From a virus (lineage: Duplodnaviria; Caudoviricetes), in IMG/VR virus record IMGVR_UViG_3300005573_001593, positions 1 through 64,000 of that record: a stretch of DNA of 64,000 nucleotides; one strand, written 5' to 3'. Below, piece by piece: positions 1 through 64,000 of the stretch; within the stretch, counting starts at the first letter, position 1; every line of letters begins with the position of its first letter. The notes beneath the pieces were generated by a model. It worked only from the letters and a program-made list of their open reading frames with translations, had not been told where the DNA came from and did not search any database. The position numbers and the translations under genes are program-made.

Positions 1-744
1 CTAGAAGCCGAACAGATGCGGGATGAGCGAGCCGAGCAGAAATCCGCCGAGAGCGGAAAATCCACCAACAACAATGACTTCAAGTGAGCTGCGGAAGAGA
101 TTCAGGTTTGCCAGATTGCCTTTGATGATGCCGACGATGATGAGCGCGACGATGGTAAGGGCAATCGAAATGGGCAGCGCGACACCAACGGGAAAGAAGA
201 AGTAGGCGATCAGCGGGAAGATCGAGCCGATGACGTAGGATATGCCCATCGTCATCGCTTCGGGGATGCGCACGGTGTTTGGCTCGCTCATCAGCCCCAG
301 CTCCTTCTCGATCATCGTCTTGTGATAGGACTGCGGATAGCGCATCAGGATGCTCGTCATGCGGCGCGCATCCTCCGGATCGACGCCTTCATGCATAAAG
401 AGCAGCTCCATCTCGCGCTGCTCATTCGCTGGCTGGCTGCGGATTTCGACCAGCTCTTTGGCGATTTCGGTTTGCTGCACCTGCGCTTCCGCGCGTCCGG
501 AGATGAATTCGCCCGCGCCCATTGAGAGGGCGCCCGCGAAGGCTTCCGCGATGCCCGCCACGATGATCGCCTGCGTATTGTGCGTGCCGCCGGCGACACC
601 AGTCACGACGCCCAGCGGGACGAGCAGCCCATCGAGCGAGCCAAAGACCAGCTCACGAATCCGGCCGAGCCGGTCTATGCGCTCCCGCTCGGCATGCAAG
701 TGCTCGTGCAGCGGATTATCCGTCTGCGAAACAGCCTGATCCAT
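1..744 (-). CDS. VIT1/CCC1-family iron/manganese transporter
   Basis: IRELVFGSLDGLLVPLGVVTGVAGG and AGALSMGAGEFIS are VIT1 motifs; hydrophobic C-terminus. Start reassigned to ATG at 744 (MDQAVS), which has a GAGG RBS; the ORF-track extension to 951 looks non-coding. Confidence 0.9.
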   Translation of the reverse strand: MDQAVSQTDNPLHEHLHAERERIDRLGRIRELVFGSLDGLLVPLGVVTGVAGGTHNTQAIIVAGIAEAFAGALSMGAGEFISGRAEAQVQQTEIAKELVEIRSQPANEQREMELLFMHEGVDPEDARRMTSILMRYPQSYHKTMIEKELGLMSEPNTVRIPEAMTMGISYVIGSIFPLIAYFFFPVGVALPISIALTIVALIIVGIIKGNLANLNLFRSSLEVIVVGGFSALGGFLLGSLIPHLFGF

Positions 745-1284
745 GTACCTCGTCCTCTCTCTGGCGTGCGCCCTGGCTCGACGACCGCCCTGCATGCACA
801 TCGCGTGCCGGAAGCATCGGCGGGGCCATCCGGGGAAACAGCGGCGCATCCCCATTTCTCCGGTCTGCTTGTATGATAGATCTGGCTCTGGGGCATATCC
901 AGTGGTCGCGCTCAAGCGCATGCCGCGTGGTTGATCAACATGCTTCCACATCCTGTCTATTCAGGCACTGGCATGAACCGGTGATGCGATTGTGACTGGA
1001 TGGAGTAGAAATGATTCCGCCCGCATGGTATACTCCACCTGACCTGTTGTCAGTGTAGGCGTCGGTGTGGCGTATTGCTGCTGAAGTGCCGCGTGGACGG
1101 ATAGCTGACCTCTTTTGGCGTCTCTCCCAGATGGCTTCCCTGCGTGGCGCGCATCCTTTCCCCCGGTTTCGTTTCTCACTCGGTCATCCAGGCAACACCA
1201 GGTGCCACCTTGCCCCCAGACTACGCAAGCGTGGGCCTGGCCAGTGGTCACGCGAGGAATAGCGTGACCAAGCGAGGTACGCCA

Positions 1285-2748
1285 ATGTCTACTGACTCTG
1301 GTGGCCGGCACTCTTCCCCTTCTGGTCCCAGGAAATGGCCTTTCTTTGGCCACCGTGAATCCGAACAGTCACCCACCCCATCGCCAGCGGACGGCTCTCC
1401 GACAGTCGAATACCAGTACGACGTAGCGGACATTGATGAGGAGGAAATCCCCTCCATGAAGCCGAGCGATTCATCCGGTTCAAGACCAATCAACGTAAAT
1501 CCCGCGAACTGGGGCCAGCACTCCACCTCCCGCCCCTCGCGCTTCCTCAAACTCTACGATGAGATCAAGGCGCAGCCACACGGCGAGGAATCGCTCTGGC
1601 CGATCTACAACCACGTACACCAAATTCAGCACAGCGCCCCGGGGGCTGCCTCGCGGGTACTCGATGAGTATGTGCCTAGTTTGCATGAATATTCGGCATC
1701 TCCGGACCTCTGGCACAATCTATCTATCGTCGCCAGCCGCATTGATAATGAGCAGGCGGAATTGCGCTTTGTGCTTCATGGTCTTGCGCAATGGCCCGAA
1801 GATGTTGATCTTCTCTGCGACGCGCTGGAACTAGTTCATAAGTCTGGCGAGCAGACCGATCCGGCCGCAGCCGAAGTCATCTGGAACGTTCTTGAGAGCA
1901 TGAACCGCGCGATTACTGGACCATTCTGGCGTTTCTGGGTATTCGGAGCGCAGTACTACATCCGCGACAGAGGAGATCCCGGACGCGCCATGGAGTTGCT
2001 TGATGAAGGACTTCTTCTGGTGCAGCGCGATGGTCTGTACAACATTCTCAACGCGTACCGAGCGGTCCTGATTGATGCTAAACCTACACGTGTTCTGCGT
2101 TCGCTAGAGGAGGTAAAAGCCTATCAGGGCGAGATCCTCAGACAACTTGAGGAAAAATACGTTCTCGGCATTGCGCTTGGCGTCGAGAATGCCCATATAC
2201 TCGCCGTGGCGCTTGCAAAACTCTATCAGGAGCGGGCAGGCGAAGGGCTGGGGGATGACGATTCCGAAACAGACGGGAGCATTCGCGAACAAAATCTGAC
2301 GAAGGCTCTATTCTACCTAGACCTTGCCGAGACACTCTTTACTGGCTCGGTTAATCACAACATCGCGGCCATCTATGAAGCACGCGCCCGGATCATGATG
2401 GTGCAGCATCGCTTTGGCGAGGCCCTGCGGCACATGCGCAGTCTGCCGCCTACACGCCAGCAAGAACCAACAGTTGCCGCTATGATGCGCCTGGCGGCGT
2501 TGAGCATTGGCGAAAATCCAGACAGCGGGCCAGAAAACGGAGGGAGCGGACGAGGTGCAGGAAGCGGAGGCGATGCACCTGGGGCAGGCGCAAGCAAAGC
2601 GGAGATCATTAGCGAGTTCCTCAATGATCTGTTCGCTTCACAGGGAGCAAAGCTGTTGGCGATTGCCAGTGAACATCCACAAATTAGGCAAATCGTGCTC
2701 GCGGTCGCATCTCAGTTGAACGCCTCGGACCCGGAGGTGCCTGCATGA
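1285..2748 (+). CDS. TPR-like alpha-helical protein with disordered acidic N-terminus
   Basis: Long ORF with amphipathic helical repeats (e.g. AMELLDEGLLLV, ALFYLDLAETL, ARARIMMVQHRFGEALRHM). Start at ATG 1285 after GAGG. Stop overlaps the next start (ATGA). Confidence 0.6.
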   Translation: MSTDSGGRHSSPSGPRKWPFFGHRESEQSPTPSPADGSPTVEYQYDVADIDEEEIPSMKPSDSSGSRPINVNPANWGQHSTSRPSRFLKLYDEIKAQPHGEESLWPIYNHVHQIQHSAPGAASRVLDEYVPSLHEYSASPDLWHNLSIVASRIDNEQAELRFVLHGLAQWPEDVDLLCDALELVHKSGEQTDPAAAEVIWNVLESMNRAITGPFWRFWVFGAQYYIRDRGDPGRAMELLDEGLLLVQRDGLYNILNAYRAVLIDAKPTRVLRSLEEVKAYQGEILRQLEEKYVLGIALGVENAHILAVALAKLYQERAGEGLGDDDSETDGSIREQNLTKALFYLDLAETLFTGSVNHNIAAIYEARARIMMVQHRFGEALRHMRSLPPTRQQEPTVAAMMRLAALSIGENPDSGPENGGSGRGAGSGGDAPGAGASKAEIISEFLNDLFASQGAKLLAIASEHPQIRQIVLAVASQLNASDPEVPA

Positions 2749-4193
2749 TGAAAGTCGCCGCGTTACAACGTCACTTTCCGAATTTCTCGCATGATATAGA
2801 CGAACTCGACCATCTTGACGACGAACTCGGGCGAGGCGATCTCGCTAGGGGTATAGCAGATGAGATTCGAAAGAGTCCGGATGGATTAGGGCCTCGTGTC
2901 ATTGGCATCTATGGGTGGTGGGGCGCGGGCAAATCCTATTTACTCAGTCAGATAATCCGACACCTTCTTGCGGGCAATGAGACGGATACAGAACGCGGAA
3001 TCGTGGTGGTTCGCTACCGCACGTGGGAGTATGAGACGCAGGGCGATCTCACCCCGGGCCTTATTTTGTCGATGCGCAATGTCGATCAGCAATACCGGCA
3101 TACGAATCCGTCGAATCCGCCATTGCTGGTGGGAAGGGGCAAATCAAGCTACAAAGAGCAGGCAAATATGCTGCTCAAAACTGTTCTGCGGACTACGGCG
3201 TTCGCGGTGGGGATGGCGGCTGCCATGCTGCCGCAGGGGCAGGCGCTGACGTCCATGATTCAGTGGTATACCAGCAGCACGATTCGCGATGTGAACCAGG
3301 CACGCCGACGAGCATCAAATCATGGCAAACTAGCGCCCTATGAGGACGATGCGGTTCAGAGAATCAAGGCCGAGATGCAGAGTCTGGTGGACGGCATCAT
3401 CGAAGCGGCGAGAGCGGGAAACGAAAAGCGCAAAGCCTCATGGCGCGTAGTCGTTTTCATCGATGACCTTGACCGGTGTTCACCCGAGAACATGGTCAAC
3501 ATGTTCGAATGGCTCAAAGTGCATCTGGTCGTGGATCATTGCGTCTACGTGCTTGCCCTTGACCATGTCGCGGCGGCTCGTGCCATTGTTGGCAGGTACA
3601 AAGAATACCTGGGCGACGATCCGGACCTTTCCTATGGTTTTCGGTATCTCGAAAAGTTAGTGGACCGCGAACGGGAACTTGTGGAAAGTCCTAACGTGCA
3701 GCGCATGGCCCTGATCCAGATGTACGGGCAGAATACCCGCTACAGCACAGTGAGCGATGTGGCGAAGGAGCAATCGGGCGGCGACTTTCCTGGCATTATC
3801 TACATTGACGAACTCTTGAGCCTTCGCTCACTTGCGACTCCTCGCACGGTGCTCAAGATCGTAGACAAATATCTGCGTGTGCTGGACGTTATTGATGTGC
3901 AGCAGCTCCAGCATCAACTGCCCTCGGCCTATCACGTCTGGATTCTGTTCATGATCGCCGTCTATTACCGACTCGATCCAGATGATCTCGCAAAGTTTGT
4001 GCGTGGTCAGGGGCCACTCTATCAGTTGTTGCTAACGCCAGAGAAAGAGCAACTCCTTCGGGATATAAGAGATCCTCTCCTCGAGTTTTGCCACTTCGCG
4101 CAGCACCTGGGAAAATCGGGGGGCGAGGCGCTGCGTCCACCGAGCAGCGAAGTCCTGCATAGACTGGCAAACATCATCCTGCAGACGGCCTAA
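2745..4193 (+). CDS. KAP-family P-loop NTPase
   Basis: Walker A VIGIYGWWGAGKS, Walker B VVVFIDDLDRC, YLEKLV motif, and a hydrophobic insert between the Walker motifs, as typical of KAP NTPases. Confidence 0.85.
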   Translation: MMKVAALQRHFPNFSHDIDELDHLDDELGRGDLARGIADEIRKSPDGLGPRVIGIYGWWGAGKSYLLSQIIRHLLAGNETDTERGIVVVRYRTWEYETQGDLTPGLILSMRNVDQQYRHTNPSNPPLLVGRGKSSYKEQANMLLKTVLRTTAFAVGMAAAMLPQGQALTSMIQWYTSSTIRDVNQARRRASNHGKLAPYEDDAVQRIKAEMQSLVDGIIEAARAGNEKRKASWRVVVFIDDLDRCSPENMVNMFEWLKVHLVVDHCVYVLALDHVAAARAIVGRYKEYLGDDPDLSYGFRYLEKLVDRERELVESPNVQRMALIQMYGQNTRYSTVSDVAKEQSGGDFPGIIYIDELLSLRSLATPRTVLKIVDKYLRVLDVIDVQQLQHQLPSAYHVWILFMIAVYYRLDPDDLAKFVRGQGPLYQLLLTPEKEQLLRDIRDPLLEFCHFAQHLGKSGGEALRPPSSEVLHRLANIILQTA

Positions 4194-4266
4194 ACTGGCG
4201 TACAAGCGTCAGAGGTGGCGGGAGGGTCTGCGTGAAAGTGATCTCCTGCCATCTGGTACTTCCCTC

Positions 4267-4295
4267 TTGATTTATTTGAACATATGTTCTATATT
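4267..4295 (+). promoter_or_regulatory. sigma70-type promoter (TTGATT-N17-TATATT) with LexA/SOS box GAACATATGTTC (4278-4289) in the spacer
   Basis: Directly visible AT-rich island in GC-rich DNA. Perfect GAAC-N4-GTTC palindrome, the LexA box of Firmicutes/Actinobacteria, also reported for Dehalococcoides (Chloroflexota). Confidence 0.75.
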
Positions 4296-4495
4296 CGTCA
4301 CATGGGTGATGGCTCCGTAGTGCGGTTCGTGTAGCGTCGTCTGTACTGAAGAAGGCGGGCGCGGCTCCCTGGCCGGGGAGGATGCGCCCGCCAGCGCGGT
4401 GAGCCTGAAACCGGGCGCCGCTCTCTCCCGTGGAAGATCGCGGGTTGGGAGCGGCGCCTTCGTCCATTCTGGGGAGCATGCATGGGGAGGAGCGG

Positions 4496-5953
4496 ATGAG
4501 GAGCGAGAAGGCCGAGGTGCGGCGTAGGGCACCGGATGTAACACTGGATGCGATGCCGGAGGAGGAGACCGCGCCGGTTGCCCAGGCGCGGCTCGATGGC
4601 GAGGCAGGGCGGGCGGCGGACGTGGCGCGCGTGGGTTTCGCGCCGATTGTCCGGGTGGATGCGCCGAGCCGCGAAGTGGAACTGTGCGCGACGAGCGAGG
4701 CCGTCGATAGCCACGGCACGGTGTTTGATTATGGCGCGAGCAAGGATGCCTTTACGCGCTGGGCGGGCAACGTTCGCGAGATGCACGACCGCCGCGCCGT
4801 CGGCAGGAGGGTGCAGGTGCGCTGCGACGACGAGACGCGCAAGATCTTCGTGCGCGTGCGCATATCGCGGGGAGCGCAGGACACGTGGGAGAAGGTGCTC
4901 GATGGGACGTTGCGCGGCGCGAGCATCGGAGCCAGCAACGTTACCTGGGAGCGGCAGGTACGGCGCGTCGCGGCAAGTGAGCGCCCGGTGAACGTCGCCA
5001 CGCGCTACGACCTGGTTGAGTTGAGCCTCGTGGATAGTCCCAGCAATCCCGATGCGCTGGGCATCGCCATCGTGCGTGACGCCCTGCCCGATGTGGCGCT
5101 GCTGGATGATCTGGGGCCGGAGCATACGGACGAGGGCACTCCATCTGGCGAACCATACGCGCCGGTCGTTTCGCCGGCGCTGACCCTGCCGCAGCGGACG
5201 CGCGCCAGACGGGAACGCTCCTCGCATCGTGAGCGCCATCGCGGTGAGCCTTCGCGCCAGTCGGGGGCAACGTTGTTCGGCGATACGGATCTGTTTGGTC
5301 CGGTGGAGGCCCGCATCGCGCGCGAGCGGGCCATTCGCGGCTGGGCAGAGCTGGCGGAGGGTGCGCCTGAGACGGCGGCTGGCGCAGCGATTCCGGGGTG
5401 CATGGAGATGCCGCGTGTGCGCGAGGCGATGGGCCAATCCGCGACGCGCCGGGTGGAAACCGCGGATGTAGGTGGGCGGCTGCACAGCGCGGCGCGGGAG
5501 CTGATGCGCGGCTGCCGGTGCCCTCGCTGCGCGGGCGCGCTGGCGGCGCTTGGCGAGACGGAGGAAACACGCGACATAGGGGGCGCGCAGCCACTGGAGG
5601 CCGCGTCGGTGGCCCGGGCGCTCGCGGCGGGACTTTCGGCCAGCGCGGAGCGGCTGGAGCACGTGGATGGCAGCGTGCGCGAGATGCACACGCTGCTCAG
5701 GGCAGCGGTCAGCCAGATGGCGGGAACTGTCGGCGATCTGCGCTCGCGGCTGGATGCGCTGGAGCGTCAGCCTGTGCCGGGAGGTCCCGCGGCGCGACCT
5801 GTGGAGAAGCCGGGCATACTCGCGGCGGGAAGCGGCGTGCAGGCAGCGGAACAGGCGCGGGCGCTGGAATCGCTCGCTGGAAGGATCAGCGATCCGCAGG
5901 CGCAGATCGCCGTCGCGGCGGAGATCATCCGGCTGCGGCAGGCGGAGATGTGA
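4496..5953 (+). CDS. HK97-type prohead protease fused to a scaffold-like coiled-coil region
   Basis: Caudovirus prohead protease pattern: SEAVDSHG, NVREMH (His), GTLRGASIG (Ser), YDLVELSLVDSPSNPDA. C-terminal coiled coil LRSRLDALERQP and an internal CRCPRC. Start at 4496 after GGAGG. Confidence 0.8.
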   Translation: MRSEKAEVRRRAPDVTLDAMPEEETAPVAQARLDGEAGRAADVARVGFAPIVRVDAPSREVELCATSEAVDSHGTVFDYGASKDAFTRWAGNVREMHDRRAVGRRVQVRCDDETRKIFVRVRISRGAQDTWEKVLDGTLRGASIGASNVTWERQVRRVAASERPVNVATRYDLVELSLVDSPSNPDALGIAIVRDALPDVALLDDLGPEHTDEGTPSGEPYAPVVSPALTLPQRTRARRERSSHRERHRGEPSRQSGATLFGDTDLFGPVEARIARERAIRGWAELAEGAPETAAGAAIPGCMEMPRVREAMGQSATRRVETADVGGRLHSAARELMRGCRCPRCAGALAALGETEETRDIGGAQPLEAASVARALAAGLSASAERLEHVDGSVREMHTLLRAAVSQMAGTVGDLRSRLDALERQPVPGGPAARPVEKPGILAAGSGVQAAEQARALESLAGRISDPQAQIAVAAEIIRLRQAEM

Positions 5954-6057
5954 AGAACGGGGCGTTTTGAGCGCGGAGGGTCGTAGATTGCGGCACACGG
6001 CTGCTCGCGCGAGGACGATCCCAGGTGAAACGTGGGGATGTGGAGGGGGAACAGACG

Positions 6058-6459
6058 ATGACTACAGGACTCTCGACCGGCGCACCGGCTGGGACCGGCA
6101 TTACAGACGAGACGGTCGCGCTGGTGCGCGACGCGATCGCGGATACGACGCGCGCCATTACGACGGCCAGCGGGCTGATCGGCTATGAGCTGGAAGCGCC
6201 GGCGAAGGTGATCGTGCCGGTGACGACACCGCTGGTCAATCTGCTGCCACGGCGGCGTGGCGCGGGCGTGGATGTCGTGCACTGGAAGGCGATCACGAGC
6301 TTTGATACGGCGCGCAACTGGGGCGTGCTTGCGGATGGTGGGACGCCGAGCCAGGTGACGTATGCCGTGGCAGCCATGCAGAATACGCACCAGACGATCA
6401 GCCTGATGAAGTACTCCACCTTCCCATCGCAAGAACCCGCTTGTCATCCAGATTCATGA
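6058..6459 (+). pseudogene. Major capsid protein, 5' fragment truncated by prophage insertion
   Basis: Follows the protease with a strong RBS. GLIGYELEAPAKVIVPVTTPLVNLLPR...HWKAIT resembles the N-terminus of phage MCPs. Only 133 codons; GC3 bias collapses after about 6408, immediately before att-like repeats and the integrase. Confidence 0.7.
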
Positions 6460-6510
6460 TCTGTCTACCTCATCCGCTAGCGCTCAGTGATTGCAAAAGT
6501 GATTGCAAAA
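6397..6510. mobile_element. Putative left attachment junction of the integrated element
   Basis: Palindrome ATCAG-C-CTGAT (6397-6407) at the compositional break. Perfect tandem 12-mer AGTGATTGCAAA x2 (6486-6497, 6498-6509) resembles integrase arm-type sites. Lies downstream of the integrase. Confidence 0.6.
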
Positions 6511-6527
6511 CCTCCCAGAACGCTCTT

Positions 6528-6710
6528 TCACGCGCTTACCTGATGAGGTTGCTCACGTCGCCGCAGATAGTCGCGCAGCACCCACACGATCTCGCTGTTG
6601 ATCGATCGCTCGTTCTCACGTGCTGTCTGCCGTATCCCGTCGAGCAGTTCCTGCGGGAGACGGATGTTGGTGCGCGCTTCGCGTTGTCCGGTCTCGTGTC
6701 TTCGTATCAT
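6528..6710 (-). CDS. Arc-like ribbon-helix-helix DNA-binding protein
   Basis: TNIRLPQELLDGIRQTARENERSINSEIVWVLRDYL is an Arc/Mnt pattern. Confidence 0.8.
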   Translation of the reverse strand: MIRRHETGQREARTNIRLPQELLDGIRQTARENERSINSEIVWVLRDYLRRREQPHQVSA

Positions 6711-6753
6711 GCTGCCAGTGTACTGCCGCAGTGCTGCCATTGTCAAACCCTCC

Positions 6754-7896
6754 TCACCAACCCAGCGCGACGGCTATCGCGGTCGCAGCATCTTCCAACA
6801 TGTCCGGTAGCACATGCGCGTAAATGTTGAGCGTGATAGTGATGTTACTGTGCCCGAGCATCTCCGAGACGACCTTGGGATTGACATTCTGCCCCAGGAG
6901 CAGCGTCGCGGCCGTGTGGCGCAGGTCGTGGAAGCGGATGGTCGGTAATCCCGCGCGTTTGAGAATGCGCGTGTGGCGCCAGCGCACCGCGTCGTGGGTG
7001 AGGGGCCGGCCAATCTCGTCACTGAAGACGACATCGTGCTCTTCCCAGACTGGACCTACGGCCAGCCGTTCGAGGCGTTGCACCTGCCGGTGCTGCCGCA
7101 GCGCCTCGGCTACTGGTGCGGCAATGGTGATCTGGCGGCGCGATGCTCGCGTCTTGGGTTCGGTCCAGACCGGTGCACGCCCCGCATCACTGCCTACCGT
7201 GCCACGCCACTTCAGTGTGGCCACGACACGAATCTTGCGCTGATTGAGGTCCACCTCGCTCCACCGCAGGGCCGTCAGTTCGCCAAGCCGCAGACCTGTC
7301 GCGAGTGCCAGGGTGAACAGCGCGGATAGCCGTTCCGTCTGTGCCTCTTCCAGATACCTTCGCGCCTGCTCGCGACTGAGCGGATGGATGTCGAATCGCC
7401 GGACCGCCGGCGCATCTACCATATCGGCGACGTTGCGCGGCACGATCCCGATCCGTACCGCGCGTTTGAGCGCGAAGTGCAGGATGGAGTGGACGGCCCG
7501 TACCCGCCGCGCGGACAATCCTTTCGCCGCACATGTGGCATAGAGCGCCTGCACGCGCTGCGGGGAGAGCTGCGACAACCGCACGCGCCCAATGTCAGGC
7601 AGTATGTGTAGCCGGATCAGTGCGTCGTAATCGCGCCAGACCTCCTCAACCAGTCGCGGGGGACGCATGGTCTCCATCCAGGCGGCGAGATACTGCATTA
7701 CGGTCTGCCGATCATCTGCGGCAAAGACGCCTTGCTCCAGGTCGCGTAACGCTTTGATGCGCTTGGTGTTGGCTTCCTGCCGGGTCTTGCCGTAGAGCGC
7801 TTTGCGTTTGCCGTTCGGCAGGCTGATCTGTGCTACCCAGCGACCGTCGTTGCGATGGTAGATCGTGCCTTCTCCATGCCCTCGTCGTGCCACCAC
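6754..7896 (-). CDS. int: Tyrosine integrase (phage/Tn916-like)
   Basis: N-terminal RGHGEGTIYHRNDGRW arm-binding region; catalytic ATGLRLGEL (R), FHDLRH (HxxR), LGH and IYAH (Tyr). Confidence 0.95.
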   Translation of the reverse strand: MVARRGHGEGTIYHRNDGRWVAQISLPNGKRKALYGKTRQEANTKRIKALRDLEQGVFAADDRQTVMQYLAAWMETMRPPRLVEEVWRDYDALIRLHILPDIGRVRLSQLSPQRVQALYATCAAKGLSARRVRAVHSILHFALKRAVRIGIVPRNVADMVDAPAVRRFDIHPLSREQARRYLEEAQTERLSALFTLALATGLRLGELTALRWSEVDLNQRKIRVVATLKWRGTVGSDAGRAPVWTEPKTRASRRQITIAAPVAEALRQHRQVQRLERLAVGPVWEEHDVVFSDEIGRPLTHDAVRWRHTRILKRAGLPTIRFHDLRHTAATLLLGQNVNPKVVSEMLGHSNITITLNIYAHVLPDMLEDAATAIAVALGW

Positions 7897-7908
7897 CTGC
7901 CACCCAGT

Positions 7909-8163
7909 CTATGCCGTCTGTGCGGCGATGAACGCTTCCAGCTCGCTCGCGGGAATGCAGCGGTACCGTCCGACCTTAAGAGAACGCAACGTGCCACGCC
8001 GTATCAACCGCTCGATGGTCGGCACACTACTGAAGAGCAGCTCCGCCGCTTCGGCCTTAGTGTACAGCAGCTTGGGAAGAGTCGGGGGGTGGATCGGCCC
8101 TTTCGGCTGCCGCCTACGAGCTGGTGCCTTGACTCTTGGTTTGCTCGCGGTTCGCATGCTCAC
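7909..8163 (-). CDS. xis: Excisionase-like winged HTH (HTH_17)
   Basis: LLYTKAEAAELL...LIRRGTLRSLKVGRYRCIPASELEAFI; directly upstream of int. Confidence 0.8.
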   Translation of the reverse strand: MSMRTASKPRVKAPARRRQPKGPIHPPTLPKLLYTKAEAAELLFSSVPTIERLIRRGTLRSLKVGRYRCIPASELEAFIAAQTA

Positions 8164-8594
8164 GGCAGGTCCTCGCTTTTCCCGGTGTCGTACCTTGCGA
8201 CGAGGGCGCGAGCTTTGACTTTCAGTGCCAGAGCATCATCAAAGCCGACAAGGTGCTCTCCGCTGGGATACGTCTCCCACCTGCTATCCGCTATCGCTCG
8301 CGCGAGATCGCGCATGGCGGCGTTCTCGGATTCCAGGCGTGCAAACTCATCCCGTATCGTGACAGGCACCCATCCGCCGTTGTATGGCACACGCTTGTAC
8401 AAGGTATCGTAGATGATCGCCCGCAATCGCTCCACTTCAGCGAGCAGCGCTGGCACGTCTCGCGCATAGGCATGGAATGTCCGGTGCATCCACTTGGCAT
8501 CATCACACCCGTTCTCACGGTCAATGTCCGTCTGGATCGCCTTAGCCTCTGTCTCCATCGCTGCCAGCTGCTCATCGTTCAATGGCTCAACCAT
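8160..8594 (-). CDS. Hypothetical phage early protein
   Basis: Overlapping start/stop chain; DVPALLAEVERLR motif common in phage early genes. Confidence 0.6.
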   Translation of the reverse strand: MVEPLNDEQLAAMETEAKAIQTDIDRENGCDDAKWMHRTFHAYARDVPALLAEVERLRAIIYDTLYKRVPYNGGWVPVTIRDEFARLESENAAMRDLARAIADSRWETYPSGEHLVGFDDALALKVKARALVARYDTGKSEDLP

Positions 8595-8850
8595 GCCGTC
8601 CTCCCTTCTCATGCCGCAGCACGACCTCAGACGACAGCTTGCCCTCACGCGCCGCAGCGCGCAGCGTCTCCATCAGGTCATCGCAGGTACGTTGGAGCGC
8701 ATCATTGTCCCGACGCAGGCGCTCCACCTCGGCGAGCAGCACACGCACGTCTTCTGTCCATTGCCGCTCCACTTCCCACGGCCCAGGCGTTGCCTTCTCA
8801 GTGCGCTCTCGTATCTGCGCCAACCGCTCGTCGCTTAGCGGATTCGTCAT
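8587..8850 (-). CDS. Hypothetical phage early protein
   Basis: LSDERLAQIRERTEKATPGPW...LLAEVERLR pattern typical of small phage proteins. Confidence 0.65.
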   Translation of the reverse strand: MTNPLSDERLAQIRERTEKATPGPWEVERQWTEDVRVLLAEVERLRRDNDALQRTCDDLMETLRAAAREGKLSSEVVLRHEKGGRHG

Positions 8851-9062
8851 GATGGCCTCCCACGTGCCGAGAAGTCTAGCTCCTGTACGGGCTGCAGCTC
8901 GTCGCTCAGAAACTGGCGGCACAGGCGGCTGAGATCGTCAATCGTAGTCTGAATGACCACATGCTCACCTGTGTCTGCGTTCACGATCAGAATGCCTGCG
9001 CGTACGCCGTCGGTGTGCTTCACGAAGCCTGCGGTGATGTGGTCGGTCCCGGTAATTCTCAC
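8847..9062 (-). CDS. Hypothetical protein
   Basis: GTG start with GTGA overlap to the neighbour; fits the operon chain. Confidence 0.5.
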   Translation of the reverse strand: MRITGTDHITAGFVKHTDGVRAGILIVNADTGEHVVIQTTIDDLSRLCRQFLSDELQPVQELDFSARGRPS

Positions 9063-9238
9063 GCTTCGGTCGCCTTTCTCTCGTCTTGCTCTCCCCACTC
9101 CATCCGGCCCCGCGCGTGCCGCGCACAGTAGCCGACCCGCACGAGCCGCTTGCGATGCTGTTCCTCGCAGAGCACGACCGCTCGCGCCAGGCAGCCTTGT
9201 TGCGCGCATTTGAGGTATGGTCTCTGGCGTTCTTTCAC
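9059..9238 (-). CDS. Small Cys/His-containing hypothetical protein
   Basis: CAQQGC...C..H...YCARH; overlaps both neighbours by 4 nt. Confidence 0.45.
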   Translation of the reverse strand: MKERQRPYLKCAQQGCLARAVVLCEEQHRKRLVRVGYCARHARGRMEWGEQDERKATEA

Positions 9239-9975
9239 CCTGCCGCCTCGCTTTCTCCATCGCACACCGTCCACAAGAGGTCAATCATGGCTTCGAATGC
9301 GCGCATCCAGCGCTCTCGCTCGCCCAGTGTCCAGGTCCGCGCCGGCGGCAACAACTCGAGCAGTTCTGTGAGCACATGCGGCGCGGAGGCGTGCTCTGTC
9401 CGCTTCTCTTGTCGCGGCTCACGGTGGGTCGCGATACCGTCTTCAGTCGCAGGGATTGCTAGCATGTTCTTCCGTGGGCGCGGGCTGGCGTGATACTCCA
9501 TCTGTCTACCAATGAACTTGCCGGAGCACGTCCGGGAGCAGAAGCGCTGCGTGTTTGAGTTGGGCGTAAACTGCTGGCCGCACTGTGGGCATTGTTTTTT
9601 GGCGCGCTGGGTGACCGTGGATTGATGCTCCTCCTGATGGCTCTCGTGAGAGGCAACCACGACATGCGCGGGACTCGGCTGTGCGGCAGCTTCGTCAGCA
9701 CCTGATGCCACCTTGACCAACTGTGCTGAGGCCTTACGTGAATAGGTCGTGGGATGGGGCTGGACATCCGGGGGATTTGAAAGACCAAGCGCAAGCGCAC
9801 GCTCGCGCACCGCGTACCACGGTACACCGAGTGCCTCACCGATTGCGCGCATGGTCGCCGTCGTCCCGTCATGCGCGTCGCGCAGGTAGTCGTCTTCCTC
9901 CGCGGTCCATAGATGGGTTTGCGGCACTGCCTGCGTTTTGGTATAGGGATCGGAGAGCAGGCGACCCTCAGACAT
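9235..9975 (-). CDS. HTH + zinc-finger hypothetical protein
   Basis: WTAEEDDYLR...IGEALG (Myb/HTH-like) and CPQCGQQF...RFCSRTC zinc finger. Confidence 0.6.
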   Translation of the reverse strand: MSEGRLLSDPYTKTQAVPQTHLWTAEEDDYLRDAHDGTTATMRAIGEALGVPWYAVRERALALGLSNPPDVQPHPTTYSRKASAQLVKVASGADEAAAQPSPAHVVVASHESHQEEHQSTVTQRAKKQCPQCGQQFTPNSNTQRFCSRTCSGKFIGRQMEYHASPRPRKNMLAIPATEDGIATHREPRQEKRTEHASAPHVLTELLELLPPARTWTLGERERWMRAFEAMIDLLWTVCDGESEAAG

Positions 9976-10381
9976 GGCGTGCCCCGCTATTCGTGCTTGT
10001 TGCTCCAGCACACGAGCTACACAGGTCGCTCTCCATCCAGAAGCAGCCCTCCTCACAGCCCCATTCGTCCGTGCAGCCACAGACGCGGCAGACGCGCACG
10101 CGTTCCTCCGGAGCTACATGCTCGATGTGGTCTTCGCGCAGCACCGTGTCGTGTGCCTCGATGGGATGTTCCTGACGCCTGACCCGGGTGACGTAGATGT
10201 GCCGTGGGAAGTGGACGAGATACCGGTTCATGCCCTGGCTCCGTCGCGTTGGGCGCACGACGATGCCCACCGCGCCTGCCACCATACGTCCATGGAGCAT
10301 GAGTTGCTCCTCTACGCTGCCTCGCACGCGCACCTGCTCGCCAGCAGTGAAGGCGAATGGGGCGCGTTTCGCTGTGCTCAT
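9968..10381 (-). CDS. Hypothetical protein, SH3/KOW-like N-terminus and C-terminal zinc ribbon
   Basis: FTAGEQVRVRG...; CRVCGCTDEWGCEEGCFWMESDLCSSC. Confidence 0.6.
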   Translation of the reverse strand: MSTAKRAPFAFTAGEQVRVRGSVEEQLMLHGRMVAGAVGIVVRPTRRSQGMNRYLVHFPRHIYVTRVRRQEHPIEAHDTVLREDHIEHVAPEERVRVCRVCGCTDEWGCEEGCFWMESDLCSSCAGATSTNSGARHV

Positions 10382-11262
10382 TGCGCCACCTCGCTTCCGA
10401 CATACCGGGCTTTCCCACAACTACTGCAGCGCTGGTAGCGTGCATCCGCTGCCCAGTAGTGCCAAGTGTGGACGTGATGCGCCTCGAAGGCAGCGGCGTG
10501 TTGTGCCAGTTCACACTCTTTGCGCTCTTGCTCTACGCGCTCTCGCGTCTTGCCCTGATAGAGCCGGTGGCCGCACGGCTCAGCGTAGACGCAGCGTCCA
10601 ACTTGCTTTTCGCGCTTGACCGGTGTGCCGCAGTGTGGACATGTGCCCTGTGCCAGGTGGGAGAGGAACGCGACAAACTGGCTATTGCTACGCTCTGTCT
10701 CGGCTCGCAGTCGCGCGAGCAGGTCAGGGTCATCGGCCAGCGCGGCAAGGATCTCGCCGTGGCAGGTGACGCCATGGATGTCGCCACCGATGCCGCCCTT
10801 CGGCGCACACCAGCAACCTAGCGTCTTGCCACGCAACTCAGGCAGGCGAGCAAGGATTTCCGGTTGTGTGAGGATCCACTCGCGATAGTTGCTGATGGCT
10901 GCTGCTGGGCTTTCACCACGAAGCACGCGATACCGATTTCCCCAGCCCTGATTGACGTACTTGGTTCCCGCCATCGTGCGGCCAATGTAGACGTCGTATG
11001 GATCCAGCTTCACGTGAACTACACGTGTCGCTGGCGTCGGTGTGAGCACGGGCACAAGGCGCGGCTCAACGCGCTCCAGGTGCGATCCGCGGACCCAATC
11101 GCGGCCAAAGCCATCATCGAACCGCACGATGTATCGCGGGTCGTGGGCAAGGTTGCCAACGCTGCACTCCTCGACGATCATGCCAGTGCGTCCATAGTGG
11201 CGGGACATGATTCCGTCGCCGCTGCCAATGCGGACATGTTCTCCAATAGCGAACTCGCTCAT
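10378..11262 (-). CDS. DUF4326-domain protein with extra N- and C-terminal domains
   Basis: YDVYIGR...WGNRY...LRGKTLGCWCAPK...CHGEILA is the DUF4326 signature; C-terminal CPHC...C..CGH. Confidence 0.75.
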   Translation of the reverse strand: MSEFAIGEHVRIGSGDGIMSRHYGRTGMIVEECSVGNLAHDPRYIVRFDDGFGRDWVRGSHLERVEPRLVPVLTPTPATRVVHVKLDPYDVYIGRTMAGTKYVNQGWGNRYRVLRGESPAAAISNYREWILTQPEILARLPELRGKTLGCWCAPKGGIGGDIHGVTCHGEILAALADDPDLLARLRAETERSNSQFVAFLSHLAQGTCPHCGTPVKREKQVGRCVYAEPCGHRLYQGKTRERVEQERKECELAQHAAAFEAHHVHTWHYWAADARYQRCSSCGKARYVGSEVAQ

Positions 11263-11738
11263 TGGCGCACCTCCGTGAACAGGTTCTGCTGTGCTACAAG
11301 CTGTCGCGTGCTTTCCCGATAGGAGACCGACTGTACGCGGCCCTTACGTACCTGCTTGCGAGTGAAGCCGATGCAGGCGTTCCCGTTTTGCCAGTCGGGG
11401 AATGGCACTTCGATTTCACGAGACCACCAGCGGTAGCGCCAGCCGCGGAAGCCCTGGATATACTCGGGGATCGTCACAGCTACTGCGCCACCGTGCCGCA
11501 CAAGACTGAAACGCCAGGGCTCATCGGGATTGAGGTCAATTCGCACGAGAGGCGCATAACCACGTAGCGCGCCGTTGTAAACGCAATACACGCGCTCACC
11601 GAGTCGGATGTTTGGGCGATTGCCGCCAAGATGGAAATCCCACTCGGTTCCCGACCAGGGAGCGCCAGCTGGGTCGCCCTCATCTACCCAGCGGTCCAGG
11701 CGGAAAGACAGCGGAATGGTCACGACGACATCGCTCAT
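11259..11738 (-). CDS. Hypothetical protein, possible ASCH/PUA-like fold
   Basis: GERVYCVYNGALRGYAPL...GFRGWRYRW resembles ASCH/EVE-like beta-barrel proteins (weak). Confidence 0.45.
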   Translation of the reverse strand: MSDVVVTIPLSFRLDRWVDEGDPAGAPWSGTEWDFHLGGNRPNIRLGERVYCVYNGALRGYAPLVRIDLNPDEPWRFSLVRHGGAVAVTIPEYIQGFRGWRYRWWSREIEVPFPDWQNGNACIGFTRKQVRKGRVQSVSYRESTRQLVAQQNLFTEVRQ

Positions 11739-11965
11739 TTCCGGTCTCCTATCTTCCGCGCACGAACGGCTGGACAGGTCGCAAAGTGGTTGGTATATGC
11801 TACAGATGGTGGAGCTGGTGCTACGGCGTAGGTTTCACGCTCGAAGTCCACGAGCACGTTGCCGCCTTCGCGGGTGTGCGCGTCAATCGGCGCGATCTTG
11901 CCCGTAGATACACTGCGCAGCCAGAGAATCTGGGCACCGCAGTACCGGCAGTACGAGAGTTTCAT
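11735..11965 (-). CDS. Small zinc-binding phage protein
   Basis: CRYCGAQILW...HFATCP. Confidence 0.65.
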   Translation of the reverse strand: MKLSYCRYCGAQILWLRSVSTGKIAPIDAHTREGGNVLVDFERETYAVAPAPPSVAYTNHFATCPAVRARKIGDRK

Positions 11966-12264
11966 GACCGCACCTCTTCGCCGAACAGGGACGATTGCTC
12001 CACGTGTGGCCGATCAGGACGCTGCGCGCTGCGAACGATGCTGCTCAGGCTGAACTTTGCCGGCGAGTCCAGCCAGACATTGCCAACCCGTTTCACGAAG
12101 ACGTACCAGCCCCAAATCTCCACGTGTTCGTCGTCGCCAAGATGTCCGCAACTATGCGCCATCATTTCGGGCGTGAGGCCGTCCGCCAGACACATCCGGA
12201 CGAAGCGCACGCCAGCGTCACGAACAATATCTCGCGTGAGCCCAGCGGGATAGGCGCTCATCAC
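11962..12264 (-). CDS. Hypothetical protein
   Basis: ATGA overlaps on both sides. Confidence 0.55.
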   Translation of the reverse strand: MMSAYPAGLTRDIVRDAGVRFVRMCLADGLTPEMMAHSCGHLGDDEHVEIWGWYVFVKRVGNVWLDSPAKFSLSSIVRSAQRPDRPHVEQSSLFGEEVRS

Positions 12265-12500
12265 TGCACCCTCCCACGCTCCGCCAGGATCGCCACGTAC
12301 TCGCGCGCCGGAATGAACCGGCCACGCATCACCGCATTCAGTGCCTTACGGCTGCAGCGCTTGCAGCGGCTCTGACTGCCGTAGAAACCGTCGCGCCAGT
12401 CCAGCTCGTGCTGGCACTCGACGCAGACCGGCTTCTCAGGCGCCGCCAGCGTAGCGGTCTTGCGGATGCGTGGCTTGCGCGCGGTGGTTGTCGTGCTCAT
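12261..12500 (-). CDS. Small zinc-finger hypothetical protein
   Basis: CVEC...CKRC; operon chain. Confidence 0.55.
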   Translation of the reverse strand: MSTTTTARKPRIRKTATLAAPEKPVCVECQHELDWRDGFYGSQSRCKRCSRKALNAVMRGRFIPAREYVAILAERGRVQ

Positions 12501-12904
12501 GCCGTTTCCCGCCCTTCTCGTGGCTCTGGCAGTTCGTAACGACCAAGCGCATCGCGCAGCTCACGCGCCTGCCAGAGCGGCACGAAGAAGCCCCATTCCT
12601 GCGGCTTCGTTGCGTTCTTGTCCGCAGGCAGACAGACGACGAGATAACCGAGAGACATGGCATCGAGCACTTCGACATGCTCATCGTCGGCGTTGTGTGG
12701 CTTCTGTGGCTGTGGGATGCCCTGCTCGTTCAGGCCGAGGACATTCGCCAGCACGCGCTTGCGTGTCTTTGCCTCGTACCACTGGCTGCGGCAGATCCGC
12801 CACTGGGCGCTGTCACCCTTGGCGAGATTCATCCTTTTCAGCGCTTCCGCCTCATCGCGGCGTGCGCGGATATAGAGTTCAGCGACTTCGACAAGCGTCT
12901 TCAC
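12497..12904 (-). CDS. Hypothetical protein
   Basis: Operon chain with overlapping stop/start. Confidence 0.55.
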   Translation of the reverse strand: MKTLVEVAELYIRARRDEAEALKRMNLAKGDSAQWRICRSQWYEAKTRKRVLANVLGLNEQGIPQPQKPHNADDEHVEVLDAMSLGYLVVCLPADKNATKPQEWGFFVPLWQARELRDALGRYELPEPREGRETA

Positions 12905-12908
12905 GTGA

Positions 12909-13223
12909 TCACCTCAATGCGATCTCTATGAGGTCCCAGTCTGACGGGCGCCAGATGTAGGTTTCCACTCCAGGCACGGTGCGTAGCGTTTCGAGCCAGA
13001 CCTTCTGCTCGGCGCGGAGTCTTCCACGCTCGCTCTTGAGTTCAGCGAAAATCAGTCGTCCGCTTCGCACGAATATGAGATCAGGCAGACCGGCATGGTT
13101 GCGTTTGCTGTCGTAGTCGTGCCACCAGAGCCAGCCCCGTGCGGATGCATAGTCAGTGACGGCCGTCTGGAACTGCGCCTCCGTCTGTCGAACACACGCC
13201 ACACGAGCTTTGGCGCGACGCAT
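12909..13223 (-). CDS. VRR-NUC domain nuclease
   Basis: EAQFQTAV...GLPDLIFVR...FAELKSERGRLRAEQKVW PD-(D/E)xK pattern. Confidence 0.85.
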   Translation of the reverse strand: MRRAKARVACVRQTEAQFQTAVTDYASARGWLWWHDYDSKRNHAGLPDLIFVRSGRLIFAELKSERGRLRAEQKVWLETLRTVPGVETYIWRPSDWDLIEIALR

Positions 13224-13225
13224 GA

Positions 13226-13465
13226 CTATTCAAGCGGCAGTTCGCGCTGAGCGAGCTCACCGAACGCCTCACGTAACCGCTTGAGCGCCTGACGCATCTT
13301 CGTGAGACACTCGCCCAGTTCCTGCTCTTCAGTGGATCCACCCAGGGCAAACGCGTAGGTCGATGCGAGGTCACGGCGGATCTGCTCGCCAAGCTTGATG
13401 GAGCGCTCGACAGTCTCTACCGCATCCGCACGTGTGGTGACGGCCACCGGTTTGATGCTAGCCAC
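13226..13465 (-). CDS. Hypothetical coiled-coil protein
   Basis: GTG start after a GGAG RBS; first gene of the leftward chain. Confidence 0.55.
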   Translation of the reverse strand: MASIKPVAVTTRADAVETVERSIKLGEQIRRDLASTYAFALGGSTEEQELGECLTKMRQALKRLREAFGELAQRELPLE

Positions 13466-13492
13466 TCGTCTATTCTCCTAATGATAGTTTGT

Positions 13493-13508
13493 ATTCCCTT
13501 TAGGGAAC
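13493..13508. promoter_or_regulatory. Palindromic operator TTCCCT-N2-AGGGAA; related copies at 13766, 13787 and 19058
   Basis: Sequence ATTCCCTTTAGGGAAC; related GTTC(C/T)CTT half-sites recur in three intergenic promoter regions. Confidence 0.5.
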
Positions 13509-13523
13509 GACAACCGTACAACA

Positions 13524-13709
13524 CTACGCGACGTGGTGCGCTGCGTCCTCGCGCTCATAGTACTGTGCGACGATATGCCGCAACTGGTCGACAAATGTCC
13601 TGTGCTCACGCTCCGCGCTGGCTTTCACCCGGTCGTAGAGCGCGATCGGCAGCGTGCCGCTGATAGGCCGTCTTGTCTGGTGTGGCGGCTGCTGTGTCCT
13701 CTTCCGCAT
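13524..13709 (-). CDS. Ribbon-helix-helix (Arc/Cro-position) regulator
   Basis: ISGTLPIALYDRVKASAEREHRTFVDQLRHIVAQYY; divergent from the repressor gene. Confidence 0.7.
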   Translation of the reverse strand: MRKRTQQPPHQTRRPISGTLPIALYDRVKASAEREHRTFVDQLRHIVAQYYEREDAAHHVA

Positions 13710-13880
13710 GCTGGTACCCCTCTGAGAAGATGTCCTGCTTAAGCCCCTTGGTAGTCTACTGTTTTGTTCTCTTAATGTCAATACGTGTTCCCTTATAGTA
13801 ACGTCACAGGGCTAAACTTGTGAGCATTAATGAAAACTGCTACACTACTGATGATGTTGATAACGAGGGAGCAGGCTCCT

Positions 13881-14522
13881 ATGACCGACGAACCGACGCG
13901 ACACCGTCTCGAAGAGATTCCCCCTGCAGTACCCAAGCCGCAGGCGGCACGCGCTTTCGCACGTGAAGTGAATAGCGGCGCGTTCCTTCGGCGCATCAAC
14001 CGCATGGCGCGCGCGGCGCGACTGGCCAATCATGAGTCTATGGCCGCACTGGTCAAAGCCGCGCAAGATGACGGCATGCAACTCAGTGTTGGACGCATCT
14101 CACGCCTGGAGACACGCTCCCAGCGCAACGAGGTCGACGCGATCGCGCTGCTCTACATCCTGCTGCGCGGTGGCTACGACCTACCCGACCTCTATCCGCC
14201 TGCGGGTGGGACATCTCTCACCGAAGAGGAGCAGACGCTGCTGCGTAACTATCGCGCGGCACCTCCCTCCACACGTGGAGAGATCGTCCGCTACAGTGGT
14301 TACATGGCGCGCGGCATCTTCGCTGACGAACGTCCGAGTAATGTGCACGCGCTGCCACGTCCCGAGCGCACGGAGGAAGACGAATTCGCTAGCGACGAGC
14401 TCGCCCATGAGGCGCACGCGAAGGTCCAGGAGCAGCGGGAGCGCATCCAGAGACGCCGCGAGAGCGAGAGTCAGACGGCCAGTCGCAAGCACAAGCGCCG
14501 CTTCTATGGGAACGGCGGATAG
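13881..14522 (+). CDS. CI-like XRE-type repressor
   Basis: HTH-like SMAALVKAA...LSVGRISRLE; LTEEEQTLLRNYRAAPP helix common after XRE domains. Start at 13881 after GAGGGAG. Confidence 0.6.
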   Translation: MTDEPTRHRLEEIPPAVPKPQAARAFAREVNSGAFLRRINRMARAARLANHESMAALVKAAQDDGMQLSVGRISRLETRSQRNEVDAIALLYILLRGGYDLPDLYPPAGGTSLTEEEQTLLRNYRAAPPSTRGEIVRYSGYMARGIFADERPSNVHALPRPERTEEDEFASDELAHEAHAKVQEQRERIQRRRESESQTASRKHKRRFYGNGG

Positions 14523-15814
14523 CGCAGCAGCGCCGACGGCTCAGCCAACCAGAGCGCGACCCGCTGTGCCGCGCTACGATAGATGCCCCAGCGTGATGTC
14601 TCACTATAGAGCCCCGAGGAGCGCGCTACCTGATCGCGCCATGTGCCGAGTTCAGGCGATTCCGCTAGCAGGATATCGGTCCAGGCGCACAGATCGTCTG
14701 CGTTCTGAATCATGAGCGCATCCTGTGCCAGACGATCAGTAATGATCGCTCGGGGGACGGCCGCTGCGCGAGCGAGATAGTCGCTATAGTGCGCCCAGGC
14801 AGCGCGAGCGAATTCCTCCGCAGTGCGGCAGGATGCGCGTAGCGCTGGAAGCACCCGCAGCGCCTGTTGCTCGACTGCCTGAGCGCGAGCACGTCCAAGT
14901 CGCGGCACCTCGTGGCGCAGCACTGGGCCGAGGCCCAGGTAGGTCGCGGTGAACGTATCCAGCGCGTCATGCGCTGCTACAAGCGTGTTCGTCTGGTGCC
15001 AGAGCCAGGTATAATAGCTGCCGTGCCAGCGCTGCCAGAGATGGCGTGCGAATCCTTCGGCTGGTGCGAATGTGGCAACCAGAGTGCGCGCGGGTGGTAC
15101 CTCACGTGGCGGCTCACAGTACCAGCGCGTCCAGAGGGTAGCGAGGAGGTAGCGCGTGAAGGGGCGTGCCTCGATGGCGTGCTCCAGACGCAGAGCGTAA
15201 TCTTCCCAGCCAGCACTGGAAGGCTCTACCGGAGCCAGTGCTGGCGCCAGCCAGATGCGCCGGTGCGGGATGTCCATGAGTGCCAGAGCAGGATGCGGCA
15301 GGAAACTGTCGCGAATGGCGATATGGAAACTATGTGCGACCAGGCGTGTCACATTGATCGGCGCCGCAGCCGGCATGGCGAGTGCGGTGAGTGACACGGC
15401 CCGCGGTCCTGTCCGGACACCGGCGGGAGGCGTTGCCACAGCGACTGTCGGTTGCGGTCGCACTGATCCCGGCCGCGTGACGTGCCGCTGAGCCTGCGGA
15501 GCGGGTGGCAGGTCAGGTGTGATCGGCATGCTAGCGAGTGGTGGAAGCGTCGGATGGGTCGGACGCCAAAATGGTGGCTCCGCAGGCTCAAGGAAGCGAC
15601 GCACCAGGTCGGCGTCCAGTGGCGAGAGCGCCTCTACTTCGTCTGTGGTGTCGCGCCGCGGTGGCTGGGACCAACGCTGGGTAAGCCGCTGCTCCAGCTC
15701 TCCGGTTACCTGGTCGAGTGCGTCGAGAGGACCACTTTCGGTCAGCCGCGCCGACTCACCTTCGCGCGCATCGTCGCCATCGTCACCGTTGGGCCATCCA
15801 TGCAGCGTTGCCAC
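14504..15814 (-). CDS. Hypothetical protein with Pro-rich linker
   Basis: 436-aa ORF with coding-like composition; no family recognised. Confidence 0.55.
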   Translation of the reverse strand: MATLHGWPNGDDGDDAREGESARLTESGPLDALDQVTGELEQRLTQRWSQPPRRDTTDEVEALSPLDADLVRRFLEPAEPPFWRPTHPTLPPLASMPITPDLPPAPQAQRHVTRPGSVRPQPTVAVATPPAGVRTGPRAVSLTALAMPAAAPINVTRLVAHSFHIAIRDSFLPHPALALMDIPHRRIWLAPALAPVEPSSAGWEDYALRLEHAIEARPFTRYLLATLWTRWYCEPPREVPPARTLVATFAPAEGFARHLWQRWHGSYYTWLWHQTNTLVAAHDALDTFTATYLGLGPVLRHEVPRLGRARAQAVEQQALRVLPALRASCRTAEEFARAAWAHYSDYLARAAAVPRAIITDRLAQDALMIQNADDLCAWTDILLAESPELGTWRDQVARSSGLYSETSRWGIYRSAAQRVALWLAEPSALLRYPPFP

Positions 15815-15947
15815 CGAAATCGCCTCCTTCGCATCAAGACCTCATTCCATTAGCGCCATTCCTGCTGAGTCTCGTGGTGGCAAGGATAGCACGCCGGTTG
15901 CTCCTATACAAGAGACGTGCCGACACATATACGCAGAGGTGTCGGCA

Positions 15948-16628
15948 TTATGACTTAGACCGCTTGGCTGAGTTGAGAAATTCTTGCGGAATGGAAGACG
16001 GATCGTCATCTGCGGCGTCTGCGGTGTAGAGTGCCCGGCCCAGCCGCCGCCGTCCGGCCGGGCTATTCAAGTCCTGGCGAATCGTCTCCCATTCCGCTTC
16101 AGAGATGCCAAGCCAGCGCAGTCGCTCCGCGAGCCACTGACTAAAGCGCCACTCGCGATCGAGGAGATTGGCGATGTGGGTGCGAAATGCCGGGTCGGGG
16201 ATTTCCGTTTCGAGCCGGGCCAAGGTCTCCTGATACTCCACTTCACTGCGCAGCATCGCCGGCGCCGGCCCGAGAAGCGGCATCACGGCATCCCAGTCAA
16301 GCTGGCCTGAGCGTAGCAGGATCGCGATCTCGGAGATATCGAGCGCGGCTGCCAGACCGCGGGCGGTTGGGTGAGTCGGAATCGAGCCGCGATAGACGAC
16401 GGTGCGCAGAGTCTCGATGGAGACAGGGGCGTCGGGTATCTTTTCGGCGATGACGCGTTCGAGTCTGGGCAGGTGATAGTGGATCTTGCCGTCCGAGTCC
16501 CAGTACGCATACCGGTGCTGGATGAGCTGAGCGGTTAACCACGCACGCCACAGGCGCACCTGTTCTTCCGACAGCCTCCGCTGTGGTGGCGTGCGCTGTT
16601 CCGCTGGCTGCTGTATGACATCGGACAT
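15948..16628 (-). CDS. Putative XRE-like repressor (second switch)
   Basis: VSIETLRTVVYRGSIPTHPTARGLAAALDISEIAILLRSG resembles an XRE HTH; divergent from 16821 across an operator array. Confidence 0.55.
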   Translation of the reverse strand: MSDVIQQPAEQRTPPQRRLSEEQVRLWRAWLTAQLIQHRYAYWDSDGKIHYHLPRLERVIAEKIPDAPVSIETLRTVVYRGSIPTHPTARGLAAALDISEIAILLRSGQLDWDAVMPLLGPAPAMLRSEVEYQETLARLETEIPDPAFRTHIANLLDREWRFSQWLAERLRWLGISEAEWETIRQDLNSPAGRRRLGRALYTADAADDDPSSIPQEFLNSAKRSKS

Positions 16629-16693
16629 GCTGTGTCCCTCTCCGTTGTCTCGTGTCGCATCTCGTGTGGCCCCTATGGGCAGTGTACCAGATA

Positions 16694-16794
16694 GTGTGAC
16701 GCGTGACCCGATCGTGTGACGCGTCACATGACGTTTAGGCTACCGGTTGCTTTTGTCTCGTGTGATGCGTCACACTACGTAGTGACACGTCACA
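16694..16794. promoter_or_regulatory. Array of four TGTGA-N4-TCACA operator palindromes
   Basis: TGTGACGCGTGAC (16695), perfect TGTGACGCGTCACA (16715-16728), TGTGATGCGTCACA (16761-16774), AGTGACACGTCACA (16781-16794). Confidence 0.7.
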
Positions 16795-16820
16795 CGATAC
16801 AGCCCCAGGAGGATGAGACG

Positions 16821-17435
16821 ATGACGAGACGGCGTCGACAGCATCGTTCGGGCGGTTCTGGCCGTTCGGGCACTGGGCACATCGTCCACCTGGAGCATCG
16901 CGACGTGCAGGCGGAGGCGCAAGCGACACTGGACGCGCTCGACGTGGCGCTCAGCATCGCGCGGCGGACCTACCAGGTGGATGTGCAGTTTGTGAGCGAT
17001 GCTGAGCTGTGGCGGCACGCGGATCTTGCGCCACGGACGGATCGTCAGTTGCTGGCGGTCGGTTGCACGCTCCAGACAGCGCACCTCTCCTCGCAGGTTC
17101 GGTTGTCGTGGCGCGTCCTGGAGCGTTTGGGAGCGGTGGACGTCCGATCGGTGGATGTGCTGCGCGGTGAACAGTTGCGTGGATGCCTGCTGGGAGTCGC
17201 TGCGTCGCTCACCCCGCAACATGTCCATAGACGCGCGGCGCGCTTTGTCGGCGAAGCTGTCGGCGAAACGATCGTAGTACGCGAACTCGGACACGCGTCC
17301 ATCTGCGCGATATGTCTGGCTGATGACCAGACATGGCAAACGCTTGTGGGGAGAAACCGGCGCCGGCGCGAGATCGAGCAGGCGCTGCGTGAGAACCGGC
17401 GCGTGTTTGTGGACGCGTCGCTGCCACGGCATTGA
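16821..17435 (+). CDS. Hypothetical protein
   Basis: ATG after AGGAGG; no family recognised. Confidence 0.55.
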   Translation: MTRRRRQHRSGGSGRSGTGHIVHLEHRDVQAEAQATLDALDVALSIARRTYQVDVQFVSDAELWRHADLAPRTDRQLLAVGCTLQTAHLSSQVRLSWRVLERLGAVDVRSVDVLRGEQLRGCLLGVAASLTPQHVHRRAARFVGEAVGETIVVRELGHASICAICLADDQTWQTLVGRNRRRREIEQALRENRRVFVDASLPRH

Positions 17436-17440
17436 CCTGG

Positions 17441-17656
17441 TTAGGCTGCCGTGGCGCGTTCAGATTTTGGGGGCGTGCGCACCTTCATGTGTCGCGCCAG
17501 CGCCTCAACGTCAGCGCGACGGATCAGACGCGAGCGGCGGTCCGCTTCATTCTCAATCGTCTCAAGCTTGCCACGCTTGATGAGATCAGTCATCTTGTAC
17601 TTGGAAACACCCAGGATTTCTCGGGCTTCCGCGACGGTCACGTACTCGTCAGTCAT
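17441..17656 (-). CDS. HTH_17/MerR-like DNA-binding protein
   Basis: YVTVAEAREILGVSKYKMTDLIKRGKL...RLIRRADVEAL. Confidence 0.8.
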   Translation of the reverse strand: MTDEYVTVAEAREILGVSKYKMTDLIKRGKLETIENEADRRSRLIRRADVEALARHMKVRTPPKSERATAA

Positions 17657-17753
17657 GTCACCTCCCCCATCCAGGAATGACTTGCCAATGCTCCAATAGT
17701 AATGGATGTTCCCGAAAGTTGTCAAACTTGGCGGAAATTAATACCAAATAAGC

Positions 17754-17782
17754 TTGACTAGTAAAAAATAGACGTGTATAAT
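17754..17782 (+). promoter_or_regulatory. Near-consensus sigma70 promoter TTGACT-N17-TATAAT
   Basis: Directly visible; upstream of the 17834 operon. Confidence 0.75.
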
Positions 17783-17833
17783 CTTCAGTAGAGATGAGAG
17801 AGAACCAGCAGGCACGGAGCGGAGGCGATCGAG

Positions 17834-18166
17834 ATGGCACGCTGCAGAATTTGTCACCGGCCCATGAGCAATCCTGATCACATCGCCGCGGGCATGGGTC
17901 CAGTATGTGCCGCTAAAGCCGCGCGACAGGCCGGCGATCGCACTGCGGCGTATCCTCGTGATCGCTACGAGCGCATCCTGCGTGGTCTTGAGAAGCTGGC
18001 TGGGATGCTGGCTCAGGCGACCGCATACGACGTGTGGGCGCGGGCCGAGGGCAGTGCGGCGGAAAAGACTGAGGCCGCGTGGCAGCTGCGTCTCATCAAC
18101 CACTGGTACGAGCGTGCAAAGCGGATGGAGCAGCACGCACGGCGACTGCTTCATCGTGCGGCGTAG
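17834..18166 (+). CDS. DUF6011-like zinc-binding protein
   Basis: CRICHRPMSNPDHIAAGMGPVC. Confidence 0.7.
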   Translation: MARCRICHRPMSNPDHIAAGMGPVCAAKAARQAGDRTAAYPRDRYERILRGLEKLAGMLAQATAYDVWARAEGSAAEKTEAAWQLRLINHWYERAKRMEQHARRLLHRAA

Positions 18167-18286
18167 AAAGGCGAGAGTGACATGGGTTTTGGTCGTTATT
18201 TGTTGCGAGCCAGCACGCGCTATGTGGTCCGCCGCGCGGTCTTCCGCGCGTATCCGCGAGCGCGGCGCTCTTGGTGGTGGTGATGG

Positions 18287-18973
18287 GTGATGGGAGAGAT
18301 GACGATGGGAGACAGGCAATTCCCCGGCAATTGGCTCATCGGGCAGGACTTCGATCCCAATGAGCACCTGATGAATCTGAAAGGCCGGGACTACCTCAAT
18401 GTTCAGAACCGGTTGCTCTGGTTCATCCGTGACCAGCGTGCACTCATTGTCGCGGGACTGGCGACAACTTCGTATGTCATCCGCACGGAACTAGTTGAGC
18501 TTGATCGTGAGACTGGTTGGGCGCATTTCCGCACATATGTGCGTGATGTGCTAGGCAACGAAGTGACGATGTATGGCTCAGAGTCCATGAAGGATTTCAC
18601 GGACTACGCCGAGAAAGCGAGCACAAAGTCTCTTGGTCGCGCCTTGCTGGCGCTGGGCTATGGAACCGCGTTTGCGCCTGAGATAGACGAAGGCGTACGG
18701 GTTGTGGATACGCCAACAGAGCGCATGGGAGAGACGCGCCGGCAGACGAATTCGTCGCAGCAGCTTCAACAGAGCAGCGTCGCGCAGCCAACTGCACGGC
18801 CAACGGAAGCCGCAGGTGCGACTGATACCGGAGCATCCGAGAAGCAACTCGCAGCCATCGCGCACCTGTGTGAGTTCCTTGGTCGGCAGGTACCAGAGGT
18901 ACGGGGAACCAAGCACGCGCAAGAGCTGATCAAGCAGCTCAACCAGGAGGCTCAGCGCCGTCGCGCGAGCTAA
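18287..18973 (+). CDS. Single-strand annealing protein (Rad52/Sak/Erf-like)
   Basis: LKGRDYLNVQNRLLWF...DYAEKASTKSLGRALLALGYGT; low-complexity linker and a small C-terminal domain. Confidence 0.6.
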   Translation: MMGEMTMGDRQFPGNWLIGQDFDPNEHLMNLKGRDYLNVQNRLLWFIRDQRALIVAGLATTSYVIRTELVELDRETGWAHFRTYVRDVLGNEVTMYGSESMKDFTDYAEKASTKSLGRALLALGYGTAFAPEIDEGVRVVDTPTERMGETRRQTNSSQQLQQSSVAQPTARPTEAAGATDTGASEKQLAAIAHLCEFLGRQVPEVRGTKHAQELIKQLNQEAQRRRAS

Positions 18974-19118
18974 CGGCCCCTAACGAAGGGAGGTATTGCC
19001 CACACGCGCTATCATGGTGGCAATTGCGTGACGTGCGCCTTTTTTTATTCTGCATGTGTTCCCTTGAAGGAAATTAATAGTCTATCAAGAGAAAGAAACC
19101 AGAGAGGAGGGACGGGAC

Positions 19119-19496
19119 ATGCAAACGCTGATGAGTGCGGCGGCGCTCTTGGGAGCGGGTGCGGCGGTGGATCTGGCGGTTGCGCGTGTCACGGCACACA
19201 TCGTCGCCTGGCGTGCGCGCCGTGAAGCCATGCGGCACGATCCCGTTGTTATCGAGCGGGCAGCAGCCATGTTCGCGGCAGACGTGCGACGTCGGATCGC
19301 AGCGGCGGGCTATACCATCGAAGTCACTCATGACCGCTGGGGACGCCCCATGTATTACCACGCGGTACCGATGGTGGCGCCGACCTCGCGCCGGGTGACG
19401 ACGTCGCAACTCGCGATTCCCGCACCAGCGGTAGCACGACGTCCACGACGCAAGCCAATGGCGTTCGCCACGCTCGATGTTGGCCGAGCCATCTGA
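19119..19496 (+). CDS. Hypothetical protein with N-terminal hydrophobic segment
   Basis: AGAGGAGG RBS; hydrophobic N-terminus. Confidence 0.5.
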   Translation: MQTLMSAAALLGAGAAVDLAVARVTAHIVAWRARREAMRHDPVVIERAAAMFAADVRRRIAAAGYTIEVTHDRWGRPMYYHAVPMVAPTSRRVTTSQLAIPAPAVARRPRRKPMAFATLDVGRAI

Positions 19497-19573
19497 TAGT
19501 CGACCTGTACAGACGCTGAGCTAGCGGCGCGACGGGCGAACGGGTGAAGTAGACCAACGAGGAGAAGATCACC

Positions 19574-20326
19574 GTGAGCACAGAGACTACCGAGACCTTC
19601 GACCTGGAGAGCGCGATCGCCGCGGCTGCGACTGCCAAGCGCGAGCGCGAAGAGGCAAAACGGCGCGAGCAGGAAGAACGCGAACACAAAGAGATCGCGG
19701 ACGCCATCGGACAATTCAGCAAGAGCCTTCGCGAGGAACTGCCTCGCGAGATGATGGACGCGCTGGGTGCGGTCGTTGACTACGACCAGGAAGACACACG
19801 TCCACTCGCGTTCTTCGAGCGACACGGCAAGTGGGAGATCCGGCGAGTCACCATGTATGGACATCCATGCTGGCGCGTCATGCGACCAGACCACGTTGTC
19901 TGTGATTTCTCTTTCTCTGAAGGTATGCTTCTCACTCACCTGCTGGAGATGCTTGCCGAGTGGGATAGCGTCGTGGCGCTGAAAGCGGAAGAGGCAGCGC
20001 GCCAGGGCGAGCAGCCTGAACCAGAACCCACGCCGGCAATACCAGCTGCTCCTGCAGAGCCACAGATCACGATCCTCGAAAACGGCTCGAATCGCCGTAC
20101 CGTCCTACTCGACTGCGACGGCGCGAACTTCAGCCGCGAATTGCTGGCGGCCAATCTCTACTCCGACGGCGACATCGAAATCTGGGGGCTGACTGGCGAC
20201 AGTGACCGGCCAGAAGTGTCAGTCCGCCTGCAGAAGACGATCTTCCGCACGCTGCTTTTTGCCGTCGAGCAGTGGCAGGCTGAGCAGGACGCGAAGATGG
20301 CTGACGGCGACGACATCCCGTTCTAG
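19574..20326 (+). CDS. Hypothetical protein (N-terminal coiled coil, C-terminal DDIPF)
   Basis: GAGGAG RBS; ends ADGDDIPF, an SSB-like acidic tail. Confidence 0.6.
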   Translation: MSTETTETFDLESAIAAAATAKREREEAKRREQEEREHKEIADAIGQFSKSLREELPREMMDALGAVVDYDQEDTRPLAFFERHGKWEIRRVTMYGHPCWRVMRPDHVVCDFSFSEGMLLTHLLEMLAEWDSVVALKAEEAARQGEQPEPEPTPAIPAAPAEPQITILENGSNRRTVLLDCDGANFSRELLAANLYSDGDIEIWGLTGDSDRPEVSVRLQKTIFRTLLFAVEQWQAEQDAKMADGDDIPF

Positions 20327-20350
20327 TCATCCTGCGGGAGGGACACCATC

Positions 20351-20884
20351 ATGTTCGACTGGATTGTCTCAGGGTTTCGCTTCCTGCTCGTGATGTGGTT
20401 GGGCATCCTGTTCCTGTTTCTGATGTGGCTCGGCTGGTGTCTCTGGTTCCGGCGCGGCATCCGTGCCGCGCCCATCCCGCCACCTGTGCCAGACCCGATC
20501 CCGAAACCAATCGCAGAGCCGATCGCGGAGGCTGAGCCACCGGCTCCCTCCATCGCGTCTGAGGAGGCGGTATCAGCAGTCCGGGAGCCGTCGCAGCTTA
20601 CCAGCACCGTTCAGCTCGAACAGGAGTCACTGGCGCTTCCAGCACCTCCGGCGGCGCCAATGGCTTCACCCTTGCCAGCGCCGCTGACTCCTGCTGTGCC
20701 TGCGGAACCAAGCCTCGCGTTGCCAGTACCGCCTATGCCGTCCGTGCCTGTGCTGCGTGCCGAGGACCTGCCGCCGGACACGCTCTGCGAACTGTCGGAC
20801 GGAACAGTGGTCACACTGGCGGTTGTGGAGGCCTGGCGCAAGTTGCAGCTGCGCTGGCTAGCGATTCCGCAGGAGCAGCGCTGA
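20351..20884 (+). CDS. Membrane-anchored Pro-rich protein
   Basis: N-terminal TM segment, Pro/Ala-rich stalk, small C-terminal domain. Confidence 0.6.
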   Translation: MFDWIVSGFRFLLVMWLGILFLFLMWLGWCLWFRRGIRAAPIPPPVPDPIPKPIAEPIAEAEPPAPSIASEEAVSAVREPSQLTSTVQLEQESLALPAPPAAPMASPLPAPLTPAVPAEPSLALPVPPMPSVPVLRAEDLPPDTLCELSDGTVVTLAVVEAWRKLQLRWLAIPQEQR

Positions 20885-21138
20885 TGAGACGCCGCAATCC
20901 ATCCCGCCCGGCACAACTCTTACTATGGCAACCGCGCCCCACGAAGCCGCTCCGCGGTGTGCCGGACCCTGACGCTGTGCTCCTCGTGACGGGCATTGCC
21001 GGCGAGTGGGCCTACGTGGGTCGGATGGATTGCGGGCGCTCCCGTGAGGGGGTGCTGGTCGTGGAGTGGACACAGCGGGCTGACGCACTAGCTCCGCGCC
21101 GCTGGGTGGACATTGAGCGCGTACGAGTGGAAGCATAG
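20884..21138 (+). CDS. Hypothetical protein
   Basis: TGATG coupling to the upstream gene. Confidence 0.5.
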   Translation: MRRRNPSRPAQLLLWQPRPTKPLRGVPDPDAVLLVTGIAGEWAYVGRMDCGRSREGVLVVEWTQRADALAPRRWVDIERVRVEA

Positions 21139-21299
21139 CGAGATGGTGCGGACCGATAGACCACCTGAGCCAATGGTACGCTACAACGCGGCGGGGAAGC
21201 GCTGCGTCCAATATCCTCGTTTGAGGCATATTCAACGAAACCTCACACATTCCCGCCCAACCGCATGTGAGCCTCTGATTCTCGAAGTATAGACCTGTC

Positions 21300-21581
21300 T
21301 TAGATGTCCAAATGGGCAGTGAGAAGGTCGAATGTAGTTCTTACCCATGACCGTACTGCGGCATTCTGTATGTGTTGCGGATCGTCCCGACGTTCTATCG
21401 TCAGCGGGCATACCTGGTCGATTACTGCGGCAATCTGAGAGCGGAGGGCGTCTCCATCTCTCGTGCCCATTTCCACCGCACTCAGGATCCGTGCGATCGC
21501 AGGTGCCACGTCAGGTGTGCTCTTCGCGATTCCTATAACCGCCTCACGTGCGGGATGGTAGGGCTCGTCAAACCTCTTCAC
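21300..21581 (-). CDS. Hypothetical protein
   Basis: GTG start after AAGGAG. Confidence 0.45.
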   Translation of the reverse strand: MKRFDEPYHPAREAVIGIAKSTPDVAPAIARILSAVEMGTRDGDALRSQIAAVIDQVCPLTIERRDDPQHIQNAAVRSWVRTTFDLLTAHLDI

Positions 21582-21651
21582 GTTACACGCTCCTTTGCTC
21601 TTGCCGAATCCGTGCCGACGCGCAGGTCGGCGGTCGCGCGCAGCGGAGTCC

Positions 21652-22713
21652 CTATCCTGGCCGCTGGCCATAGGCCACGTAGAACGGCGCGATACAGTGC
21701 ACACGAGGCGACTGCATAGCCAGCCGCGCCTCAGCGAACACGCGATCGAACTCGGCGGCCGTCGTCAGGCCCTGCGCCTCCAGCGGTCCCCGCAGTGCCT
21801 GCATCCCATTGAGGATATCGGTGGCCATCAGCCGGCCAACCCGTCCGCCATGCACCCCAATGGGTACCTCGAACCGTCGGCTGAACACGTTGACGAGTCC
21901 CTGCGTCCGGAACAGAGCGGCCACACGCGACCCATCCGCAATGTCGATGCTCCGCCGCTGTAACATGGCGGAGACCCAGCTCATGATCTGATCGACAGCG
22001 GGACCACCCTGCTCGTCCGCGATCACCTCGACGGACTCCACCCAGCCGCCAGGGCGTGTCACCCGGATGAGTTCGCTTACGACGAAGGGCCAGCGATCAT
22101 GGGGCAGCGCCAACACGAGCAGGCGCATATGCACGAAGTCAAAGCTGGCGTCGGCAAAGGGCAACCCCTCCAGGATGTTGCCCGGCACAAACGCATAATT
22201 GGAGGGGCGCATCACCTCCCCGCCTGCCTCCGCCTTCTCATCGACTGGCGGGGTGTTGAGATCGAGGCCGATCACGTTGGCATACGGGAAGACGGTCGCC
22301 ACCTCATGCGCCCAGCGCCCCGTGCCCGTGCCTACGTCCAGGATCGCACGGGGGTTCTCGACGGGCGCCAGGAAATTGCCCTTGAAGGCCTGGCGCAGCA
22401 CGTAGTGCTGGAAGTCGAGGCGGTTCATCTCCTCGACGTCCCGCGGCAGGACGTACGGAATGCCCCTGGCATGTGTGCGGCCTCTCACCGTCGTGGTCAG
22501 CGCCGCGCCCTGGCCACTCGCCCCGCCGGCGAGCGCATCCGGCTTGGCGCTCCGGAGGTCGACGACCCAAAGCGTAGCGCCGCCCAGCACAACGAGAGCG
22601 GCCACTCCGTCAAGGTAGAACGTGCCTTGACCTAGCTGACCTAGCGCCAGCAGATTCGCCACACCCAGGACGATCCCCAGCGCCACGAGCACCAGTCCAG
22701 ACCACCGTCGCAT
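21652..22713 (-). CDS. Class I SAM-dependent methyltransferase (LaeA/fungal-type) with two N-terminal TM helices
   Basis: YVLPRDVEEMNRLDFQH, ILDVGTGTGRW, VIGLDL, FDFVHMR, LIRVTRPGGWVE. Confidence 0.85.
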   Translation of the reverse strand: MRRWSGLVLVALGIVLGVANLLALGQLGQGTFYLDGVAALVVLGGATLWVVDLRSAKPDALAGGASGQGAALTTTVRGRTHARGIPYVLPRDVEEMNRLDFQHYVLRQAFKGNFLAPVENPRAILDVGTGTGRWAHEVATVFPYANVIGLDLNTPPVDEKAEAGGEVMRPSNYAFVPGNILEGLPFADASFDFVHMRLLVLALPHDRWPFVVSELIRVTRPGGWVESVEVIADEQGGPAVDQIMSWVSAMLQRRSIDIADGSRVAALFRTQGLVNVFSRRFEVPIGVHGGRVGRLMATDILNGMQALRGPLEAQGLTTAAEFDRVFAEARLAMQSPRVHCIAPFYVAYGQRPG

Positions 22714-23084
22714 CGAGCCACCTCTTCCTTCGCTGACGCGCTCACTCGCTCCGCGCCAAACCGCTACGTCCTTGCCGCTCCACCGCTGGCGCTCCCATTA
22801 GGCGGAATCGCCGTCGTAAACGCAGAGCGGTTGGTCCTATGCTACACCACTCGTCAAGTGGAGAGGTCGTGCCAGCCCTCGGTGCCGACCACCGTACGCA
22901 TCACCCTGGCATCCTGGGGCAGCTCTTGACGCTGATTTCGCTTTCTCAGCATGCTGGCGTCTTCCTCCGCTCATGGCTCTTCGGTGAAGTGACGCTCTCC
23001 ATGCAACGGCCCGCCGGTCGCACCTGGCACGAACACTATGCTCGCAAGTCTATAGGGAAGCCATAGCCGTCTGTTCTGTCGCGC

Positions 23085-23432
23085 ATGTCCGTTGCGAACC
23101 TACGGAAAACCGTGGGGACAATCCTCTATCTGCCGGGTATACTGCGCGTGCAGCAGGCAGTCGCCGCGCGGATGCGGGCGGGAGGCAGGGGACCACTGCC
23201 GGTAGGCAACGAGGGGTACGCGCACAGCCGTATGCGGACGTATGAAGCAGCGCTCTCGCGCTTGGACAACCTGGCGCAGGTCAAGGCGGCCATCCGTCTG
23301 ATCGAGCGCATCGGCGGGACGGTACAGATCGCCTCGCCCACAGCGACCGGGATGACGCTGGTCGTCCTGAGGCTGCCGGAGACCTACCGACCCGACGACG
23401 TCCTGCCGGGCCTGCCCTTCTATCCGGTCTAA
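23085..23432 (+). CDS. Hypothetical protein
   Basis: Coding-like GC3 bias; no family recognised. Confidence 0.5.
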   Translation: MSVANLRKTVGTILYLPGILRVQQAVAARMRAGGRGPLPVGNEGYAHSRMRTYEAALSRLDNLAQVKAAIRLIERIGGTVQIASPTATGMTLVVLRLPETYRPDDVLPGLPFYPV

Positions 23433-23632
23433 GTGAGGGCAGGAGGTCACCGGGGAGCATGTCGAACTGACTTGGGTGGACGAGGGCAACGCTGGGCAGG
23501 AAGGTGACGAGACTGCGGGGGCAAACGACCTGCGTGTTATCGCTTTCGCTTGCCTTTTGCTTTACCACATCATTGGTTCGATGTTGAGTTCCTACCACGC
23601 GCTAAGCGGATATACGAGTTGGCAGTATAACG

Positions 23633-23857
23633 TCAAGAATCGCGATCCGTTGAATGGCTATATCTTGTGCCGCTGTTGGCCGGATTGGTCGACGTTTGTA
23701 TCCATGTATTTGCCAGATGGCTGACTTCACGCGAGTGAGCCGTAATGGTGAGGCTGCAACTAGCATGTGCGCGACACCATGCTTCACACTCCTTAGCCCA
23801 CTTCTGCTCATCGAACGTGAGACCACAGATAGGACATGCAAAAGTTGTCGGTTGCAT
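23633..23857 (-). CDS. Small zinc-finger protein
   Basis: FACPICGLTF...CEAWCRAHASC. Confidence 0.55.
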   Translation of the reverse strand: MQPTTFACPICGLTFDEQKWAKECEAWCRAHASCSLTITAHSREVSHLANTWIQTSTNPANSGTRYSHSTDRDS

Positions 23858-24346
23858 AATAGCTACTCCCCTTTACTGAGGGTTGAGTCCGTGAGTTTCT
23901 GGAAATCGACTACCACCTGCTACGTAGGCGGTACCTCTCTGGCAGCAGATATATGCCCACATGCAGGCATTAGGACAGGTAGAGCCGGTATCGGACCTAG
24001 ACCGCAGCACACGGAGCAAACGTCATCGTGCACTCCACCGTCTGCGTCGAACGTATCGTGGCCGCTGGCGGTGCATCTAGTCGGATTAGTCAATGGCATG
24101 GTCGAGCACCCAGACGTTGTGTTCGCTATCGAAGTAGAGCTCACACAATAGATCAGGCTCGCATCGCACGCGGTAGCACGTCCGGTCGCTCCCGAATCTC
24201 TGCCAATTTTGCATTAGATGTTCCGGTCAGGATGGTGCGCACAGTTATGAACACTTGTGGTCCAGGCCCGGCTCGCTGGAACCACTCGTGACGCTGTGGA
24301 TCGAGGTGGATTGGCACTGATGACGGACGAGACAGTAGCTGAAGCG

Positions 24347-24742
24347 CTATTCCTTGTACGTGACAGTCGCCTTCACTTCAACTAGGTTCAAGCACTCCCT
24401 CGCCTGATATCGACCCATATTCTCATGGCCTACGCACATAAGAGTCCCCTCATGGCTCGTCCGCTTCTCGCGTGCCATGTCGCGAATGAACTGGGCGACG
24501 GGAAAGCCACCGTGGCTGCAGACCGGATTGTGACACTCCATGTACTCTGCGGGCATATTTGCCATTGAAAAGGTGCGCTCGCTGAGCGTGCGGGTGCTGT
24601 TTCCAACCGAGTATTCACGTGCCTCCAGTGTGAAGTCTGCTACCTCTGGCACAGTCTCAGCGAATGATGATACCAACCTACCAAAGACCGGTGGATGGTT
24701 TCTGAGATCGTCGTTGGCGTTGGGGCGCCGGTTTCGCGTCAT
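24347..24742 (-). CDS. Hypothetical Cys-containing protein
   Basis: ECHNPVC...MCVGHE...EC; AAGGAG RBS. Confidence 0.55.
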   Translation of the reverse strand: MTRNRRPNANDDLRNHPPVFGRLVSSFAETVPEVADFTLEAREYSVGNSTRTLSERTFSMANMPAEYMECHNPVCSHGGFPVAQFIRDMAREKRTSHEGTLMCVGHENMGRYQARECLNLVEVKATVTYKE

Positions 24743-24857
24743 GGCTCGCTCCTTTCATGCGTTGGTCGTATCACTGTGCGTCTCGCAAGGCAATTCAGGT
24801 GTATACGGTAATTCGATAACTCGCTCTCTGGTCGCTTCGAGCACGGAACGCTGGCAA

Positions 24858-25997
24858 CTAACGAAACCTTCCGAGTTCCAAGGGGGCAGATGGGTCGCTG
24901 CGCGGCGAGGAGCGCGATGTATACTCCTCCCTACTGGCATACGGGGCCAGGATTCGCTTCATGGTATGGGGATATTGGCCCATTGCATCAGCAAAACGCT
25001 GGAAGTCGATCGCCGCAGTATTAGCGCCGTATACGACTTCGGCCATACGTGCTAACGCCCGCGGCTTTTCAGGAGCAAGCTCAACAGGCTCCTCCGTCTT
25101 CCATCCCTTGGACCGCAACTGTTCGAACAAATAATTGTACTGACGCTTCGAGATGATTTTCAGCTCGTACGCCCGTTTCATGAGTGCCTGCATGGATACT
25201 CGCCACCGTGCCTTCAAGGCCGCTAACGATGTCAGTGTGAGTGGCGGCACCAACTGGTCGCGAATCACGTCTTCGGGCATAAGGAACTCGGCGGCGAATG
25301 CATATGCTTCCTTCTCTAGTTCCTTGGTCGTGCCTCGCACAGCATGATGCATAACGAGGTGTCCCAGCTCGTGCGCTGCACTGAGCCTCATCCTGTCAAC
25401 GCTTACGCCTCCTGATAGCACGATGACTGGCCAGCGGACTGAACCAGTCGACCATAAGCCAGAGGAACCCGTCCAGAGGGAGTAAGCCTCACGCCCCTCC
25501 AGACGCAACGGAAGAGCGAAAACAAGGACTCCGCTCTCCTCCAAGAGTCTCAGCAAGTGTGAAATAGGCGAATCAGGAGATACGCCCAACAAGGCTCTTG
25601 TCATGCGCGCAGCTTCAGCTGGACTGGTTGGTTCGTCTCCCAGTTGCGGAATGCTCAAACGGATCTTACTGCGCACTTGCTTTATCATGATGCCGAAGGC
25701 TTCAAACTCTATTTCGGCGTACCGCTGTGCCTCACGCTTGTCAACCAATGACAGGTCAGTTTGCCCGCGAAAACGGAGAGAGCCTTCGGGAAACTGAGGT
25801 GGGTCATCTCGTTCAAAAAACACACCAGGAACACCAAGGCGGTTCGAGAGCGCATCCAGCACGTCAGGCGACGGCTGGAAAATACCGCCCTCGATGTGCG
25901 CCACTGTCGTCTGGGCCACGCCTAGGTCTCGAGCTAGCTCCACCTGCGTAAGGCGATTCCACTCACGAGCCTGGCGTATACGCATTCCGTTAATCAT
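24858..25997 (-). CDS. XRE HTH + ImmA/IrrE-family zinc metallopeptidase
   Basis: RIRQAREWNRLTQVELARDLGV HTH; RLSAAHELGHLVMH (HExxH) and EKEAYAFAAEFLMP. Confidence 0.9.
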   Translation of the reverse strand: MINGMRIRQAREWNRLTQVELARDLGVAQTTVAHIEGGIFQPSPDVLDALSNRLGVPGVFFERDDPPQFPEGSLRFRGQTDLSLVDKREAQRYAEIEFEAFGIMIKQVRSKIRLSIPQLGDEPTSPAEAARMTRALLGVSPDSPISHLLRLLEESGVLVFALPLRLEGREAYSLWTGSSGLWSTGSVRWPVIVLSGGVSVDRMRLSAAHELGHLVMHHAVRGTTKELEKEAYAFAAEFLMPEDVIRDQLVPPLTLTSLAALKARWRVSMQALMKRAYELKIISKRQYNYLFEQLRSKGWKTEEPVELAPEKPRALARMAEVVYGANTAAIDFQRFADAMGQYPHTMKRILAPYASREEYTSRSSPRSDPSAPLELGRFR

Positions 25998-26701
25998 TAG
26001 GCTTGCTCAGCATCATCCCGCTGCTCAGCATCGTCATCTTCCTCCGCGGTCAGCGGCTCTATCGGGAGATCACCGAGGATTTCAATATCGAGGTCAAGCT
26101 CACGTTCGGCGATAACATCGTGAAATATGTCGGACTCCGCGGGATTGGGAAGCCAGACAGTGCCTAGAGATTTTGACGAAGTGTGACGTCCCGGCAACGC
26201 AAACACAGCTGACAGCCCCTCAAAGATACCGTTCTTGGAAGCATGCCATAGAAGCAGTAGCTCTGGTGACGTGCATGCAAATTCTTCTGAGAGAATGAGT
26301 TGAACAACTCCCTGCATGGCTGCAGAATCGCCCAATGGCGGAACGCCACCATCGGATGTGGCCTTACGGATGCGGATCACGCGGCCTTCGTAGCGCACCC
26401 GCAAACCGCTGTTTGGTATCTCGTCAATCTCCAGCGCCACGTCCAGCCCTCGATTGGAGAGGAACAGGCGTGATATGAATCGCACTGTGTGCGAGAAAAA
26501 CCACGGGTCATATCGGCGGGTGCGACTTTCATCTACGAGGCTTAAGGATTCATCGGGCACACCCAGGTAAAGCTCATGCAAACTATCAAGCGTAGTTCTC
26601 GCCTGCGCGGTACCTTCTTCGACGGCTCGCCAGAGGTCCGGCACGATGGGCAAGACGTCTTTGAGGGCGTTCTGAATATGAGGGACATCACCAAGGTTCA
26701 C
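25997..26701 (-). CDS. Hypothetical protein coupled to the XRE-IrrE gene
   Basis: TAATG overlap with the downstream gene; GTG start at 26701 after GGAGGT; acidic C-terminus. Confidence 0.65.
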   Translation of the reverse strand: MNLGDVPHIQNALKDVLPIVPDLWRAVEEGTAQARTTLDSLHELYLGVPDESLSLVDESRTRRYDPWFFSHTVRFISRLFLSNRGLDVALEIDEIPNSGLRVRYEGRVIRIRKATSDGGVPPLGDSAAMQGVVQLILSEEFACTSPELLLLWHASKNGIFEGLSAVFALPGRHTSSKSLGTVWLPNPAESDIFHDVIAERELDLDIEILGDLPIEPLTAEEDDDAEQRDDAEQA

Positions 26702-27155
26702 CGAACACCTCCACGATTGCACGGCATTTTGCATGTGCTAAAAATATACGAAAAATACCAATCCGTCAAGCTGCGTTGTGCCCGTAGACGAACATGTGTA
26801 CTAAATGGCTAATAGATCATGGTCATTATGGTGTGCATGCTCACACGACCATCAGAGTCTTCCTGCGTGAGCAGCCGGACGACGTGTGTGACAGTGACCA
26901 CTTTCACCGCGCCAAACCACAAGCGATACGCCCGTCGGCCGACAGCAAAGTCGTCGACCTGGACAGCTGGCCCACACGAGCATAAGGAAGCGCTGGCGAA
27001 GATCCTACGTCAACTGAGCGGCGGATTGCCGGGTGCGCGGTGAGTGGTCGCAATCTTGCGAGACATCGCTGTGATGCGATAGCGTGTTCATATTGACGCG
27101 TCGTGATAGTATGAAGCAACACCAGTGATTGGCGAGGTGATAGAGGAGAGTCGAT

Positions 27156-27377
27156 ATGGCAAGGCTGCGTGAGCGCGAAAACCAACTGCTGCGCTCTTCC
27201 AAGGGCAGCACTGGCCACGCGACCAAGGGCACACAAAAGCATGAGGTACGGGCCGGGCGCGCTGGCGTGTCCTCCATGACCTATGCTCGCATGTCCAAGA
27301 ATGCCCGGTCATTCCTCTTGCAGATGGACGCTAATCCGCACATCAAGGCTGTGATGCGCGACCTGGCTGATAAGTAG
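27156..27377 (+). CDS. Small basic protein, putative antitoxin
   Basis: 73 aa directly upstream of the Doc-like gene; GAGGAG RBS. Confidence 0.55.
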   Translation: MARLRERENQLLRSSKGSTGHATKGTQKHEVRAGRAGVSSMTYARMSKNARSFLLQMDANPHIKAVMRDLADK

Positions 27378-27379
27378 TC

Positions 27380-27994
27380 ATGGCTTCGGGGCGTTTTAGC
27401 CGCCAGGGGCGCCGTACGTTTTCACGTGTGGCGCCCTTTCCGTTGCCGCTCGACGTACCGTACGCTGATGCGTGCAAGGATGTCATTGGCCAACTCTGTC
27501 ACGACGTCGAAGGCTTCCATGAGTTCATCGTAGACCAATTTGGCGGCGTGCCTGGAATACGATCACAAGACCAACTGGAGGCAGCCATAGCGCGACCGTT
27601 TGTTAGCTTCGGGCTGCAGAGTGTCTATTCTACTGGCATCGAGCAGGCCAGCGCGCTTGCATACGCACTCGTCCAGAATCATCCGTTTGTCGACGGCAAC
27701 AAACGCACGGCTCTCTACAGTTGCCTCTATTTTCTCCAGCAGTGTGGGTACTGGCGGCATGATCTCTATCTCACTCGGCACGAGTCCCAGTCCTTAGAGG
27801 GGCTTATCCTCATGATCGCGCGCGAGGGCGAGGACATCCAAAAGCGGCGCATCCTTGCACGATACGAAAATCATGATCTTGCGGTGACATTGGACCAAAT
27901 CCTTGCTGGATCGCGCAATCGTCAACCCTTCAGTAGACGTCTGCGCAATGGAATATTCAGACCGCTTCTTCATATTTTTGGCTCGCATGAATAA
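27380..27994 (+). CDS. Fic/Doc-family toxin
   Basis: HPFVDGNKRTA Doc-type motif; GGVPGIRSQDQLEAAIARP. Confidence 0.9.
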   Translation: MASGRFSRQGRRTFSRVAPFPLPLDVPYADACKDVIGQLCHDVEGFHEFIVDQFGGVPGIRSQDQLEAAIARPFVSFGLQSVYSTGIEQASALAYALVQNHPFVDGNKRTALYSCLYFLQQCGYWRHDLYLTRHESQSLEGLILMIAREGEDIQKRRILARYENHDLAVTLDQILAGSRNRQPFSRRLRNGIFRPLLHIFGSHE

Positions 27995-29104
27995 ATGCGG
28001 CCGCGGCTGACCCTCTGCAAAATCAGCCGCGGATATCACAGATAGTCCACAGGTTGGCGAGCAGAGAAGAGCGCTCCGGATGTCTCGGTCCAGAGCGCTG
28101 CTATGCGTGAGGCATGATTCTACTGCGCCACGAGCACACGGGTCTCAGCGACCATGCAGTCGGTGTGCTCCGAGCGCAGGTGCAGATCACGCCGTCCATC
28201 TCGTCCACCTTGAGCAAGAGGACACACAATCTGTCGTCATTAGAGCCGCGAGTGGGAGCGCTACGATTTCCCGCTCAGTACCTCTCCAATCGTTCTCAGC
28301 GCGAGGTTTTGCCCTGATCACTGCTATACCAGCTTTATTGCCCTGCACGTGATACAGTGCTTGTGACCTGCCGTGGGACTGGCTTGAACACTGGGCCAGC
28401 CTCCTTTCCGCTCAACCACGGGGAGTGTCTCACGGCGGGTCTTGTTTTCCCTCTACTCCACGCCCTCAAGTCGCCGCCTCCCTCGCGCGCTGCTGGATGG
28501 ATCGTGACTGATACCCTTTAGCTGTTAACGAGGACAGTGGGTGGATGCGAAAGGGAATGGAGTAGTCTGTCTCCGCTGGGTCGCCGGGCGTCAACATGAC
28601 GGCGCCCGGCTGAGAATCAGACTCATACCGGGCGCCGCTGAACCTGTGGGCGTGCGCATTGTCATCCTAACGTGTGGCGCGTCAGTAGCTTCCCCCCGCC
28701 ATGCCATCACCAGCCCAGCAAACCACGCCAGGCCATGCCACGGCACGCCGCGCCCTCAGGCTCACCATCTCTCGCTGCATCACCTATGCCAGTGGTGTTA
28801 CTGTTCTCAACCACCTACGCTTACAAGCGGCGAATAGGAATTAGCACTCGCAACAGGCCAACCTCCATGCCTACCATTGTCACGATAGGAGGGGCAGCAC
28901 ATCGAGAGGAAACGTGGTGTGGCCTGGCTGGCTGATAGTACTCATTGTCACAAATCATGCCCATATGGACATCACCCACGTTATGTGAGCTAGTAGTGTC
29001 TCGTGTAGGAAGGCACTTACGGTTAACCGGCAAGGTAGCGATTTGATCTTGTATGGTAGTCTCTATGTCCTTGCGTTGTCAGGGGGGAGAAAGTCAGGGC
29101 GGTC

Positions 29105-29500
29105 ATGGATGCGATGCCGATCCTCATCGTGGAGAACTACGCAATCCTGCGCGAGATCCTACGATTGATTCTCGAACTGGAAGGGTATATCGTTTACGAG
29201 GCCCGGGACGGGTGTGAGGCGTTGCACTACTTGCGTGCAAGTGCGCAACCATTGATCGTCTTATTGGACTGGCATCTGCCAGGCCTGCCTGGGCGGGCGG
29301 CCCTCTACGCTCTGGCTGCCGATGCACCACAAGCGCGCCGTCATGCCTACATCCTCTACACGGCAGCCAGTTGTCCTCTCGACTTGCTAGCACAGGTACC
29401 TCCTGGCTTTCGTGTCACAACCCTCTCCAAGTTTAGCGGAGTTGACGAGCTACTGTATGCAGTGAAGCAAGCGATCAATCAAATTGCAGGGGACAGATGA
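29105..29500 (+). CDS. Stand-alone response-regulator receiver domain
   Basis: ILIVEN...GYIVYEARDGCEAL...VLLDWHLPGLPG; atypical EN in place of the first acidic pair. Confidence 0.8.
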   Translation: MDAMPILIVENYAILREILRLILELEGYIVYEARDGCEALHYLRASAQPLIVLLDWHLPGLPGRAALYALAADAPQARRHAYILYTAASCPLDLLAQVPPGFRVTTLSKFSGVDELLYAVKQAINQIAGDR

Positions 29501-30338
29501 TGTTGCAGTGTCGCGTTGCCCCCTATCCGCATGCTACGGTGGAGAGGAAAGTCAGCCATCACTTAACCGCTATGGCATCAACCATCACGCCGACATACCC
29601 GCAATCACTCGATGGTAGATCTTGCGTTACCTGCGATAAGCAGGTAGACTGCGAGCCGATGGCCAGTGACTTCATTGTCGTTGGACCATAGGCTGGGCAA
29701 GGAAGCACAGCCGGGGGGACTACGCCTGACACATCTGGCTAGGAGATAGACGACGATGGCGGCGACATTGATTGACTGGATTGTCGCTATTGGCACAATT
29801 GCAGGTCCAGCTGTGTCTGCCTTTGCAGTTAAGAGCACTGTCTAGCGTCGCCATGCTAGGGGACTGTTATTCGGTTACTGGAAGTGCTTCACACTAGGCA
29901 CGTTTCCTCTTGGTCATCATCTCGCTGTATGTATGCTACAATAGCGCCGCATACACAGATGAGCCCCTTACCCCTAGAGAGGACCTCCGCTGATGACTGA
30001 GCTCATATGGGATGGCAAGTACAAGGATGGTAAACGTGTCGCTCCCGTGCGTATCGCCCTGCCCTTCCAGACCGTCGAGACTGTAAACGAATCCGCGCAG
30101 GTACGTGCACGCCAGTATGATCTCTGGGCGCAGGGACAGCCAACAGAGTGGCGCAACCGGCTCATCTGGGGCGACAAAAAGTATGTGCTGCCTTCGCTGC
30201 TGGCCGAATTCGTGGGCAAGGTGAACCTGATCTACATAGACCCACCATTTGCCACTGGAGATGACTTCTCCTTCACTGCTACCATTCCTGAGGCGGATGA
30301 CAGATTTATCAAAGAACCGAGTATGATCGAGCAGAAGG

Positions 30339-31731
30339 GGTCAAGTCCGAACTCATCTGTAAATTGGGGTCTCTGGTAGACCCTGGGAATCATGCGAGTT
30401 GGAGCATTGGCGCCTCCTGGCTGAACAAAGGCTGCTGGGACGGGCGCTCGCGCCACAGCCAGTAGGCGGTCATGTCGAAATAGCGGTGGCTTGTGGTCCA
30501 GACTTCATCCTGCTCCATCAGCAGGGCCCCAACCAGACGTACGACCGAGTCTCGGTTGGGAAAGATACGGATGACGCGCTCACGGCGGCGAATCTCCTCA
30601 TTGAGCCGCTCGACGCCATTGGTGGTACGCAGGCGCTTGCGGTACGGCGCTGGTAGTGCGAGGACAGCAGTGGCATCCTCAAAGCCGCGCTCCAACGCCT
30701 TGACGGCGCCCGGCGCGGTCTGCTGGTAGTCGGCGACGAAGGTGGCCAGCAGCGTGCGCGCGGTGGCCTCGTCAGGCGCCTCGAAGATCGGACGCAGGCG
30801 AGCATGCACCTCTTCCTGGAGCGCCTTGGGTGTGGCGTCGGCGATGTTGGCCGACAGGTGCGTCTGGCAACGTTGCCAGGTGGCACCCTGGAACTGGATC
30901 TGCACGGCCTTAACCAATCCGCCGTGGTGGTCGGAGACCACCAGATCGACACCGGATAATCCACGGGCTTTGAGCCAGATGAAGAACTCCATCCACGTGC
31001 GCTCACTCTCGCTGTCGCCGATCCGCAAGCCCAGCACCTCACGGTAGCCAGCGTCGTTGACGCCGGTCGCCACCAGCGCGCTGACTGCCCGCACGCGTCC
31101 CTCTTCGCGCACCTTCACGACCAGCGCATCCACCAGCACGAACGGGTAGCGCTGCGCTGACAGGTCGCGTTCGTTCCAGGCTGCCACCAGCGGATCGAGC
31201 GCCTTACAGAGATCGGAGACGGTCGACTTGGCGAAGCTCGTTCCACACAACTCCTCAGTGATGCGCGCCACTTTGCGCGTCGAGACGCCGTTGACCACCA
31301 TTTCCATGAGCGTGAGCACCAAGGCTTGTTCGCTGCGCTGATAGCGGGCGAAGAGCTCCGTCGAGAACTGCCCGTCTCGGACTTGTGGCACTTGCAGCGT
31401 CAGTGCGCCTACCCGCGTGGTCAGTTGGCGGGGCTTGTAGCCGTTGCGGTACCCCTGCCGCTGCTCGCTGCGTTCATACGGCGCGACCTGGAGTTGCTCG
31501 GTGACTTGGGCGTTCAAGACTTGATTCAAGACCGCCTCCAGCAAACGACCTAGCTGGCCGTCTCCGGTAAACAGGCGTTGCACGCTCTCGCTATCTAGCG
31601 TAAGCTGGTACTGCATCACGGGTGTCCTCTCTTGGCTAGCTGACGGTTTGGTCACTATCAGTCTACCAGAGAGGCCCCGCTTCCCTTACCTAGCAGGCGC
31701 TTCCCAATTTACAGATGATACCGGACTCAAT
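30339..31731 (-). mobile_element. IS256-family insertion sequence
   Basis: Imperfect terminal IRs sharing AGTCCG-N3-TCATCTGTAAATTGGG; duplicated target AGCAGAAGG at 30330-30338 and 31732-31740; subterminal IR TCTCTGGTAGAC. Confidence 0.92.
30390..31655 (-). CDS. IS256/Mutator-family DDE transposase
   Basis: RNGYKPRQL, YPFVLVDAL, VVSDHHGGL, WQRCQTH, RTTNGVERLNEEIRRR. The true start may be ATG 31616. Confidence 0.95.
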   Translation of the reverse strand: MTKPSASQERTPVMQYQLTLDSESVQRLFTGDGQLGRLLEAVLNQVLNAQVTEQLQVAPYERSEQRQGYRNGYKPRQLTTRVGALTLQVPQVRDGQFSTELFARYQRSEQALVLTLMEMVVNGVSTRKVARITEELCGTSFAKSTVSDLCKALDPLVAAWNERDLSAQRYPFVLVDALVVKVREEGRVRAVSALVATGVNDAGYREVLGLRIGDSESERTWMEFFIWLKARGLSGVDLVVSDHHGGLVKAVQIQFQGATWQRCQTHLSANIADATPKALQEEVHARLRPIFEAPDEATARTLLATFVADYQQTAPGAVKALERGFEDATAVLALPAPYRKRLRTTNGVERLNEEIRRRERVIRIFPNRDSVVRLVGALLMEQDEVWTTSHRYFDMTAYWLWRERPSQQPLFSQEAPMLQLA

Positions 31732-33385
31732 AGCAGAAGGCGTATCGGGATACTTGGGGCCGCGGACTCGACAGCTATCTGCAATGGTTCTATGAGGCAG
31801 TTGTGCTACTAAGAGAACTGCTGACCGAGGATGGGAGTATCTACGTTCACCTGGATTGGCATGTGGGTCACTATGCAAAAGTCATAATGGATGAAGTATT
31901 CGCCTATGACAATTTCATAAACCAGATTGTATGGAAACGACAGACCGCTCACAGCGATTATGGGCAAGGTGCTAAGCACTTTGGACGCTTACATGACACC
32001 ATCCTGTTCTACTCAAAGTCTACAGAGTTTGTCCTGAATCCCGCCTATAAAGCCTATGATGCCGAGTACATAAAGAGCCACTACAGCCTTATAGAGGAAG
32101 AAACAGGGCGGCGTTATCAACTCGGAGACCTCACTGGACCCGGCGGACAATCGAAGGGTAATCCTTATTACGAACTGATGGGATTCACAGGATATTGGCG
32201 GTACTCGAAGGAACATATGGCAGAACTTGTCGCTGCTGGACGTGTTATACAGCCAAGTCCTGGTTCTCGCCCTCGTCAGAAGCGTTACTTGGACGAGATG
32301 TCTGGTTTACCAGTTCAGGACGTATGGGATGATATCAACCCGATTAACTCTCAAGCGCGAGAATCTATAGGCTATGCCACCCAGAAGCCGGAAGCTCTTC
32401 TCGAACGCATCATCAAGGCTTCTTCCAACGAAGGCGACCTTGTGCTCGACTGCTTCTGTGGCAGTGGCACAACAGCGGCAGTCGCGGAGAAACTGGGGCG
32501 CAGGTGGATCGCTGCTGATCTTGGCCGCTTCGCCATCCACACTACGCGCAAGCGACTATTGAGCATTGAAAACGTCAAGCCATTTGCCGTCCAGAACCTC
32601 GGCAAGTACGAGCGGCAGGCGTGGCAAGTAAATGAGTTCGCGGGCGGAGATGTGCGACAGTCGGCACAGGCGCAACTTGGCTATCGCCGCTTCATGCTCG
32701 ATCTCTACCGCGCCCAGCCGATCTCCGGCTATACGTGGCTGCATGGAGTGCGTGACGGGCGGCTCGTGCATGTCGGCAGCGTAGACGCGCCAGTAGCCGT
32801 CGGTGACGTGCAGCAGATCGTCAAGGAGTTCTGGAAGACTCGTGGGCAAGCGATGACGAATGGCGTGGATGTGCTCGGGTGGGACTTCGCCTTTGAGCTG
32901 AACGAGGTCGCCGCGCAGATGGCGGCGGAGGCCAGCGTCACCCTCAAGTTCAAGCGTGTGCCGCGTGAGGTGCTGGAGAAGAAGGCAGTCGAACAGGGCG
33001 ATATCAGGTTCTTTGAGCTGGCCGCGCTGAGCACACGCGTCAGCCAGAAAGCAGGTGATATGCTCGATGCTCCGGCGCGTGAGCATGGGCCGCACGTCAC
33101 CATCACGCTCACCGATTTCGTCGTGCCGCCGGATGATGTGCCGGAAGACGTGCAGCGAGCCGTCAAGCACTGGAGCCAGTGGATTGACTACTGGGCGGTG
33201 GACTGGGACTTCAAGGGCGACGCCTTCCACAATATGGCGCAGACCTACCGCACGCGCAAAGACCCGCAGCTTCAGACGAGCCTCGCGCACCTGTACGAGC
33301 AGCCCGGTACCTACACCGTCGTCGTGAAAGTTATTGACATCCTTGGCAACGACACGACCAAGACACTCACGGTGGAGGTGCGCTG

Positions 33386-35950
33386 ATGGCTCGCCGGAAG
33401 GGCACGGAAGCGGACGCTTACAACCTTGCGCTCTTCGACAAGCAGGAATACCTCAAGACCGCACCATGCGTGCCCGCCCTGCGGCGCAAGGTGGTCGAAT
33501 GGCGTGATGCCGACTACGAAGGCGCAACGGCAACGACCCGCAGCCTACTCCGGTGGTGGTTTAGAAACGATCATCGCATGCCGGATGGGCGCCTCTTCGC
33601 CTACCACTCGTCGCAGCGTGAAGCCATCGAGACGCTGATCTACACGTACGAAGTCGCGAAAGTACGCACCCGGCAGGAGCTCCTGGAACACTTCGCACGC
33701 GCCGGGGAGCAGATTCGCCTGCCACCGGATGATGACTTCGCGCGCTATTGCACGAAGATGGCGACTGGCTCCGGCAAGACCAAGGTCATGTCGCTGGCTA
33801 TCGCGTGGCACTACTGGAATGCGGTCATGGAGGCAGACGGCAGCGACTACGCCACCACCTTCCTGATCGTCGCGCCCAACGTCATCGTGCTGGAGCGGCT
33901 CAAGGCCGATTTCGCGGGTGGACGCATCTTCCAGGCTGATCCCGTCATGCCGCCGCACCTGCGCTACCTCTGGGATGTCGAGACGATGGTGCGCGGTGAC
34001 GGTGAGCGAGTGCACTCCGATGGGTTGGTCCTGCTCACCAATATCCAGCAACTCTATGAGCGCCCAGAGAAAGCCAACGGCGACGAACCGGAGGCACTTG
34101 CGGCGGTACTTGGTCCCAAAGGGCCGGCACCGCGCGGCGAGTCCGCCGATTTTCTGGACGCTATTGCCAGACGCAGCGGCAAGTTGCTTGTGCTCAACGA
34201 CGAGGCGCACCATACCCACGATGAGGACAACGAGTGGAATAACGTCATCAAGCGGTTGCATAGCGTCACGCCCATCGCGAGCCAGGTGGACTACTCCGCG
34301 ACACCGCGCTTCCAGAAGGGTGCGCTCTTCCCGTGGGTCATCTCAGACTATCCGCTCAAACAGGCCATTCTCGATGGCGTCGTGAAGCGTCCATACAAGG
34401 GTGTGGCGGATATTCACGAGGCGCCATCGGAGTATGCCAGCATCCGCTACGAGGGCTATCTCACCGCGGGTGTGCAGCGCTGGCGTGAGTATCGCGACCA
34501 GTTGGCTGACGTCGGCAAGCGCCCGTTGCTCTTCCTGATGCTCAACAGCACCAGTGAAGCCGATGACGTCGGCGACTGGCTGCGCACGAAGTACCCCGAG
34601 GACTTCGCGGGTGACAAGACGCTGGTTATCCATACCAAGAGCGATGGCGAGATCACGACGAAAGACCTCGAAACGGCGCGCAGGATTTCCCGTGAAGTGG
34701 ACAGCCCCGATTGCCCGGTCAATGCCATCGTGAGCGTGCTGATGCTGCGGGAAGGCTGGGACGTGCAGAATGTCACCGTCGTGGTGGGCTTGCGCCCGTA
34801 CAGCGCGAAGGCGAACATTCTGCCGGAGCAGACCATCGGGCGTGGTCTTCGGCTGATGTTCCGCGATCAGGGGTTGAGCTACCGCGAGCGGGTGGACATC
34901 ATCGGCAACAAGGCATTCTTGGACTTTGTCGAAGATCTGGAGCGACTGGAAGAGCTGAGCCTCGATTCCTTCCAGGTCGGCAAGGACAAACTCTCCATCC
35001 TCACGATTCATCCGGTGCTGCCAGACAAGAGGGCATTTGACATCGCCTTCCCGCAACTCAGTCCCATCCTGCAGCGCAAGAAGTCGCTGGCGGAGGAGAT
35101 CGCAGCCATTGACGTACGCCGCTTCCTCTGTCCACCACTGCCCAAGCGCCCCGGTGACATGGCAGAGCGGCAGTTTCGCTACGAGGGCTACGACTTCATC
35201 ACGCTGGAACGCGAGTTTGAGCGCGAGTACAGCATCCCGACCCCACAGACCTCCGGTGAGGTCATCGGCTACTACGCGCGGATGATTGCCAAGGATCTCA
35301 AGCTGCCCTCACAGTTCCACGTGCTCGCGCCCAAGGTGCGGGAGTTCTTTGAAATCAAAGCGTTTGGAGAGCCCGTGGATCTGGATGACCCGGCGATCAT
35401 TCAGGCGATGAGCCGACCAGCGGTGGGCTACGTGGTCAAGCGCCTCTTCACTGCGGCACTGAGCAGCCGCCTGATCGAGGAACTGGAGCCGGAGTTACTG
35501 ACCGAGCCTCGCTACCTCTCCGAGACGCAGCCGTTCCCCTTCTCCAATGGCAACGCTGTGGACGGGCACAAGTGCATCCTCAACTACGCGCCCTGTACCA
35601 ACGAATTTGAGAAGCAATTCGGGCGGTTCCTCGATGGCGCGGGGGATATTACGGCGTGGTGCAAGATTCCCGACAGCTTCAAGTTCAGCATCGAGTACAC
35701 CGACCAGAACGCCAGCCTGCGCTACTACTATCCCGACTTTGTCGCTATTGCGGACGACGGCACACACTGGATCATCGAGACGAAGGGTGCGGAGACGGTG
35801 GAGGTGGCCTACAAAGACCGCGCTGCGCGCCTCTGGTGTGACAATGCCACGGACCTCACGGACATGCGGTGGGAGTACGTTAAGGTGCAGCAGAAGGCAT
35901 TCTACGAGATGCAGCCAGCGGTCTTCGCGGATATTACACTGATGCGGTAA
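33386..35950 (+). CDS. res: Type III restriction endonuclease/helicase subunit (Res)
   Basis: KMATGSGKT, NDEAHH, LREGWD, QTIGRGLR; C-terminal YYPDFV...IETKG nuclease; coupled to mod. Confidence 0.9.
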   Translation: MARRKGTEADAYNLALFDKQEYLKTAPCVPALRRKVVEWRDADYEGATATTRSLLRWWFRNDHRMPDGRLFAYHSSQREAIETLIYTYEVAKVRTRQELLEHFARAGEQIRLPPDDDFARYCTKMATGSGKTKVMSLAIAWHYWNAVMEADGSDYATTFLIVAPNVIVLERLKADFAGGRIFQADPVMPPHLRYLWDVETMVRGDGERVHSDGLVLLTNIQQLYERPEKANGDEPEALAAVLGPKGPAPRGESADFLDAIARRSGKLLVLNDEAHHTHDEDNEWNNVIKRLHSVTPIASQVDYSATPRFQKGALFPWVISDYPLKQAILDGVVKRPYKGVADIHEAPSEYASIRYEGYLTAGVQRWREYRDQLADVGKRPLLFLMLNSTSEADDVGDWLRTKYPEDFAGDKTLVIHTKSDGEITTKDLETARRISREVDSPDCPVNAIVSVLMLREGWDVQNVTVVVGLRPYSAKANILPEQTIGRGLRLMFRDQGLSYRERVDIIGNKAFLDFVEDLERLEELSLDSFQVGKDKLSILTIHPVLPDKRAFDIAFPQLSPILQRKKSLAEEIAAIDVRRFLCPPLPKRPGDMAERQFRYEGYDFITLEREFEREYSIPTPQTSGEVIGYYARMIAKDLKLPSQFHVLAPKVREFFEIKAFGEPVDLDDPAIIQAMSRPAVGYVVKRLFTAALSSRLIEELEPELLTEPRYLSETQPFPFSNGNAVDGHKCILNYAPCTNEFEKQFGRFLDGAGDITAWCKIPDSFKFSIEYTDQNASLRYYYPDFVAIADDGTHWIIETKGAETVEVAYKDRAARLWCDNATDLTDMRWEYVKVQQKAFYEMQPAVFADITLMR

Positions 35951-36031
35951 TGGTTGCGTTCAGTCCCGGCATCAGAATGCTCCTAGCAAGTGCGATATGG
36001 AGCCTGTTGTAGGCGATGGGAGTGCGTGGAC

Positions 36032-37312
36032 ATGGAAGAGCAGCCCCACGAAGAAACACTCGACGTATTGAACCCTGGTTTTGATCGGACATGTGCGATG
36101 TCGTGGCCATTTGCCCATCGTCTCAGCCCAACCTATGGCCTTCCCGAGCACGGCACGGCGGGAACCCAGTCAGTTCCGATGCCGGATCCCTGGACGCGAT
36201 TGCTCTGGTGGGAATCACAATGGCAGGCAGAAATCGGCATCAAAGACCTATGCGCTCAACCGTACATTGATCTGCAAAACCTGCCAGGAATGGGCTATGG
36301 TGACGAAATAGCTGTACCAACACGAGCTTGGTATCCCTATGCACTCTGCAGTTCGCAAACTGATCGTATCAAGACCGCCGCACGCACTATCTCAGCGCTC
36401 GCTCGGCAGGCTCGTGAGCTCTATGCGGCAGCTGCGGCAAGTGATGTGACCGATGTCAGTAAGCCAATCTTGTATTTCTACGGAGCTGAAGCTCTTGCTC
36501 AGGCCGTTATCATTTCTTTGTTTGGAGTTGAACGGTTTGAGTCGAGGCACGCGCGAGAGCATGGTCTAAACTGCCCGCGTGAGCACGGCGTGACGACAAG
36601 GCACCCAGATGGGGTAAAGTGGCCGACTACGATTGAGTGGAAGCCCAAGGGCATCTTTGCCATGTTCTATCGTGCAACACGCTGGGATCGTTTGTACGAC
36701 TGCTGTTCAACCCACAGCGCGTGGAAGTCAATCACCTCAACGGTCACTCCTGAGTTTCATGTATTGGAATGTATCCGCTGGTTGGGACTCGACTGGGGTA
36801 CGTTGCCAGCGACCGGATTTGAAATAGAGCAGCCATATCAGGCGGTACCAGCCTCACGTCTTGAGCCGCTACTTATGGTGTATCGGCCTGGTGGTCACCT
36901 GTTTCTGTCCATTCACACCCCTCGCCCGTTCCCATCTGTTAACGTTCCACGCGCTATAGTCCAGTACATGCTGCTGTTCTACTTCTCGATACTTGCTCGG
37001 TACCATACCGTCATCTGGCAGGAGTTACTTGCAGGTGTGGAGGAGCCGGAAGGCTTCGTATTCCGCGTTGCGTTTGAACAGGTGGCACTCGACTTCCTGA
37101 ACGAGATGACATCTCTGCTGCCGAGACCATTCCCCGATGGACGCACACGGCCTATCGCATGGTATACAGGCTCCAAAGAGGAGTTATTGCGCGACTGGTA
37201 TCGTCCAGACAAAATATTGGTTGGTGGTCCACACTTGCCGCCGATGAAGTGGTATTACTGGCAGGAATGGCAGGGTGAACCGAGCGTCACGTGTCCCGAA
37301 AGGCAGCGTTGA
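36032..37312 (+). CDS. YaaC-like protein
   Basis: KPILYFYG, HGL and LLFYFSILARY...W motifs. Confidence 0.65.
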   Translation: MEEQPHEETLDVLNPGFDRTCAMSWPFAHRLSPTYGLPEHGTAGTQSVPMPDPWTRLLWWESQWQAEIGIKDLCAQPYIDLQNLPGMGYGDEIAVPTRAWYPYALCSSQTDRIKTAARTISALARQARELYAAAAASDVTDVSKPILYFYGAEALAQAVIISLFGVERFESRHAREHGLNCPREHGVTTRHPDGVKWPTTIEWKPKGIFAMFYRATRWDRLYDCCSTHSAWKSITSTVTPEFHVLECIRWLGLDWGTLPATGFEIEQPYQAVPASRLEPLLMVYRPGGHLFLSIHTPRPFPSVNVPRAIVQYMLLFYFSILARYHTVIWQELLAGVEEPEGFVFRVAFEQVALDFLNEMTSLLPRPFPDGRTRPIAWYTGSKEELLRDWYRPDKILVGGPHLPPMKWYYWQEWQGEPSVTCPERQR

Positions 37313-37354
37313 TTCTGCATCTGGCCCAGTTTAAGAGCAGACGTAAGGAGTAAC

Positions 37355-37651
37355 TTGGTGGACCCTATCGCTGAGACGGTACTGGCTACGGCCGTACGTG
37401 ATGGTGGCCAAAATCCGACGTTTGCTGGTGGACCATTCGACCTGGGCAAAGGGAAAACACTCTATCCCGTCAAAGCTGAGTGGGCTGATGAAAGCATCAT
37501 ACTGCCCGGAAAGATACGACTGTATGTCGTGTCGCAGGATGCCAATCTCAACATCACGGTGACGATGTATTCGCTTGGTGAGATCCAGGAAGAGGATGTG
37601 GGTGACGTCGCTGCGACGATGCGCGATGCGGTTGCACATGATGAGCTCTAG
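37355..37651 (+). CDS. Hypothetical protein
   Basis: GTG start after AAGGAG. Confidence 0.5.
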   Translation: MVDPIAETVLATAVRDGGQNPTFAGGPFDLGKGKTLYPVKAEWADESIILPGKIRLYVVSQDANLNITVTMYSLGEIQEEDVGDVAATMRDAVAHDEL

Positions 37652-37777
37652 CAGCTATGGGCACAGGAGCGTTGAGCAGTAGTGGGAGCTGGAGGCGAAT
37701 TGCGCAAATATGGTCGTACCATGAGCGGTACGACCTGCGACGACGGCACTCAGACGCACTGCTCGTATACGAGCGAT

Positions 37778-38014
37778 CTAGCGTTCCACCGATTCCTCGC
37801 GTTTTCCCTGACGATGAGCCGGCCACGCGACATCATCCAGTCCCACGCCGAAGAGCTCGGCCAGATCGCAGGCCAATCCCATCCGCGGTTCTTGTTTGTC
37901 ACCTTCCAAGCTGGCGATCGTCTTCAGGCTCACATGCACGGCTGCGGCCACGTGCTCGCGTGACCAGCCTCGTTCGGTCCGCAACTCCCTGAGCGTCTTG
38001 CGCTTCCGCTCCAT
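37778..38014 (-). CDS. Small XRE-family HTH regulator (Cro-like)
   Basis: LRELRTERGWSREHVAAAVHVSLKTIASLE...PRMGLACDLAELFGV. Confidence 0.85.
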   Translation of the reverse strand: MERKRKTLRELRTERGWSREHVAAAVHVSLKTIASLEGDKQEPRMGLACDLAELFGVGLDDVAWPAHRQGKREESVER

Positions 38015-38168
38015 AGCCGTATCCTCCCAGTGTGTCGCGCCATGTAGTTTTCTTCTCCCGTAATTCTACCACAACATTACTTCCGGATTTGGGCCTGTCT
38101 GACGGAATAAGTATATGTAGCAAACTTCTAGTAGTTAACTTCATAAGACAAGGAGAAAGGATAGCGCA

Positions 38169-38447
38169 ATGCGTGACATGTCCTCTCACGAAGTCAATCA
38201 GCAGCTCGCTCGCGGTCTCGCACGCGCGCTTGAACAGCACGTCACCATCGCCGCGCGGGGATTCGTCACGGCGACAGGCGATCAGTTCTTCATCGTCAAT
38301 AGCGCCAGCCACAACGGCACGCAGTACCTTGTGGCTGCGGTCGGTAGCCGCCTGGTCTGCTCGTGCCCTGCTGGTGAGCACGACCTCATCTGCAAGCACG
38401 TTGCGCTCGTGCGTGCGCTGCTCGTCGCTGAGCGCATGGTCGTCTAG
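38169..38447 (+). CDS. SWIM zinc-finger protein
   Basis: YLV...CSCPAGEHDLICKHV (CxC...CxH). Confidence 0.75.
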   Translation: MRDMSSHEVNQQLARGLARALEQHVTIAARGFVTATGDQFFIVNSASHNGTQYLVAAVGSRLVCSCPAGEHDLICKHVALVRALLVAERMVV

Positions 38448-38502
38448 AGGAAGTGGTGTGGAGGTGACGCACTATCACCTCCACTTCAGGGGAGATGACA
38501 CG

Positions 38503-38817
38503 ATGACATTCTCGATGAGTGATGGCATGCAGACCGAGCGTGTACAAGATGCGCGAGGCATTCTGCAGCAATGGACGCTTGATGACGGGCGCGTGCTCAG
38601 GACGCCGGAAGACTTCGATGAGGCGCTTTCTGCCTGCCCTATGACTACTTCGGGTAATGAAGACTTCGATCTCTTGTGCGCCGTGATTGACCATCTAGGG
38701 CAGCGCTGCACCGCTATTGCGATGTGGCCGGATGACAGACCGCACGCGACGATTCTCGTGCGCTTCGATGACGGCTACGAACTGTATGTCATGGATACGG
38801 ACTGCCGGTTCGACTAA
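38503..38817 (+). CDS. Hypothetical protein
   Basis: ATG after GGAG; in frame with the ORF-track ORF ending at 38817. Confidence 0.5.
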   Translation: MTFSMSDGMQTERVQDARGILQQWTLDDGRVLRTPEDFDEALSACPMTTSGNEDFDLLCAVIDHLGQRCTAIAMWPDDRPHATILVRFDDGYELYVMDTDCRFD

Positions 38818-38834
38818 GGTGTGGGAGGAGAGAT

Positions 38835-39038
38835 ATGGTGGTGCCATCAGGTGATATGGTCACGGTGATCTTCAAGTGTCTGGACTGCCTCAACCTGTTT
38901 GGACGGGTGGGGCAGGATACCGGCGAGGGCTCAATCGATCTTGGCCCGATTGAGCAGGATGATCCGGCGCGTTGCCCCCGTTGCGGATCGGATGACACCT
39001 TGCCATGGGAAGTCATGCCGAGACCTACTGGCGAATGA
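38835..39038 (+). CDS. Small zinc-ribbon protein
   Basis: CLDC...CPRCGS; GGAGGAG RBS. Confidence 0.55.
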   Translation: MVVPSGDMVTVIFKCLDCLNLFGRVGQDTGEGSIDLGPIEQDDPARCPRCGSDDTLPWEVMPRPTGE

Positions 39039-39228
39039 TACAGATACGCTTGTGCGGACGAATTCACCTATATCATCGCGCCATCGCGTCACACTACTGC
39101 CGACAAACGCCACTCATGGTGCTGGCAATAGCAGACACATTCGACCAAGCAAATGGAGCGCTATCCACGTGAATAACGCTCCATTTGCTGTTGCTTGCGG
39201 CCAGATAACTACAGATTTTCGTGCATCA

Positions 39229-40626
39229 TTACGCGACGGATTCACTTGAGATAGTGGACAGGTTTGTCTCGCTCTCTTGCGCCGATTCGAGCAGCGAACG
39301 CCATGCCTTGTACGCGGTTTCGCTGACCAAGCCATGGCCGATAAGCAGACGCATCACATCATCAATAGGTGCGATAAGTGCGGTGCCATCCTTCTCTTCT
39401 GAGCCGGTATCGTGCATGATTTCACGCAGCTTCTTGGGCGCCAATTCGCCCTCTACCAGGTGCGAAACGTCCGTCGAACGGATCCACACGCCGCGTTTGC
39501 CGGCTGGCCTATTGGCGGGCTCGATGCCCATGTTGTGCAGGAAAGCGTTCATACGATCGGTCTGGGTTCGGGGTTCACGTGTGACGCCATTGCGCCGGGG
39601 TACGCGAAAGTTAAGAGCCGCCAGTTCCGGTACCTCCTGCACCAGTTCCTCAGGCAATGTGCCGTGCTGCGCGAGGTGTGCGATCGTGCGGATCAATTGT
39701 TCACGCGCATCGCGCTGACCTTCATTCAGGCGCTGTTCAGTGAGTGCCATGACGCGCTCGATCTGCTGCTGGTTGGCGGCACGGGCGCGCTCTACCTGCT
39801 CGCGCGCATCGCGCTGGGCAGCATCCGCTTGCTCATGTGCTTGTTGCTCAGCGGCGGCGATGCGGGCTTCCATCTGCTTGCGCATCGACTCAGGTGCCAG
39901 AGCTGAGACGGTTTCCACGAGTCGGTACAGCCGTTCCTGTTGCGCTTGTGGCAGGTGTTGTGTCTCGATCAGTCCTTTGATGAGCTGGCCCGCATCGGCC
40001 TTGGAGAGGTCAATGCTGTCCAGGTAGAACATCAGGTGGTGCGCAAACTTGACCGAGAGCATCTGCTCATAATCTTCCATCGTGATGGCATGGGGCGTAC
40101 GGGTCGCCAACACGATCGCTACGATGGGAATAACGACCGCACGGGCAAAGACCAGCGCCCAGGCGACGAAGTTATCGGGCCGTTCGATGACGTACACCGT
40201 GAGCACGTAGGTGGTGGACTCGATAGCGGCCAGCATAAAGACCAACGCGAGTTGCCAGCCGAAGTCGGCCAGTTCCTTACCGCGTGCCAGCCCGTGCCGC
40301 ATCAGCTCGGCCATGATGACCATGGTGAGGTCGCTGCCGATGACAAACAGCACGATCACCAGCAGACCCATGATGGCCACGGGGTCAGGCATCTGGTGCG
40401 CCAGGATGAGTGCCAGCTGCTGTTGTAACGACTGGCGTGCCAGCGCCACTAGCGCTGAGCAAGAGAACGCAAACAGCAGCAGATACGAGAGGAACCGACC
40501 CAGCGCGAACAGATGGGAGCCGCGATTACTGAGCGCGTTCAACGCATCCGCTATCGGGTCTCGCTCGCCAAAGAACGCCGTGCCCAAGCCACTGAAGATG
40601 CCCCGCCGGGGGCGTTGTGCTTCCAT
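39229..40626 (-). CDS. Multi-TM membrane protein with long cytoplasmic coiled coil
   Basis: About 4 hydrophobic segments in the N-terminal 190 aa, then an A/E/Q/R-rich coiled coil; start at 40626 after GAGG. Confidence 0.7.
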   Translation of the reverse strand: MEAQRPRRGIFSGLGTAFFGERDPIADALNALSNRGSHLFALGRFLSYLLLFAFSCSALVALARQSLQQQLALILAHQMPDPVAIMGLLVIVLFVIGSDLTMVIMAELMRHGLARGKELADFGWQLALVFMLAAIESTTYVLTVYVIERPDNFVAWALVFARAVVIPIVAIVLATRTPHAITMEDYEQMLSVKFAHHLMFYLDSIDLSKADAGQLIKGLIETQHLPQAQQERLYRLVETVSALAPESMRKQMEARIAAAEQQAHEQADAAQRDAREQVERARAANQQQIERVMALTEQRLNEGQRDAREQLIRTIAHLAQHGTLPEELVQEVPELAALNFRVPRRNGVTREPRTQTDRMNAFLHNMGIEPANRPAGKRGVWIRSTDVSHLVEGELAPKKLREIMHDTGSEEKDGTALIAPIDDVMRLLIGHGLVSETAYKAWRSLLESAQESETNLSTISSESVA

Positions 40627-40665
40627 ACCGCACCTCTCACTCTCAACCATTGGTCGCTTTGCTGA

Positions 40666-40725
40666 TACGCATTATACGCAATAATTGCTAGCTACGCAAT
40701 ATACGCCAACATGGTATACTACGCA
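40666..40725 (+). repeat. Five phased TACGC(A) direct repeats in a divergent promoter region
   Basis: At 40666, 40675, 40693, 40702 and 40720; all spacings are multiples of 9 bp. Confidence 0.65.
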
Positions 40726-40741
40726 CAGTGAGGAGGCGCAT

Positions 40742-41038
40742 ATGCCAGAACTTTCGTTGGATGAGGCCGAAGACGTTTTGGAACGTGACGGTCGTTATGC
40801 CTGGCTCTTGTCTGGTCGTCAAGCCTGGTCGGTCTATGACGTAGCGGAGCAGTACAAACAGGCGACAGGTGTCCCGGTCAGCCATGACACGGTGACGCGC
40901 TGGTTTCGCTCATTGCCGGACGGTGGCGCGGAAAACTATGGGGGCACGATCGGCTGGCGAGCTCGCCGTGACGCGCTCGTGCTGTTCTTTGCGGAGGGCA
41001 AGCATTTGCGGCGGGGAAAAGAGGATCAAGTGAGTTAG
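40742..41038 (+). CDS. Putative winged-HTH DNA-binding protein
   Basis: WSVYDVAEQYKQATGVPVSHDTVTRWF; GAGGAGG RBS. Confidence 0.55.
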   Translation: MPELSLDEAEDVLERDGRYAWLLSGRQAWSVYDVAEQYKQATGVPVSHDTVTRWFRSLPDGGAENYGGTIGWRARRDALVLFFAEGKHLRRGKEDQVS

Positions 41039-41089
41039 AACGCATGAACTAGACTGTTTTCAGTCCGGTTCGTAGTTGAGGAAACAGCG

Positions 41090-41605
41090 ATGTCAGACGT
41101 AGCGACTCAGACGCCCATCCATGATTATGTGCACTTGTCGGAGTGGAACTTCGATGGCCCGGTTACGTTCTACGACGGCAAGATTTACTTTTCTCTGCGC
41201 ATCCTTTGCGACTTCTTGGGCGTTAAGGCACAAATGCAACTGGAGCGCATCCGCAATGACGATACGCTCTCACGCTTTCTGCGTCAGGTTCCTATCAAGA
41301 CGCGCACTGGTGTCCGTGAGACGTGGAGCATTGAGCGGCGTGGCATCGGCTGGTGGATCGCCACCATGCAGCGTCGCATTGTTCGCGAGGACATCCGCGC
41401 TCATCTCATCGAGTTCCAGGAAGCATTGATAGACGAGGCGGACCGCCGGTTCTTCAGTGAGTCCGAACGCAATCCATTGGCAGCGTTGCGCGCGCAGATC
41501 ATCACATTGGAGCGCCGCTATGCCGAACAGGAGCGCTACACACGGATGCTGGAGGATCGCATTACTCGACTGGAAGAGCGCAGAGACAGCAAGACCAGTG
41601 AATAA
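41090..41605 (+). CDS. Phage antirepressor (P22 Ant N-terminal-like)
   Basis: YFSLRILCDFLGVKAQMQLERIRNDDTLS; C-terminal coiled coil. Confidence 0.7.
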   Translation: MSDVATQTPIHDYVHLSEWNFDGPVTFYDGKIYFSLRILCDFLGVKAQMQLERIRNDDTLSRFLRQVPIKTRTGVRETWSIERRGIGWWIATMQRRIVREDIRAHLIEFQEALIDEADRRFFSESERNPLAALRAQIITLERRYAEQERYTRMLEDRITRLEERRDSKTSE

Positions 41606-41614
41606 GACGTGCAA

Positions 41615-41675
41615 AAACGCTAAAACCGGCCCGGAAGTCCGCAATTCAAGCGGCTCCGGGCCGGTTTTAGCGTTT
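41615..41675. terminator. Perfect 21-bp inverted repeat, probable bidirectional terminator
   Basis: AAACGCTAAAACCGGCCCGGA / TCCGGGCCGGTTTTAGCGTTT between convergent genes. Confidence 0.75.
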
Positions 41676-41814
41676 CGCAGATGTAGACAGTATCCCGCCG
41701 CAACCGGTGATACACCAGCGTATCTACCTGCTCTTCAAGTCGTATCAGGCTCCATCCGTGAGTGCCGCACAAGGAGGTGTTCCTGCTACTGCGCCATCCA
41801 TAACGCTTGCTGGG

Positions 41815-42123
41815 TTAGGAGGTCACGTGGCGGTCCCGGGCTCTACGTAGTCCGCCTTGGCGTCCGATCCTGGCGTAGTGATCCGCACCATAGCGCTCTT
41901 TAGTTACTTTCCCACCGGCGCTGCCGATGCTCGCATAGAACGCGATTCCTCTTCCTTGGCGTACGCTTGTACCACCTTTCTTCCCGATCTGTCGGTAGAA
42001 TTCCGTTCCTAATCGGTCGCGTGCGGCGAGGCCGCCACGTCGTGCCGCTTCCGTGCCTGGTCGTGGTCCGGGCTTACGAGGCATGGGAGATGCCTGTGAC
42101 TGTTCTGAATCCTTTGCATCCAT
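41815..42123 (-). CDS. KGG-repeat general stress protein (GsiB/Em-LEA-like)
   Basis: Repeats FYRQIGKKGG, FYASIGSAGG, HYARIGRQGG. Confidence 0.8.
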   Translation of the reverse strand: MDAKDSEQSQASPMPRKPGPRPGTEAARRGGLAARDRLGTEFYRQIGKKGGTSVRQGRGIAFYASIGSAGGKVTKERYGADHYARIGRQGGLRRARDRHVTS

Positions 42124-42372
42124 CTGTGTCCCCCTAGTTTCGACGAGTGCCAAACACGTACAGCGTACCATAGCATAGCAAGCGGCCATGTTGTAGCTTC
42201 GAGATGCCAATCCGACAAGAACGAGTTCTCAAAATGATTCTGAAGCGCACAGCGATCTTACGTTTCCGGATCGCAGGCAACAAAAAAGCTGGGGCACTAT
42301 CCCGAGAGATAGTGCCCCAGTTCTTTGGTCACATGTACGCGCTATTACAGGACCATCGCATCAACTATCATG

Positions 42373-42792
42373 TCACTTTGCGTCGCCTGTTGCTGGAGGT
42401 TCCGCTACTGATTGCGCCACTGGTACAGGGACGTTTGTGCCGGTGTTCACTGTTGGAAGCGCCTGCGTTAGGGTGTTCTTTAGGCGGCTGTTGCCGATGC
42501 TGCGTCCGCTGCCGGAGATGATGGTATAGACGGTCTGACTGCCTGCCCATTGCTGCACGGTATAGAGCAGATAGGTGAACGCATTCGAGAGCGAAAGCGC
42601 GTCTCTTGTGAAGGCCAGCCAGAGCACTCCGAGCAGACAAAAGACGAACGAGAGCAACCGCAACATCGTGTCATGATTGGCACTGTGCGTCTTGAACCCC
42701 GGCACATAGCTTTCCAGTAATGGTTTCAATAGCGACAGCAATGTCGTGGCAATCAGCACGATGCTGCCCCAGTCCTGCACGCTGAATGACAC
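42373..42792 (-). CDS. Holin-like membrane protein
   Basis: 2-3 TM segments, polar C-terminal tail; end of the lysis cassette; GTG after AGGAG. Confidence 0.55.
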   Translation of the reverse strand: MSFSVQDWGSIVLIATTLLSLLKPLLESYVPGFKTHSANHDTMLRLLSFVFCLLGVLWLAFTRDALSLSNAFTYLLYTVQQWAGSQTVYTIISGSGRSIGNSRLKNTLTQALPTVNTGTNVPVPVAQSVAEPPATGDAK

Positions 42793-42802
42793 GTGAATAC
42801 TC

Positions 42803-42922
42803 CTATAGCAGCCGGTCCCATACCCACGCAATCAGCGCGTCTAAGGGCCGGTTGAAGATGGAAAGCACATTCACGATCTTGAACGCGAGCGCGAGCAAGA
42901 CCGCATCGAATGAGGCGCGCAT
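42803..42922 (-). CDS. 39-aa hydrophobic peptide (not in the ORF track)
   Basis: MRASFDAVLLALAFKIVNVLSIFNRPLDALIAWVWDRLL* fills the gap between neighbours; its stop abuts the holin RBS. Confidence 0.45.
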   Translation of the reverse strand: MRASFDAVLLALAFKIVNVLSIFNRPLDALIAWVWDRLL

Positions 42923-42925
42923 AGA

Positions 42926-43525
42926 TCACCCGCGATAGAAGAGACTCGTGACGCCATGCTCATCCATCCGGCGCTCGAAGTGGATGCCAGCGTGCTGCTC
43001 CAAGAGCGCACTGAAGACGGCGAATGTTTCGTCGCTGAGATCGAGCAAATGCTCGTTGTACCACTTCACAAATAGCGTCGCAGGAGCGGGTGACGGGTGT
43101 GGCGTCTCGACACATTCGCTCGTGCCGTCTGCATTCTGCCGGTAGGCACTACTCCAACTGGTCACGACCAGTTGGCCCGCGATAGGATTGGGGATGCCTT
43201 CCACATAGAACTTGTGCGGCCAGCCATACTTCCGGTCGGCGCGCTCCAATCGTGCGACGCCTCTTTCCAACCAATAGTACAAATCCTGCGGATGGATGGA
43301 GCCACAATAACCACAGGTGCGATAGGTCTCAAAATACGGATCAGGCCAGTCGGGATGCTCTCGCATCCGCGGCTTGCCACCGCTCGGCTCACGCCAGACG
43401 CAGGAACCAGGATACCGTTCTGCCTGCCAATTGCCATCATGGCAGGTGGGGCGTTCCGGCCAGGCCAGCGTGTCGGTGAACTGTGGAAACGCGCTGGCAT
43501 CAGGAACGGGTATGGGAATGTCCAC
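42926..43525 (-). CDS. Hypothetical phage protein
   Basis: CGYCGSIHP...WPHKFY; inside the lysis cassette. Confidence 0.6.
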   Translation of the reverse strand: MDIPIPVPDASAFPQFTDTLAWPERPTCHDGNWQAERYPGSCVWREPSGGKPRMREHPDWPDPYFETYRTCGYCGSIHPQDLYYWLERGVARLERADRKYGWPHKFYVEGIPNPIAGQLVVTSWSSAYRQNADGTSECVETPHPSPAPATLFVKWYNEHLLDLSDETFAVFSALLEQHAGIHFERRMDEHGVTSLFYRG

Positions 43526-43536
43526 TTGAAACCCTT

Positions 43537-44538
43537 CTACGCCCGATAGGCCAGGCGTGTGCCCGCGTAGATCAGATTGCCGCCACGGCAGTTGGGCTGA
43601 CCGTGCGCGCGTGCTGCCGCATCCAGTACCGCCTTGTTCGGCAGGTAGAGCTGGTGGAACCAGTTGCGCAGGTGCAGCTTGGCCGCGATACTCGACAGTG
43701 AATCGCGGTCCTGAATGACGTAGTAGCGGACGCGTCCCGGCGCGACGGTTGGGCGCGAGGTAGGCAGCTTGATCGGCGCCGCATTGGTGAGTGGCTTGCC
43801 CATCGCGCTGGCAATGGCCCGCACCAGATTGGGATTGCCTGTCGCCAGCCGGTACTCCCAGAGCCAGATGGTATTCTCGTGTCGCGCGAGCGCCTGTTTC
43901 GCCAGCGCCAGTGGGTCGTTCGGCCCGAACTCGCTCGACAGATCGAATGCCGGTTCGATGATGCCCGCGCCGAGGGACGGGAACTGCCCGTCCTGCGTGG
44001 CGAGCCAGGCATCATACTCCTGCGGCACCCAGCAGTTGACGCAGTCCTTGATGGCTTCGATCACACCGGACCAGTATTGCTGGCGCGGATCAGCCCAGGT
44101 CGTGAGCCACAACTCACCCTTGACCGGGCGCATCAACTGCTCAAACCGCTCGGCGGCCGCCACCTGCCCATCGTATTCCAGTTCCATATCGACCATCGCC
44201 ATGCCGTCACAGGCGTCCATCGCCGCCTTGATGAGGCTGACCTCGGCGTTCACCTGCGTGATGGGCCACTGGCCGTTGTGCGTGCCATAGTTGTAGACAT
44301 ACGGGATGGCCCCGCAGCCACCGCTCAGGATGGCCTTACGGATGCTGGCGATGCGGGCGTTCGGGTACCACTGCTGGCTGCCATCGCCGACCTTGAAGGC
44401 CAGCGTGTCCACGCCCATGTGGCGGGCGATCTCGGCGGCCTGCGCGAACTCCGTGTCGCTCCACCCGTGCGAGTAGACAGGACTGAGGAACAGGCCCACC
44501 TTGCCCGCGAGCTTCGTCAATGCCGCTGCTGTTGTCAT
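43537..44538 (-). CDS. Endolysin: GH25-like TIM barrel + LysM
   Basis: LAFKVGDG, IPYVYNYG, MVDMELEY; C-terminal YVIQDRDSLSSIAAKL...NLIYAGTRL LysM. Confidence 0.75.
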   Translation of the reverse strand: MTTAAALTKLAGKVGLFLSPVYSHGWSDTEFAQAAEIARHMGVDTLAFKVGDGSQQWYPNARIASIRKAILSGGCGAIPYVYNYGTHNGQWPITQVNAEVSLIKAAMDACDGMAMVDMELEYDGQVAAAERFEQLMRPVKGELWLTTWADPRQQYWSGVIEAIKDCVNCWVPQEYDAWLATQDGQFPSLGAGIIEPAFDLSSEFGPNDPLALAKQALARHENTIWLWEYRLATGNPNLVRAIASAMGKPLTNAAPIKLPTSRPTVAPGRVRYYVIQDRDSLSSIAAKLHLRNWFHQLYLPNKAVLDAAARAHGQPNCRGGNLIYAGTRLAYRA

Positions 44539-45188
44539 GCGGTTGTCTCCTGCTTTCTGGCAGCGGGCGCACGTCTGCGCCGTCGCCGCCGCTGCGCACC
44601 AGATGCACCAGATGCCGGTGGTGCCGCCGGGGTATGGGTAACGGTCGTGGGAAGTGCCACGAAGGGCTGAGTGTTCGCGCCCGCCGTGACGACTGCCGTG
44701 ACCGTCGGGGGAAGATGGAATGATTGCAAATACGCTTCGATACGGGTGAGCCGGGCGATGAACTCGTCGTCCTGGGCCGTCTGATGCTGAGCGACCTGTT
44801 CGATGTCGTGCAGGATGCGCTCAACGTTGTGGAACGTCTCCTCGGCCTGGATTTCCGCGTGACGAGCGAGCACATTCTGTCCGGTCTGGAGCGCCGGAAG
44901 CGCCCACAGCTGGATCAGGTTCGACAGGAACAGGCAGAACACAAACGGATAGGGGTCGTGGCTGAACGGCGGCACGCCTAGCGTCGCCAGCAACATCCAG
45001 CCGATCTGCCAACCCATCAGGACATAGAGCGCGGTCACCGTACCAAAATACCGAGTGATAAGCACCGCCAGCCGCTGGTTGAATCCGGCGACACGGCTTG
45101 TGGCGGCTTTCTCGTCTCGCTCCGCCTGATGGATGGCGTTGGCGCTCTGTGGCTGGTGCGGATGCCGGATGTGCGCATACAGGCTCAT
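44535..45188 (-). CDS. DUF1003-family membrane protein
   Basis: RLAVLITRYFGT...DPYPFVFCLFLSNLIQLWALPAL..GQN. Confidence 0.8.
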   Translation of the reverse strand: MSLYAHIRHPHQPQSANAIHQAERDEKAATSRVAGFNQRLAVLITRYFGTVTALYVLMGWQIGWMLLATLGVPPFSHDPYPFVFCLFLSNLIQLWALPALQTGQNVLARHAEIQAEETFHNVERILHDIEQVAQHQTAQDDEFIARLTRIEAYLQSFHLPPTVTAVVTAGANTQPFVALPTTVTHTPAAPPASGASGAQRRRRRRRAPAARKQETTA

Positions 45189-45320
45189 GGGTCTGTCGCT
45201 TTCTGTGGACGAGTAGACGACAATGCCCGCATGGAAACCGCGCCCCGTCACAGTTGCTTACCAGCGAGGAGGAGTTGCCGCCGGTGAGCGCGGGCCGATT
45301 ATGTCGTCAGGGAAGGAGCG

Positions 45321-45944
45321 TCAGGCTGCGGAACGCTTTGCGCGCGACGTATTGCCTCGCGGCGTCTTGGACGCAGGTGTCACCGTTGCTGCTGGAGCCG
45401 TTTTGGCCACTGGTGGGAACGCATCGGCTGAGACATCGTCGGCGGGCGTCGAGTCTTGAGGCTGGTAGACCATGTCGTGCAGTTTGACGAAGCCCCAGAT
45501 GCGATGCCAGTGGTCGAGATAGGCGCGCGCGTAGTCGGCATCATAGACGAAGGTCAGCGTGTTTGACTGCGCGCTCGCGGACAGAGAATAGTTCCAGCTG
45601 CCCGACTCGACGGCAGAGTCATCCACGATTGTGGCCTTCGTGTGCAAGATTTGGTGGTGAACGGGCGACGTACCGATCAGAAGCGGCACACCGGCATCCA
45701 CCAGTTTCTGCACTTCCTGCGACTCCGCGCGTCCCTCCGCCTGCGAATGATCGAGGATGATGTTTACCCGTACGCCATCTCGATGCTTGGCAATGAGCAA
45801 CTCGGTCAGGGCAGGCAGATGGAAACCGTAGATTAGGATGTACAGCGATCGTTTGGCGCTGCTCACGAACGTGAGGTATTCCTGGGCTGTGGCATCGAAC
45901 GGCGCGAATAGTGTGCGAACAGCAACGTGAGCTTCAGCTGGCAT
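45321..45944 (-). CDS. Single-HKD phospholipase D/nuclease-family protein
   Basis: LHTKATIVD...SGSWNYS (HxKx4D-x6-GSxN). Confidence 0.85.
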   Translation of the reverse strand: MPAEAHVAVRTLFAPFDATAQEYLTFVSSAKRSLYILIYGFHLPALTELLIAKHRDGVRVNIILDHSQAEGRAESQEVQKLVDAGVPLLIGTSPVHHQILHTKATIVDDSAVESGSWNYSLSASAQSNTLTFVYDADYARAYLDHWHRIWGFVKLHDMVYQPQDSTPADDVSADAFPPVAKTAPAATVTPASKTPRGNTSRAKRSAA

Positions 45945-45955
45945 AGGACACTCCG

Positions 45956-46570
45956 TCAGGCGACGAGGGCACACATGAGACTATTTGGGGTGACGATTTC
46001 AGGGTCAGGAAACAGATCGGCTGCATGTGGGTAGTCGGCGTGCAGCAGGAAGTCCGCGGCCAGATGCGAGCAATCGAAGGCGTGTGGATCCACCAGGAAC
46101 AACCCGTGCTTGGGAAAGACCCGCGCCATGACGTCATCGCCGATATCCGGCCAGCCGTAAGCATGTCCCTTCTGGCGACTGAGCCATTCCAACCCGTCAG
46201 CCAGTGCTCGTGACGCCAAGACGCGCGACGTGGGCAACAGCACATATCCCGGCTTGGTGGAGTGAGCGTCGATGCCTGTGGTGAGTGCGCCAATGGCCTC
46301 GGTGGGGGAGACGGCGATCTCCACATGCACGTATGGCCCGCGCGTCCACCACTGGATGAGTCGGGAGGCGAGCGAGCCGTGCCCGACGTAGAACAACAGG
46401 TCTCCAGCCTGTGGCATGCCTCCATGCGAGATAGGCGCCAGCTTGACCGGTACTGTCGTGGGAGTTTCCACAATAGCATGGGTCATCGTGACAGTGCCGC
46501 CCGCATTGACTGAGGACAGGAGCCCGCCCGTAATGAATACCTGTGGGGCATCGGATAGCGTCGTGCTCAT
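45956..46570 (-). CDS. Permuted NlpC/P60 (YiiX/YaeF-like) amidase/hydrolase
   Basis: PQAGDLLF...YVHVEI (His) before FDCSHL (Cys): permuted catalytic order. Confidence 0.7.
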   Translation of the reverse strand: MSTTLSDAPQVFITGGLLSSVNAGGTVTMTHAIVETPTTVPVKLAPISHGGMPQAGDLLFYVGHGSLASRLIQWWTRGPYVHVEIAVSPTEAIGALTTGIDAHSTKPGYVLLPTSRVLASRALADGLEWLSRQKGHAYGWPDIGDDVMARVFPKHGLFLVDPHAFDCSHLAADFLLHADYPHAADLFPDPEIVTPNSLMCALVA

Positions 46571-46875
46571 AGCGTCACCTCCCAATAGACCGGACCAAAG
46601 TAGCGTGTAGCGCCGCTGGGGAAGGTGACGACGACGTAGAGCCGGTAGACGCCAGCGTTCAGCGTCTCGCCCGCGCCCCAGGTGTACGTGACCTGACCGG
46701 TCGTCGTATTGATGGTGCTAAAGGTGCCTGTACCAGCGACCTGCGTACGTGTGCGCGCGTTGACGATCAGCAGTGACGGCGTGCCATTGGTGAGCGGTGG
46801 CACAGCGCCGGTAGTGTCGAGCAAGGTGACCTGCAACGGCTGTGTCTGTCCGGCAGGCCAGGGAGAGATTGCCAT
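46567..46875 (-). CDS. BppU N-terminal-like (baseplate adaptor) protein
   Basis: LQVTLLD...GQVTYTW...GVYRLYVVVTFPSG. Confidence 0.6.
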   Translation of the reverse strand: MAISPWPAGQTQPLQVTLLDTTGAVPPLTNGTPSLLIVNARTRTQVAGTGTFSTINTTTGQVTYTWGAGETLNAGVYRLYVVVTFPSGATRYFGPVYWEVTL

Positions 46876-46884
46876 CGCGTGTTC

Positions 46885-48624
46885 TCACTCCTCTGTGGCG
46901 TAGAACGTCGCCGTCGCGTCTAGTGCGGCAAAGATGGCTGTGTCGTCTACGCAGGTCAACGTCGCCGTCGCGTCCAGCGTGATCAGCGTGGCGCTATCGT
47001 CTCCGGTGCTCAGGACCGCCAGCCCGTCCAGCGCCGTAAGCGTGACCACGACGTAGTCGACCGGCGCGTAGGTGATCGCCTCGCTGCCGGTGGCGCTGTC
47101 GGTGATGGGAATGGGGATGATCGTGAGCTGGATGGTGCTCACGATCTCGCTGCCCGTTGCGCTCTCCAGGACAGGCAGCGTGACCAGCGCGCTTTGCAGT
47201 TCTGCGCCCGTGGCGCTATCCACGACGGTAAGGCGCACGGGGGCCAGCCCCACGCTCTCGCTGCCCGCAGCGCTGTCGCCTACCGCCCGAGAGATCAGCA
47301 GCGTGAGCGTGTCGCTGCCCGCCGCCGCATCGGTGAGCGGGACCGTGACCCCGTTGATGGCGATGGCCTCGGCTCCCGCGCCCGTATCGCCGACCGGCAA
47401 GATGACCGGTCCCAGCGCCAGCGTGTCCTGCCCCGTGGCGCTATCCGAGATCGTGAGCGCGGTGATGTTGTTGCCCGCCACGCTCACGCTATCACTGCCG
47501 CCTGCCGTATCCACCGGAGCGAGCGTGACCGTGATCGTCTGCACCTCGCTGCCCGTCGCGGCATCTGCCACGATGAAGCTGACCTGATTGCTCAGGCTCT
47601 CGCTGCCGCTGGCGCTATCCACGACGGGTGCGGATGCCGTGACCGTGATGGCCGCGCTGCCAGCGGCGCTGTCGGCCAGCGGCACGGAGATCGTGGCGAG
47701 ACTGACGGCCTCGCTCCCACTCGCACTATCAGGCACGTTGAACGGCTGGATAGTGACGCTGGGCGCGTCGCTGCCTGCCGCGCTGTCACTGAGCGCGATG
47801 CTGACCGGTGCCAGCGCCACCTGCTCGGTCCCGTTGCCGCTATCCGCGAGCGGGAGCCCGATGACGAGGCTACTGTCGGCTCCAGCGGCGCTATCTGCCA
47901 GGCTGATCGTGACCGTGGCGAGCGTGACAGCGTCCGTGCCTGTCGCGCTATCGGAGACGGAGACAGCTGTAGTGCTGCTGGCAGGTGGCTGAAGGACAAT
48001 CAGAAACGCCTGCCCGTAGTCCGAGATAGACGGCGTGGCGCTATACGCGCCGTAGCTGCCCGTGTTCGTGGTGGGCAGCGTCCAGCCGTCCAGACCAGAT
48101 CCCGACAGCCCCGATGTCACCTCCGTCCAGGTGCCAGGCGATATGGAGTAGACGGCGCCGTTATAGTTGCTGAAGAGTGCCAGGAGCCAGCTATTGGCAA
48201 CCGTGGTCGTGATGGCGGGCAGCGTCCACGCGGCAGTGGAGGCGCTGGGTGAACTGCTGTTGTAGGTGCTGTACGCGCCGATCGGGGTGGTCCCGTCCGT
48301 CCCACTAAAAGCCGCGCAGATGTATTGCATCCAGCCGGTGCCCTGGCACGTGAAGGCATAGGAGGACGGCTCACTCGCGCCTGCAATGTGGTAGAAGGCC
48401 TCCGAGTAAATGCTGCCAGAAGCCCCCGACGTGCCAGTACCAATCGTGGAGCCAATCTGCGTCCAGCCGGACGGCACTGTGAGCGGCGTCTTGGCAGAGT
48501 CCTCTACCGTCACGATGGCGACTAACACGTCGCCCGCTGCGACTCCGGTTGGCACCGCAACATTGATGGTAGAGATGCCGTTGCCGCTGCCATGCGTCGC
48601 GGTACCAACCTGTGCAATCGCCAT
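46885..48624 (-). CDS. Tail fibre-like protein with ~20-aa repeats
   Basis: Beta-rich N-terminal head followed by about 15 repeats of (V/I)xDSAxG(S/T)(D/E)xxx. Confidence 0.65.
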   Translation of the reverse strand: MAIAQVGTATHGSGNGISTINVAVPTGVAAGDVLVAIVTVEDSAKTPLTVPSGWTQIGSTIGTGTSGASGSIYSEAFYHIAGASEPSSYAFTCQGTGWMQYICAAFSGTDGTTPIGAYSTYNSSSPSASTAAWTLPAITTTVANSWLLALFSNYNGAVYSISPGTWTEVTSGLSGSGLDGWTLPTTNTGSYGAYSATPSISDYGQAFLIVLQPPASSTTAVSVSDSATGTDAVTLATVTISLADSAAGADSSLVIGLPLADSGNGTEQVALAPVSIALSDSAAGSDAPSVTIQPFNVPDSASGSEAVSLATISVPLADSAAGSAAITVTASAPVVDSASGSESLSNQVSFIVADAATGSEVQTITVTLAPVDTAGGSDSVSVAGNNITALTISDSATGQDTLALGPVILPVGDTGAGAEAIAINGVTVPLTDAAAGSDTLTLLISRAVGDSAAGSESVGLAPVRLTVVDSATGAELQSALVTLPVLESATGSEIVSTIQLTIIPIPITDSATGSEAITYAPVDYVVVTLTALDGLAVLSTGDDSATLITLDATATLTCVDDTAIFAALDATATFYATEE

Positions 48625-48665
48625 AGCGGGACTCCGGTGCTAGCGAGGAATGCCCTGCGAGCGAG

Positions 48666-49502
48666 CTAGGAGATCGTGAGTGTCATCGACGGCTGCCAGG
48701 TGGTTCCGCTTGCCTTGGTCCCTTGGCTACTTACCACGCGGTCGAGACAACTGCCGCCGCTGGTGGTCGAGTTGCTGCCATTCCTGTTCGATACCACGAA
48801 CTCGTTCCAACTGTAGTTCGCCACCGACGAGCCAAACGTGGCCCGGAAGACGATGTTTTCGGAGGAGCCACCGGTGATGGACGGGTAGGTCGCGTCCATG
48901 CCGACATAGGTCTTGTTGGTTGTCGCTTGTAGGTCTGCTTGCGTGTTGGCCGCAGCCGTCGTGCTGTCACCTACCCCGATCATCGCCTGCGCGTTGTTGA
49001 AGTAGGCGTCCGCGCCTGCCGCCGCGCCCGTGGAGTTGGTTGTGCCGGAGCCAACCGCCTGATTCCAGAGCGCCTGCACCCCCGCGATGAGGAAGATGTT
49101 TTCGAAGACTTCCTCGAACTCGCTGCTCTCCGGCCGGTGATTGCGCTTCAAGAGCGCGTCGGCCTCGGCGCGGATCTTCGCCGGAAGTGCCGCGAAGTCC
49201 TTGACATCCGCTTCGGCCACGCCCAGCGCCTTGGCGGCGTAGTACTCAATCGGCGCATCGTACCGGTCGATGCGCCAGACACCATGTAGACGCGCGTGCA
49301 GCGCCTCATGCACATCGGGATGGTCGGGGCCGAGATGCTTGATGAGCTTGACCAGTGCGGGCGAGAGCAGCCGATGCACGAGTGGCTGCCAGACCGCCAG
49401 CGGCAGATGGAATCCGGCGTGGTCATAAATGCCGCCGGGCGTGTAGAGATGCTGGTGGACGACCGCCACCTTCTCCGCGCCTTTGGCCTGTGCGACAGAC
49501 AT
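48666..49502 (-). CDS. Phage structural protein (baseplate/fibre-associated)
   Basis: C-terminal IGVGDSTTAA...FRATFGSSVANYSWNEF resembles fibre-attachment proteins; His-rich N-terminus. Confidence 0.55.
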   Translation of the reverse strand: MSVAQAKGAEKVAVVHQHLYTPGGIYDHAGFHLPLAVWQPLVHRLLSPALVKLIKHLGPDHPDVHEALHARLHGVWRIDRYDAPIEYYAAKALGVAEADVKDFAALPAKIRAEADALLKRNHRPESSEFEEVFENIFLIAGVQALWNQAVGSGTTNSTGAAAGADAYFNNAQAMIGVGDSTTAAANTQADLQATTNKTYVGMDATYPSITGGSSENIVFRATFGSSVANYSWNEFVVSNRNGSNSTTSGGSCLDRVVSSQGTKASGTTWQPSMTLTIS

Positions 49503-49586
49503 GCGAATACCTCCCTCGCCCGCGTTGGCACGCGGGGTCGTGATGACAAGAAAGAACGGATGAGGCTATGGCGTGCCTGGGCGCGC

Positions 49587-50054
49587 TTAGGGCTTGACGG
49601 CCAGATGCACGCTCACGCCGAGCAGGTTGAGGATGATCTGCAACAGAAAGAAGATCAGCACCGTGTAGAGCGCAATCGTGCGCGCATCGAAGTGCTCACG
49701 CAGGCTGTTGGTGAGGCTGGATGCTTCTTTGGCGGCGACGGTCACGTCATTCTTGGCTTCCAGGCGGGTTGCCGCTACGTCCTGCACGGTCGCCAGACGC
49801 AGGCTGTCGCACTCCTTCTGGAGCGCCGTGACATGTGCTTCGAGCTGTGTCACTCGTACCGCGCTGCTCGCGTTCTGGTCCTTGATGCCATCCAGCACGA
49901 CGGCCAGTTCCCGGCGGGGCATGTAGACATCGGGGAGCGTGTCACGGTGCTGGTCAAACGCCTTCTCCACCGCCTCGATCTTGCTGGTGAGCTTGTCTTC
50001 CAGCTTGTTGATCGCCGCGATGACATCAGCATAGGTTGCCGTTTGCGCGGACAT
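49587..50054 (-). CDS. Coiled-coil protein with C-terminal TM segment
   Basis: Heptad-rich body; hydrophobic tail IALYTVLIFFLLQIILNLLGV. Confidence 0.6.
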   Translation of the reverse strand: MSAQTATYADVIAAINKLEDKLTSKIEAVEKAFDQHRDTLPDVYMPRRELAVVLDGIKDQNASSAVRVTQLEAHVTALQKECDSLRLATVQDVAATRLEAKNDVTVAAKEASSLTNSLREHFDARTIALYTVLIFFLLQIILNLLGVSVHLAVKP

Positions 50055-50150
50055 GGAACTCTCCTCGTGGTGGGTTTCACGATCCGGTGGAGAGCTACCA
50101 GACCGGCTATCAGAGGTGGACATGATATCTTGCTCGCTTGACTTGCGGCC

Positions 50151-50519
50151 TCATGCCAGGACATCAGACGCGGGCGGGGCGTCAGGGACGCTATCAGGCG
50201 TGTTCGGCGTATCCGTGCGTCGCAGCAAGAGATGTTCAAAATCCAGATGCCACTTCTCACCACGTTCCGGATGGACAGGGTAATGCCGGGCGAGCCACGC
50301 GGTCAGGCTTTCGTCCAGATGCTGCGCCAGCAATTCCGCGCGCCGGGCCTTGTTGGCAAAGTCCAGATATTCTCGACGGATGTCTTCTAGCAGCATGGCG
50401 CGCTGGCGCAGTTCGTCCACGTGATCGTGGTTGATCTGAATGCTGTCCGGCTTGACGGCGCTCTGCCGTCGTGGGACATCGCGCGATAGCTTGCTCCGAC
50501 CCATTACCGGTTCCTCCAC
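50151..50519 (-). CDS. Hypothetical protein
   Basis: Fits the late operon chain. Confidence 0.5.
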   Translation of the reverse strand: MEEPVMGRSKLSRDVPRRQSAVKPDSIQINHDHVDELRQRAMLLEDIRREYLDFANKARRAELLAQHLDESLTAWLARHYPVHPERGEKWHLDFEHLLLRRTDTPNTPDSVPDAPPASDVLA

Positions 50520-50551
50520 TAGCTGATGTATAGCAACCTTAGAAAGGAAGG

Positions 50552-51253
50552 TTGCTATACATGCATCGGTACACTCGCTTGTCCATTCTGCTTGTTGTCG
50601 TGGCCCTGCTGGCCGGATGCGGAACTGCCAGCGCGCAGAACGCGACCTCTCACCCGTTGCCTCGCGCTCTCCTGTTTATTGGCGATTCGCTCACCGGTGG
50701 TTATTACGCCACCGACCAAACCCATGATTATGTCGCACATGTGACAGCGGACCTCGGCTTGCCAGCGCTCTATCTCAGCAAGCACTACGGCATTCGCGCC
50801 GATGAGGTGCAGGCTGAAATCCAGCACGGGCTGGCCATTCCACCCGCGCGCATCACGGTTGTAGAACTGGGCACCAACGATTTCAGTGGCTATTCGCTCG
50901 TCGGAGCACACACGCCAGAAGGGCTCGCAGCCTTTACTACGGCCTATCGTGCGCTGCTGGGCGAGATCCGCCACGTCGCGCCCAGCACACGATTAGTCTG
51001 CATTGGCATCTGGCACGTGCCGGGTGACACGAATGACCTGCATGAGACGGCAGGGAGCTATGACCAGCACATCGCCAGCGCATGTCAGGCGGCCCACGGC
51101 ACCTACGTTTCGCTAGAGGCCATCGCCGCCAATGGCGCGTACCGTGGACCAGTAGGGCAACACACGTGGCTGGGCCTCAATGATGGCTGGCATCCCAATG
51201 ATGCGGGCCACACGGCCATCGCCGCGGCTATCGTCCACGTGCTGGGCCACTAG
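50552..51253 (+). CDS. SGNH/GDSL hydrolase lipoprotein (moron, antisense to the late operon)
   Basis: Lipobox LLAGC; blocks FIGDSLT, ELGTND, DGWHPNDAGH. Confidence 0.85.
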   Translation: MLYMHRYTRLSILLVVVALLAGCGTASAQNATSHPLPRALLFIGDSLTGGYYATDQTHDYVAHVTADLGLPALYLSKHYGIRADEVQAEIQHGLAIPPARITVVELGTNDFSGYSLVGAHTPEGLAAFTTAYRALLGEIRHVAPSTRLVCIGIWHVPGDTNDLHETAGSYDQHIASACQAAHGTYVSLEAIAANGAYRGPVGQHTWLGLNDGWHPNDAGHTAIAAAIVHVLGH

Positions 51254-52738
51254 GCGACACGCGGCACGCGACACCACATCGGCCGCAGGTAGACCCCGAC
51301 GCGTCCCTCATGCGTTCCATGCAGCGCGTAGCCCAGGGTGAAGGCTTCTTCACCGGGCCGGGCGCGTCGCACCCCACCGTTGCCGTCCGAGCAGACCAGA
51401 TCGCCCGCGCGGATGACATCACGTGTCCGGATACGCACGCGCCCGACCAGCGCGAGTGGCGCGACATGCTCATCTGTGACCGTGTCCTCGGGTTCGTCGT
51501 CGCTGAAGCGGTCGAACCGGCCACCACCCGCGCAGAAGGCGGGCGCGAGCGAGACGACCGAGGCGGCGTGGCAGTTGTCGTGCATGCAGCGGGTGAAGGC
51601 CTCATGCGGGCCGGGACAAACCACCGTGCCCGTTTCGTACTCCGCGTCCAGCGGGTAGGTTTCGGCGTAGTCGAACGCGTCGAACGCCCCATTGGCGCTA
51701 TAGGCATAGGTGCTCGTGGCGGTATAGTACGTGCCGCCCGCGATGATGAACGTGCCGTCGCCCTTCATTTCCGCGAGCTTGCCACCACCACTGTTCTTGA
51801 AGCCCATGATGGAGGAGTTGGACTGCACGAACTGACCGCTGACGCCCAGCCCGTTCACGTTCACGCCGCCCGGCCCAACCTGAAAACCGGAGTGAAAGGT
51901 GTTGCTGCTGTCGTAGTAGCCAAACTGGACCGTGGGCGAGATCGTGGCCCACCAGCCACCAATTTGCACCCAGACATTCGTGCCATTGTACGTCGAGCGT
52001 GCTCCGGCTGCGGTCGTGCCCTGCGCCAGCACATCGCCACTGAGCGGCCCACTGAACTCGTTCGCGGTCGCCGTACCGGAGACCGAGAGGCCAGCGCCAT
52101 TGAAGATGCCCGTGTTGTCCACATGGGCATTCTTGGCGGCGTTGAAATACGTCCAGTTGTTCGCACCCGGCGCGATGACAATGTCCCACGGGTTAGCTGC
52201 GAACTGGATATAGTTTGTCTGGCCGGGACCGTAGAGCGTGGAACCAATGGAGATGCTGCCACTCGTTGTGAAGCCGCCAGCCGTGACTGTGCCAGTGAAC
52301 GTGATGCCATTCTTGGTCGCGCCCTCATAGACGTAGCCCGCGTTGACCTCATCGTAGAGGTAGCCACCCACGGTGCCGCTGGAATTGTAGCCATGCGCCA
52401 GACCCAGCGTTCCACTCGTTGAGTACACCGTGTAGGCATCGCCACTGGACGGCTTGAACGTCACCGTGCCCGTGAAGACCGAACCACCCGATGAGCCGCC
52501 CGTCACCGAGCCGGAAACGCTCAGGTTGCCCGTAATGGTGACGTTGCCGTTGCCGTCTGACGTGAACTTGCCCGCGTCACTGGACAGATGCCCGATGGTC
52601 GCCAGTCCGGAGACGGTGATCGTCGTGAACGACGGATCGGTCGCGTTATTGAGCGCGGCCAGATTCGCATTGACATCAGACGAGCGTATAACAGTGGAGG
52701 GTGTGAAACGTGATTAGCGTTGCGCCAAGACCGGCCAT
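51250..52738 (-). pseudogene. Tail spike/fibre with C-terminal peptidase-G2-like autocleaving chaperone; +1 frameshift near codon 11
   Basis: ATG 52738 with AGGGGG RBS gives MAGLGATLITF and stops after 20 codons. Skipping one base at TTT-C (52708-52705) continues FTPSTVIRSSDVNANL into the long ORF. C-terminal FDYAETY...LALVGRV. Confidence 0.7.
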
Positions 52739-52756
52739 TCGCTACCCCCTAGCACT

Positions 52757-52791
52757 TTGAACGGGTAGCGTGCAATACGCTACCCGTTCAA
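52757..52791. other. Perfect 15-bp stem hairpin between the GIY-YIG gene and the tail-spike RBS
   Basis: TTGAACGGGTAGCGT-GCAAT-ACGCTACCCGTTCAA; no U-tract on the coding strand. Confidence 0.7.
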
Positions 52792-52803
52792 TCTGATTAA
52801 CCG

Positions 52804-53766
52804 TTACTGACTTCGCCGCTTGCGACGCCCTTCAGCGTACGCCCGTTTGAGCGACTCGCTCCGCTTGGCGCGGGTCTCTGCGCTCTGGACGTGGCCGCGT
52901 TTCTTTTCTGCGATGCGTCGCTTCGTTTCCTCAGAGTGTGGCGTGGTATGGTACGCTTTCCCCAGGTGTGCAAGACGCATGCGCTCCAAGCCTTCCGGCG
53001 TCATCTGCGGTGGCTTGATCTCGCCTCGTGCGGCCCGCTCCAGGCCGATCTGGCGCAACTTCTCTCGTGTTTCCGATCCCCACGTCTTGCCTTTATTCCA
53101 GCCGCCAAAGTCCGCGCGAACTGACCTGCGGCCTTCAGCATAGGCGTGTTTGAGGGCTTCCGAACGCTTCTGACGTGTTTCAGCAGATTGCTTGCGGCCA
53201 GTCTGCCACGCGCGTACACGAGCACGGTACTCATCTGTGCCATGGTGAAGGCGTATAGCCGCAGAAAGTCTTTCGCGGGTCGCCTCACTGAGCGGCACAC
53301 CCTTATTGGATGGCACCTGCCCGAGATGGGCTATGGAGAGCTTGCGGCGGTACTCGGCGCTGAAGGTCTTGCCCGAGTGAGGATGCCCATCTCGTTGAAG
53401 GCGTCGTCGTGCCGCCTCAGCCATGCGCTGGCGCATCTCTGGCGTGAAATCGAATGGCTTGTTTACCTGAAACGCGACATTGAGTTGCGGCGCGAGCGTG
53501 TCTATCCAGTGCTGCTCACGCTCCGTAAGCCGGTCGGGTGAACACTGTTCCAGCACAGCCCACTGGAAGGCTTTCTCTCCGTATTTGTTCCACTCATGTT
53601 GGAAATGGGGGCTGTGGTGCTTGTTAGCGCGAAGGAGCTCGAGATGATCGTTCCAGCGCCGTTCAATGTCAATAGAGCGACCGATGTACTGTTTTCCGGT
53701 GGGGATACACGTGGCGGCATAGATACCGCACAGCGATAAAGAGGCAGACTCGTCCACTGTTCTCAC
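52804..53766 (-). CDS. Free-standing GIY-YIG homing endonuclease with NUMOD3 repeats
   Basis: CGIYAATC...YIGRSIDIERRW...H...E; repeats SAETRQKRSE, SEETKRRIAE, SEATRERLS. Confidence 0.9.
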   Translation of the reverse strand: MRTVDESASLSLCGIYAATCIPTGKQYIGRSIDIERRWNDHLELLRANKHHSPHFQHEWNKYGEKAFQWAVLEQCSPDRLTEREQHWIDTLAPQLNVAFQVNKPFDFTPEMRQRMAEAARRRLQRDGHPHSGKTFSAEYRRKLSIAHLGQVPSNKGVPLSEATRERLSAAIRLHHGTDEYRARVRAWQTGRKQSAETRQKRSEALKHAYAEGRRSVRADFGGWNKGKTWGSETREKLRQIGLERAARGEIKPPQMTPEGLERMRLAHLGKAYHTTPHSEETKRRIAEKKRGHVQSAETRAKRSESLKRAYAEGRRKRRSQ

Positions 53767-53868
53767 TCTCTAGCGTGAGTCTCTAGATGCGATACCGCCA
53801 GGGGGCCTAGAGAAACCCCTTTTCGGCTGAGGTAGCTAATCCCAACCTAGACGGCCCTTACACTATAC

Positions 53869-53896
53869 ATTATACAATTCTGCACGGTAGTCACAA
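53869..53896 (-). promoter_or_regulatory. Internal promoter for the endonuclease (TTGTGA-N16-TATAAT, with TG before -10)
   Basis: AT-rich island visible upstream of a structured leader. Confidence 0.6.
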
Positions 53897-53965
53897 GTCC
53901 GGTAATTAACGGTGTTGGACAGTCGATGGCGTAAACGTCATCAAGGAAGCGCCAAGGCCCATCGG

Positions 53966-54562
53966 TTATGCCCCTTTCTGCTTCCGTCGTCGTGGGACGT
54001 TCCGCGAGACAGGCGCCACTGGCACGTCGCGGTGCGGGTAGAGTCGGTGGAGCTCCTGCGCCGCAGGTACGGCTTGGAAGAGCGGCTCATGGGTCCGCGG
54101 GTGCAGGTCGCACAGGTCCGCTGCGTTGAGATACCAGACATGCTCTGGCACATCTGGATGATTGGCGTGTGTGGCCGTGATCACGAGCAGCACTGGCTCC
54201 CCACCCGTCACGGGATCACGCTCGTCCGTCCCAATGGGGAAGTAGCGGCTCTTGGGCTGCACGTCTACGTGCATGCGTGCCACATTGCCCGCCGCGCCGA
54301 AGTGCTCGCTGAGCGCCTGGGGAAACAACCGGCCCTGCTGCGTACTGGCGTGTATGCGCTCGTGCGCGGCAGGCGTCACATCGACCGGGATGCGCTTGAC
54401 ATCCGCGAGATCAAACCGTTTGCGCGCGGGTACAGGGCGTGGCGTGGGTGGCGTCGCCGGAAGCAGATGCTTGGCCTGTCCCTCGCGAATCACCTGGTTC
54501 TTGCGTGCACGTGCTGCACGTTGCTGCGCGGGGGAGAGTGGCTCGGGTCGTGGCATGTCCAT
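53966..54562 (-). CDS. Hypothetical basic protein
   Basis: 198-aa ORF in the late operon; no family recognised. Confidence 0.55.
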   Translation of the reverse strand: MDMPRPEPLSPAQQRAARARKNQVIREGQAKHLLPATPPTPRPVPARKRFDLADVKRIPVDVTPAAHERIHASTQQGRLFPQALSEHFGAAGNVARMHVDVQPKSRYFPIGTDERDPVTGGEPVLLVITATHANHPDVPEHVWYLNAADLCDLHPRTHEPLFQAVPAAQELHRLYPHRDVPVAPVSRNVPRRRKQKGA

Positions 54563-54575
54563 GGGTCACCGTCCG

Positions 54576-56582
54576 TTAACGGCCTAACGTGTAATCCTGG
54601 AGCATCGTCTGAAGATTAAGCAACTGAACATCTTGAGATGGAGCAAGCGAGGCGATTTCGAGGTCTACGTAGTCCCATCGATACGACACGCTCACAATGA
54701 CCGCCACCTGATCGAGCGCCGCCGCCGGCGAGAAGTCCCAGTATCCTATGTCCCACTGCGAGACGTCCCAGAGCGTATTTGCGGCATTCGCCGACGGGTT
54801 CACGATCTGACACGTATCGCCTGGTTGGATGCTCTCAATGTCGTAGCCAAGACCCGTCTGTGCGTCGCCGCGGTAGTCCACAATCCTGAGCTTCGTGCGC
54901 ACGAGCATGCGATCGTACTGATTGAGTAGGCCTTGCGCCACGACCGCACAGGAATGCTGGTCGGTGAGACGGCTGTCCGCAAGCTGCAACACACGTGCGC
55001 CAAAAGTCGAGAGATCCGTCCCTTGCGCTGTGGCCTGCACGAGAATCTGCACCTGCGTCTGAGCGGCGTAGGCGGCATTGGCTGTGAACGAGTTGACCGG
55101 CACGCTCGTCGCATTCTGGGCCGTATCTGCTGAGACCGTTACCGTCTGCTGGGGGCTACCATTGCCATTGAGCACGAGCTGCTGGCCCGCCACGATCGCC
55201 ACGGGAAGCGGTGCGATCGTGAGCGACGTGTACTGCGTGCCACTCACAAGCGCAGAGGTCAGGGAGGTTGCGAGCCCCGTCCCAATGACGCGCGTGACGT
55301 TCTTGAGGCTCGTCCAATCCTTGCGATACTGCGGCACCGCGATGTGCTGGCCGAGGATGAACTGGTGCTGCGCCGTCGTCGGGGCCACGTTGAGCGTCAT
55401 GGACTTGTCGGCATTGGGTCGGTAGAACCAGTTGGCTGGCAGCATCGTGATGAGTGTATCGTAGATCGACTTGATCGACTGGTTCTCGAATGTGTACGCC
55501 ACAAGGTTGCCCGACGACGCGGGATTGTTCGGGTCCAGCGTCATGGGAGACATGTATGGCTTGCCCGTCAGTGGATCATTGTTGGTGAAAAACCAATTGA
55601 AGATCGTGACGGGATCCACGTACGAACTGGTGACGCCTGGTGTGCCGAAGGACTGACCTAGCACCAGCCCTTCATCCGCGAGTACGCTGTCAAAGGGCGT
55701 GATCGTGACCGTAATCGATTCCTCGCCGGACTCAAGAATCTGCGGCTCATAGGAGTCAATGACGCCCTGAAATTTCAGCAGGCCCCCCGCCGGCAGATTC
55801 GGTCCGAAGAGCCAGTATTGCACGATATTGCCCTGCGCGATGGTGCCACGATTACTGCCGACGCCCGCCTCATCGAAGTTATCGAAGGCTCGTGGAAGTT
55901 GCACCCGGAGCGGTGTCGTGGCGCTATTGATCGCGTACTTCACGCCGGACAGAAGCGGCGCGTCGCGCCAGACGTCAAGGAATGTGCCACTACTGCTGTA
56001 GACCAGCACCATCTGCTGTTTGTAGTGTAGCGGCGTGGCGTCAGACGGGTTGCCCAGCGACCCCACGCCCAGCGTCCACGGCGTCGCACTTGCGCCCTGC
56101 TCGATCTGGATGCCGCTTACCCACAGCGTCGTGGATTGTCCCACGACGTTGCCCGTGTCGATGCGCAGCCCGATCAGGTAGTAGGTCGAGGACGTGGGCA
56201 TGGTGAACGTCACGGAGTAGCGCATCCACGTCGTGGTCAGCGTGAGCGTCTGAACCGTGCTGGCGTTCTGGTTGTCGGCGCGGAAGTTATTGAACTCCGC
56301 GAAGAAGCGCACGGACGTGTTATCCGTCCCAGCGCTCTTGAGATATACCGACAGCGTGTACTGCTGGCCGGGGATGAAGTTATACGCAATCGGGATGTTG
56401 ATGCCCAGCGTCTCATACGACCCAGAGCCATCGCAGTACACCTTGAGCGAGCCATTGCCCACCGCATAGGTCGTAGGGTCGTATTGCGTGTAGCCGTTCA
56501 CACCTCCTGAGAACTGGAACCAGTCGTAGCCGCCAGATGGATTGCTCAGGTCGCTTTGACCTGCGGTGAAGAGATTGGGCAT
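54576..56582 (-). CDS. Tail hub/Tal-like protein with N-terminal CBM4/9-like carbohydrate-binding domain
   Basis: N-terminal GQQYTLSVYLKS...TTTWMRYSVTF...GIQIEQG (CBM-like), then a siphovirus hub-like region; follows Dit. Confidence 0.7.
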   Translation of the reverse strand: MPNLFTAGQSDLSNPSGGYDWFQFSGGVNGYTQYDPTTYAVGNGSLKVYCDGSGSYETLGINIPIAYNFIPGQQYTLSVYLKSAGTDNTSVRFFAEFNNFRADNQNASTVQTLTLTTTWMRYSVTFTMPTSSTYYLIGLRIDTGNVVGQSTTLWVSGIQIEQGASATPWTLGVGSLGNPSDATPLHYKQQMVLVYSSSGTFLDVWRDAPLLSGVKYAINSATTPLRVQLPRAFDNFDEAGVGSNRGTIAQGNIVQYWLFGPNLPAGGLLKFQGVIDSYEPQILESGEESITVTITPFDSVLADEGLVLGQSFGTPGVTSSYVDPVTIFNWFFTNNDPLTGKPYMSPMTLDPNNPASSGNLVAYTFENQSIKSIYDTLITMLPANWFYRPNADKSMTLNVAPTTAQHQFILGQHIAVPQYRKDWTSLKNVTRVIGTGLATSLTSALVSGTQYTSLTIAPLPVAIVAGQQLVLNGNGSPQQTVTVSADTAQNATSVPVNSFTANAAYAAQTQVQILVQATAQGTDLSTFGARVLQLADSRLTDQHSCAVVAQGLLNQYDRMLVRTKLRIVDYRGDAQTGLGYDIESIQPGDTCQIVNPSANAANTLWDVSQWDIGYWDFSPAAALDQVAVIVSVSYRWDYVDLEIASLAPSQDVQLLNLQTMLQDYTLGR

Positions 56583-56591
56583 ACGATCACC

Positions 56592-57656
56592 TTACGACAG
56601 GTAGCGCGGTGTCCAGATGGCGTAGACATCGACGATGGGCTGCGTCGAAGCGGTCACCTGCAACGTGAGCACGGTCCCAGTTGGCTCGATGACCGGGAAG
56701 GTGCCGGAGAACGCGATGAGTGTGCCGGGCGCGGCGCTGGAGACGACCGTGTAGCCGTTGGCCTGACGCGGGTCACAGCCAATGGTGATCTGCTGTCCGG
56801 GTGCCCAACTCAGGTTGCTCACCTGAAGCGAGGAGCCATCGGGGTTCTGCGAGAGCGTAAAGCCCGTGATGGTCGCGGCAGCGTAGTCGCATGAGGTCGT
56901 GGTGCCCGGATAGGAGAAGTTGGCCGTGAACGACGTGACACTGAGCGTAGTGGCCCCTGATGCCGCCGCTGCGGACAGCGTTACGGTCTGCGTGTGTCCC
57001 GTGCCATCATTGAGCGTAAACTGTGTGCCGGCCGGCGCGCTCGCGGGCAGGGCCGCTACGCTCAGACTGGTATAGGCGTTGCCGCTGGTTAGTGCCGCTG
57101 AGAGCGTCGTGTTGACAGCCTGCGAGTTGTTGGTCAGCGTGAGCGTTGGGTAGGCATACTCGGTACCACTGCTGGAGACGACCAGATTACCGCTGATCCA
57201 GTTGGATCCGGATACCAGGGCATACGCAAGACTACTGGAGTCGTAGCTGCTGGGTGTGGCCGCGTAAAGGTACGGGTCCACCGCCAGGAACGTGATCTGG
57301 ATCGTGACCGCAAGGAGGCGTGTCGCACGGTAGGTAATCGGTGCGCTGATGGCGTCGCAGACCAGATAGCGGTCGTCCAGCATGTGAATGGCCAGTTGCT
57401 GTTGCCGCTGGTTCAGCGCCTGCAAGAGCACATCCACCTTGCTTTCGAGATCGGCGCGTGAGCTGCCGACGACGACCACCGTTACCGTCGCACGTCGCTC
57501 GTTGATAATCGTGCCGGTCGTCTTTACACCAGGGTACCGTGCGACTTTGAAGACGCTCTCCTGCACCTCCGGCAAGCCGAGCTTCTTGTCGGTTACGAAA
57601 TAATTCGTACCGTCATTGAGCTGGAAGGTCCCGAACGTATAGCTGGGTAGCGCCAT
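56592..57656 (-). CDS. Distal tail protein (Dit)
   Basis: Directly after the TMP; FGTFQLND...RRATVTV...ITFLAVDPYLY Dit pattern with an inserted module. Confidence 0.75.
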   Translation of the reverse strand: MALPSYTFGTFQLNDGTNYFVTDKKLGLPEVQESVFKVARYPGVKTTGTIINERRATVTVVVVGSSRADLESKVDVLLQALNQRQQQLAIHMLDDRYLVCDAISAPITYRATRLLAVTIQITFLAVDPYLYAATPSSYDSSSLAYALVSGSNWISGNLVVSSSGTEYAYPTLTLTNNSQAVNTTLSAALTSGNAYTSLSVAALPASAPAGTQFTLNDGTGHTQTVTLSAAAASGATTLSVTSFTANFSYPGTTTSCDYAAATITGFTLSQNPDGSSLQVSNLSWAPGQQITIGCDPRQANGYTVVSSAAPGTLIAFSGTFPVIEPTGTVLTLQVTASTQPIVDVYAIWTPRYLS

Positions 57657-57658
57657 GA

Positions 57659-60600
57659 CTAGATCCCCATCCCTGCGGTCGCGCCGCGGCCACCATACTC
57701 CACCGCGAGGCCCGCAATCTCGTTGAAGATCTGATAGATCGTGTTGATATCCACGTTGCCGGTACCCTGAATGTTGATGTTGCCGATGTTTTGCTGAGTG
57801 ACAGTGCCTAGCGTCGCCGGCGTAATGTTGCTCCCGAGTGGCTGGGCACGTCCGGCGAGCCCATGCACCTCAGCAATGAGCTGCTGCAGGAGCGCCGGCA
57901 CACTGCCGCCATTGCCGCCGAGTCCACCAACTGGGAGTTGTGGTGTGAGGCCGCCGAGCGTGCCACCAGGGGTGAGGCCGGTTCGCATCGCCTGAGCAAT
58001 CTGCGCTGTGGCCTGCTTCACTCGATCCTGCTGCGCGTTCAAACCTGCTACGAGCGTGTCCCCCATGTCGGGCATCCAGCGATCGAAATCGGCCAGCGGC
58101 CCTTCGTCCGGTACGGAGAAATGCAGGAAGGATTTGATCTTGTCCGCGACGCCAGATACGGCGCTGGTGACATGTCCAATGGCGCCGGTGATGCCTGAGG
58201 CGAGATTGCGAATCATGTCGCCGCCCCACCCGAGCATATTGCCGATCAGCCCGCGCATGATGCCGCCGATTTTGCCCGGTAGACCGGTGATGGTGGAGAC
58301 CACGGAACTCACCAGCTGACCAGCCTTACCTGTCGCCAGATGCACCAGGTTGTCGAAGTAGGACACCGCGATGTTGACCATGAGGGTGATGTGCTGCAGG
58401 AAATCCACCTCCAGCCGCACGGCTTCGTTGAGGATGTTGTCCACAAACTGCCCGATAGCCGCGAGCACGCGGGTCTCCATGCTCAACACCCAGGAGATCG
58501 CCCCGTTGACCATCGCTGAGATGGCTGAGAGGACACGCACCTCCATCTGGAAGAACCACGTAATGACGCTGTCGACCAGATGCGCGATGCCACTTAACAC
58601 CTCGCTCGGAAGCGTCTGGGTGAGCCAGGTAATGATGCCATGCACCAGATCGGGAATCACCGAGTGTCCGATCAGGTGATCGAACAGCTGCTCGAAGAAA
58701 TGGATCACGCCCTGGATGAAGTTGACGACACCGGTGAGCGCCCCGCCAGTGAGTGCGTCAAACCACTGTGCGATCCCCAGGATGGTGTGCCCCACGAACG
58801 AGAGCACGAAGCCCAGCCCGTTCTGGAACAGCAGCCCGAGCTGGCGGAGCATATCACCCGCGATGGCCGGTATCTTACCGAACTGCCCGGAAAAGACCGC
58901 CTGGACGATCCTGCCAAGATCACCAAACAAGCGGAAAATAGCGGCAAAGAAGCCCGCGATTTGGGGGAGCGCCGACAGGAAACCGCCGATGACGCCCGAG
59001 ACCAGGCCCAGCACGACCTTGAGCACAGTGCCAATCACCGTGCCGACGATCTGGAGTACAGGCGCGAGCGAGCGGAAGGAGTTGATCAGGTCATGTACTG
59101 CTGGCGCGAGCTTGGGCCACGTATTCTGCCACTGCAGACGCACCATCGTCAGGAACGTGTTGATGGTGTTGTGGATTTCCGTGATAATGGGCTTGAGCTG
59201 GCCACCAAGAAAGCCGCCCACCTGGGTCAGCTGAGTACGGAACCGGGTAAAAATCAGGATGCCGAGCGTGATGGCACCAGCGATCAGCAACAGGGGTACG
59301 AGGACGGCCCCGAGTGATGCCGCCATCCCCATCAGCGCGGGAATGGCGCTGAGCGCGCCCTGGGCGGCTCCCATGAGGCCGGTCCGGAGCAGTCCGAGCA
59401 ACTGCGCCGGATTGCCGAGCTTGCCCACGAGTTCGCCCAAAGAACCGGTGAATGTTCCGATGTTGCTGACGCCTTTGCCGACCCACGAGAGCGCCGTCGG
59501 ACCGAGCCGTGCCAGGTCACTCAACTTGCCTTTCAGGACTTCAAGCGCCAGTCCGGGGTGTCGCACAGCCAGACCGAACTGAAGCAGTTTGGTTGAGATC
59601 CCTTCCCCAAAGGCCGTACCGAACCGTCCTGCTTCGCCAACGACCGATCCCAGACCGCCTTTGAGACTGAGGAACAGCTTGCCTAGCGGCGCACCCTTGC
59701 CCAGCATGGACGTGAAGATGCCACTGACCATGTTCCCCACGGGCCCGAACGCCAGAAACGCCGCGCCCACGGTTGCGACCGCTCCGGCGATGCCCAGGAA
59801 AGCCGCGCGCATCGCCGCGGGATGCGCGCTGGCCCACGCCGAGAACCGGTTGAGCGCAGGCAGGATCTTGTCACCGATCTCCTTGACCAAGGGCTCCAGC
59901 GCGTCACCCAGCTTGATGAGCGCGTTCTCACCCGCGACCTTGAGGTGGTCCCACTCCGCCGCCATCGTCTGCTCGTGGATCTTGAAGGCGTTGGCCGTCA
60001 TCCCCTGCGACTGCGCCATATCGCCGAGGATCTTGTTGTAAGCCGCTCCGCCATTGGTCAGCAGTTGCATCGCCGCCTGAAAACCTGCCGCACCACCGGT
60101 CAACTTCAGCATTTCCGCCTTGTTGCCCTTGGTGATCTCCATGAGGTAGTGCAGCCGCCCAATGAGATCAAGCGACGAGAACTTGGCGCTATCGAAGCCC
60201 AGGCCCATCTTCTTGGCGTTGGTCGCGACGGCGGCGGCGTTGATGCCGATAGCGCGGAAGAGATTGGAGAGCTGCATGCCCGCGATGTGCGCTGAGGACC
60301 CGCTGAGCGTCATCGTGGACATGGCCGCGGCAACTTGGTTGAAGCTGAACCCTGCCGCATTGCCTGTCACCGCCGCTCGTCCAATGGACGACGACAGCTC
60401 CTGCATCGTGGTCTTGCCATCGCGCAAGGCCACGAGCAGCATGTCCTGATAGTTCTGCGCCTGCTGTGCGCCCGCGCCATACGCGTTAAGGGCGCTGGTT
60501 AGTGCATCAGCGTCCGTGGACGCGTCCACCATGCCTGCCGCGCTGGCTTCCGTCACGACCTTGAGTACGCCCATCGCGTCCTTGGCCTGTACGCCGGCGG

Positions 60601-61255
60601 ACAGCACGTAGTACAGGCCGTCACCCAACTGCTTGGCCGGCACGCCCAGTTGCCCCGACATACTGAGCACCTGGGAGTTAAACTGGCTCATCTGTGCCGC
60701 GCTCTGCCCGGTAAGCGCCTGCACCACCGACATGGATGACTGGTACTGCGATGCCATGTGGAGGGCCGCGATACCCGCGCCGGCGGTCGCAGCGGTCGCG
60801 GCCAGGATCGGCATCCCGAGCCCGCCCATGCCCGCGCCAAAGCCTTCGCTGGAGCTGCGGGCCGCGTCCAGACTGCCCGCCGCCTCATCCGCCGTCGCAC
60901 TCAGTTCTGAAAGACTTGCGACGGCTCCGGATACCTCCGTGTCCAGCACACCGATCTGGGTGCCGGCTGCGTCCGCCGCTTCGCCCAGACCGCCTACCGA
61001 TTCGGCCGCCGCTGCGATCTGATCCGAAAGCGCCGAGAGATTCTCTTGCAGCGACGAGAAGACGGCATCCAGGCCGCCAATCGAACCGGAAACGCTGGAG
61101 AGACTGTCCTCAATGCCCGCCATTGCGCCGGAAATCGTTTCGCCCAGGCTCGATGCCGCTTCCGCTAGGCTGTCCAGTGAGGCAATCGCCTCATCTACGG
61201 CCGCCGTCGCACCGCCGGAGTCGCCTTCAAGCTCGAACAGGATGTTCTCATCCAT
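57659..61255 (-). CDS. Tape measure protein (TP901-like)
   Basis: 1198 aa, Ala/Gly-rich; PhageMin_Tail-like core, hydrophobic middle, aromatic 11-residue periodicity. Confidence 0.92.
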   Translation of the reverse strand: MDENILFELEGDSGGATAAVDEAIASLDSLAEAASSLGETISGAMAGIEDSLSSVSGSIGGLDAVFSSLQENLSALSDQIAAAAESVGGLGEAADAAGTQIGVLDTEVSGAVASLSELSATADEAAGSLDAARSSSEGFGAGMGGLGMPILAATAATAGAGIAALHMASQYQSSMSVVQALTGQSAAQMSQFNSQVLSMSGQLGVPAKQLGDGLYYVLSAGVQAKDAMGVLKVVTEASAAGMVDASTDADALTSALNAYGAGAQQAQNYQDMLLVALRDGKTTMQELSSSIGRAAVTGNAAGFSFNQVAAAMSTMTLSGSSAHIAGMQLSNLFRAIGINAAAVATNAKKMGLGFDSAKFSSLDLIGRLHYLMEITKGNKAEMLKLTGGAAGFQAAMQLLTNGGAAYNKILGDMAQSQGMTANAFKIHEQTMAAEWDHLKVAGENALIKLGDALEPLVKEIGDKILPALNRFSAWASAHPAAMRAAFLGIAGAVATVGAAFLAFGPVGNMVSGIFTSMLGKGAPLGKLFLSLKGGLGSVVGEAGRFGTAFGEGISTKLLQFGLAVRHPGLALEVLKGKLSDLARLGPTALSWVGKGVSNIGTFTGSLGELVGKLGNPAQLLGLLRTGLMGAAQGALSAIPALMGMAASLGAVLVPLLLIAGAITLGILIFTRFRTQLTQVGGFLGGQLKPIITEIHNTINTFLTMVRLQWQNTWPKLAPAVHDLINSFRSLAPVLQIVGTVIGTVLKVVLGLVSGVIGGFLSALPQIAGFFAAIFRLFGDLGRIVQAVFSGQFGKIPAIAGDMLRQLGLLFQNGLGFVLSFVGHTILGIAQWFDALTGGALTGVVNFIQGVIHFFEQLFDHLIGHSVIPDLVHGIITWLTQTLPSEVLSGIAHLVDSVITWFFQMEVRVLSAISAMVNGAISWVLSMETRVLAAIGQFVDNILNEAVRLEVDFLQHITLMVNIAVSYFDNLVHLATGKAGQLVSSVVSTITGLPGKIGGIMRGLIGNMLGWGGDMIRNLASGITGAIGHVTSAVSGVADKIKSFLHFSVPDEGPLADFDRWMPDMGDTLVAGLNAQQDRVKQATAQIAQAMRTGLTPGGTLGGLTPQLPVGGLGGNGGSVPALLQQLIAEVHGLAGRAQPLGSNITPATLGTVTQQNIGNINIQGTGNVDINTIYQIFNEIAGLAVEYGGRGATAGMGI

Positions 61256-61353
61256 CGGGATGGCTCCGTAGAACGTGGGTTCCTATTGCGTCTGCCTGCT
61301 GGCGACGCTATAGTGTGGGCAGCGGCAAGCAAGTAGCACTGGAGGCTCACAGC

Positions 61354-61614
61354 ATGGCAAACAAAGCAACAATGCTGATGGCGACGGTTCCGACATTGCC
61401 AGGGCGGAACTATGACGTGGTTGGACTCGTGTCCACGGCGGAGCGCGCGTTCTCAGGCAATGTCAAAGTAGAAGACCGGCTGAAAGACCTGGAGGAACAA
61501 GCTAAGAAGCTGGGGGCAGATGCGGTTATCGGCATCCAGGTCGCGACGAGCCTTGCCTCAGGCAATCAGATGATCACGACCCTACTCGGGACAGCCATCA
61601 AGTTTGCTGGGTGA
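61354..61614 (+). CDS. YbjQ/UPF0145-like protein (moron, antisense to the late operon)
   Basis: LPGRNYDVVGLV...LEEQAKKLGADAVIGI...LLGTAIK; GGAGG RBS. Confidence 0.75.
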   Translation: MANKATMLMATVPTLPGRNYDVVGLVSTAERAFSGNVKVEDRLKDLEEQAKKLGADAVIGIQVATSLASGNQMITTLLGTAIKFAG

Positions 61615-61626
61615 CGTGGCTGTCGG

Positions 61627-62696
61627 TCAGCTGATCGGCACGACCTCACCATCATAAATCGCCGTGCGACGCAGCGCGCGAACGAACTCGTCCTGTGTGG
61701 GCGCATCGCCAGCTTTCGCGCCACGCGCCTGAGCGATGTCACGCTCGTGCATGCGAACCGCCTCACGGTAGTACGCCAGGAGACGCTTCCACGGCATGCG
61801 GCGCATGCTCTCGTCAGACCAGTGGTAGTAGGCGGCTAGCTCAGCGAACATTGCCATAGGGTCAAACGGCTCGCTCGCAGGCAGTGGTGTTGCGGTCAGA
61901 TCGTCGGGCGCGCTCTCCGGTTCCGCCGCGACGCGCAGGTGCGCCACAAGGAGCGCGGCCGCTTCCGGGTCGCGACCGGCCAGACGCTGTGCCTCCTGCC
62001 ACGCGGTATCGCGGGCATCGGCATCCCACGCGACGGGCTGGGTCTGGACCGCTTCCAGATGCGCGGGCGCGTAGGGTGTCGCTGTGCCGTGCCGCACGCC
62101 TTGGCGCAGCGCCCACTCCCGCCGCCAGCGGCTCTGCTGACTTAGCGGCGGGTCGTCTGGCCGAAAAAATCCATGAACAGCCGCACGATCTTCGCGACGG
62201 ACAGGCCAGCGCGCAGCCGCTGCACGGTCATGGCGGGTTCTGTAAGCTGCCACACTCCCAGCACCAGGCGTGTCATGGCGTCCAGCTGCTGACGTTTGGA
62301 CATCTCGGCGCGCTGTTCGAAGAGTTCGATGGCGTCCAACTCCTGCTCAACCGTCGGCGTCGCGCACAGATGTACCACACGCTCGCTGGGCACTCGCCGC
62401 ACGTCCTGCTCTGTGTCCGGTCCCTCTACCGTCTCGGTGTGCCACTCGATGAACATCACGTCCACAAAGCGCAGGGTCACCTCATCGAGGTTCACCGCGC
62501 GTACCGCGTCCATGGCCTGCGCAATCTCAGGGTCTTGCTCATCGGGCAGTAATCCTCGATCCGCGGCGCTCTGTCGCGCCCGTCGCACCTGCTCCTCGCC
62601 GCTCACCCCGGCAAGACGATTACGGTCCACGAAGATACTCCTCTCTGTTCTGGCCCGCCCGACGCGGGCAGTATAGCGTGAGGCCTGAAGCGTCAA
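61627..62696 (-). CDS. Tail assembly chaperone, -1 frameshift product (gpGT-like)
   Basis: Slippery heptamer T-TTT-TTC at 62169-62163 joins the gpG frame to the ORF ending at 61627 (LAAYYHWSDESMRRMPWKRL). Confidence 0.8.
62142..62696 (-). CDS. Tail assembly chaperone (gpG-like)
   Basis: Between the major tail protein and the TMP; ends just after the slippery site. Confidence 0.75.
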   Translation of the reverse strand: MTLQASRYTARVGRARTERSIFVDRNRLAGVSGEEQVRRARQSAADRGLLPDEQDPEIAQAMDAVRAVNLDEVTLRFVDVMFIEWHTETVEGPDTEQDVRRVPSERVVHLCATPTVEQELDAIELFEQRAEMSKRQQLDAMTRLVLGVWQLTEPAMTVQRLRAGLSVAKIVRLFMDFFGQTTRR

Positions 62697-62736
62697 CTGA
62701 ACACTTCAGGCCCTGAGGTACTTGGGGCAATTCAGG

Positions 62737-63972
62737 TTAATACGCCGCGTCGACAAGGTTCGCGACGGTGCTCTGTAAGAGATAGGCATTGGCACCCATA
62801 TCGCTTGTGCTGCTCGCGGAGACCGCGATGCGGAACGCTTTGCCGTCCTTCTTCGGCGCCGGTGGCTCGGCCTTCGTGTACGTCATCGTGGGGATGTTGT
62901 AGGTCACGGTGTAGAACTGGTTGGCTTGGGTAAACACCAGTTGCACACTGCCTGTCGCCACCGCCTGCGCATCGGTCGTGCCCGTCGGGCTGCCAAAGTA
63001 TGTGCTGGCGATCCGGCTGCCATTCTGCATGATGAGGTTCAGCCCCACATCCAGCGTGAGCATGCCGAAGATGAGCGTGGCAAGCGTCAGTTGCTCGGTC
63101 TGGATCGTCGTGTCGAGGTTATTCTTCTGCGTGATGTCGAAGCTCTCGATCGCGACGGCATCGCCGGTTGTGGATCCATCCAGCGTCCAGACGCCCTCTG
63201 TGTACAGGAACGGCGGATGCGGCTCCAGCGTGACCGTGCTGGCTGACGTTTGCGCCACCGTCGCAATGCCTTGCCAGTCCACTTCGTACGTCAACAGGCC
63301 ACCGGCCTTGGCGCTGCGTTTGATCTGTTCGACCTTGCAGTCGCGTACGCGCAGGATGATGCCGGACGTCCCACCGAGGCTCACCTCAAACGTGTAGAAG
63401 GCGCCGTCGCTTTCGTCAATGATGACGTGCTGCGCCGTGCTCTGTACCGTGGCTCCGCTGCTGTGCGCCTGCTGCAAGGTCGCGCCATTGGCGAGCGTCG
63501 CGGTATAGGGCCCCGTGCCGGAGGGCGGTGTTGTGATCGTGACGATTTCTTCCGTCGCGAGGCCAGAGTCAATCACCAGCGTGGCGGTACCAGAGCTGGT
63601 AAGGCCAGTGTTTGCGGTGAGGCTGATGGTTGTCGCGCCGGCGGTAGCCGCGGCGGCCAGCGTCGTGTTCGTCGTCGGCGCGGTATAGGTATCACTGCCT
63701 GATCCCTGTGCCATTGCTTCGAGCAGTCCCAGCTCATTGGGACGCGGCGCCACGACGAGCTTGCCTTTGACCTCCTGCCGGTTCTTGATGATCAAGCTGA
63801 GGTGGCGACTGCCGTCGCCTTCCCAGACATCCTCGGCTTTGATGTCGAGCTGGATGTTCGAGCCATCCAGCCAGCGTGGAAAGTAGCTCGGCGCGACGGA
63901 GGTGCCGCCTTGGCTCTGTTTGCCGATGCCGATGTAGGCATTGTCTTCACGGATAGCGAGAATGAGGCTCAT
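62737..63972 (-). CDS. Major tail (tube) protein with inserted beta module
   Basis: YIGIGKQSQGG...; position upstream of TAC/TMP; Thr/Ala-rich insert. Confidence 0.75.
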   Translation of the reverse strand: MSLILAIREDNAYIGIGKQSQGGTSVAPSYFPRWLDGSNIQLDIKAEDVWEGDGSRHLSLIIKNRQEVKGKLVVAPRPNELGLLEAMAQGSGSDTYTAPTTNTTLAAAATAGATTISLTANTGLTSSGTATLVIDSGLATEEIVTITTPPSGTGPYTATLANGATLQQAHSSGATVQSTAQHVIIDESDGAFYTFEVSLGGTSGIILRVRDCKVEQIKRSAKAGGLLTYEVDWQGIATVAQTSASTVTLEPHPPFLYTEGVWTLDGSTTGDAVAIESFDITQKNNLDTTIQTEQLTLATLIFGMLTLDVGLNLIMQNGSRIASTYFGSPTGTTDAQAVATGSVQLVFTQANQFYTVTYNIPTMTYTKAEPPAPKKDGKAFRIAVSASSTSDMGANAYLLQSTVANLVDAAY

Positions 63973-63975
63973 GGA

Positions 63976-64000
63976 CTACGCTCCCTGCGCCGCATCGTCC
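63976..64000 (-). CDS. 3' end of upstream late gene (partial)
   Basis: Frame ...DDAAQGA* ends 3 nt before the MTP start. Confidence 0.4.

Follow-up and report, generated by a model that had tools for sequence, protein, structure and literature searches.

The window analysed here, a stretch of 64,000 nucleotides forming the first part of an 87,533-b record, carries close to its left end a short operon on the + strand. A sigma-70-type promoter (TTGATT, 17 nt, TATATT) was read at 4267-4295 (+ strand), and the perfect GAAC-N4-GTTC palindrome GAACATATGTTC, a putative LexA operator placed on neither strand, lies at 4278-4289 inside the promoter spacer and abuts the -10 element; both had been proposed in an initial annotation of this DNA and were recovered as described. 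A conserved 5' leader (4392-4472, + strand), a prohead protease gene and the beginning of a major capsid protein gene follow. The initial annotation had the promoter followed directly by a protease and a capsid gene, and both are present, but the capsid gene is split and contributes only 117 codons here. The region would represent the front end of a host-chromosomal, phage-derived operon in Ktedonobacterales (Chloroflexota).

The first gene (4496-5953, + strand, phrog_9427) is predicted to encode a prohead (head maturation) protease of 485 aa with a long scaffold-like C-terminal region. Its reading frame extends from a GTG at 4430 to 5953 (507 aa), but the ATG at 4496, behind a GGAGG-type ribosome-binding site, is the likelier start. 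Residues 72-216 of the 507-aa frame match the head maturation protease family phrog_9427 (E 1.7e-34), while Pfam Peptidase_S78 gave no match at E 0.01. Motifs DSHG and GASIG are visible in the protein and may be the His/Ser catalytic motifs of an S78-like protease. The C-terminal part has no profile match and was taken as a scaffold. This protease gene is the sole copy in the record.

Genes located 5' of the promoter encode VIT1, a 534-aa protein with no assigned function and a KAP NTPase. Pfam and PHROG profiles detected no portal, terminase, integrase, replication or repressor gene upstream within the window, which agrees with the earlier statement that no portal or terminase precedes the pair, and no tRNA gene was found in the window. 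When the host flank (1-4260) was compared with related genomes, only VIT1 matched, at 76% identity or less. The GC content of the protease and capsid genes (0.71 and 0.66) exceeds that of the prophage (0.60) and of two upstream genes (0.55-0.57); the operon had been described as much richer in GC than the prophage, and the difference is real but only moderate.

The 5' part of the capsid gene (6058-6410, + strand, phrog_13692) comprises codons 1-117 and two further bases; translation would start at the ATG at 6058, and the native frame stops inside codon 118. This part covers only positions 17-107 of the 491 in phrog_13692. The other 389 codons are found beyond the window, at 86366-87518 of the record behind the second att core (86352-87518 as delimited by the profile match), and the two halves match phrog_13692 with E-values of 3.4e-15 (first) and 5.1e-39 (second). 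Rejoined in frame across the att core described below, they give an open 506-aa protein, 79-83% identical to intact orthologues, and neither the protease gene nor either capsid half contains a stop or frameshift. The capsid gene is thus split, not truncated. The record ends 15 nt past the capsid stop, the host sequence 3' of the gene lying outside it, and the last 42 nt of the gene had no exact match in the scanned metagenome contigs.

The capsid protein is predicted to have an HK97 fold of the SU10 type. The intact orthologue L006 matches Pfam SU10_MCP (35.3 bits, cut-off 24.1), whereas the C-terminal half of the window host's capsid protein alone has no Pfam match. A model of a capsid orthologue built from a 116-sequence alignment reached a pLDDT of 79 and a pTM of 0.76, and was used instead of one built from 11 close sequences (pLDDT 35). 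Foldseek matched this model to the capsids of Pa223, SU10 and HK97 (E 6e-13 to 2e-7, probability 1.00), the best being SU10 and Pa223 (E about 6e-13, TM 0.64-0.68 by target). The RcGTA capsid was also among the matches, and the weaker ones included encapsulins. An encapsulin identity was considered and rejected, given a protease-scaffold directly 5' of the capsid gene and the co-occurrence of portal and terminase in relatives. PDB-sequence profile searches with the capsid and two neck proteins returned nothing useful. The window's capsid protein forms a lineage of its own, outside the two-gene clade of relatives presented below.

What interrupts the capsid gene is a complete, integrase-bearing temperate siphophage of about 80 kb. 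A 16-nt attL core (6395-6410, neither strand) recurs unchanged as the attR core, at positions 86350-86365 of the record; its partner being outside the window, a repeat search confined to the window misses the pair. The left 57.6 kb of the prophage occupy 6411-64000 (no strand assigned), and the whole element (~79.95 kb) runs to 86349 of the record. Its tyrosine integrase is encoded at 6754-7896 on the - strand (Pfam Phage_integrase E 4e-30; phrog_1 E 9.5e-75), adjoined by an Arc-like ribbon-helix-helix regulator (6528-6746, - strand, Pfam Arc E 9.9e-11), a possible excisionase or repressor. Tape measure, Dit and fibre genes lie within the window, and genes for an adaptor, an SU10-type capsid, a 1029-aa protease-scaffold, a portal, TerL and a DnaC-like loader lie beyond it. 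Since the insert splits the capsid gene, a full-length capsid protein requires excision of the phage. Relatives do not preserve the att core in their capsid genes, which differ from it by 1-3 mismatches, and no second insertion at this site was seen among the relatives surveyed. Two notions about this phage were discarded. It does not depend on host head genes for want of its own, as TerL, portal, protease-scaffold, SU10-type capsid and adaptor are all present, nor is it closely related to the host module, as the two portals share 22% identity and the adaptors and capsids show no significant pairwise similarity.

Regulation of the operon can be predicted from its promoter. A consensus scan of positions 3800-6800 detected 3 promoter-like sites, including 4267-4295, against 0.5 +/- 0.8 in shuffles. 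As a bare pattern GAAC-N4-GTTC is not significant in the window (2 occurrences against 0.79 expected, with 19 of 100 shuffles reaching 2), so that the weight of the palindrome at 4278-4289 comes from its conservation across orthologous promoters. All 7 orthologous promoters that we aligned share the TTG, the box and TAT..T without variation. Perfect boxes at the same promoter position were found in L005, L006, L007, L022, L023, L011, L060, L063, L064 and L153, and the half-sites are fixed while the N4 drifts in at least 10 independent loci; 4 further lineages have a box with one mismatch. Every member of the two-gene clade has a perfect box, and among cultivable relatives with the system the 5.07-Mb single-contig genome G055 has one. 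Conservation of the box, which the initial annotation had proposed to examine, is therefore extensive but incomplete: it is perfect in at least 10 loci and degenerate, with two mismatches (right half GACC), in the main clustered clades. As these clustered clades also lack the leader in a search with covariance model R1, the putative SOS wiring is not universal among capsid-protease loci.

A similar signal precedes recognised damage-response genes. The same palindrome, in the form TAGAAC-N4-GTTCTA, lies directly 5' of lexA in 5/5 related genomes, and the uvrA gene of relatives has a one-mismatch box in the same promoter layout. The promoter of the TerS-TerL operon shows this layout as well, its box having 0-2 mismatches, while neither box nor leader was found at the portal loci of relatives. 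From these promoters we infer that the capsid operon is under putative LexA control and wired to DNA damage.

The leader contains a small hairpin (CGGTGAGCC..GGCGCC) and a long G+C-rich hairpin. The 3' arm of the small hairpin overlaps the base of the long one, a layout that resembles an antiterminator/terminator pair. The window's leader scores 75 bits against covariance model R1 (E 2.8e-21). In the leader alignment 93.6% of the cells are paired against 84.3% in shuffles, covariation scores 0.36 compared with 0.19, and folding gives z = -3.6; an Rfam search with the leader matched no family. This hairpin pair is common to the protease, adaptor and TerS-TerL loci. The covariance model search rejected its presence in the resident prophage. 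Because box and leader also precede primase-helicase genes of likely mobile elements, the combination may be a regulatory cassette of the phage family rather than a host invention. The 5' motif of the leader loosely resembles the ops element of RfaH-type antitermination.

Uninterrupted loci in Chloroflexota, which the initial annotation had suggested recovering, do exist: about 24 Ktedonobacterales loci carry the protease gene and an intact adjacent capsid gene. Within the class the capsid gene was detected in 42 of 169 genomes, usually in one copy and chiefly in the nearest ~50 genomes. In the two-gene clade the pair is flanked in 5 species by DeaD and EcsC/ABC transporter genes, and the portal, TerS-TerL and adaptor-neck genes (adaptor plus two neck proteins) are separate chromosomal loci. 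The description of the pair as stand-alone thus holds both for the window and for this clade, no portal or terminase adjoining it in either. Portal, TerL and adaptor exist as solo genes in 5/5 genomes, with identities of 72-74%, 53-61% and 51-56%, respectively. One 910-kb contig carries capsid, adaptor, TerL and portal at 130, 556, 607 and 827 kb, and in relatives the loci are 50-700 kb apart on one contig. The solo portal, TerL and adaptor loci are flanked by host genes with no adjoining integrase, and the loci are syntenic in 4-5 species. Such a gene set is therefore too dispersed for a mobile element.

Substitution rates point the same way. The dN/dS ratios are 0.068 for the capsid, 0.11 for TerL, 0.12 for the neck proteins, 0.17 for the portal, 0.24 for the adaptor and 0.30 for the protease-scaffold, and the dS of these genes (0.46-0.77) compares with 0.42-1.2 (most 0.5-0.9) in flanking host genes. 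In relatives, these genes thus behave like genes of the host, passed on vertically and kept by purifying selection. A different arrangement is seen in phage-like clusters (L018, L024, L075, L154 and L147, the latter an IMG/VR viral contig), which bring together protease, capsid, two small genes, adaptor, neck, portal, TerS and TerL, one cluster being preceded by DnaC-like and methylase genes. These clusters have no perfect box and at best weak leader matches, whereas the lineages with box and leader that were open to inspection are all chromosomal and flanked by host genes. Homologues inside complete prophages, which the initial annotation had counted against its reading, were thus encountered in part: phage-like clusters with all the genes exist, but the two-gene clade is dispersed among host genes. 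The relative G003 has capsid, portal and TerL genes that all seem disrupted. The search for tail, lysis or regulator genes tied to the system gave no clear candidate, only weak Dit-like and tail-terminator-like leads.

Together, these data lead us to favour as probable a domesticated, multi-locus, SOS-wired system for head assembly and packaging, either GTA-like or an immobilised capsid-forming satellite, which the prophage has disabled here. The LexA operator within a housekeeping-type promoter would keep the operon silent until RecA-stimulated cleavage of LexA after DNA damage, and competition between the small 5' hairpin and the long terminator-like hairpin, suggested by structure and covariation, may add a second checkpoint through antitermination. 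The two genes would then yield a prohead protease-scaffold fusion and an HK97-fold (SU10-type) capsid with an inserted beta-rich domain. In relatives this pair is one module of a selected, vertically inherited set that also includes a portal, TerS-TerL, an adaptor and two neck proteins, and that is either clustered or spread over four or more loci hundreds of kb apart. Heads of a satellite-like version may use tails made elsewhere. The 80-kb temperate siphophage, integrated site-specifically inside capsid codon 118, would disable the module while resident, and its precise excision would give back an open 506-codon capsid gene. Of the domesticated, DNA-damage-induced capsid envisaged initially, the domestication and the link to DNA damage are retained as the best reading; a self-sufficient, capsid-only device is not.

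A related proposal is that the SOS-induced heads serve mainly as an anti-phage or parasitic device that steals tails or packaging resources from an induced prophage, with gene exchange not their role, and that the resident phage disarms it through its insertion in the capsid gene. Its gene set is that of capsid-forming PICIs, with no obvious tail (10.1101/2025.02.11.637232), and the packaging/interference operon I of SaPIs is LexA-controlled according to PMC5052747, citing Ubeda 2007. The capsid gene is also precisely where the prophage has inserted, and a KAP NTPase pair adjoins. However, induction would excise the phage and restore the capsid gene just as the SOS response turns on, which would make for a poor permanent defence; the mismatched att cores and the single insertion among the relatives surveyed, together with the only remote relationship between prophage and host head and neck proteins, also make this explanation unlikely. 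A mobile origin of the operon itself, as part of a head-only satellite or compact phage resembling a capsid-forming PICI, with portal, terminase and integrase 3' of the capsid gene and the siphophage nested within it, appears distinctly unlikely. The existence of the five phage-like all-gene clusters, the DnaC-like and methylase genes preceding one of them, the low-GC, island-like character of the two genes 5' of the promoter and a record that stops 15 nt after the capsid gene are all consistent with it. Yet those clusters have neither a perfect box nor more than a weak leader, while the window is strong in both, the window's upstream genes include no integrase, replication or repressor gene, and the inspected lineages with box and leader are all chromosomal, between host genes.

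We consider it very unlikely that the pair is what remains of a decaying prophage and serves no function today, the palindrome being left over from an SOS-responsive phage promoter. Cryptic head-gene fragments are common, three genes of the set look broken in G003, and the capsid is interrupted here with no obvious harm to the host. Against this stand the protease gene and capsid halves free of stops and frameshifts, orthologue dN/dS values of 0.07-0.30 at a dS that equals the one of adjacent host genes, synteny conserved across species, and box half-sites that are kept while the N4 drifts. That the operon makes an encapsulin-like nanocompartment or an empty decoy shell, with no DNA packaged, is exceedingly improbable. 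The pair has its locus to itself, and encapsulins, which have the HK97 fold too, turn up in the weaker part of the fold search, but the best fold matches are phage capsids, a fusion of maturation protease and scaffold is typical of phages and not of encapsulins, and no cargo gene adjoins the operon. Portal, TerS/TerL and adaptor of the same ancestry co-occur, with TerL strongly constrained. Conservation of these same-origin portal, TerS/TerL and adaptor/neck genes elsewhere in the chromosomes of relatives disfavours a nanocompartment and argues for a DNA-packaging particle.

The favoured system, a domesticated and SOS-wired set of head and packaging genes, can be compared with known ones. Like the gene transfer agent RcGTA, it consists, as far as genes in relatives tell, of chromosomal, phage-derived structural and packaging genes transmitted vertically under purifying selection. 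RcGTA has a multilocus 'genome' (PMC5026251) and a SOS/LexA input (PMC6473078). In both cases the genes occupy several loci, so that a particle cannot carry its own genes, and both are tied to host stress regulation, here by sequence inference. The systems belong to different phyla, Chloroflexota in our case, and we found no paper linking GTAs with Ktedonobacteria. Dispersal is also more extreme here, with capsid, portal and terminase at separate loci. Whereas RcGTA is controlled via CckA/CtrA/GafA, a LexA-type operator would act directly in the capsid and terminase promoters, the leader hairpin cassette is a further difference, and no tail genes are established here.

Capsid-forming PICIs produce capsids that lack tails and acquire those of phages (10.1101/2025.02.11.637232). 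The complement of relatives is alike, with TerS, TerL, portal, protease, HK97-fold capsid, adaptor and connector-type proteins and no evident tail, and is compatible with tail-less capsids docking onto foreign tails. These PICIs are, however, compact mobile islands with an integrase, att sites, replication genes and helper-dependent induction, while in relatives the genes are scattered at syntenic host positions with host-like dS and no adjoining integrase, and therefore do not form a mobile island. In addition, the capsid here is of the SU10 type, and protease and scaffold form a single fusion protein. Operon I of SaPIs, like the arrangement predicted here, is a capsid-related operon outside the phage late operon and directly under an SOS repressor, but it encodes TerS and capsid-size-redirection factors (Ubeda 2007, as cited in PMC5052747), with no capsid or protease, and resides on a mobile island. 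The head modules of phage SU10 and HK97-type phages share the capsid fold, a protease (here putatively S78-like) before the capsid and a scaffold; the chromosomal forms found here differ in not being preceded by terminase and portal, and the related phage-like clusters run from protease through capsid, neck and portal to terminase.

To our knowledge, domesticated phage particles (GTAs, tailocins, capsid-forming satellites) come from few lineages, and the route by which they enter host control is an open question. We tentatively put forward that a Ktedonobacterales clade keeps a GTA-like particle whose scattered single-operon loci are co-ordinated by LexA operators and a new leader RNA, and that a phage can switch it off through an att site in the capsid gene. 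If true, Chloroflexota would gain their first system of this kind, and domesticated virus particles a new regulatory design. One bacterial order would offer dated stages from phage-like cluster through chromosomal cluster to fully dispersed genes, with an SOS wiring readable from promoters and a candidate new cis-regulatory leader common to the dispersed loci. Ordinary genetics in cultivable Ktedonobacteria would make this route from virus to host organelle testable. The prophage in the capsid gene would in turn provide a natural on/off experiment between a temperate phage and a domesticated system, be it conflict or co-operation. As in active lysogeny (skin in sigK, the comK prophage of Listeria), a prophage next to a short att core interrupts an open reading frame, and its precise excision restores the frame, here in silico, but the interrupted gene is in this case itself a phage-derived capsid gene.

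The promoter proposed in the initial annotation, with TTGATT and TATATT hexamers spaced by 17 nt, is present at positions 4267-4295. Its spacer contains, filling the 3' part and abutting the -10 hexamer, a perfect GAAC-N4-GTTC palindrome (4278-4289), a putative LexA operator hereafter called the box. Downstream lie a protease-scaffold gene of 485 codons (ATG at 4496, preceded by a GGAGG-type ribosome-binding site) and, after a gap of 104 nt, the 5' part of a capsid gene starting with ATG at 6058. The functions initially assigned to both genes are supported by profile matches: the N-terminal domain of the protease matches the head maturation protease phrog_9427 (E 1.7e-34), and the capsid part matches a PHROG capsid family, of which it covers only positions 17-107 of 491. 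The long, Ala/Arg/Glu-rich C-terminal remainder of the protease protein matched no profile and is read as a putative fused scaffold. GC content is 0.66-0.71 in these two genes, 0.60 in the prophage described below and 0.55-0.57 in the two genes immediately upstream. The upstream genes of the window code for VIT1, an unknown 534-aa protein and a KAP NTPase; as initially described, none is a portal or terminase gene. The gene of the 534-aa protein overlaps the start of that of the KAP-family P-loop NTPase (1144-4193; Pfam E 3.4e-19), and the pair, directly upstream of the capsid promoter and lower in GC than both flanks, is island-like and possibly defensive.

The capsid gene of the window is split rather than truncated. 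The window covers the first 64 kb of a provirus record of 87,533 b. The remainder of the capsid profile (positions 113-489, E 5.1e-39) is found on the same strand at 86352-87518 of this record, and 16 identical nucleotides occur at 6395-6410 and 86350-86365. Read across one copy of these, the capsid frame is open over 506 codons and 79-83% identical to intact orthologues. The ~79.95 kb between the two copies constitute a complete temperate siphophage. Its left end encodes a tyrosine integrase together with an Arc-like protein, and its tape measure, Dit and fibre genes are also within the window; beyond the window it has genes for an adaptor, a capsid of SU10 type, a protease-scaffold of 1029 aa, portal, TerL and a loader resembling DnaC. 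Its head proteins are only remotely related to those of the interrupted host module. The 16-nt att core (6395-6410) is particular to the capsid allele of this host, all other capsid genes differing at 1-3 positions of the homologous site, and no insertion was seen at the homologous capsid site in other genomes.

A protein-guided scan with one genome per species yielded 33 loci, ~24 of them from Ktedonobacterales MAGs with the protease gene followed by an intact capsid gene, and a metagenome scan added further loci; gene calls were ORF-based, and several genomes are MAGs, some of them long-read assemblies with frameshifts. The capsid gene, usually in single copy, was found in 42 of the 169 genomes of the class, mostly in the nearest ~50, and the window's capsid protein forms a separate lineage among the orthologues. 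A capsid orthologue matches Pfam SU10_MCP above threshold, and its model (116-sequence alignment, pLDDT 79) adopts the HK97 fold, closest to the capsids of Pa223, SU10 and HK97, with encapsulins and the RcGTA capsid ranking lower. Three architectures were distinguished. In A, protease and capsid genes are accompanied by genes for a YggT-like membrane protein, a head-tail adaptor, two small neck proteins and an EEP-family nuclease. B, syntenic in five species, is limited to the protease-capsid pair, with a divergent DeaD helicase gene on one side and EcsC/ABC transporter genes on the other. C aligns protease, capsid, two small genes, adaptor, neck protein, portal, TerS and TerL in one row; in one such cluster DnaC-like and methylase genes come first, and an IMG/VR viral contig is among the copies. 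B and C, or A and C, can coexist in one genome. Many type-A loci (L013-L017, L019, L025, L026) carry, upstream of the protease promoter, a small divergent gene whose product weakly matches the SH3/KOW-like C-terminal domain of RimP; the adjacent promoter holds a degenerate half-box, and the small gene may encode an alternative regulator.

The gene set is fully dispersed in some lineages, as seen in relatives rather than in the window's own genome. In all five B genomes the other head genes sit apart, at syntenic sites of their own among ordinary host genes: a solo portal gene (72-74% identity to that of type C), a packaging locus (small gene, TerS, TerL) and a neck locus (adaptor, two neck proteins). 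The flanks include genes for an ABC transporter, a histidine kinase, M20 peptidase, a WYL regulator, AlkZ glycosylase, GcvT, MFS transporters and proline dehydrogenase. A single 910-kb contig has the capsid gene at 130 kb, adaptor at 556 kb, TerL at 607 kb and portal at 827 kb. Pairwise dS in the relatives is 0.46-0.77 for these genes, the same as for the host genes next to them, and dN/dS is low, at 0.068 for the capsid, 0.11 for TerL, 0.12 for neck proteins, 0.17 for portal, 0.24 for adaptor and 0.30 for protease-scaffold, host neighbours falling mostly at 0.12-0.19. In one relative, G003 (L022, L049, L054), the capsid sequence is spread over several frames and contains stops, portal is interrupted by ~4.3 kb and TerL is interrupted too, with the adaptor gene intact; the broken genes would fit a joint loss, although part of the damage may be long-read error. 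The solo TerS-TerL operon (L053 2667-4831 and orthologues) lies directly 3' of genes for a WYL-domain regulator and an AlkZ-like DNA glycosylase, with CHAP-domain proteins nearby, pointing to a setting linked with DNA damage and perhaps to a role in lysis.

The SOS-wired stand-alone capsid initially proposed stands in part: the SOS-type box and the gene pair are real, but the pair is one module of a larger gene set. Judging from sequence, we read it as the head module, wired to the SOS response, of a gene set that derives from phage and has long been kept by a Ktedonobacterales clade; the locus is more interesting than a lone capsid. Capsid-forming PICIs (10.1101/2025.02.11.637232) carry the same complement of TerS, TerL, portal, protease-scaffold, capsid, adaptor and neck proteins, one neck protein here being tail-terminator-like by Atlas structure. 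In its genomic behaviour the gene set resembles a multilocus GTA such as RcGTA (PMC5026251); a literature search for a link between GTAs and Ktedonobacteria found no paper. For a capsid-related operon directly controlled by LexA, SaPI operon I provides a precedent (Ubeda 2007, as cited in PMC5052747).

The bare GAAC-N4-GTTC pattern is not improbable in the window (2 matches, 0.79 expected), and its significance must come from comparison. A perfect box occupies the same promoter position at all B loci, in the window, at L011, at three metagenome loci and in the A-like cluster of the 5.07-Mb genome G055; across these loci the half-sites are invariant and N4 varies. Four further lineages have a one-mismatch box, and the main A clades keep the left half with GACC as the right half. 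The same palindrome lies directly upstream of the start of the best lexA homologue in 5/5 B genomes, uvrA has a one-mismatch box in the same -35/box/-10 layout, and the TerS-TerL promoter mirrors the capsid promoter design, its box having 0-2 mismatches. At the sequence level this is good evidence for a conserved LexA-type operator and for a predicted SOS control of the operon. The second perfect box of the window (61271-61282), with the same 12 letters as the relatives' lexA operator, lies inside the prophage, 16 nt upstream of its tape measure gene (57659-61255, minus strand); chance or an SOS input to the tail operon could account for it.

The protease gene of the window is preceded by a structured leader of ~200 nt (fold z = -3.6). 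An invariant CGGT.AG.C ... G.CGCCGC motif is common to the leaders at the protease and adaptor operons. It folds into a small hairpin showing C-G to U-A covariation, and the 3' arm of this hairpin overlaps with the foot of a long one, after which a U-run often follows. Over 19 sequences, pairing holds in 93.6% of cells versus 84.3% in shuffles and 43-69% in slid controls, with a covariation score of 0.36 versus 0.19. No Rfam match was found, and the leader (covariance model R1; L055-L059, L050-L054, L159-L169) is a candidate new cis-regulatory RNA, which we read as a putative antiterminator/terminator device. R1 detects 6-8 copies per B genome and 24 in the complete genome G055: at the protease and adaptor loci, in the gap separating TerS from the small gene, and at other loci, most of these again behind a box-like promoter. 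No strong copy was detected at portal loci, in the resident prophage or in type-C clusters. Among the other loci are those of primase-helicase genes and a conserved one coding for a 506-aa protein that falls close to Dit tail proteins in the ESM Atlas (score 0.86), as a lead only. In G055 (L153/L170, C1:2860000-2877000), the capsid gene is set apart by ~6.4 kb from the other genes of the cluster, and a virion-structural-like ORF of 1172 aa 3' of the cluster has its own box-like promoter and leader.

Follow-up and report, generated by a model that had tools for sequence, protein, structure and literature searches.

The closest described systems to the locus presented here are the helper-embedded PICIs (HE-PICIs), a group for which a tyrosine-integrase clade places satellites of 10-20 kb into capsid gene E and into other late genes of lambdoid prophages (PMC10111431); at the capsid site, 201 instances have been described (Tommasini, Mageeney and Williams 2023, PMC10111431), e.g. 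Eco567.11capE at site E:Phage_cap_E:80 (PMC10111431). A second group of systems is known as active lysogeny or phage regulatory switches and comprises Listeria phi10403S/A118 in comK and the B. subtilis skin element in sigK, as well as SPbeta in spsM and S. aureus phiSa3int in hlb (PMC7397523, PMC6597384). Gene-splitting prophages and satellites in a helper's capsid gene are already known, and what is different here is the pairing of guest and target, i.e. a full-size temperate phage and an orphan capsid operon with a LexA-type box, under purifying selection and in a little-studied phylum. A previous reading of this DNA, made from the sequence only, had called a capsid gene as attB for a tyrosine integrase unusual; this was overstated, since a capsid-targeting tyrosine-integrase clade has been published (HE-PICIs, PMC10111431).

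The locus resembles the HE-PICIs in that an element with a tyrosine integrase sits precisely within a phage major capsid gene (MCP), delimited by a short block of identity at attL and attR, in that the capsid gene is inexpressible until the guest leaves, and in that the guest has a capsid gene of its own. Whereas the HE-PICIs are satellites of 10-20 kb that lack a full virion set and are co-oriented with the late operon, the guest here comprises 79,955 bp with full head, tail and packaging functions, and it is opposed to its target. Whereas the HE-PICI target is a complete lambdoid helper prophage in Enterobacteria, the target here is a two-gene operon with a LexA-type box in a member of the Chloroflexota, with neither portal nor terminase on its upstream side. 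Also unlike in the HE-PICIs, the capsid of the guest is without sequence similarity to the target, and the kin of its integrase use tRNA genes.

With the comK, sigK, spsM and hlb switches the locus shares restorability only, i.e. a chromosomal ORF that is split by a prophage or prophage-like element and that is made whole again when this element is precisely excised. For these switches, cue-driven excision and a benefit of the restored gene were shown experimentally, whereas here both would be hypothetical; furthermore, the interrupted gene here is itself of viral origin. Lambda-type prophages in tRNA genes are comparable for their integrase (PF00589 plus a SAM-like N-terminal domain), for the adjacent excisionase, for the position of int at the edge towards attL, and for arm-type-like repeats on either side of the core. 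Unlike these prophages, the present one has its attB in mid-gene, within a protein-coding sequence, and brings along no replacement for the part of the MCP that it displaces; the target is therefore inactivated, not preserved.

Sequence data

The stretch of DNA analysed (the window; 64,000 nucleotides) is the first 64 kb of a record of 87,533 bp, here termed the contig; the host is a Ktedonobacterales soil bacterium. The record ends exactly at the MCP stop codon. Both of its ends coincide with the ends of genes, and the record is therefore probably a provirus call that was trimmed; more phage-derived genes could thus still follow the MCP stop; the last 39 bases of the contig had no exact match in the metagenome contigs scanned.

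The split capsid gene and its junctions

The features of the interrupted gene are the following (positions beyond 64,000 are those of the contig).

6058..6410, plus strand: HK97-fold major capsid gene, 5' part (codons 1-117 and 2 further nt)
6395..6410, no strand assigned: attL core, 16-bp identity block CGATCAGCCTGATGAA, whose exact second copy is the attR core
6411..6459, plus strand: non-homologous, phage-derived tail of the truncated capsid ORF, stop codon at 6457-6459
contig 86,350-86,365, outside the window, no strand assigned: attR core, exact direct repeat of CGATCAGCCTGATGAA
contig 86,366-87,533, outside the window, same strand as the 5' part: MCP 3' part, codons 118-506 plus stop

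The frame that starts with the ATG at 6058 belongs to a family of 506-aa proteins of Ktedonobacterales metagenome-assembled genomes (112 matches). Its homology ends after ...QNTHQTISLM at codon 117 and is followed by 16 unrelated residues; up to this point it is 81% identical to residues 1-117 of the 506-aa homologues and covers positions 18-107 of the phrog_13692 profile. The break had been placed at about codon 117, next to an ATCAG-C-CTGAT palindrome, in the sequence-only reading, and this is where it lies; the palindrome is located at 6397-6407, within the 16-bp block. The remainder of the gene was located at contig 86,350-87,530 by tblastn with full-length homologues as query; this 3' part shares 85% identity with residues 113-506 of the homologue P0007 and covers phrog_13692 positions 117-489. 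An intact allele closer than about 82% to the N-terminal part was not found in the protein collection, so that an unoccupied site of the same population is not on record.

The 16-mer of the attL core has one further copy only in the whole contig (the attR core) and, with up to 2 mismatches allowed, no further copy in the window; the DNA common to both junction regions consists of this block and one AGTGATTGCA motif, and nothing else. For a repeated 16-mer in 87.5 kb, about 0.9 pairs are expected by chance. The repeat alone is unremarkable, and it is its base-exact placement at both ends of the homology, together with the frame-preserving distance, that rules out chance: the distance from core to core is 79,955 bp (3n+2), which moves frame +3 onto frame +1. 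When the left flank, one core and the right flank are joined, an ORF of 1521 nt (506 codons, no stop) results, which reads ...QNTHQTISLMNTVSFQAQWRGRS... and is colinear with, and 80-86% identical to, the intact genes. Both halves of the MCP are free of stops and frameshifts, and in GC content (0.66 in both) and GC3 (0.80-0.87) they agree with one original gene; GC falls to 0.49 immediately past the attL core, and the DNA between the cores is unlike the MCP halves.

Hence, the far end carries a repeat of the core followed by the in-frame 3' part of the MCP, the rejoined frame is open, and homologous MCPs, at 506 aa, are naturally longer than about 130 aa. The structural claim of the sequence-only reading, that a prophage is inserted inside the capsid gene, therefore stands.

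The same junctions could have arisen as an assembly artefact, with unrelated genomic contexts joined at a repeated capsid sequence; some genomes have more than one copy of the MCP gene (four assemblies with two loci each), and in one metagenome-assembled genome a contig break lies inside the MCP gene (L050 and L042). Against such a join, the junctions have only 16 bp in common, which is too short for an assembler to join contexts at; the junctions fit together base for base and keep the frame; arm-type-like motifs lie beside both cores; and two different long contigs (310,400 and 384,404 bp) are recorded as sources of the integrase and the truncated ORF. We regard an artefact of this kind as extremely improbable.

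The interrupted gene and its operon

A fold model of the homologue P0007 was computed (AF2) from an alignment of 112 sequences taken from 1,756 family representatives (pLDDT 78.5, pTM 0.74); an earlier AF2 model from 20 close sequences (pLDDT 46.6) was discarded for this model with its deeper alignment. A Foldseek search of the PDB with the P0007 model matched the capsids of Pa223 and SU10 (E about 1e-12) and of HK97 (E about 1e-7), and also encapsulins and a GTA capsid (probability 1.00). By the matches of the model to the Pa223, SU10 and HK97 capsids, the interrupted gene is therefore a real capsid gene that encodes an HK97-fold protein. The model contains an Ig-like insertion at about residues 160-310; the att core, in codons 113-118, maps to what the model predicts to be the hairpin of the E-loop (strands 102-110 and 112-121).

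In Alicyclobacillus phage MMB025 and Arthrobacter phage Sonali, homologues of the target are annotated as major head or capsid protein, and P0007 as well as the C-terminal part of the MCP of this contig match phrog_13692 end to end. Precomputed matches to the Pfam family PF17236 (SU10_MCP) are listed for roughly one third of the homologues; at E 0.01, hmmscan gave no match for either P0007 or the C-terminal part of the MCP. A profile search of PDB sequences yielded no match.

The capsid gene is preceded in the window by the following features.

4267..4295, plus strand: promoter-like TTGATT-N17-TATATT, precedes the protease-capsid operon
4278-4289, plus strand: LexA-type box GAACATATGTTC, in the TTGATT/TATATT spacer
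4430..5953, plus strand: 507-aa fusion of a prohead protease with a scaffold-like C-terminal part (matches phrog_9427, head maturation protease, at E 1.7e-34)

Upstream of the protease gene, the window contains genes for a KAP NTPase, an unknown protein and VIT1, without portal or terminase. Judged from this arrangement and from the related loci described below, the target is taken to be the second gene of a chromosomal two-gene operon for protease/scaffold and capsid that is conserved in Ktedonobacterales. A LexA-type box is indeed present in the operon promoter and recurs in 8 related loci: a GAAC-N4-GTTC box with AT-rich centre stands in front of the protease gene in 8 of the 45 related loci, plus the window. 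We take GAAC-N4-GTTC to be the LexA operator of Chloroflexi, in line with work on Dehalococcoides.

The inserted prophage

The larger ORFs between the two cores were annotated by PHROG and Pfam searches, with the following assignments.

6411..64000, no strand assigned: left 57.6 kb of the prophage; the whole element is 79,955 bp and extends to contig 86,349
24858-25997, minus strand: XRE plus ImmA-like repressor
30390-31655, minus strand: transposase
54576-56582, minus strand: tail fibre
56592-57656, minus strand: Dit
57659-61255, minus strand: tape measure, 1198 aa
contig 66228-67181, beyond the window, minus strand: head-tail adaptor
contig 69169-70473, beyond the window, minus strand: the phage's own MCP, 434 aa (PF17236 SU10_MCP, E 2e-9)
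contig 70578-73667, beyond the window, minus strand: protease-scaffold, 1029 aa
contig 75670-77697, beyond the window, minus strand: portal
contig 77707-79143, beyond the window, minus strand: TerL
contig 79121-79732, beyond the window, minus strand: TerS
contig 82175-83131, beyond the window, minus strand: DnaC-like loader
contig 84341-86125, beyond the window, minus strand: helicase, adjoining attR

The gene set of the prophage for virion, packaging, lysogeny and replication is complete, and its lysis genes were checked in part. By this predicted gene content, what has been inserted is a whole temperate phage of siphovirus-like type, about 80 kb long, and no satellite. The integrase gene and nearly all structural genes are located on the strand opposite to the target operon. 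The IS transposase sits within a block of methylase/helicase genes (restriction-type), and a gene for a GIY-YIG homing endonuclease is also present.

The phage's own capsid and protease have no detectable sequence similarity to the interrupted pair, and a comparison (hhalign) of the target capsid family with the phage's own capsid found nothing significant. The phage capsid and protease are unlike the target, and self-targeting is therefore not expected.

The 434-aa phage capsid was also considered as a diverged replacement for the target in the style of the HE-PICIs; this was rejected for want of detectable sequence similarity.

The attL-side integration cassette

Between the attL core and the integration genes, and including these, four features were predicted.

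6485-6495 and 6497-6507, plus strand: two tandem arm-type-like repeats (C/A)AGTGATTGCA, P' arm (motif search)
6528..6746, minus strand: gene for a small DNA-binding protein of the Arc/ribbon-helix-helix type, located between attL and int (PF03869 Arc, E 1e-10)
6754..7896, minus strand: tyrosine integrase, 380 aa (PF00589, E 4e-30, above cut-off; PF14659; phrog_1, E 1e-74)
7909..8163, minus strand: excisionase/AlpA-like HTH_17 protein (PF12728, E 2e-10; phrog_66)

About 120 bp of DNA with 49% GC lie to the right of the break and hold both tandem motifs. A third AGTGATTGCA copy is located at 86,231-86,241, i.e. 109 bp left of the attR core, and there are no others in the contig; the arm-type-like motifs are confined to within about 110 bp of the two cores. 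The 3' end of the integrase gene faces the attL junction; the arm-like repeats and the integrase pointing at the junction had been correctly described before. The catalytic-type residues of the integrase (R203, K248, H323, R326, H349, Y359) are invariant in an alignment with 20 homologues, and int and the Xis-like gene are, as predicted from their ORFs, an intact pair. The Arc/ribbon-helix-helix ORF (6528-6746) had not been mentioned in the earlier reading.

Related loci in other genomes

In about 45 species-level genomes, the protease gene and the target-type capsid gene are adjacent in every case, and their surroundings sort into three groups. The first group comprises full prophages that have adaptor, portal and terminase genes as well as an integrase gene at a tRNA, the second a portal-less cluster with YGGT, adaptor-like and EEP genes, and the third a bare two-gene operon among cellular genes (e.g. 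deaD, EcsC, AraC, MFS, SDR). It is in the bare operons of the third group that the GAAC-N4-GTTC box precedes the protease gene (8 loci plus the window), and in the capsid tree the rejoined MCP of the window clusters with these stand-alone LexA-box operons (support 96/88). The orphan capsid genes have dN/dS values of 0.06-0.08 and, on this estimate, are under strong purifying selection.

Homologues of portal and TerL are found at separate places in five genomes, four of which have a LexA-box protease-capsid operon; the fifth genome (G025) joins the LexA-box operon genomes in the capsid tree only. The strict GAAC-N4-GTTC box was found at none of the seven dispersed portal/TerL loci, within flanks of roughly 1.5 kb; the single box seen (L175) adjoins the portal of the co-located G002:C13 cluster.

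The purifying selection on the target family suggests a function worth restoring, and it is one of several observations that fit a regulatory switch by active lysogeny, co-opted by the host, in which the capsid would be made only after both LexA derepression and exit of the prophage. The split ORF is precisely restorable in frame, neither half of the gene has a stop or frameshift, int and xis appear intact, and the operon has a LexA-type box. Nevertheless, since the guest has the lysis and virion genes of a complete phage, an excision that is tied to the SOS response would normally lead to lysis, and the prophage genes are oriented against the operon, so a cis coupling of the HE-PICI type is impossible. 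Conservation across the lineage is to be expected of a fixed regulatory device, whereas the arrangement was seen once, at DNA level, in about 55 loci. We consider such a switch to be quite improbable. If excision goes along with lytic induction, the restored MCP gene would be found mostly in cells close to lysis.

Specificity of the integration site

At least seven N-terminal MCP fragments are present in public data from independent sources (NCBI, JGI, ENA, Logan data). They represent diverged alleles up to ...QNT(M/I)QT, in one case up to ...QNTM, and continue into several unrelated tails; the breaks lie right past Thr113 or Met111, and the left edge of the present core is 0-4 codons away from them. 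The tails had no match among the sequences gathered in this analysis. The breaks could represent an integrative element, an intron, an IS element or a chimera, and the fragments are taken as a lead, not as evidence; from these sequences, the recurrence of breaks at the same codon hints at a more targeted process than a casual choice of attB.

The fragments with their differing tails would fit a conflict, in which the phage, perhaps as one of a guild of elements, targets the capsid gene to silence a competing particle-forming system. The competitor could be a related prophage that resides in the cell, a satellite-like set that supplies capsids, or a GTA-like set that is induced by SOS, and the supposed gain is that induction of the guest would be neither shared with nor parasitised by host capsids. 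The target MCP family also occurs in full prophages: in the complete genome G005, a prophage beside tRNA-SeC, with portal, has a TerL and an integrase that are 66% and 51% identical, respectively, to those of the present phage, and since this prophage pairs a target-type MCP with kindred TerL and integrase, the guest is related to phages whose capsid is of the targeted type. The operon, by its LexA box, is DNA-damage-responsive, as are most prophages, and both would therefore be co-expressed. Moreover, the HE-PICIs provide a precedent for integrases specialised for capsid genes.

Several counts speak against such a conflict. The survey of homologous MCP genes for occupancy, which had been suggested with the sequence-only reading, revealed no second site that is split at this point at DNA level (none among the 51 genome loci and 3 viral loci). 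The exact 16-bp core was found in none of the 42 homologous attB regions compared, which have the 3' half CTGATGAA in common and show 1-8 mismatches overall. Beside the relatives of the integrase (34-59% identity), no MCP fragment or core-like sequence was found at any of 110 loci (80 metagenome and 30 genome loci), and a scan of viral contigs revealed no integrase relatives. As noted for the fragments, the other truncations could also be introns, IS elements or assembly breaks. A conflict is therefore considered unlikely.

A more specific form of specialisation appears similarly doubtful to us, namely that several different mobile elements insert repeatedly at the E-loop codons (about 111-118) of this Ktedonobacterales capsid gene family, such that carriage of a guest and SOS-induced particles from host capsids would be mutually exclusive. 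If true, phages would be in conflict with a domesticated capsid (or GTA-like set) by means of site-specific integration, and this would be the first example that is not an enterobacterial HE-PICI, and also the first in which the guest is a phage of full size.

Among the integrase relatives with accessible genomic context, the best (51-59% identity) abut genes for tRNA-Leu, -SeC, -Ser and -Trp; closer relatives (P0117-P0120) are 62-64% identical. Since these relatives adjoin tRNA genes, the attB in a capsid gene looks like a departure.

Proposed mechanism

The integrated state and both junctions are established, as are the repeat, a frame that can be restored, the gene set of the phage and what kind of gene the target is; on this basis, the following sequence of events is proposed. 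A temperate phage of about 80 kb would have integrated via its tyrosine integrase at the 16-bp core in the capsid gene. Its attP would be made up of a P arm that holds a single arm-type motif, of the core after the GATCAGCC duplication, and of a P' arm that holds two motifs. The lysogen would make no capsid protein, and the protease and a useless stub of 133 aa could still be made from the LexA-controlled promoter. Integrase and excisionase together could reverse the split of the capsid gene precisely. The integrase, from a clade that uses tRNA genes, may have shifted to a coding sequence that is conserved, dispensable and phage-derived.

The reading we favour as the most economical, and hold to be rather probable, is that of an ordinary choice of attB, for which the reversible inactivation of the capsid module would be a by-product and not an evolved switch.

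Implications

An integrase of a tRNA-targeting clade that gained a protein-coding attB may inform how integration specificity shifts. If the operon makes particles, be they GTA-like, compartment-like or satellite-like, the lysogen would represent a natural and reversible knockout, and a comparison of the lysogen with a cured strain and with induced cells would provide a direct handle on the role of the orphan capsid.

Ends of the record and core-like repeats

The record is bounded by the stop codons of two genes, that of a VIT1-family gene at contig position 1 and that of the capsid gene at position 87,533, and it is probably a provirus call that was trimmed at gene ends; the host flank included on its left side comprises about 6.4 kb. 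Just upstream of the capsid operon, two translationally coupled genes are found:

1144-4193: gene pair for a 534-aa protein and a KAP-family P-loop NTPase (PF07693, E 3e-19)

No family hits were obtained for the 534-aa protein, and the two may represent a defence-type pair.

At the attR core, on the contig stretch L002, GATCAGCC is duplicated in tandem on the left side (contig 86,343-86,365; L002:10343-10365), such that the site reads GATCAGCC-GATCAGCC-TGATGAA. Furthermore, CCTGATGA is found again in the P' arm, at 6539; the tandem copy and the repeat at 6539 may be additional candidate core-type binding sites.

Breaks in capsid alleles near the att position

Truncated N-terminal ORFs of the capsid gene were found in independent public data sets (proteins P0243, P0244, P0248, P0408, P0246, P0251, P0406 and P0407). 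These ORFs diverge directly after Thr113, or in one case after Met111, and continue into several differing tails (KHYRY, KHYHY, NYFHY, NHCYCY..., ECYHC..., LSRYYHY...); they may mark a recurrent insertion point adjoining the att core of the window. In one MAG, two contigs end and begin, respectively, within the capsid gene (L050, residues 10-140; L042, residues 123-505). This assembly break near the att position could reflect a mixed population of occupied and empty sites, or it could be due to paralogue repeats.

Other genes carried by the prophage

Further predicted genes of the prophage comprise:

30390-37312: transposase (phrog_2331, E 5e-122), DNA methyltransferase and helicase-type protein
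52804-53766: GIY-YIG-type homing endonuclease (phrog_314, E 1e-33), among the tail genes

The transposase gene adjoins, or interrupts, the DNA methyltransferase gene, and the helicase-type protein then follows; this block fits the IS-disrupted, prophage-borne type III restriction-modification system that the sequence-only reading had described.

Genomic contexts of the capsid gene

A complete prophage of about 45 kb with the targeted capsid type is present in genome G005 (C1:3,374,000-3,418,300; L167-L169, L139). Its TerL and its integrase share 66% and 51% identity, respectively, with their counterparts in the phage of the window; a tRNA-SeC gene adjoins the end of this prophage.

A second conserved context of the capsid gene (L018:11607-16015 and about 20 further loci) comprises genes for a YGGT-family membrane protein, an adaptor-like protein, two small proteins and an endonuclease/exonuclease/phosphatase-family protein, with no portal or terminase gene within 10 kb.

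Portal and large-terminase homologues, with 64-69% identity to the prophage versions, lie at separate places in the five genomes checked, including G002 (C3, at about 606.8 kb and 826.7 kb), G004, G013 and G025. Four of these five carry the protease-capsid operon with the LexA-type box, and G025 only groups with those in the capsid tree. A strict GAAC-N4-GTTC box was found in the approximately 1.5-kb flanks of none of seven dispersed loci; the sole box found in this check lies beside the portal gene of a co-located cluster (G002:C13).

The two-gene operon for prohead protease and capsid, together with its LexA-type box, is conserved in Ktedonobacterales (window 4267-6459; L007, L015, L017, L020, L021, L030, L048 and L049). 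Its neighbours are cellular genes (deaD, EcsC, AraC, MFS), and its capsid genes show a dN/dS of 0.06-0.08. The operon looks like a domesticated capsid module under DNA-damage control.
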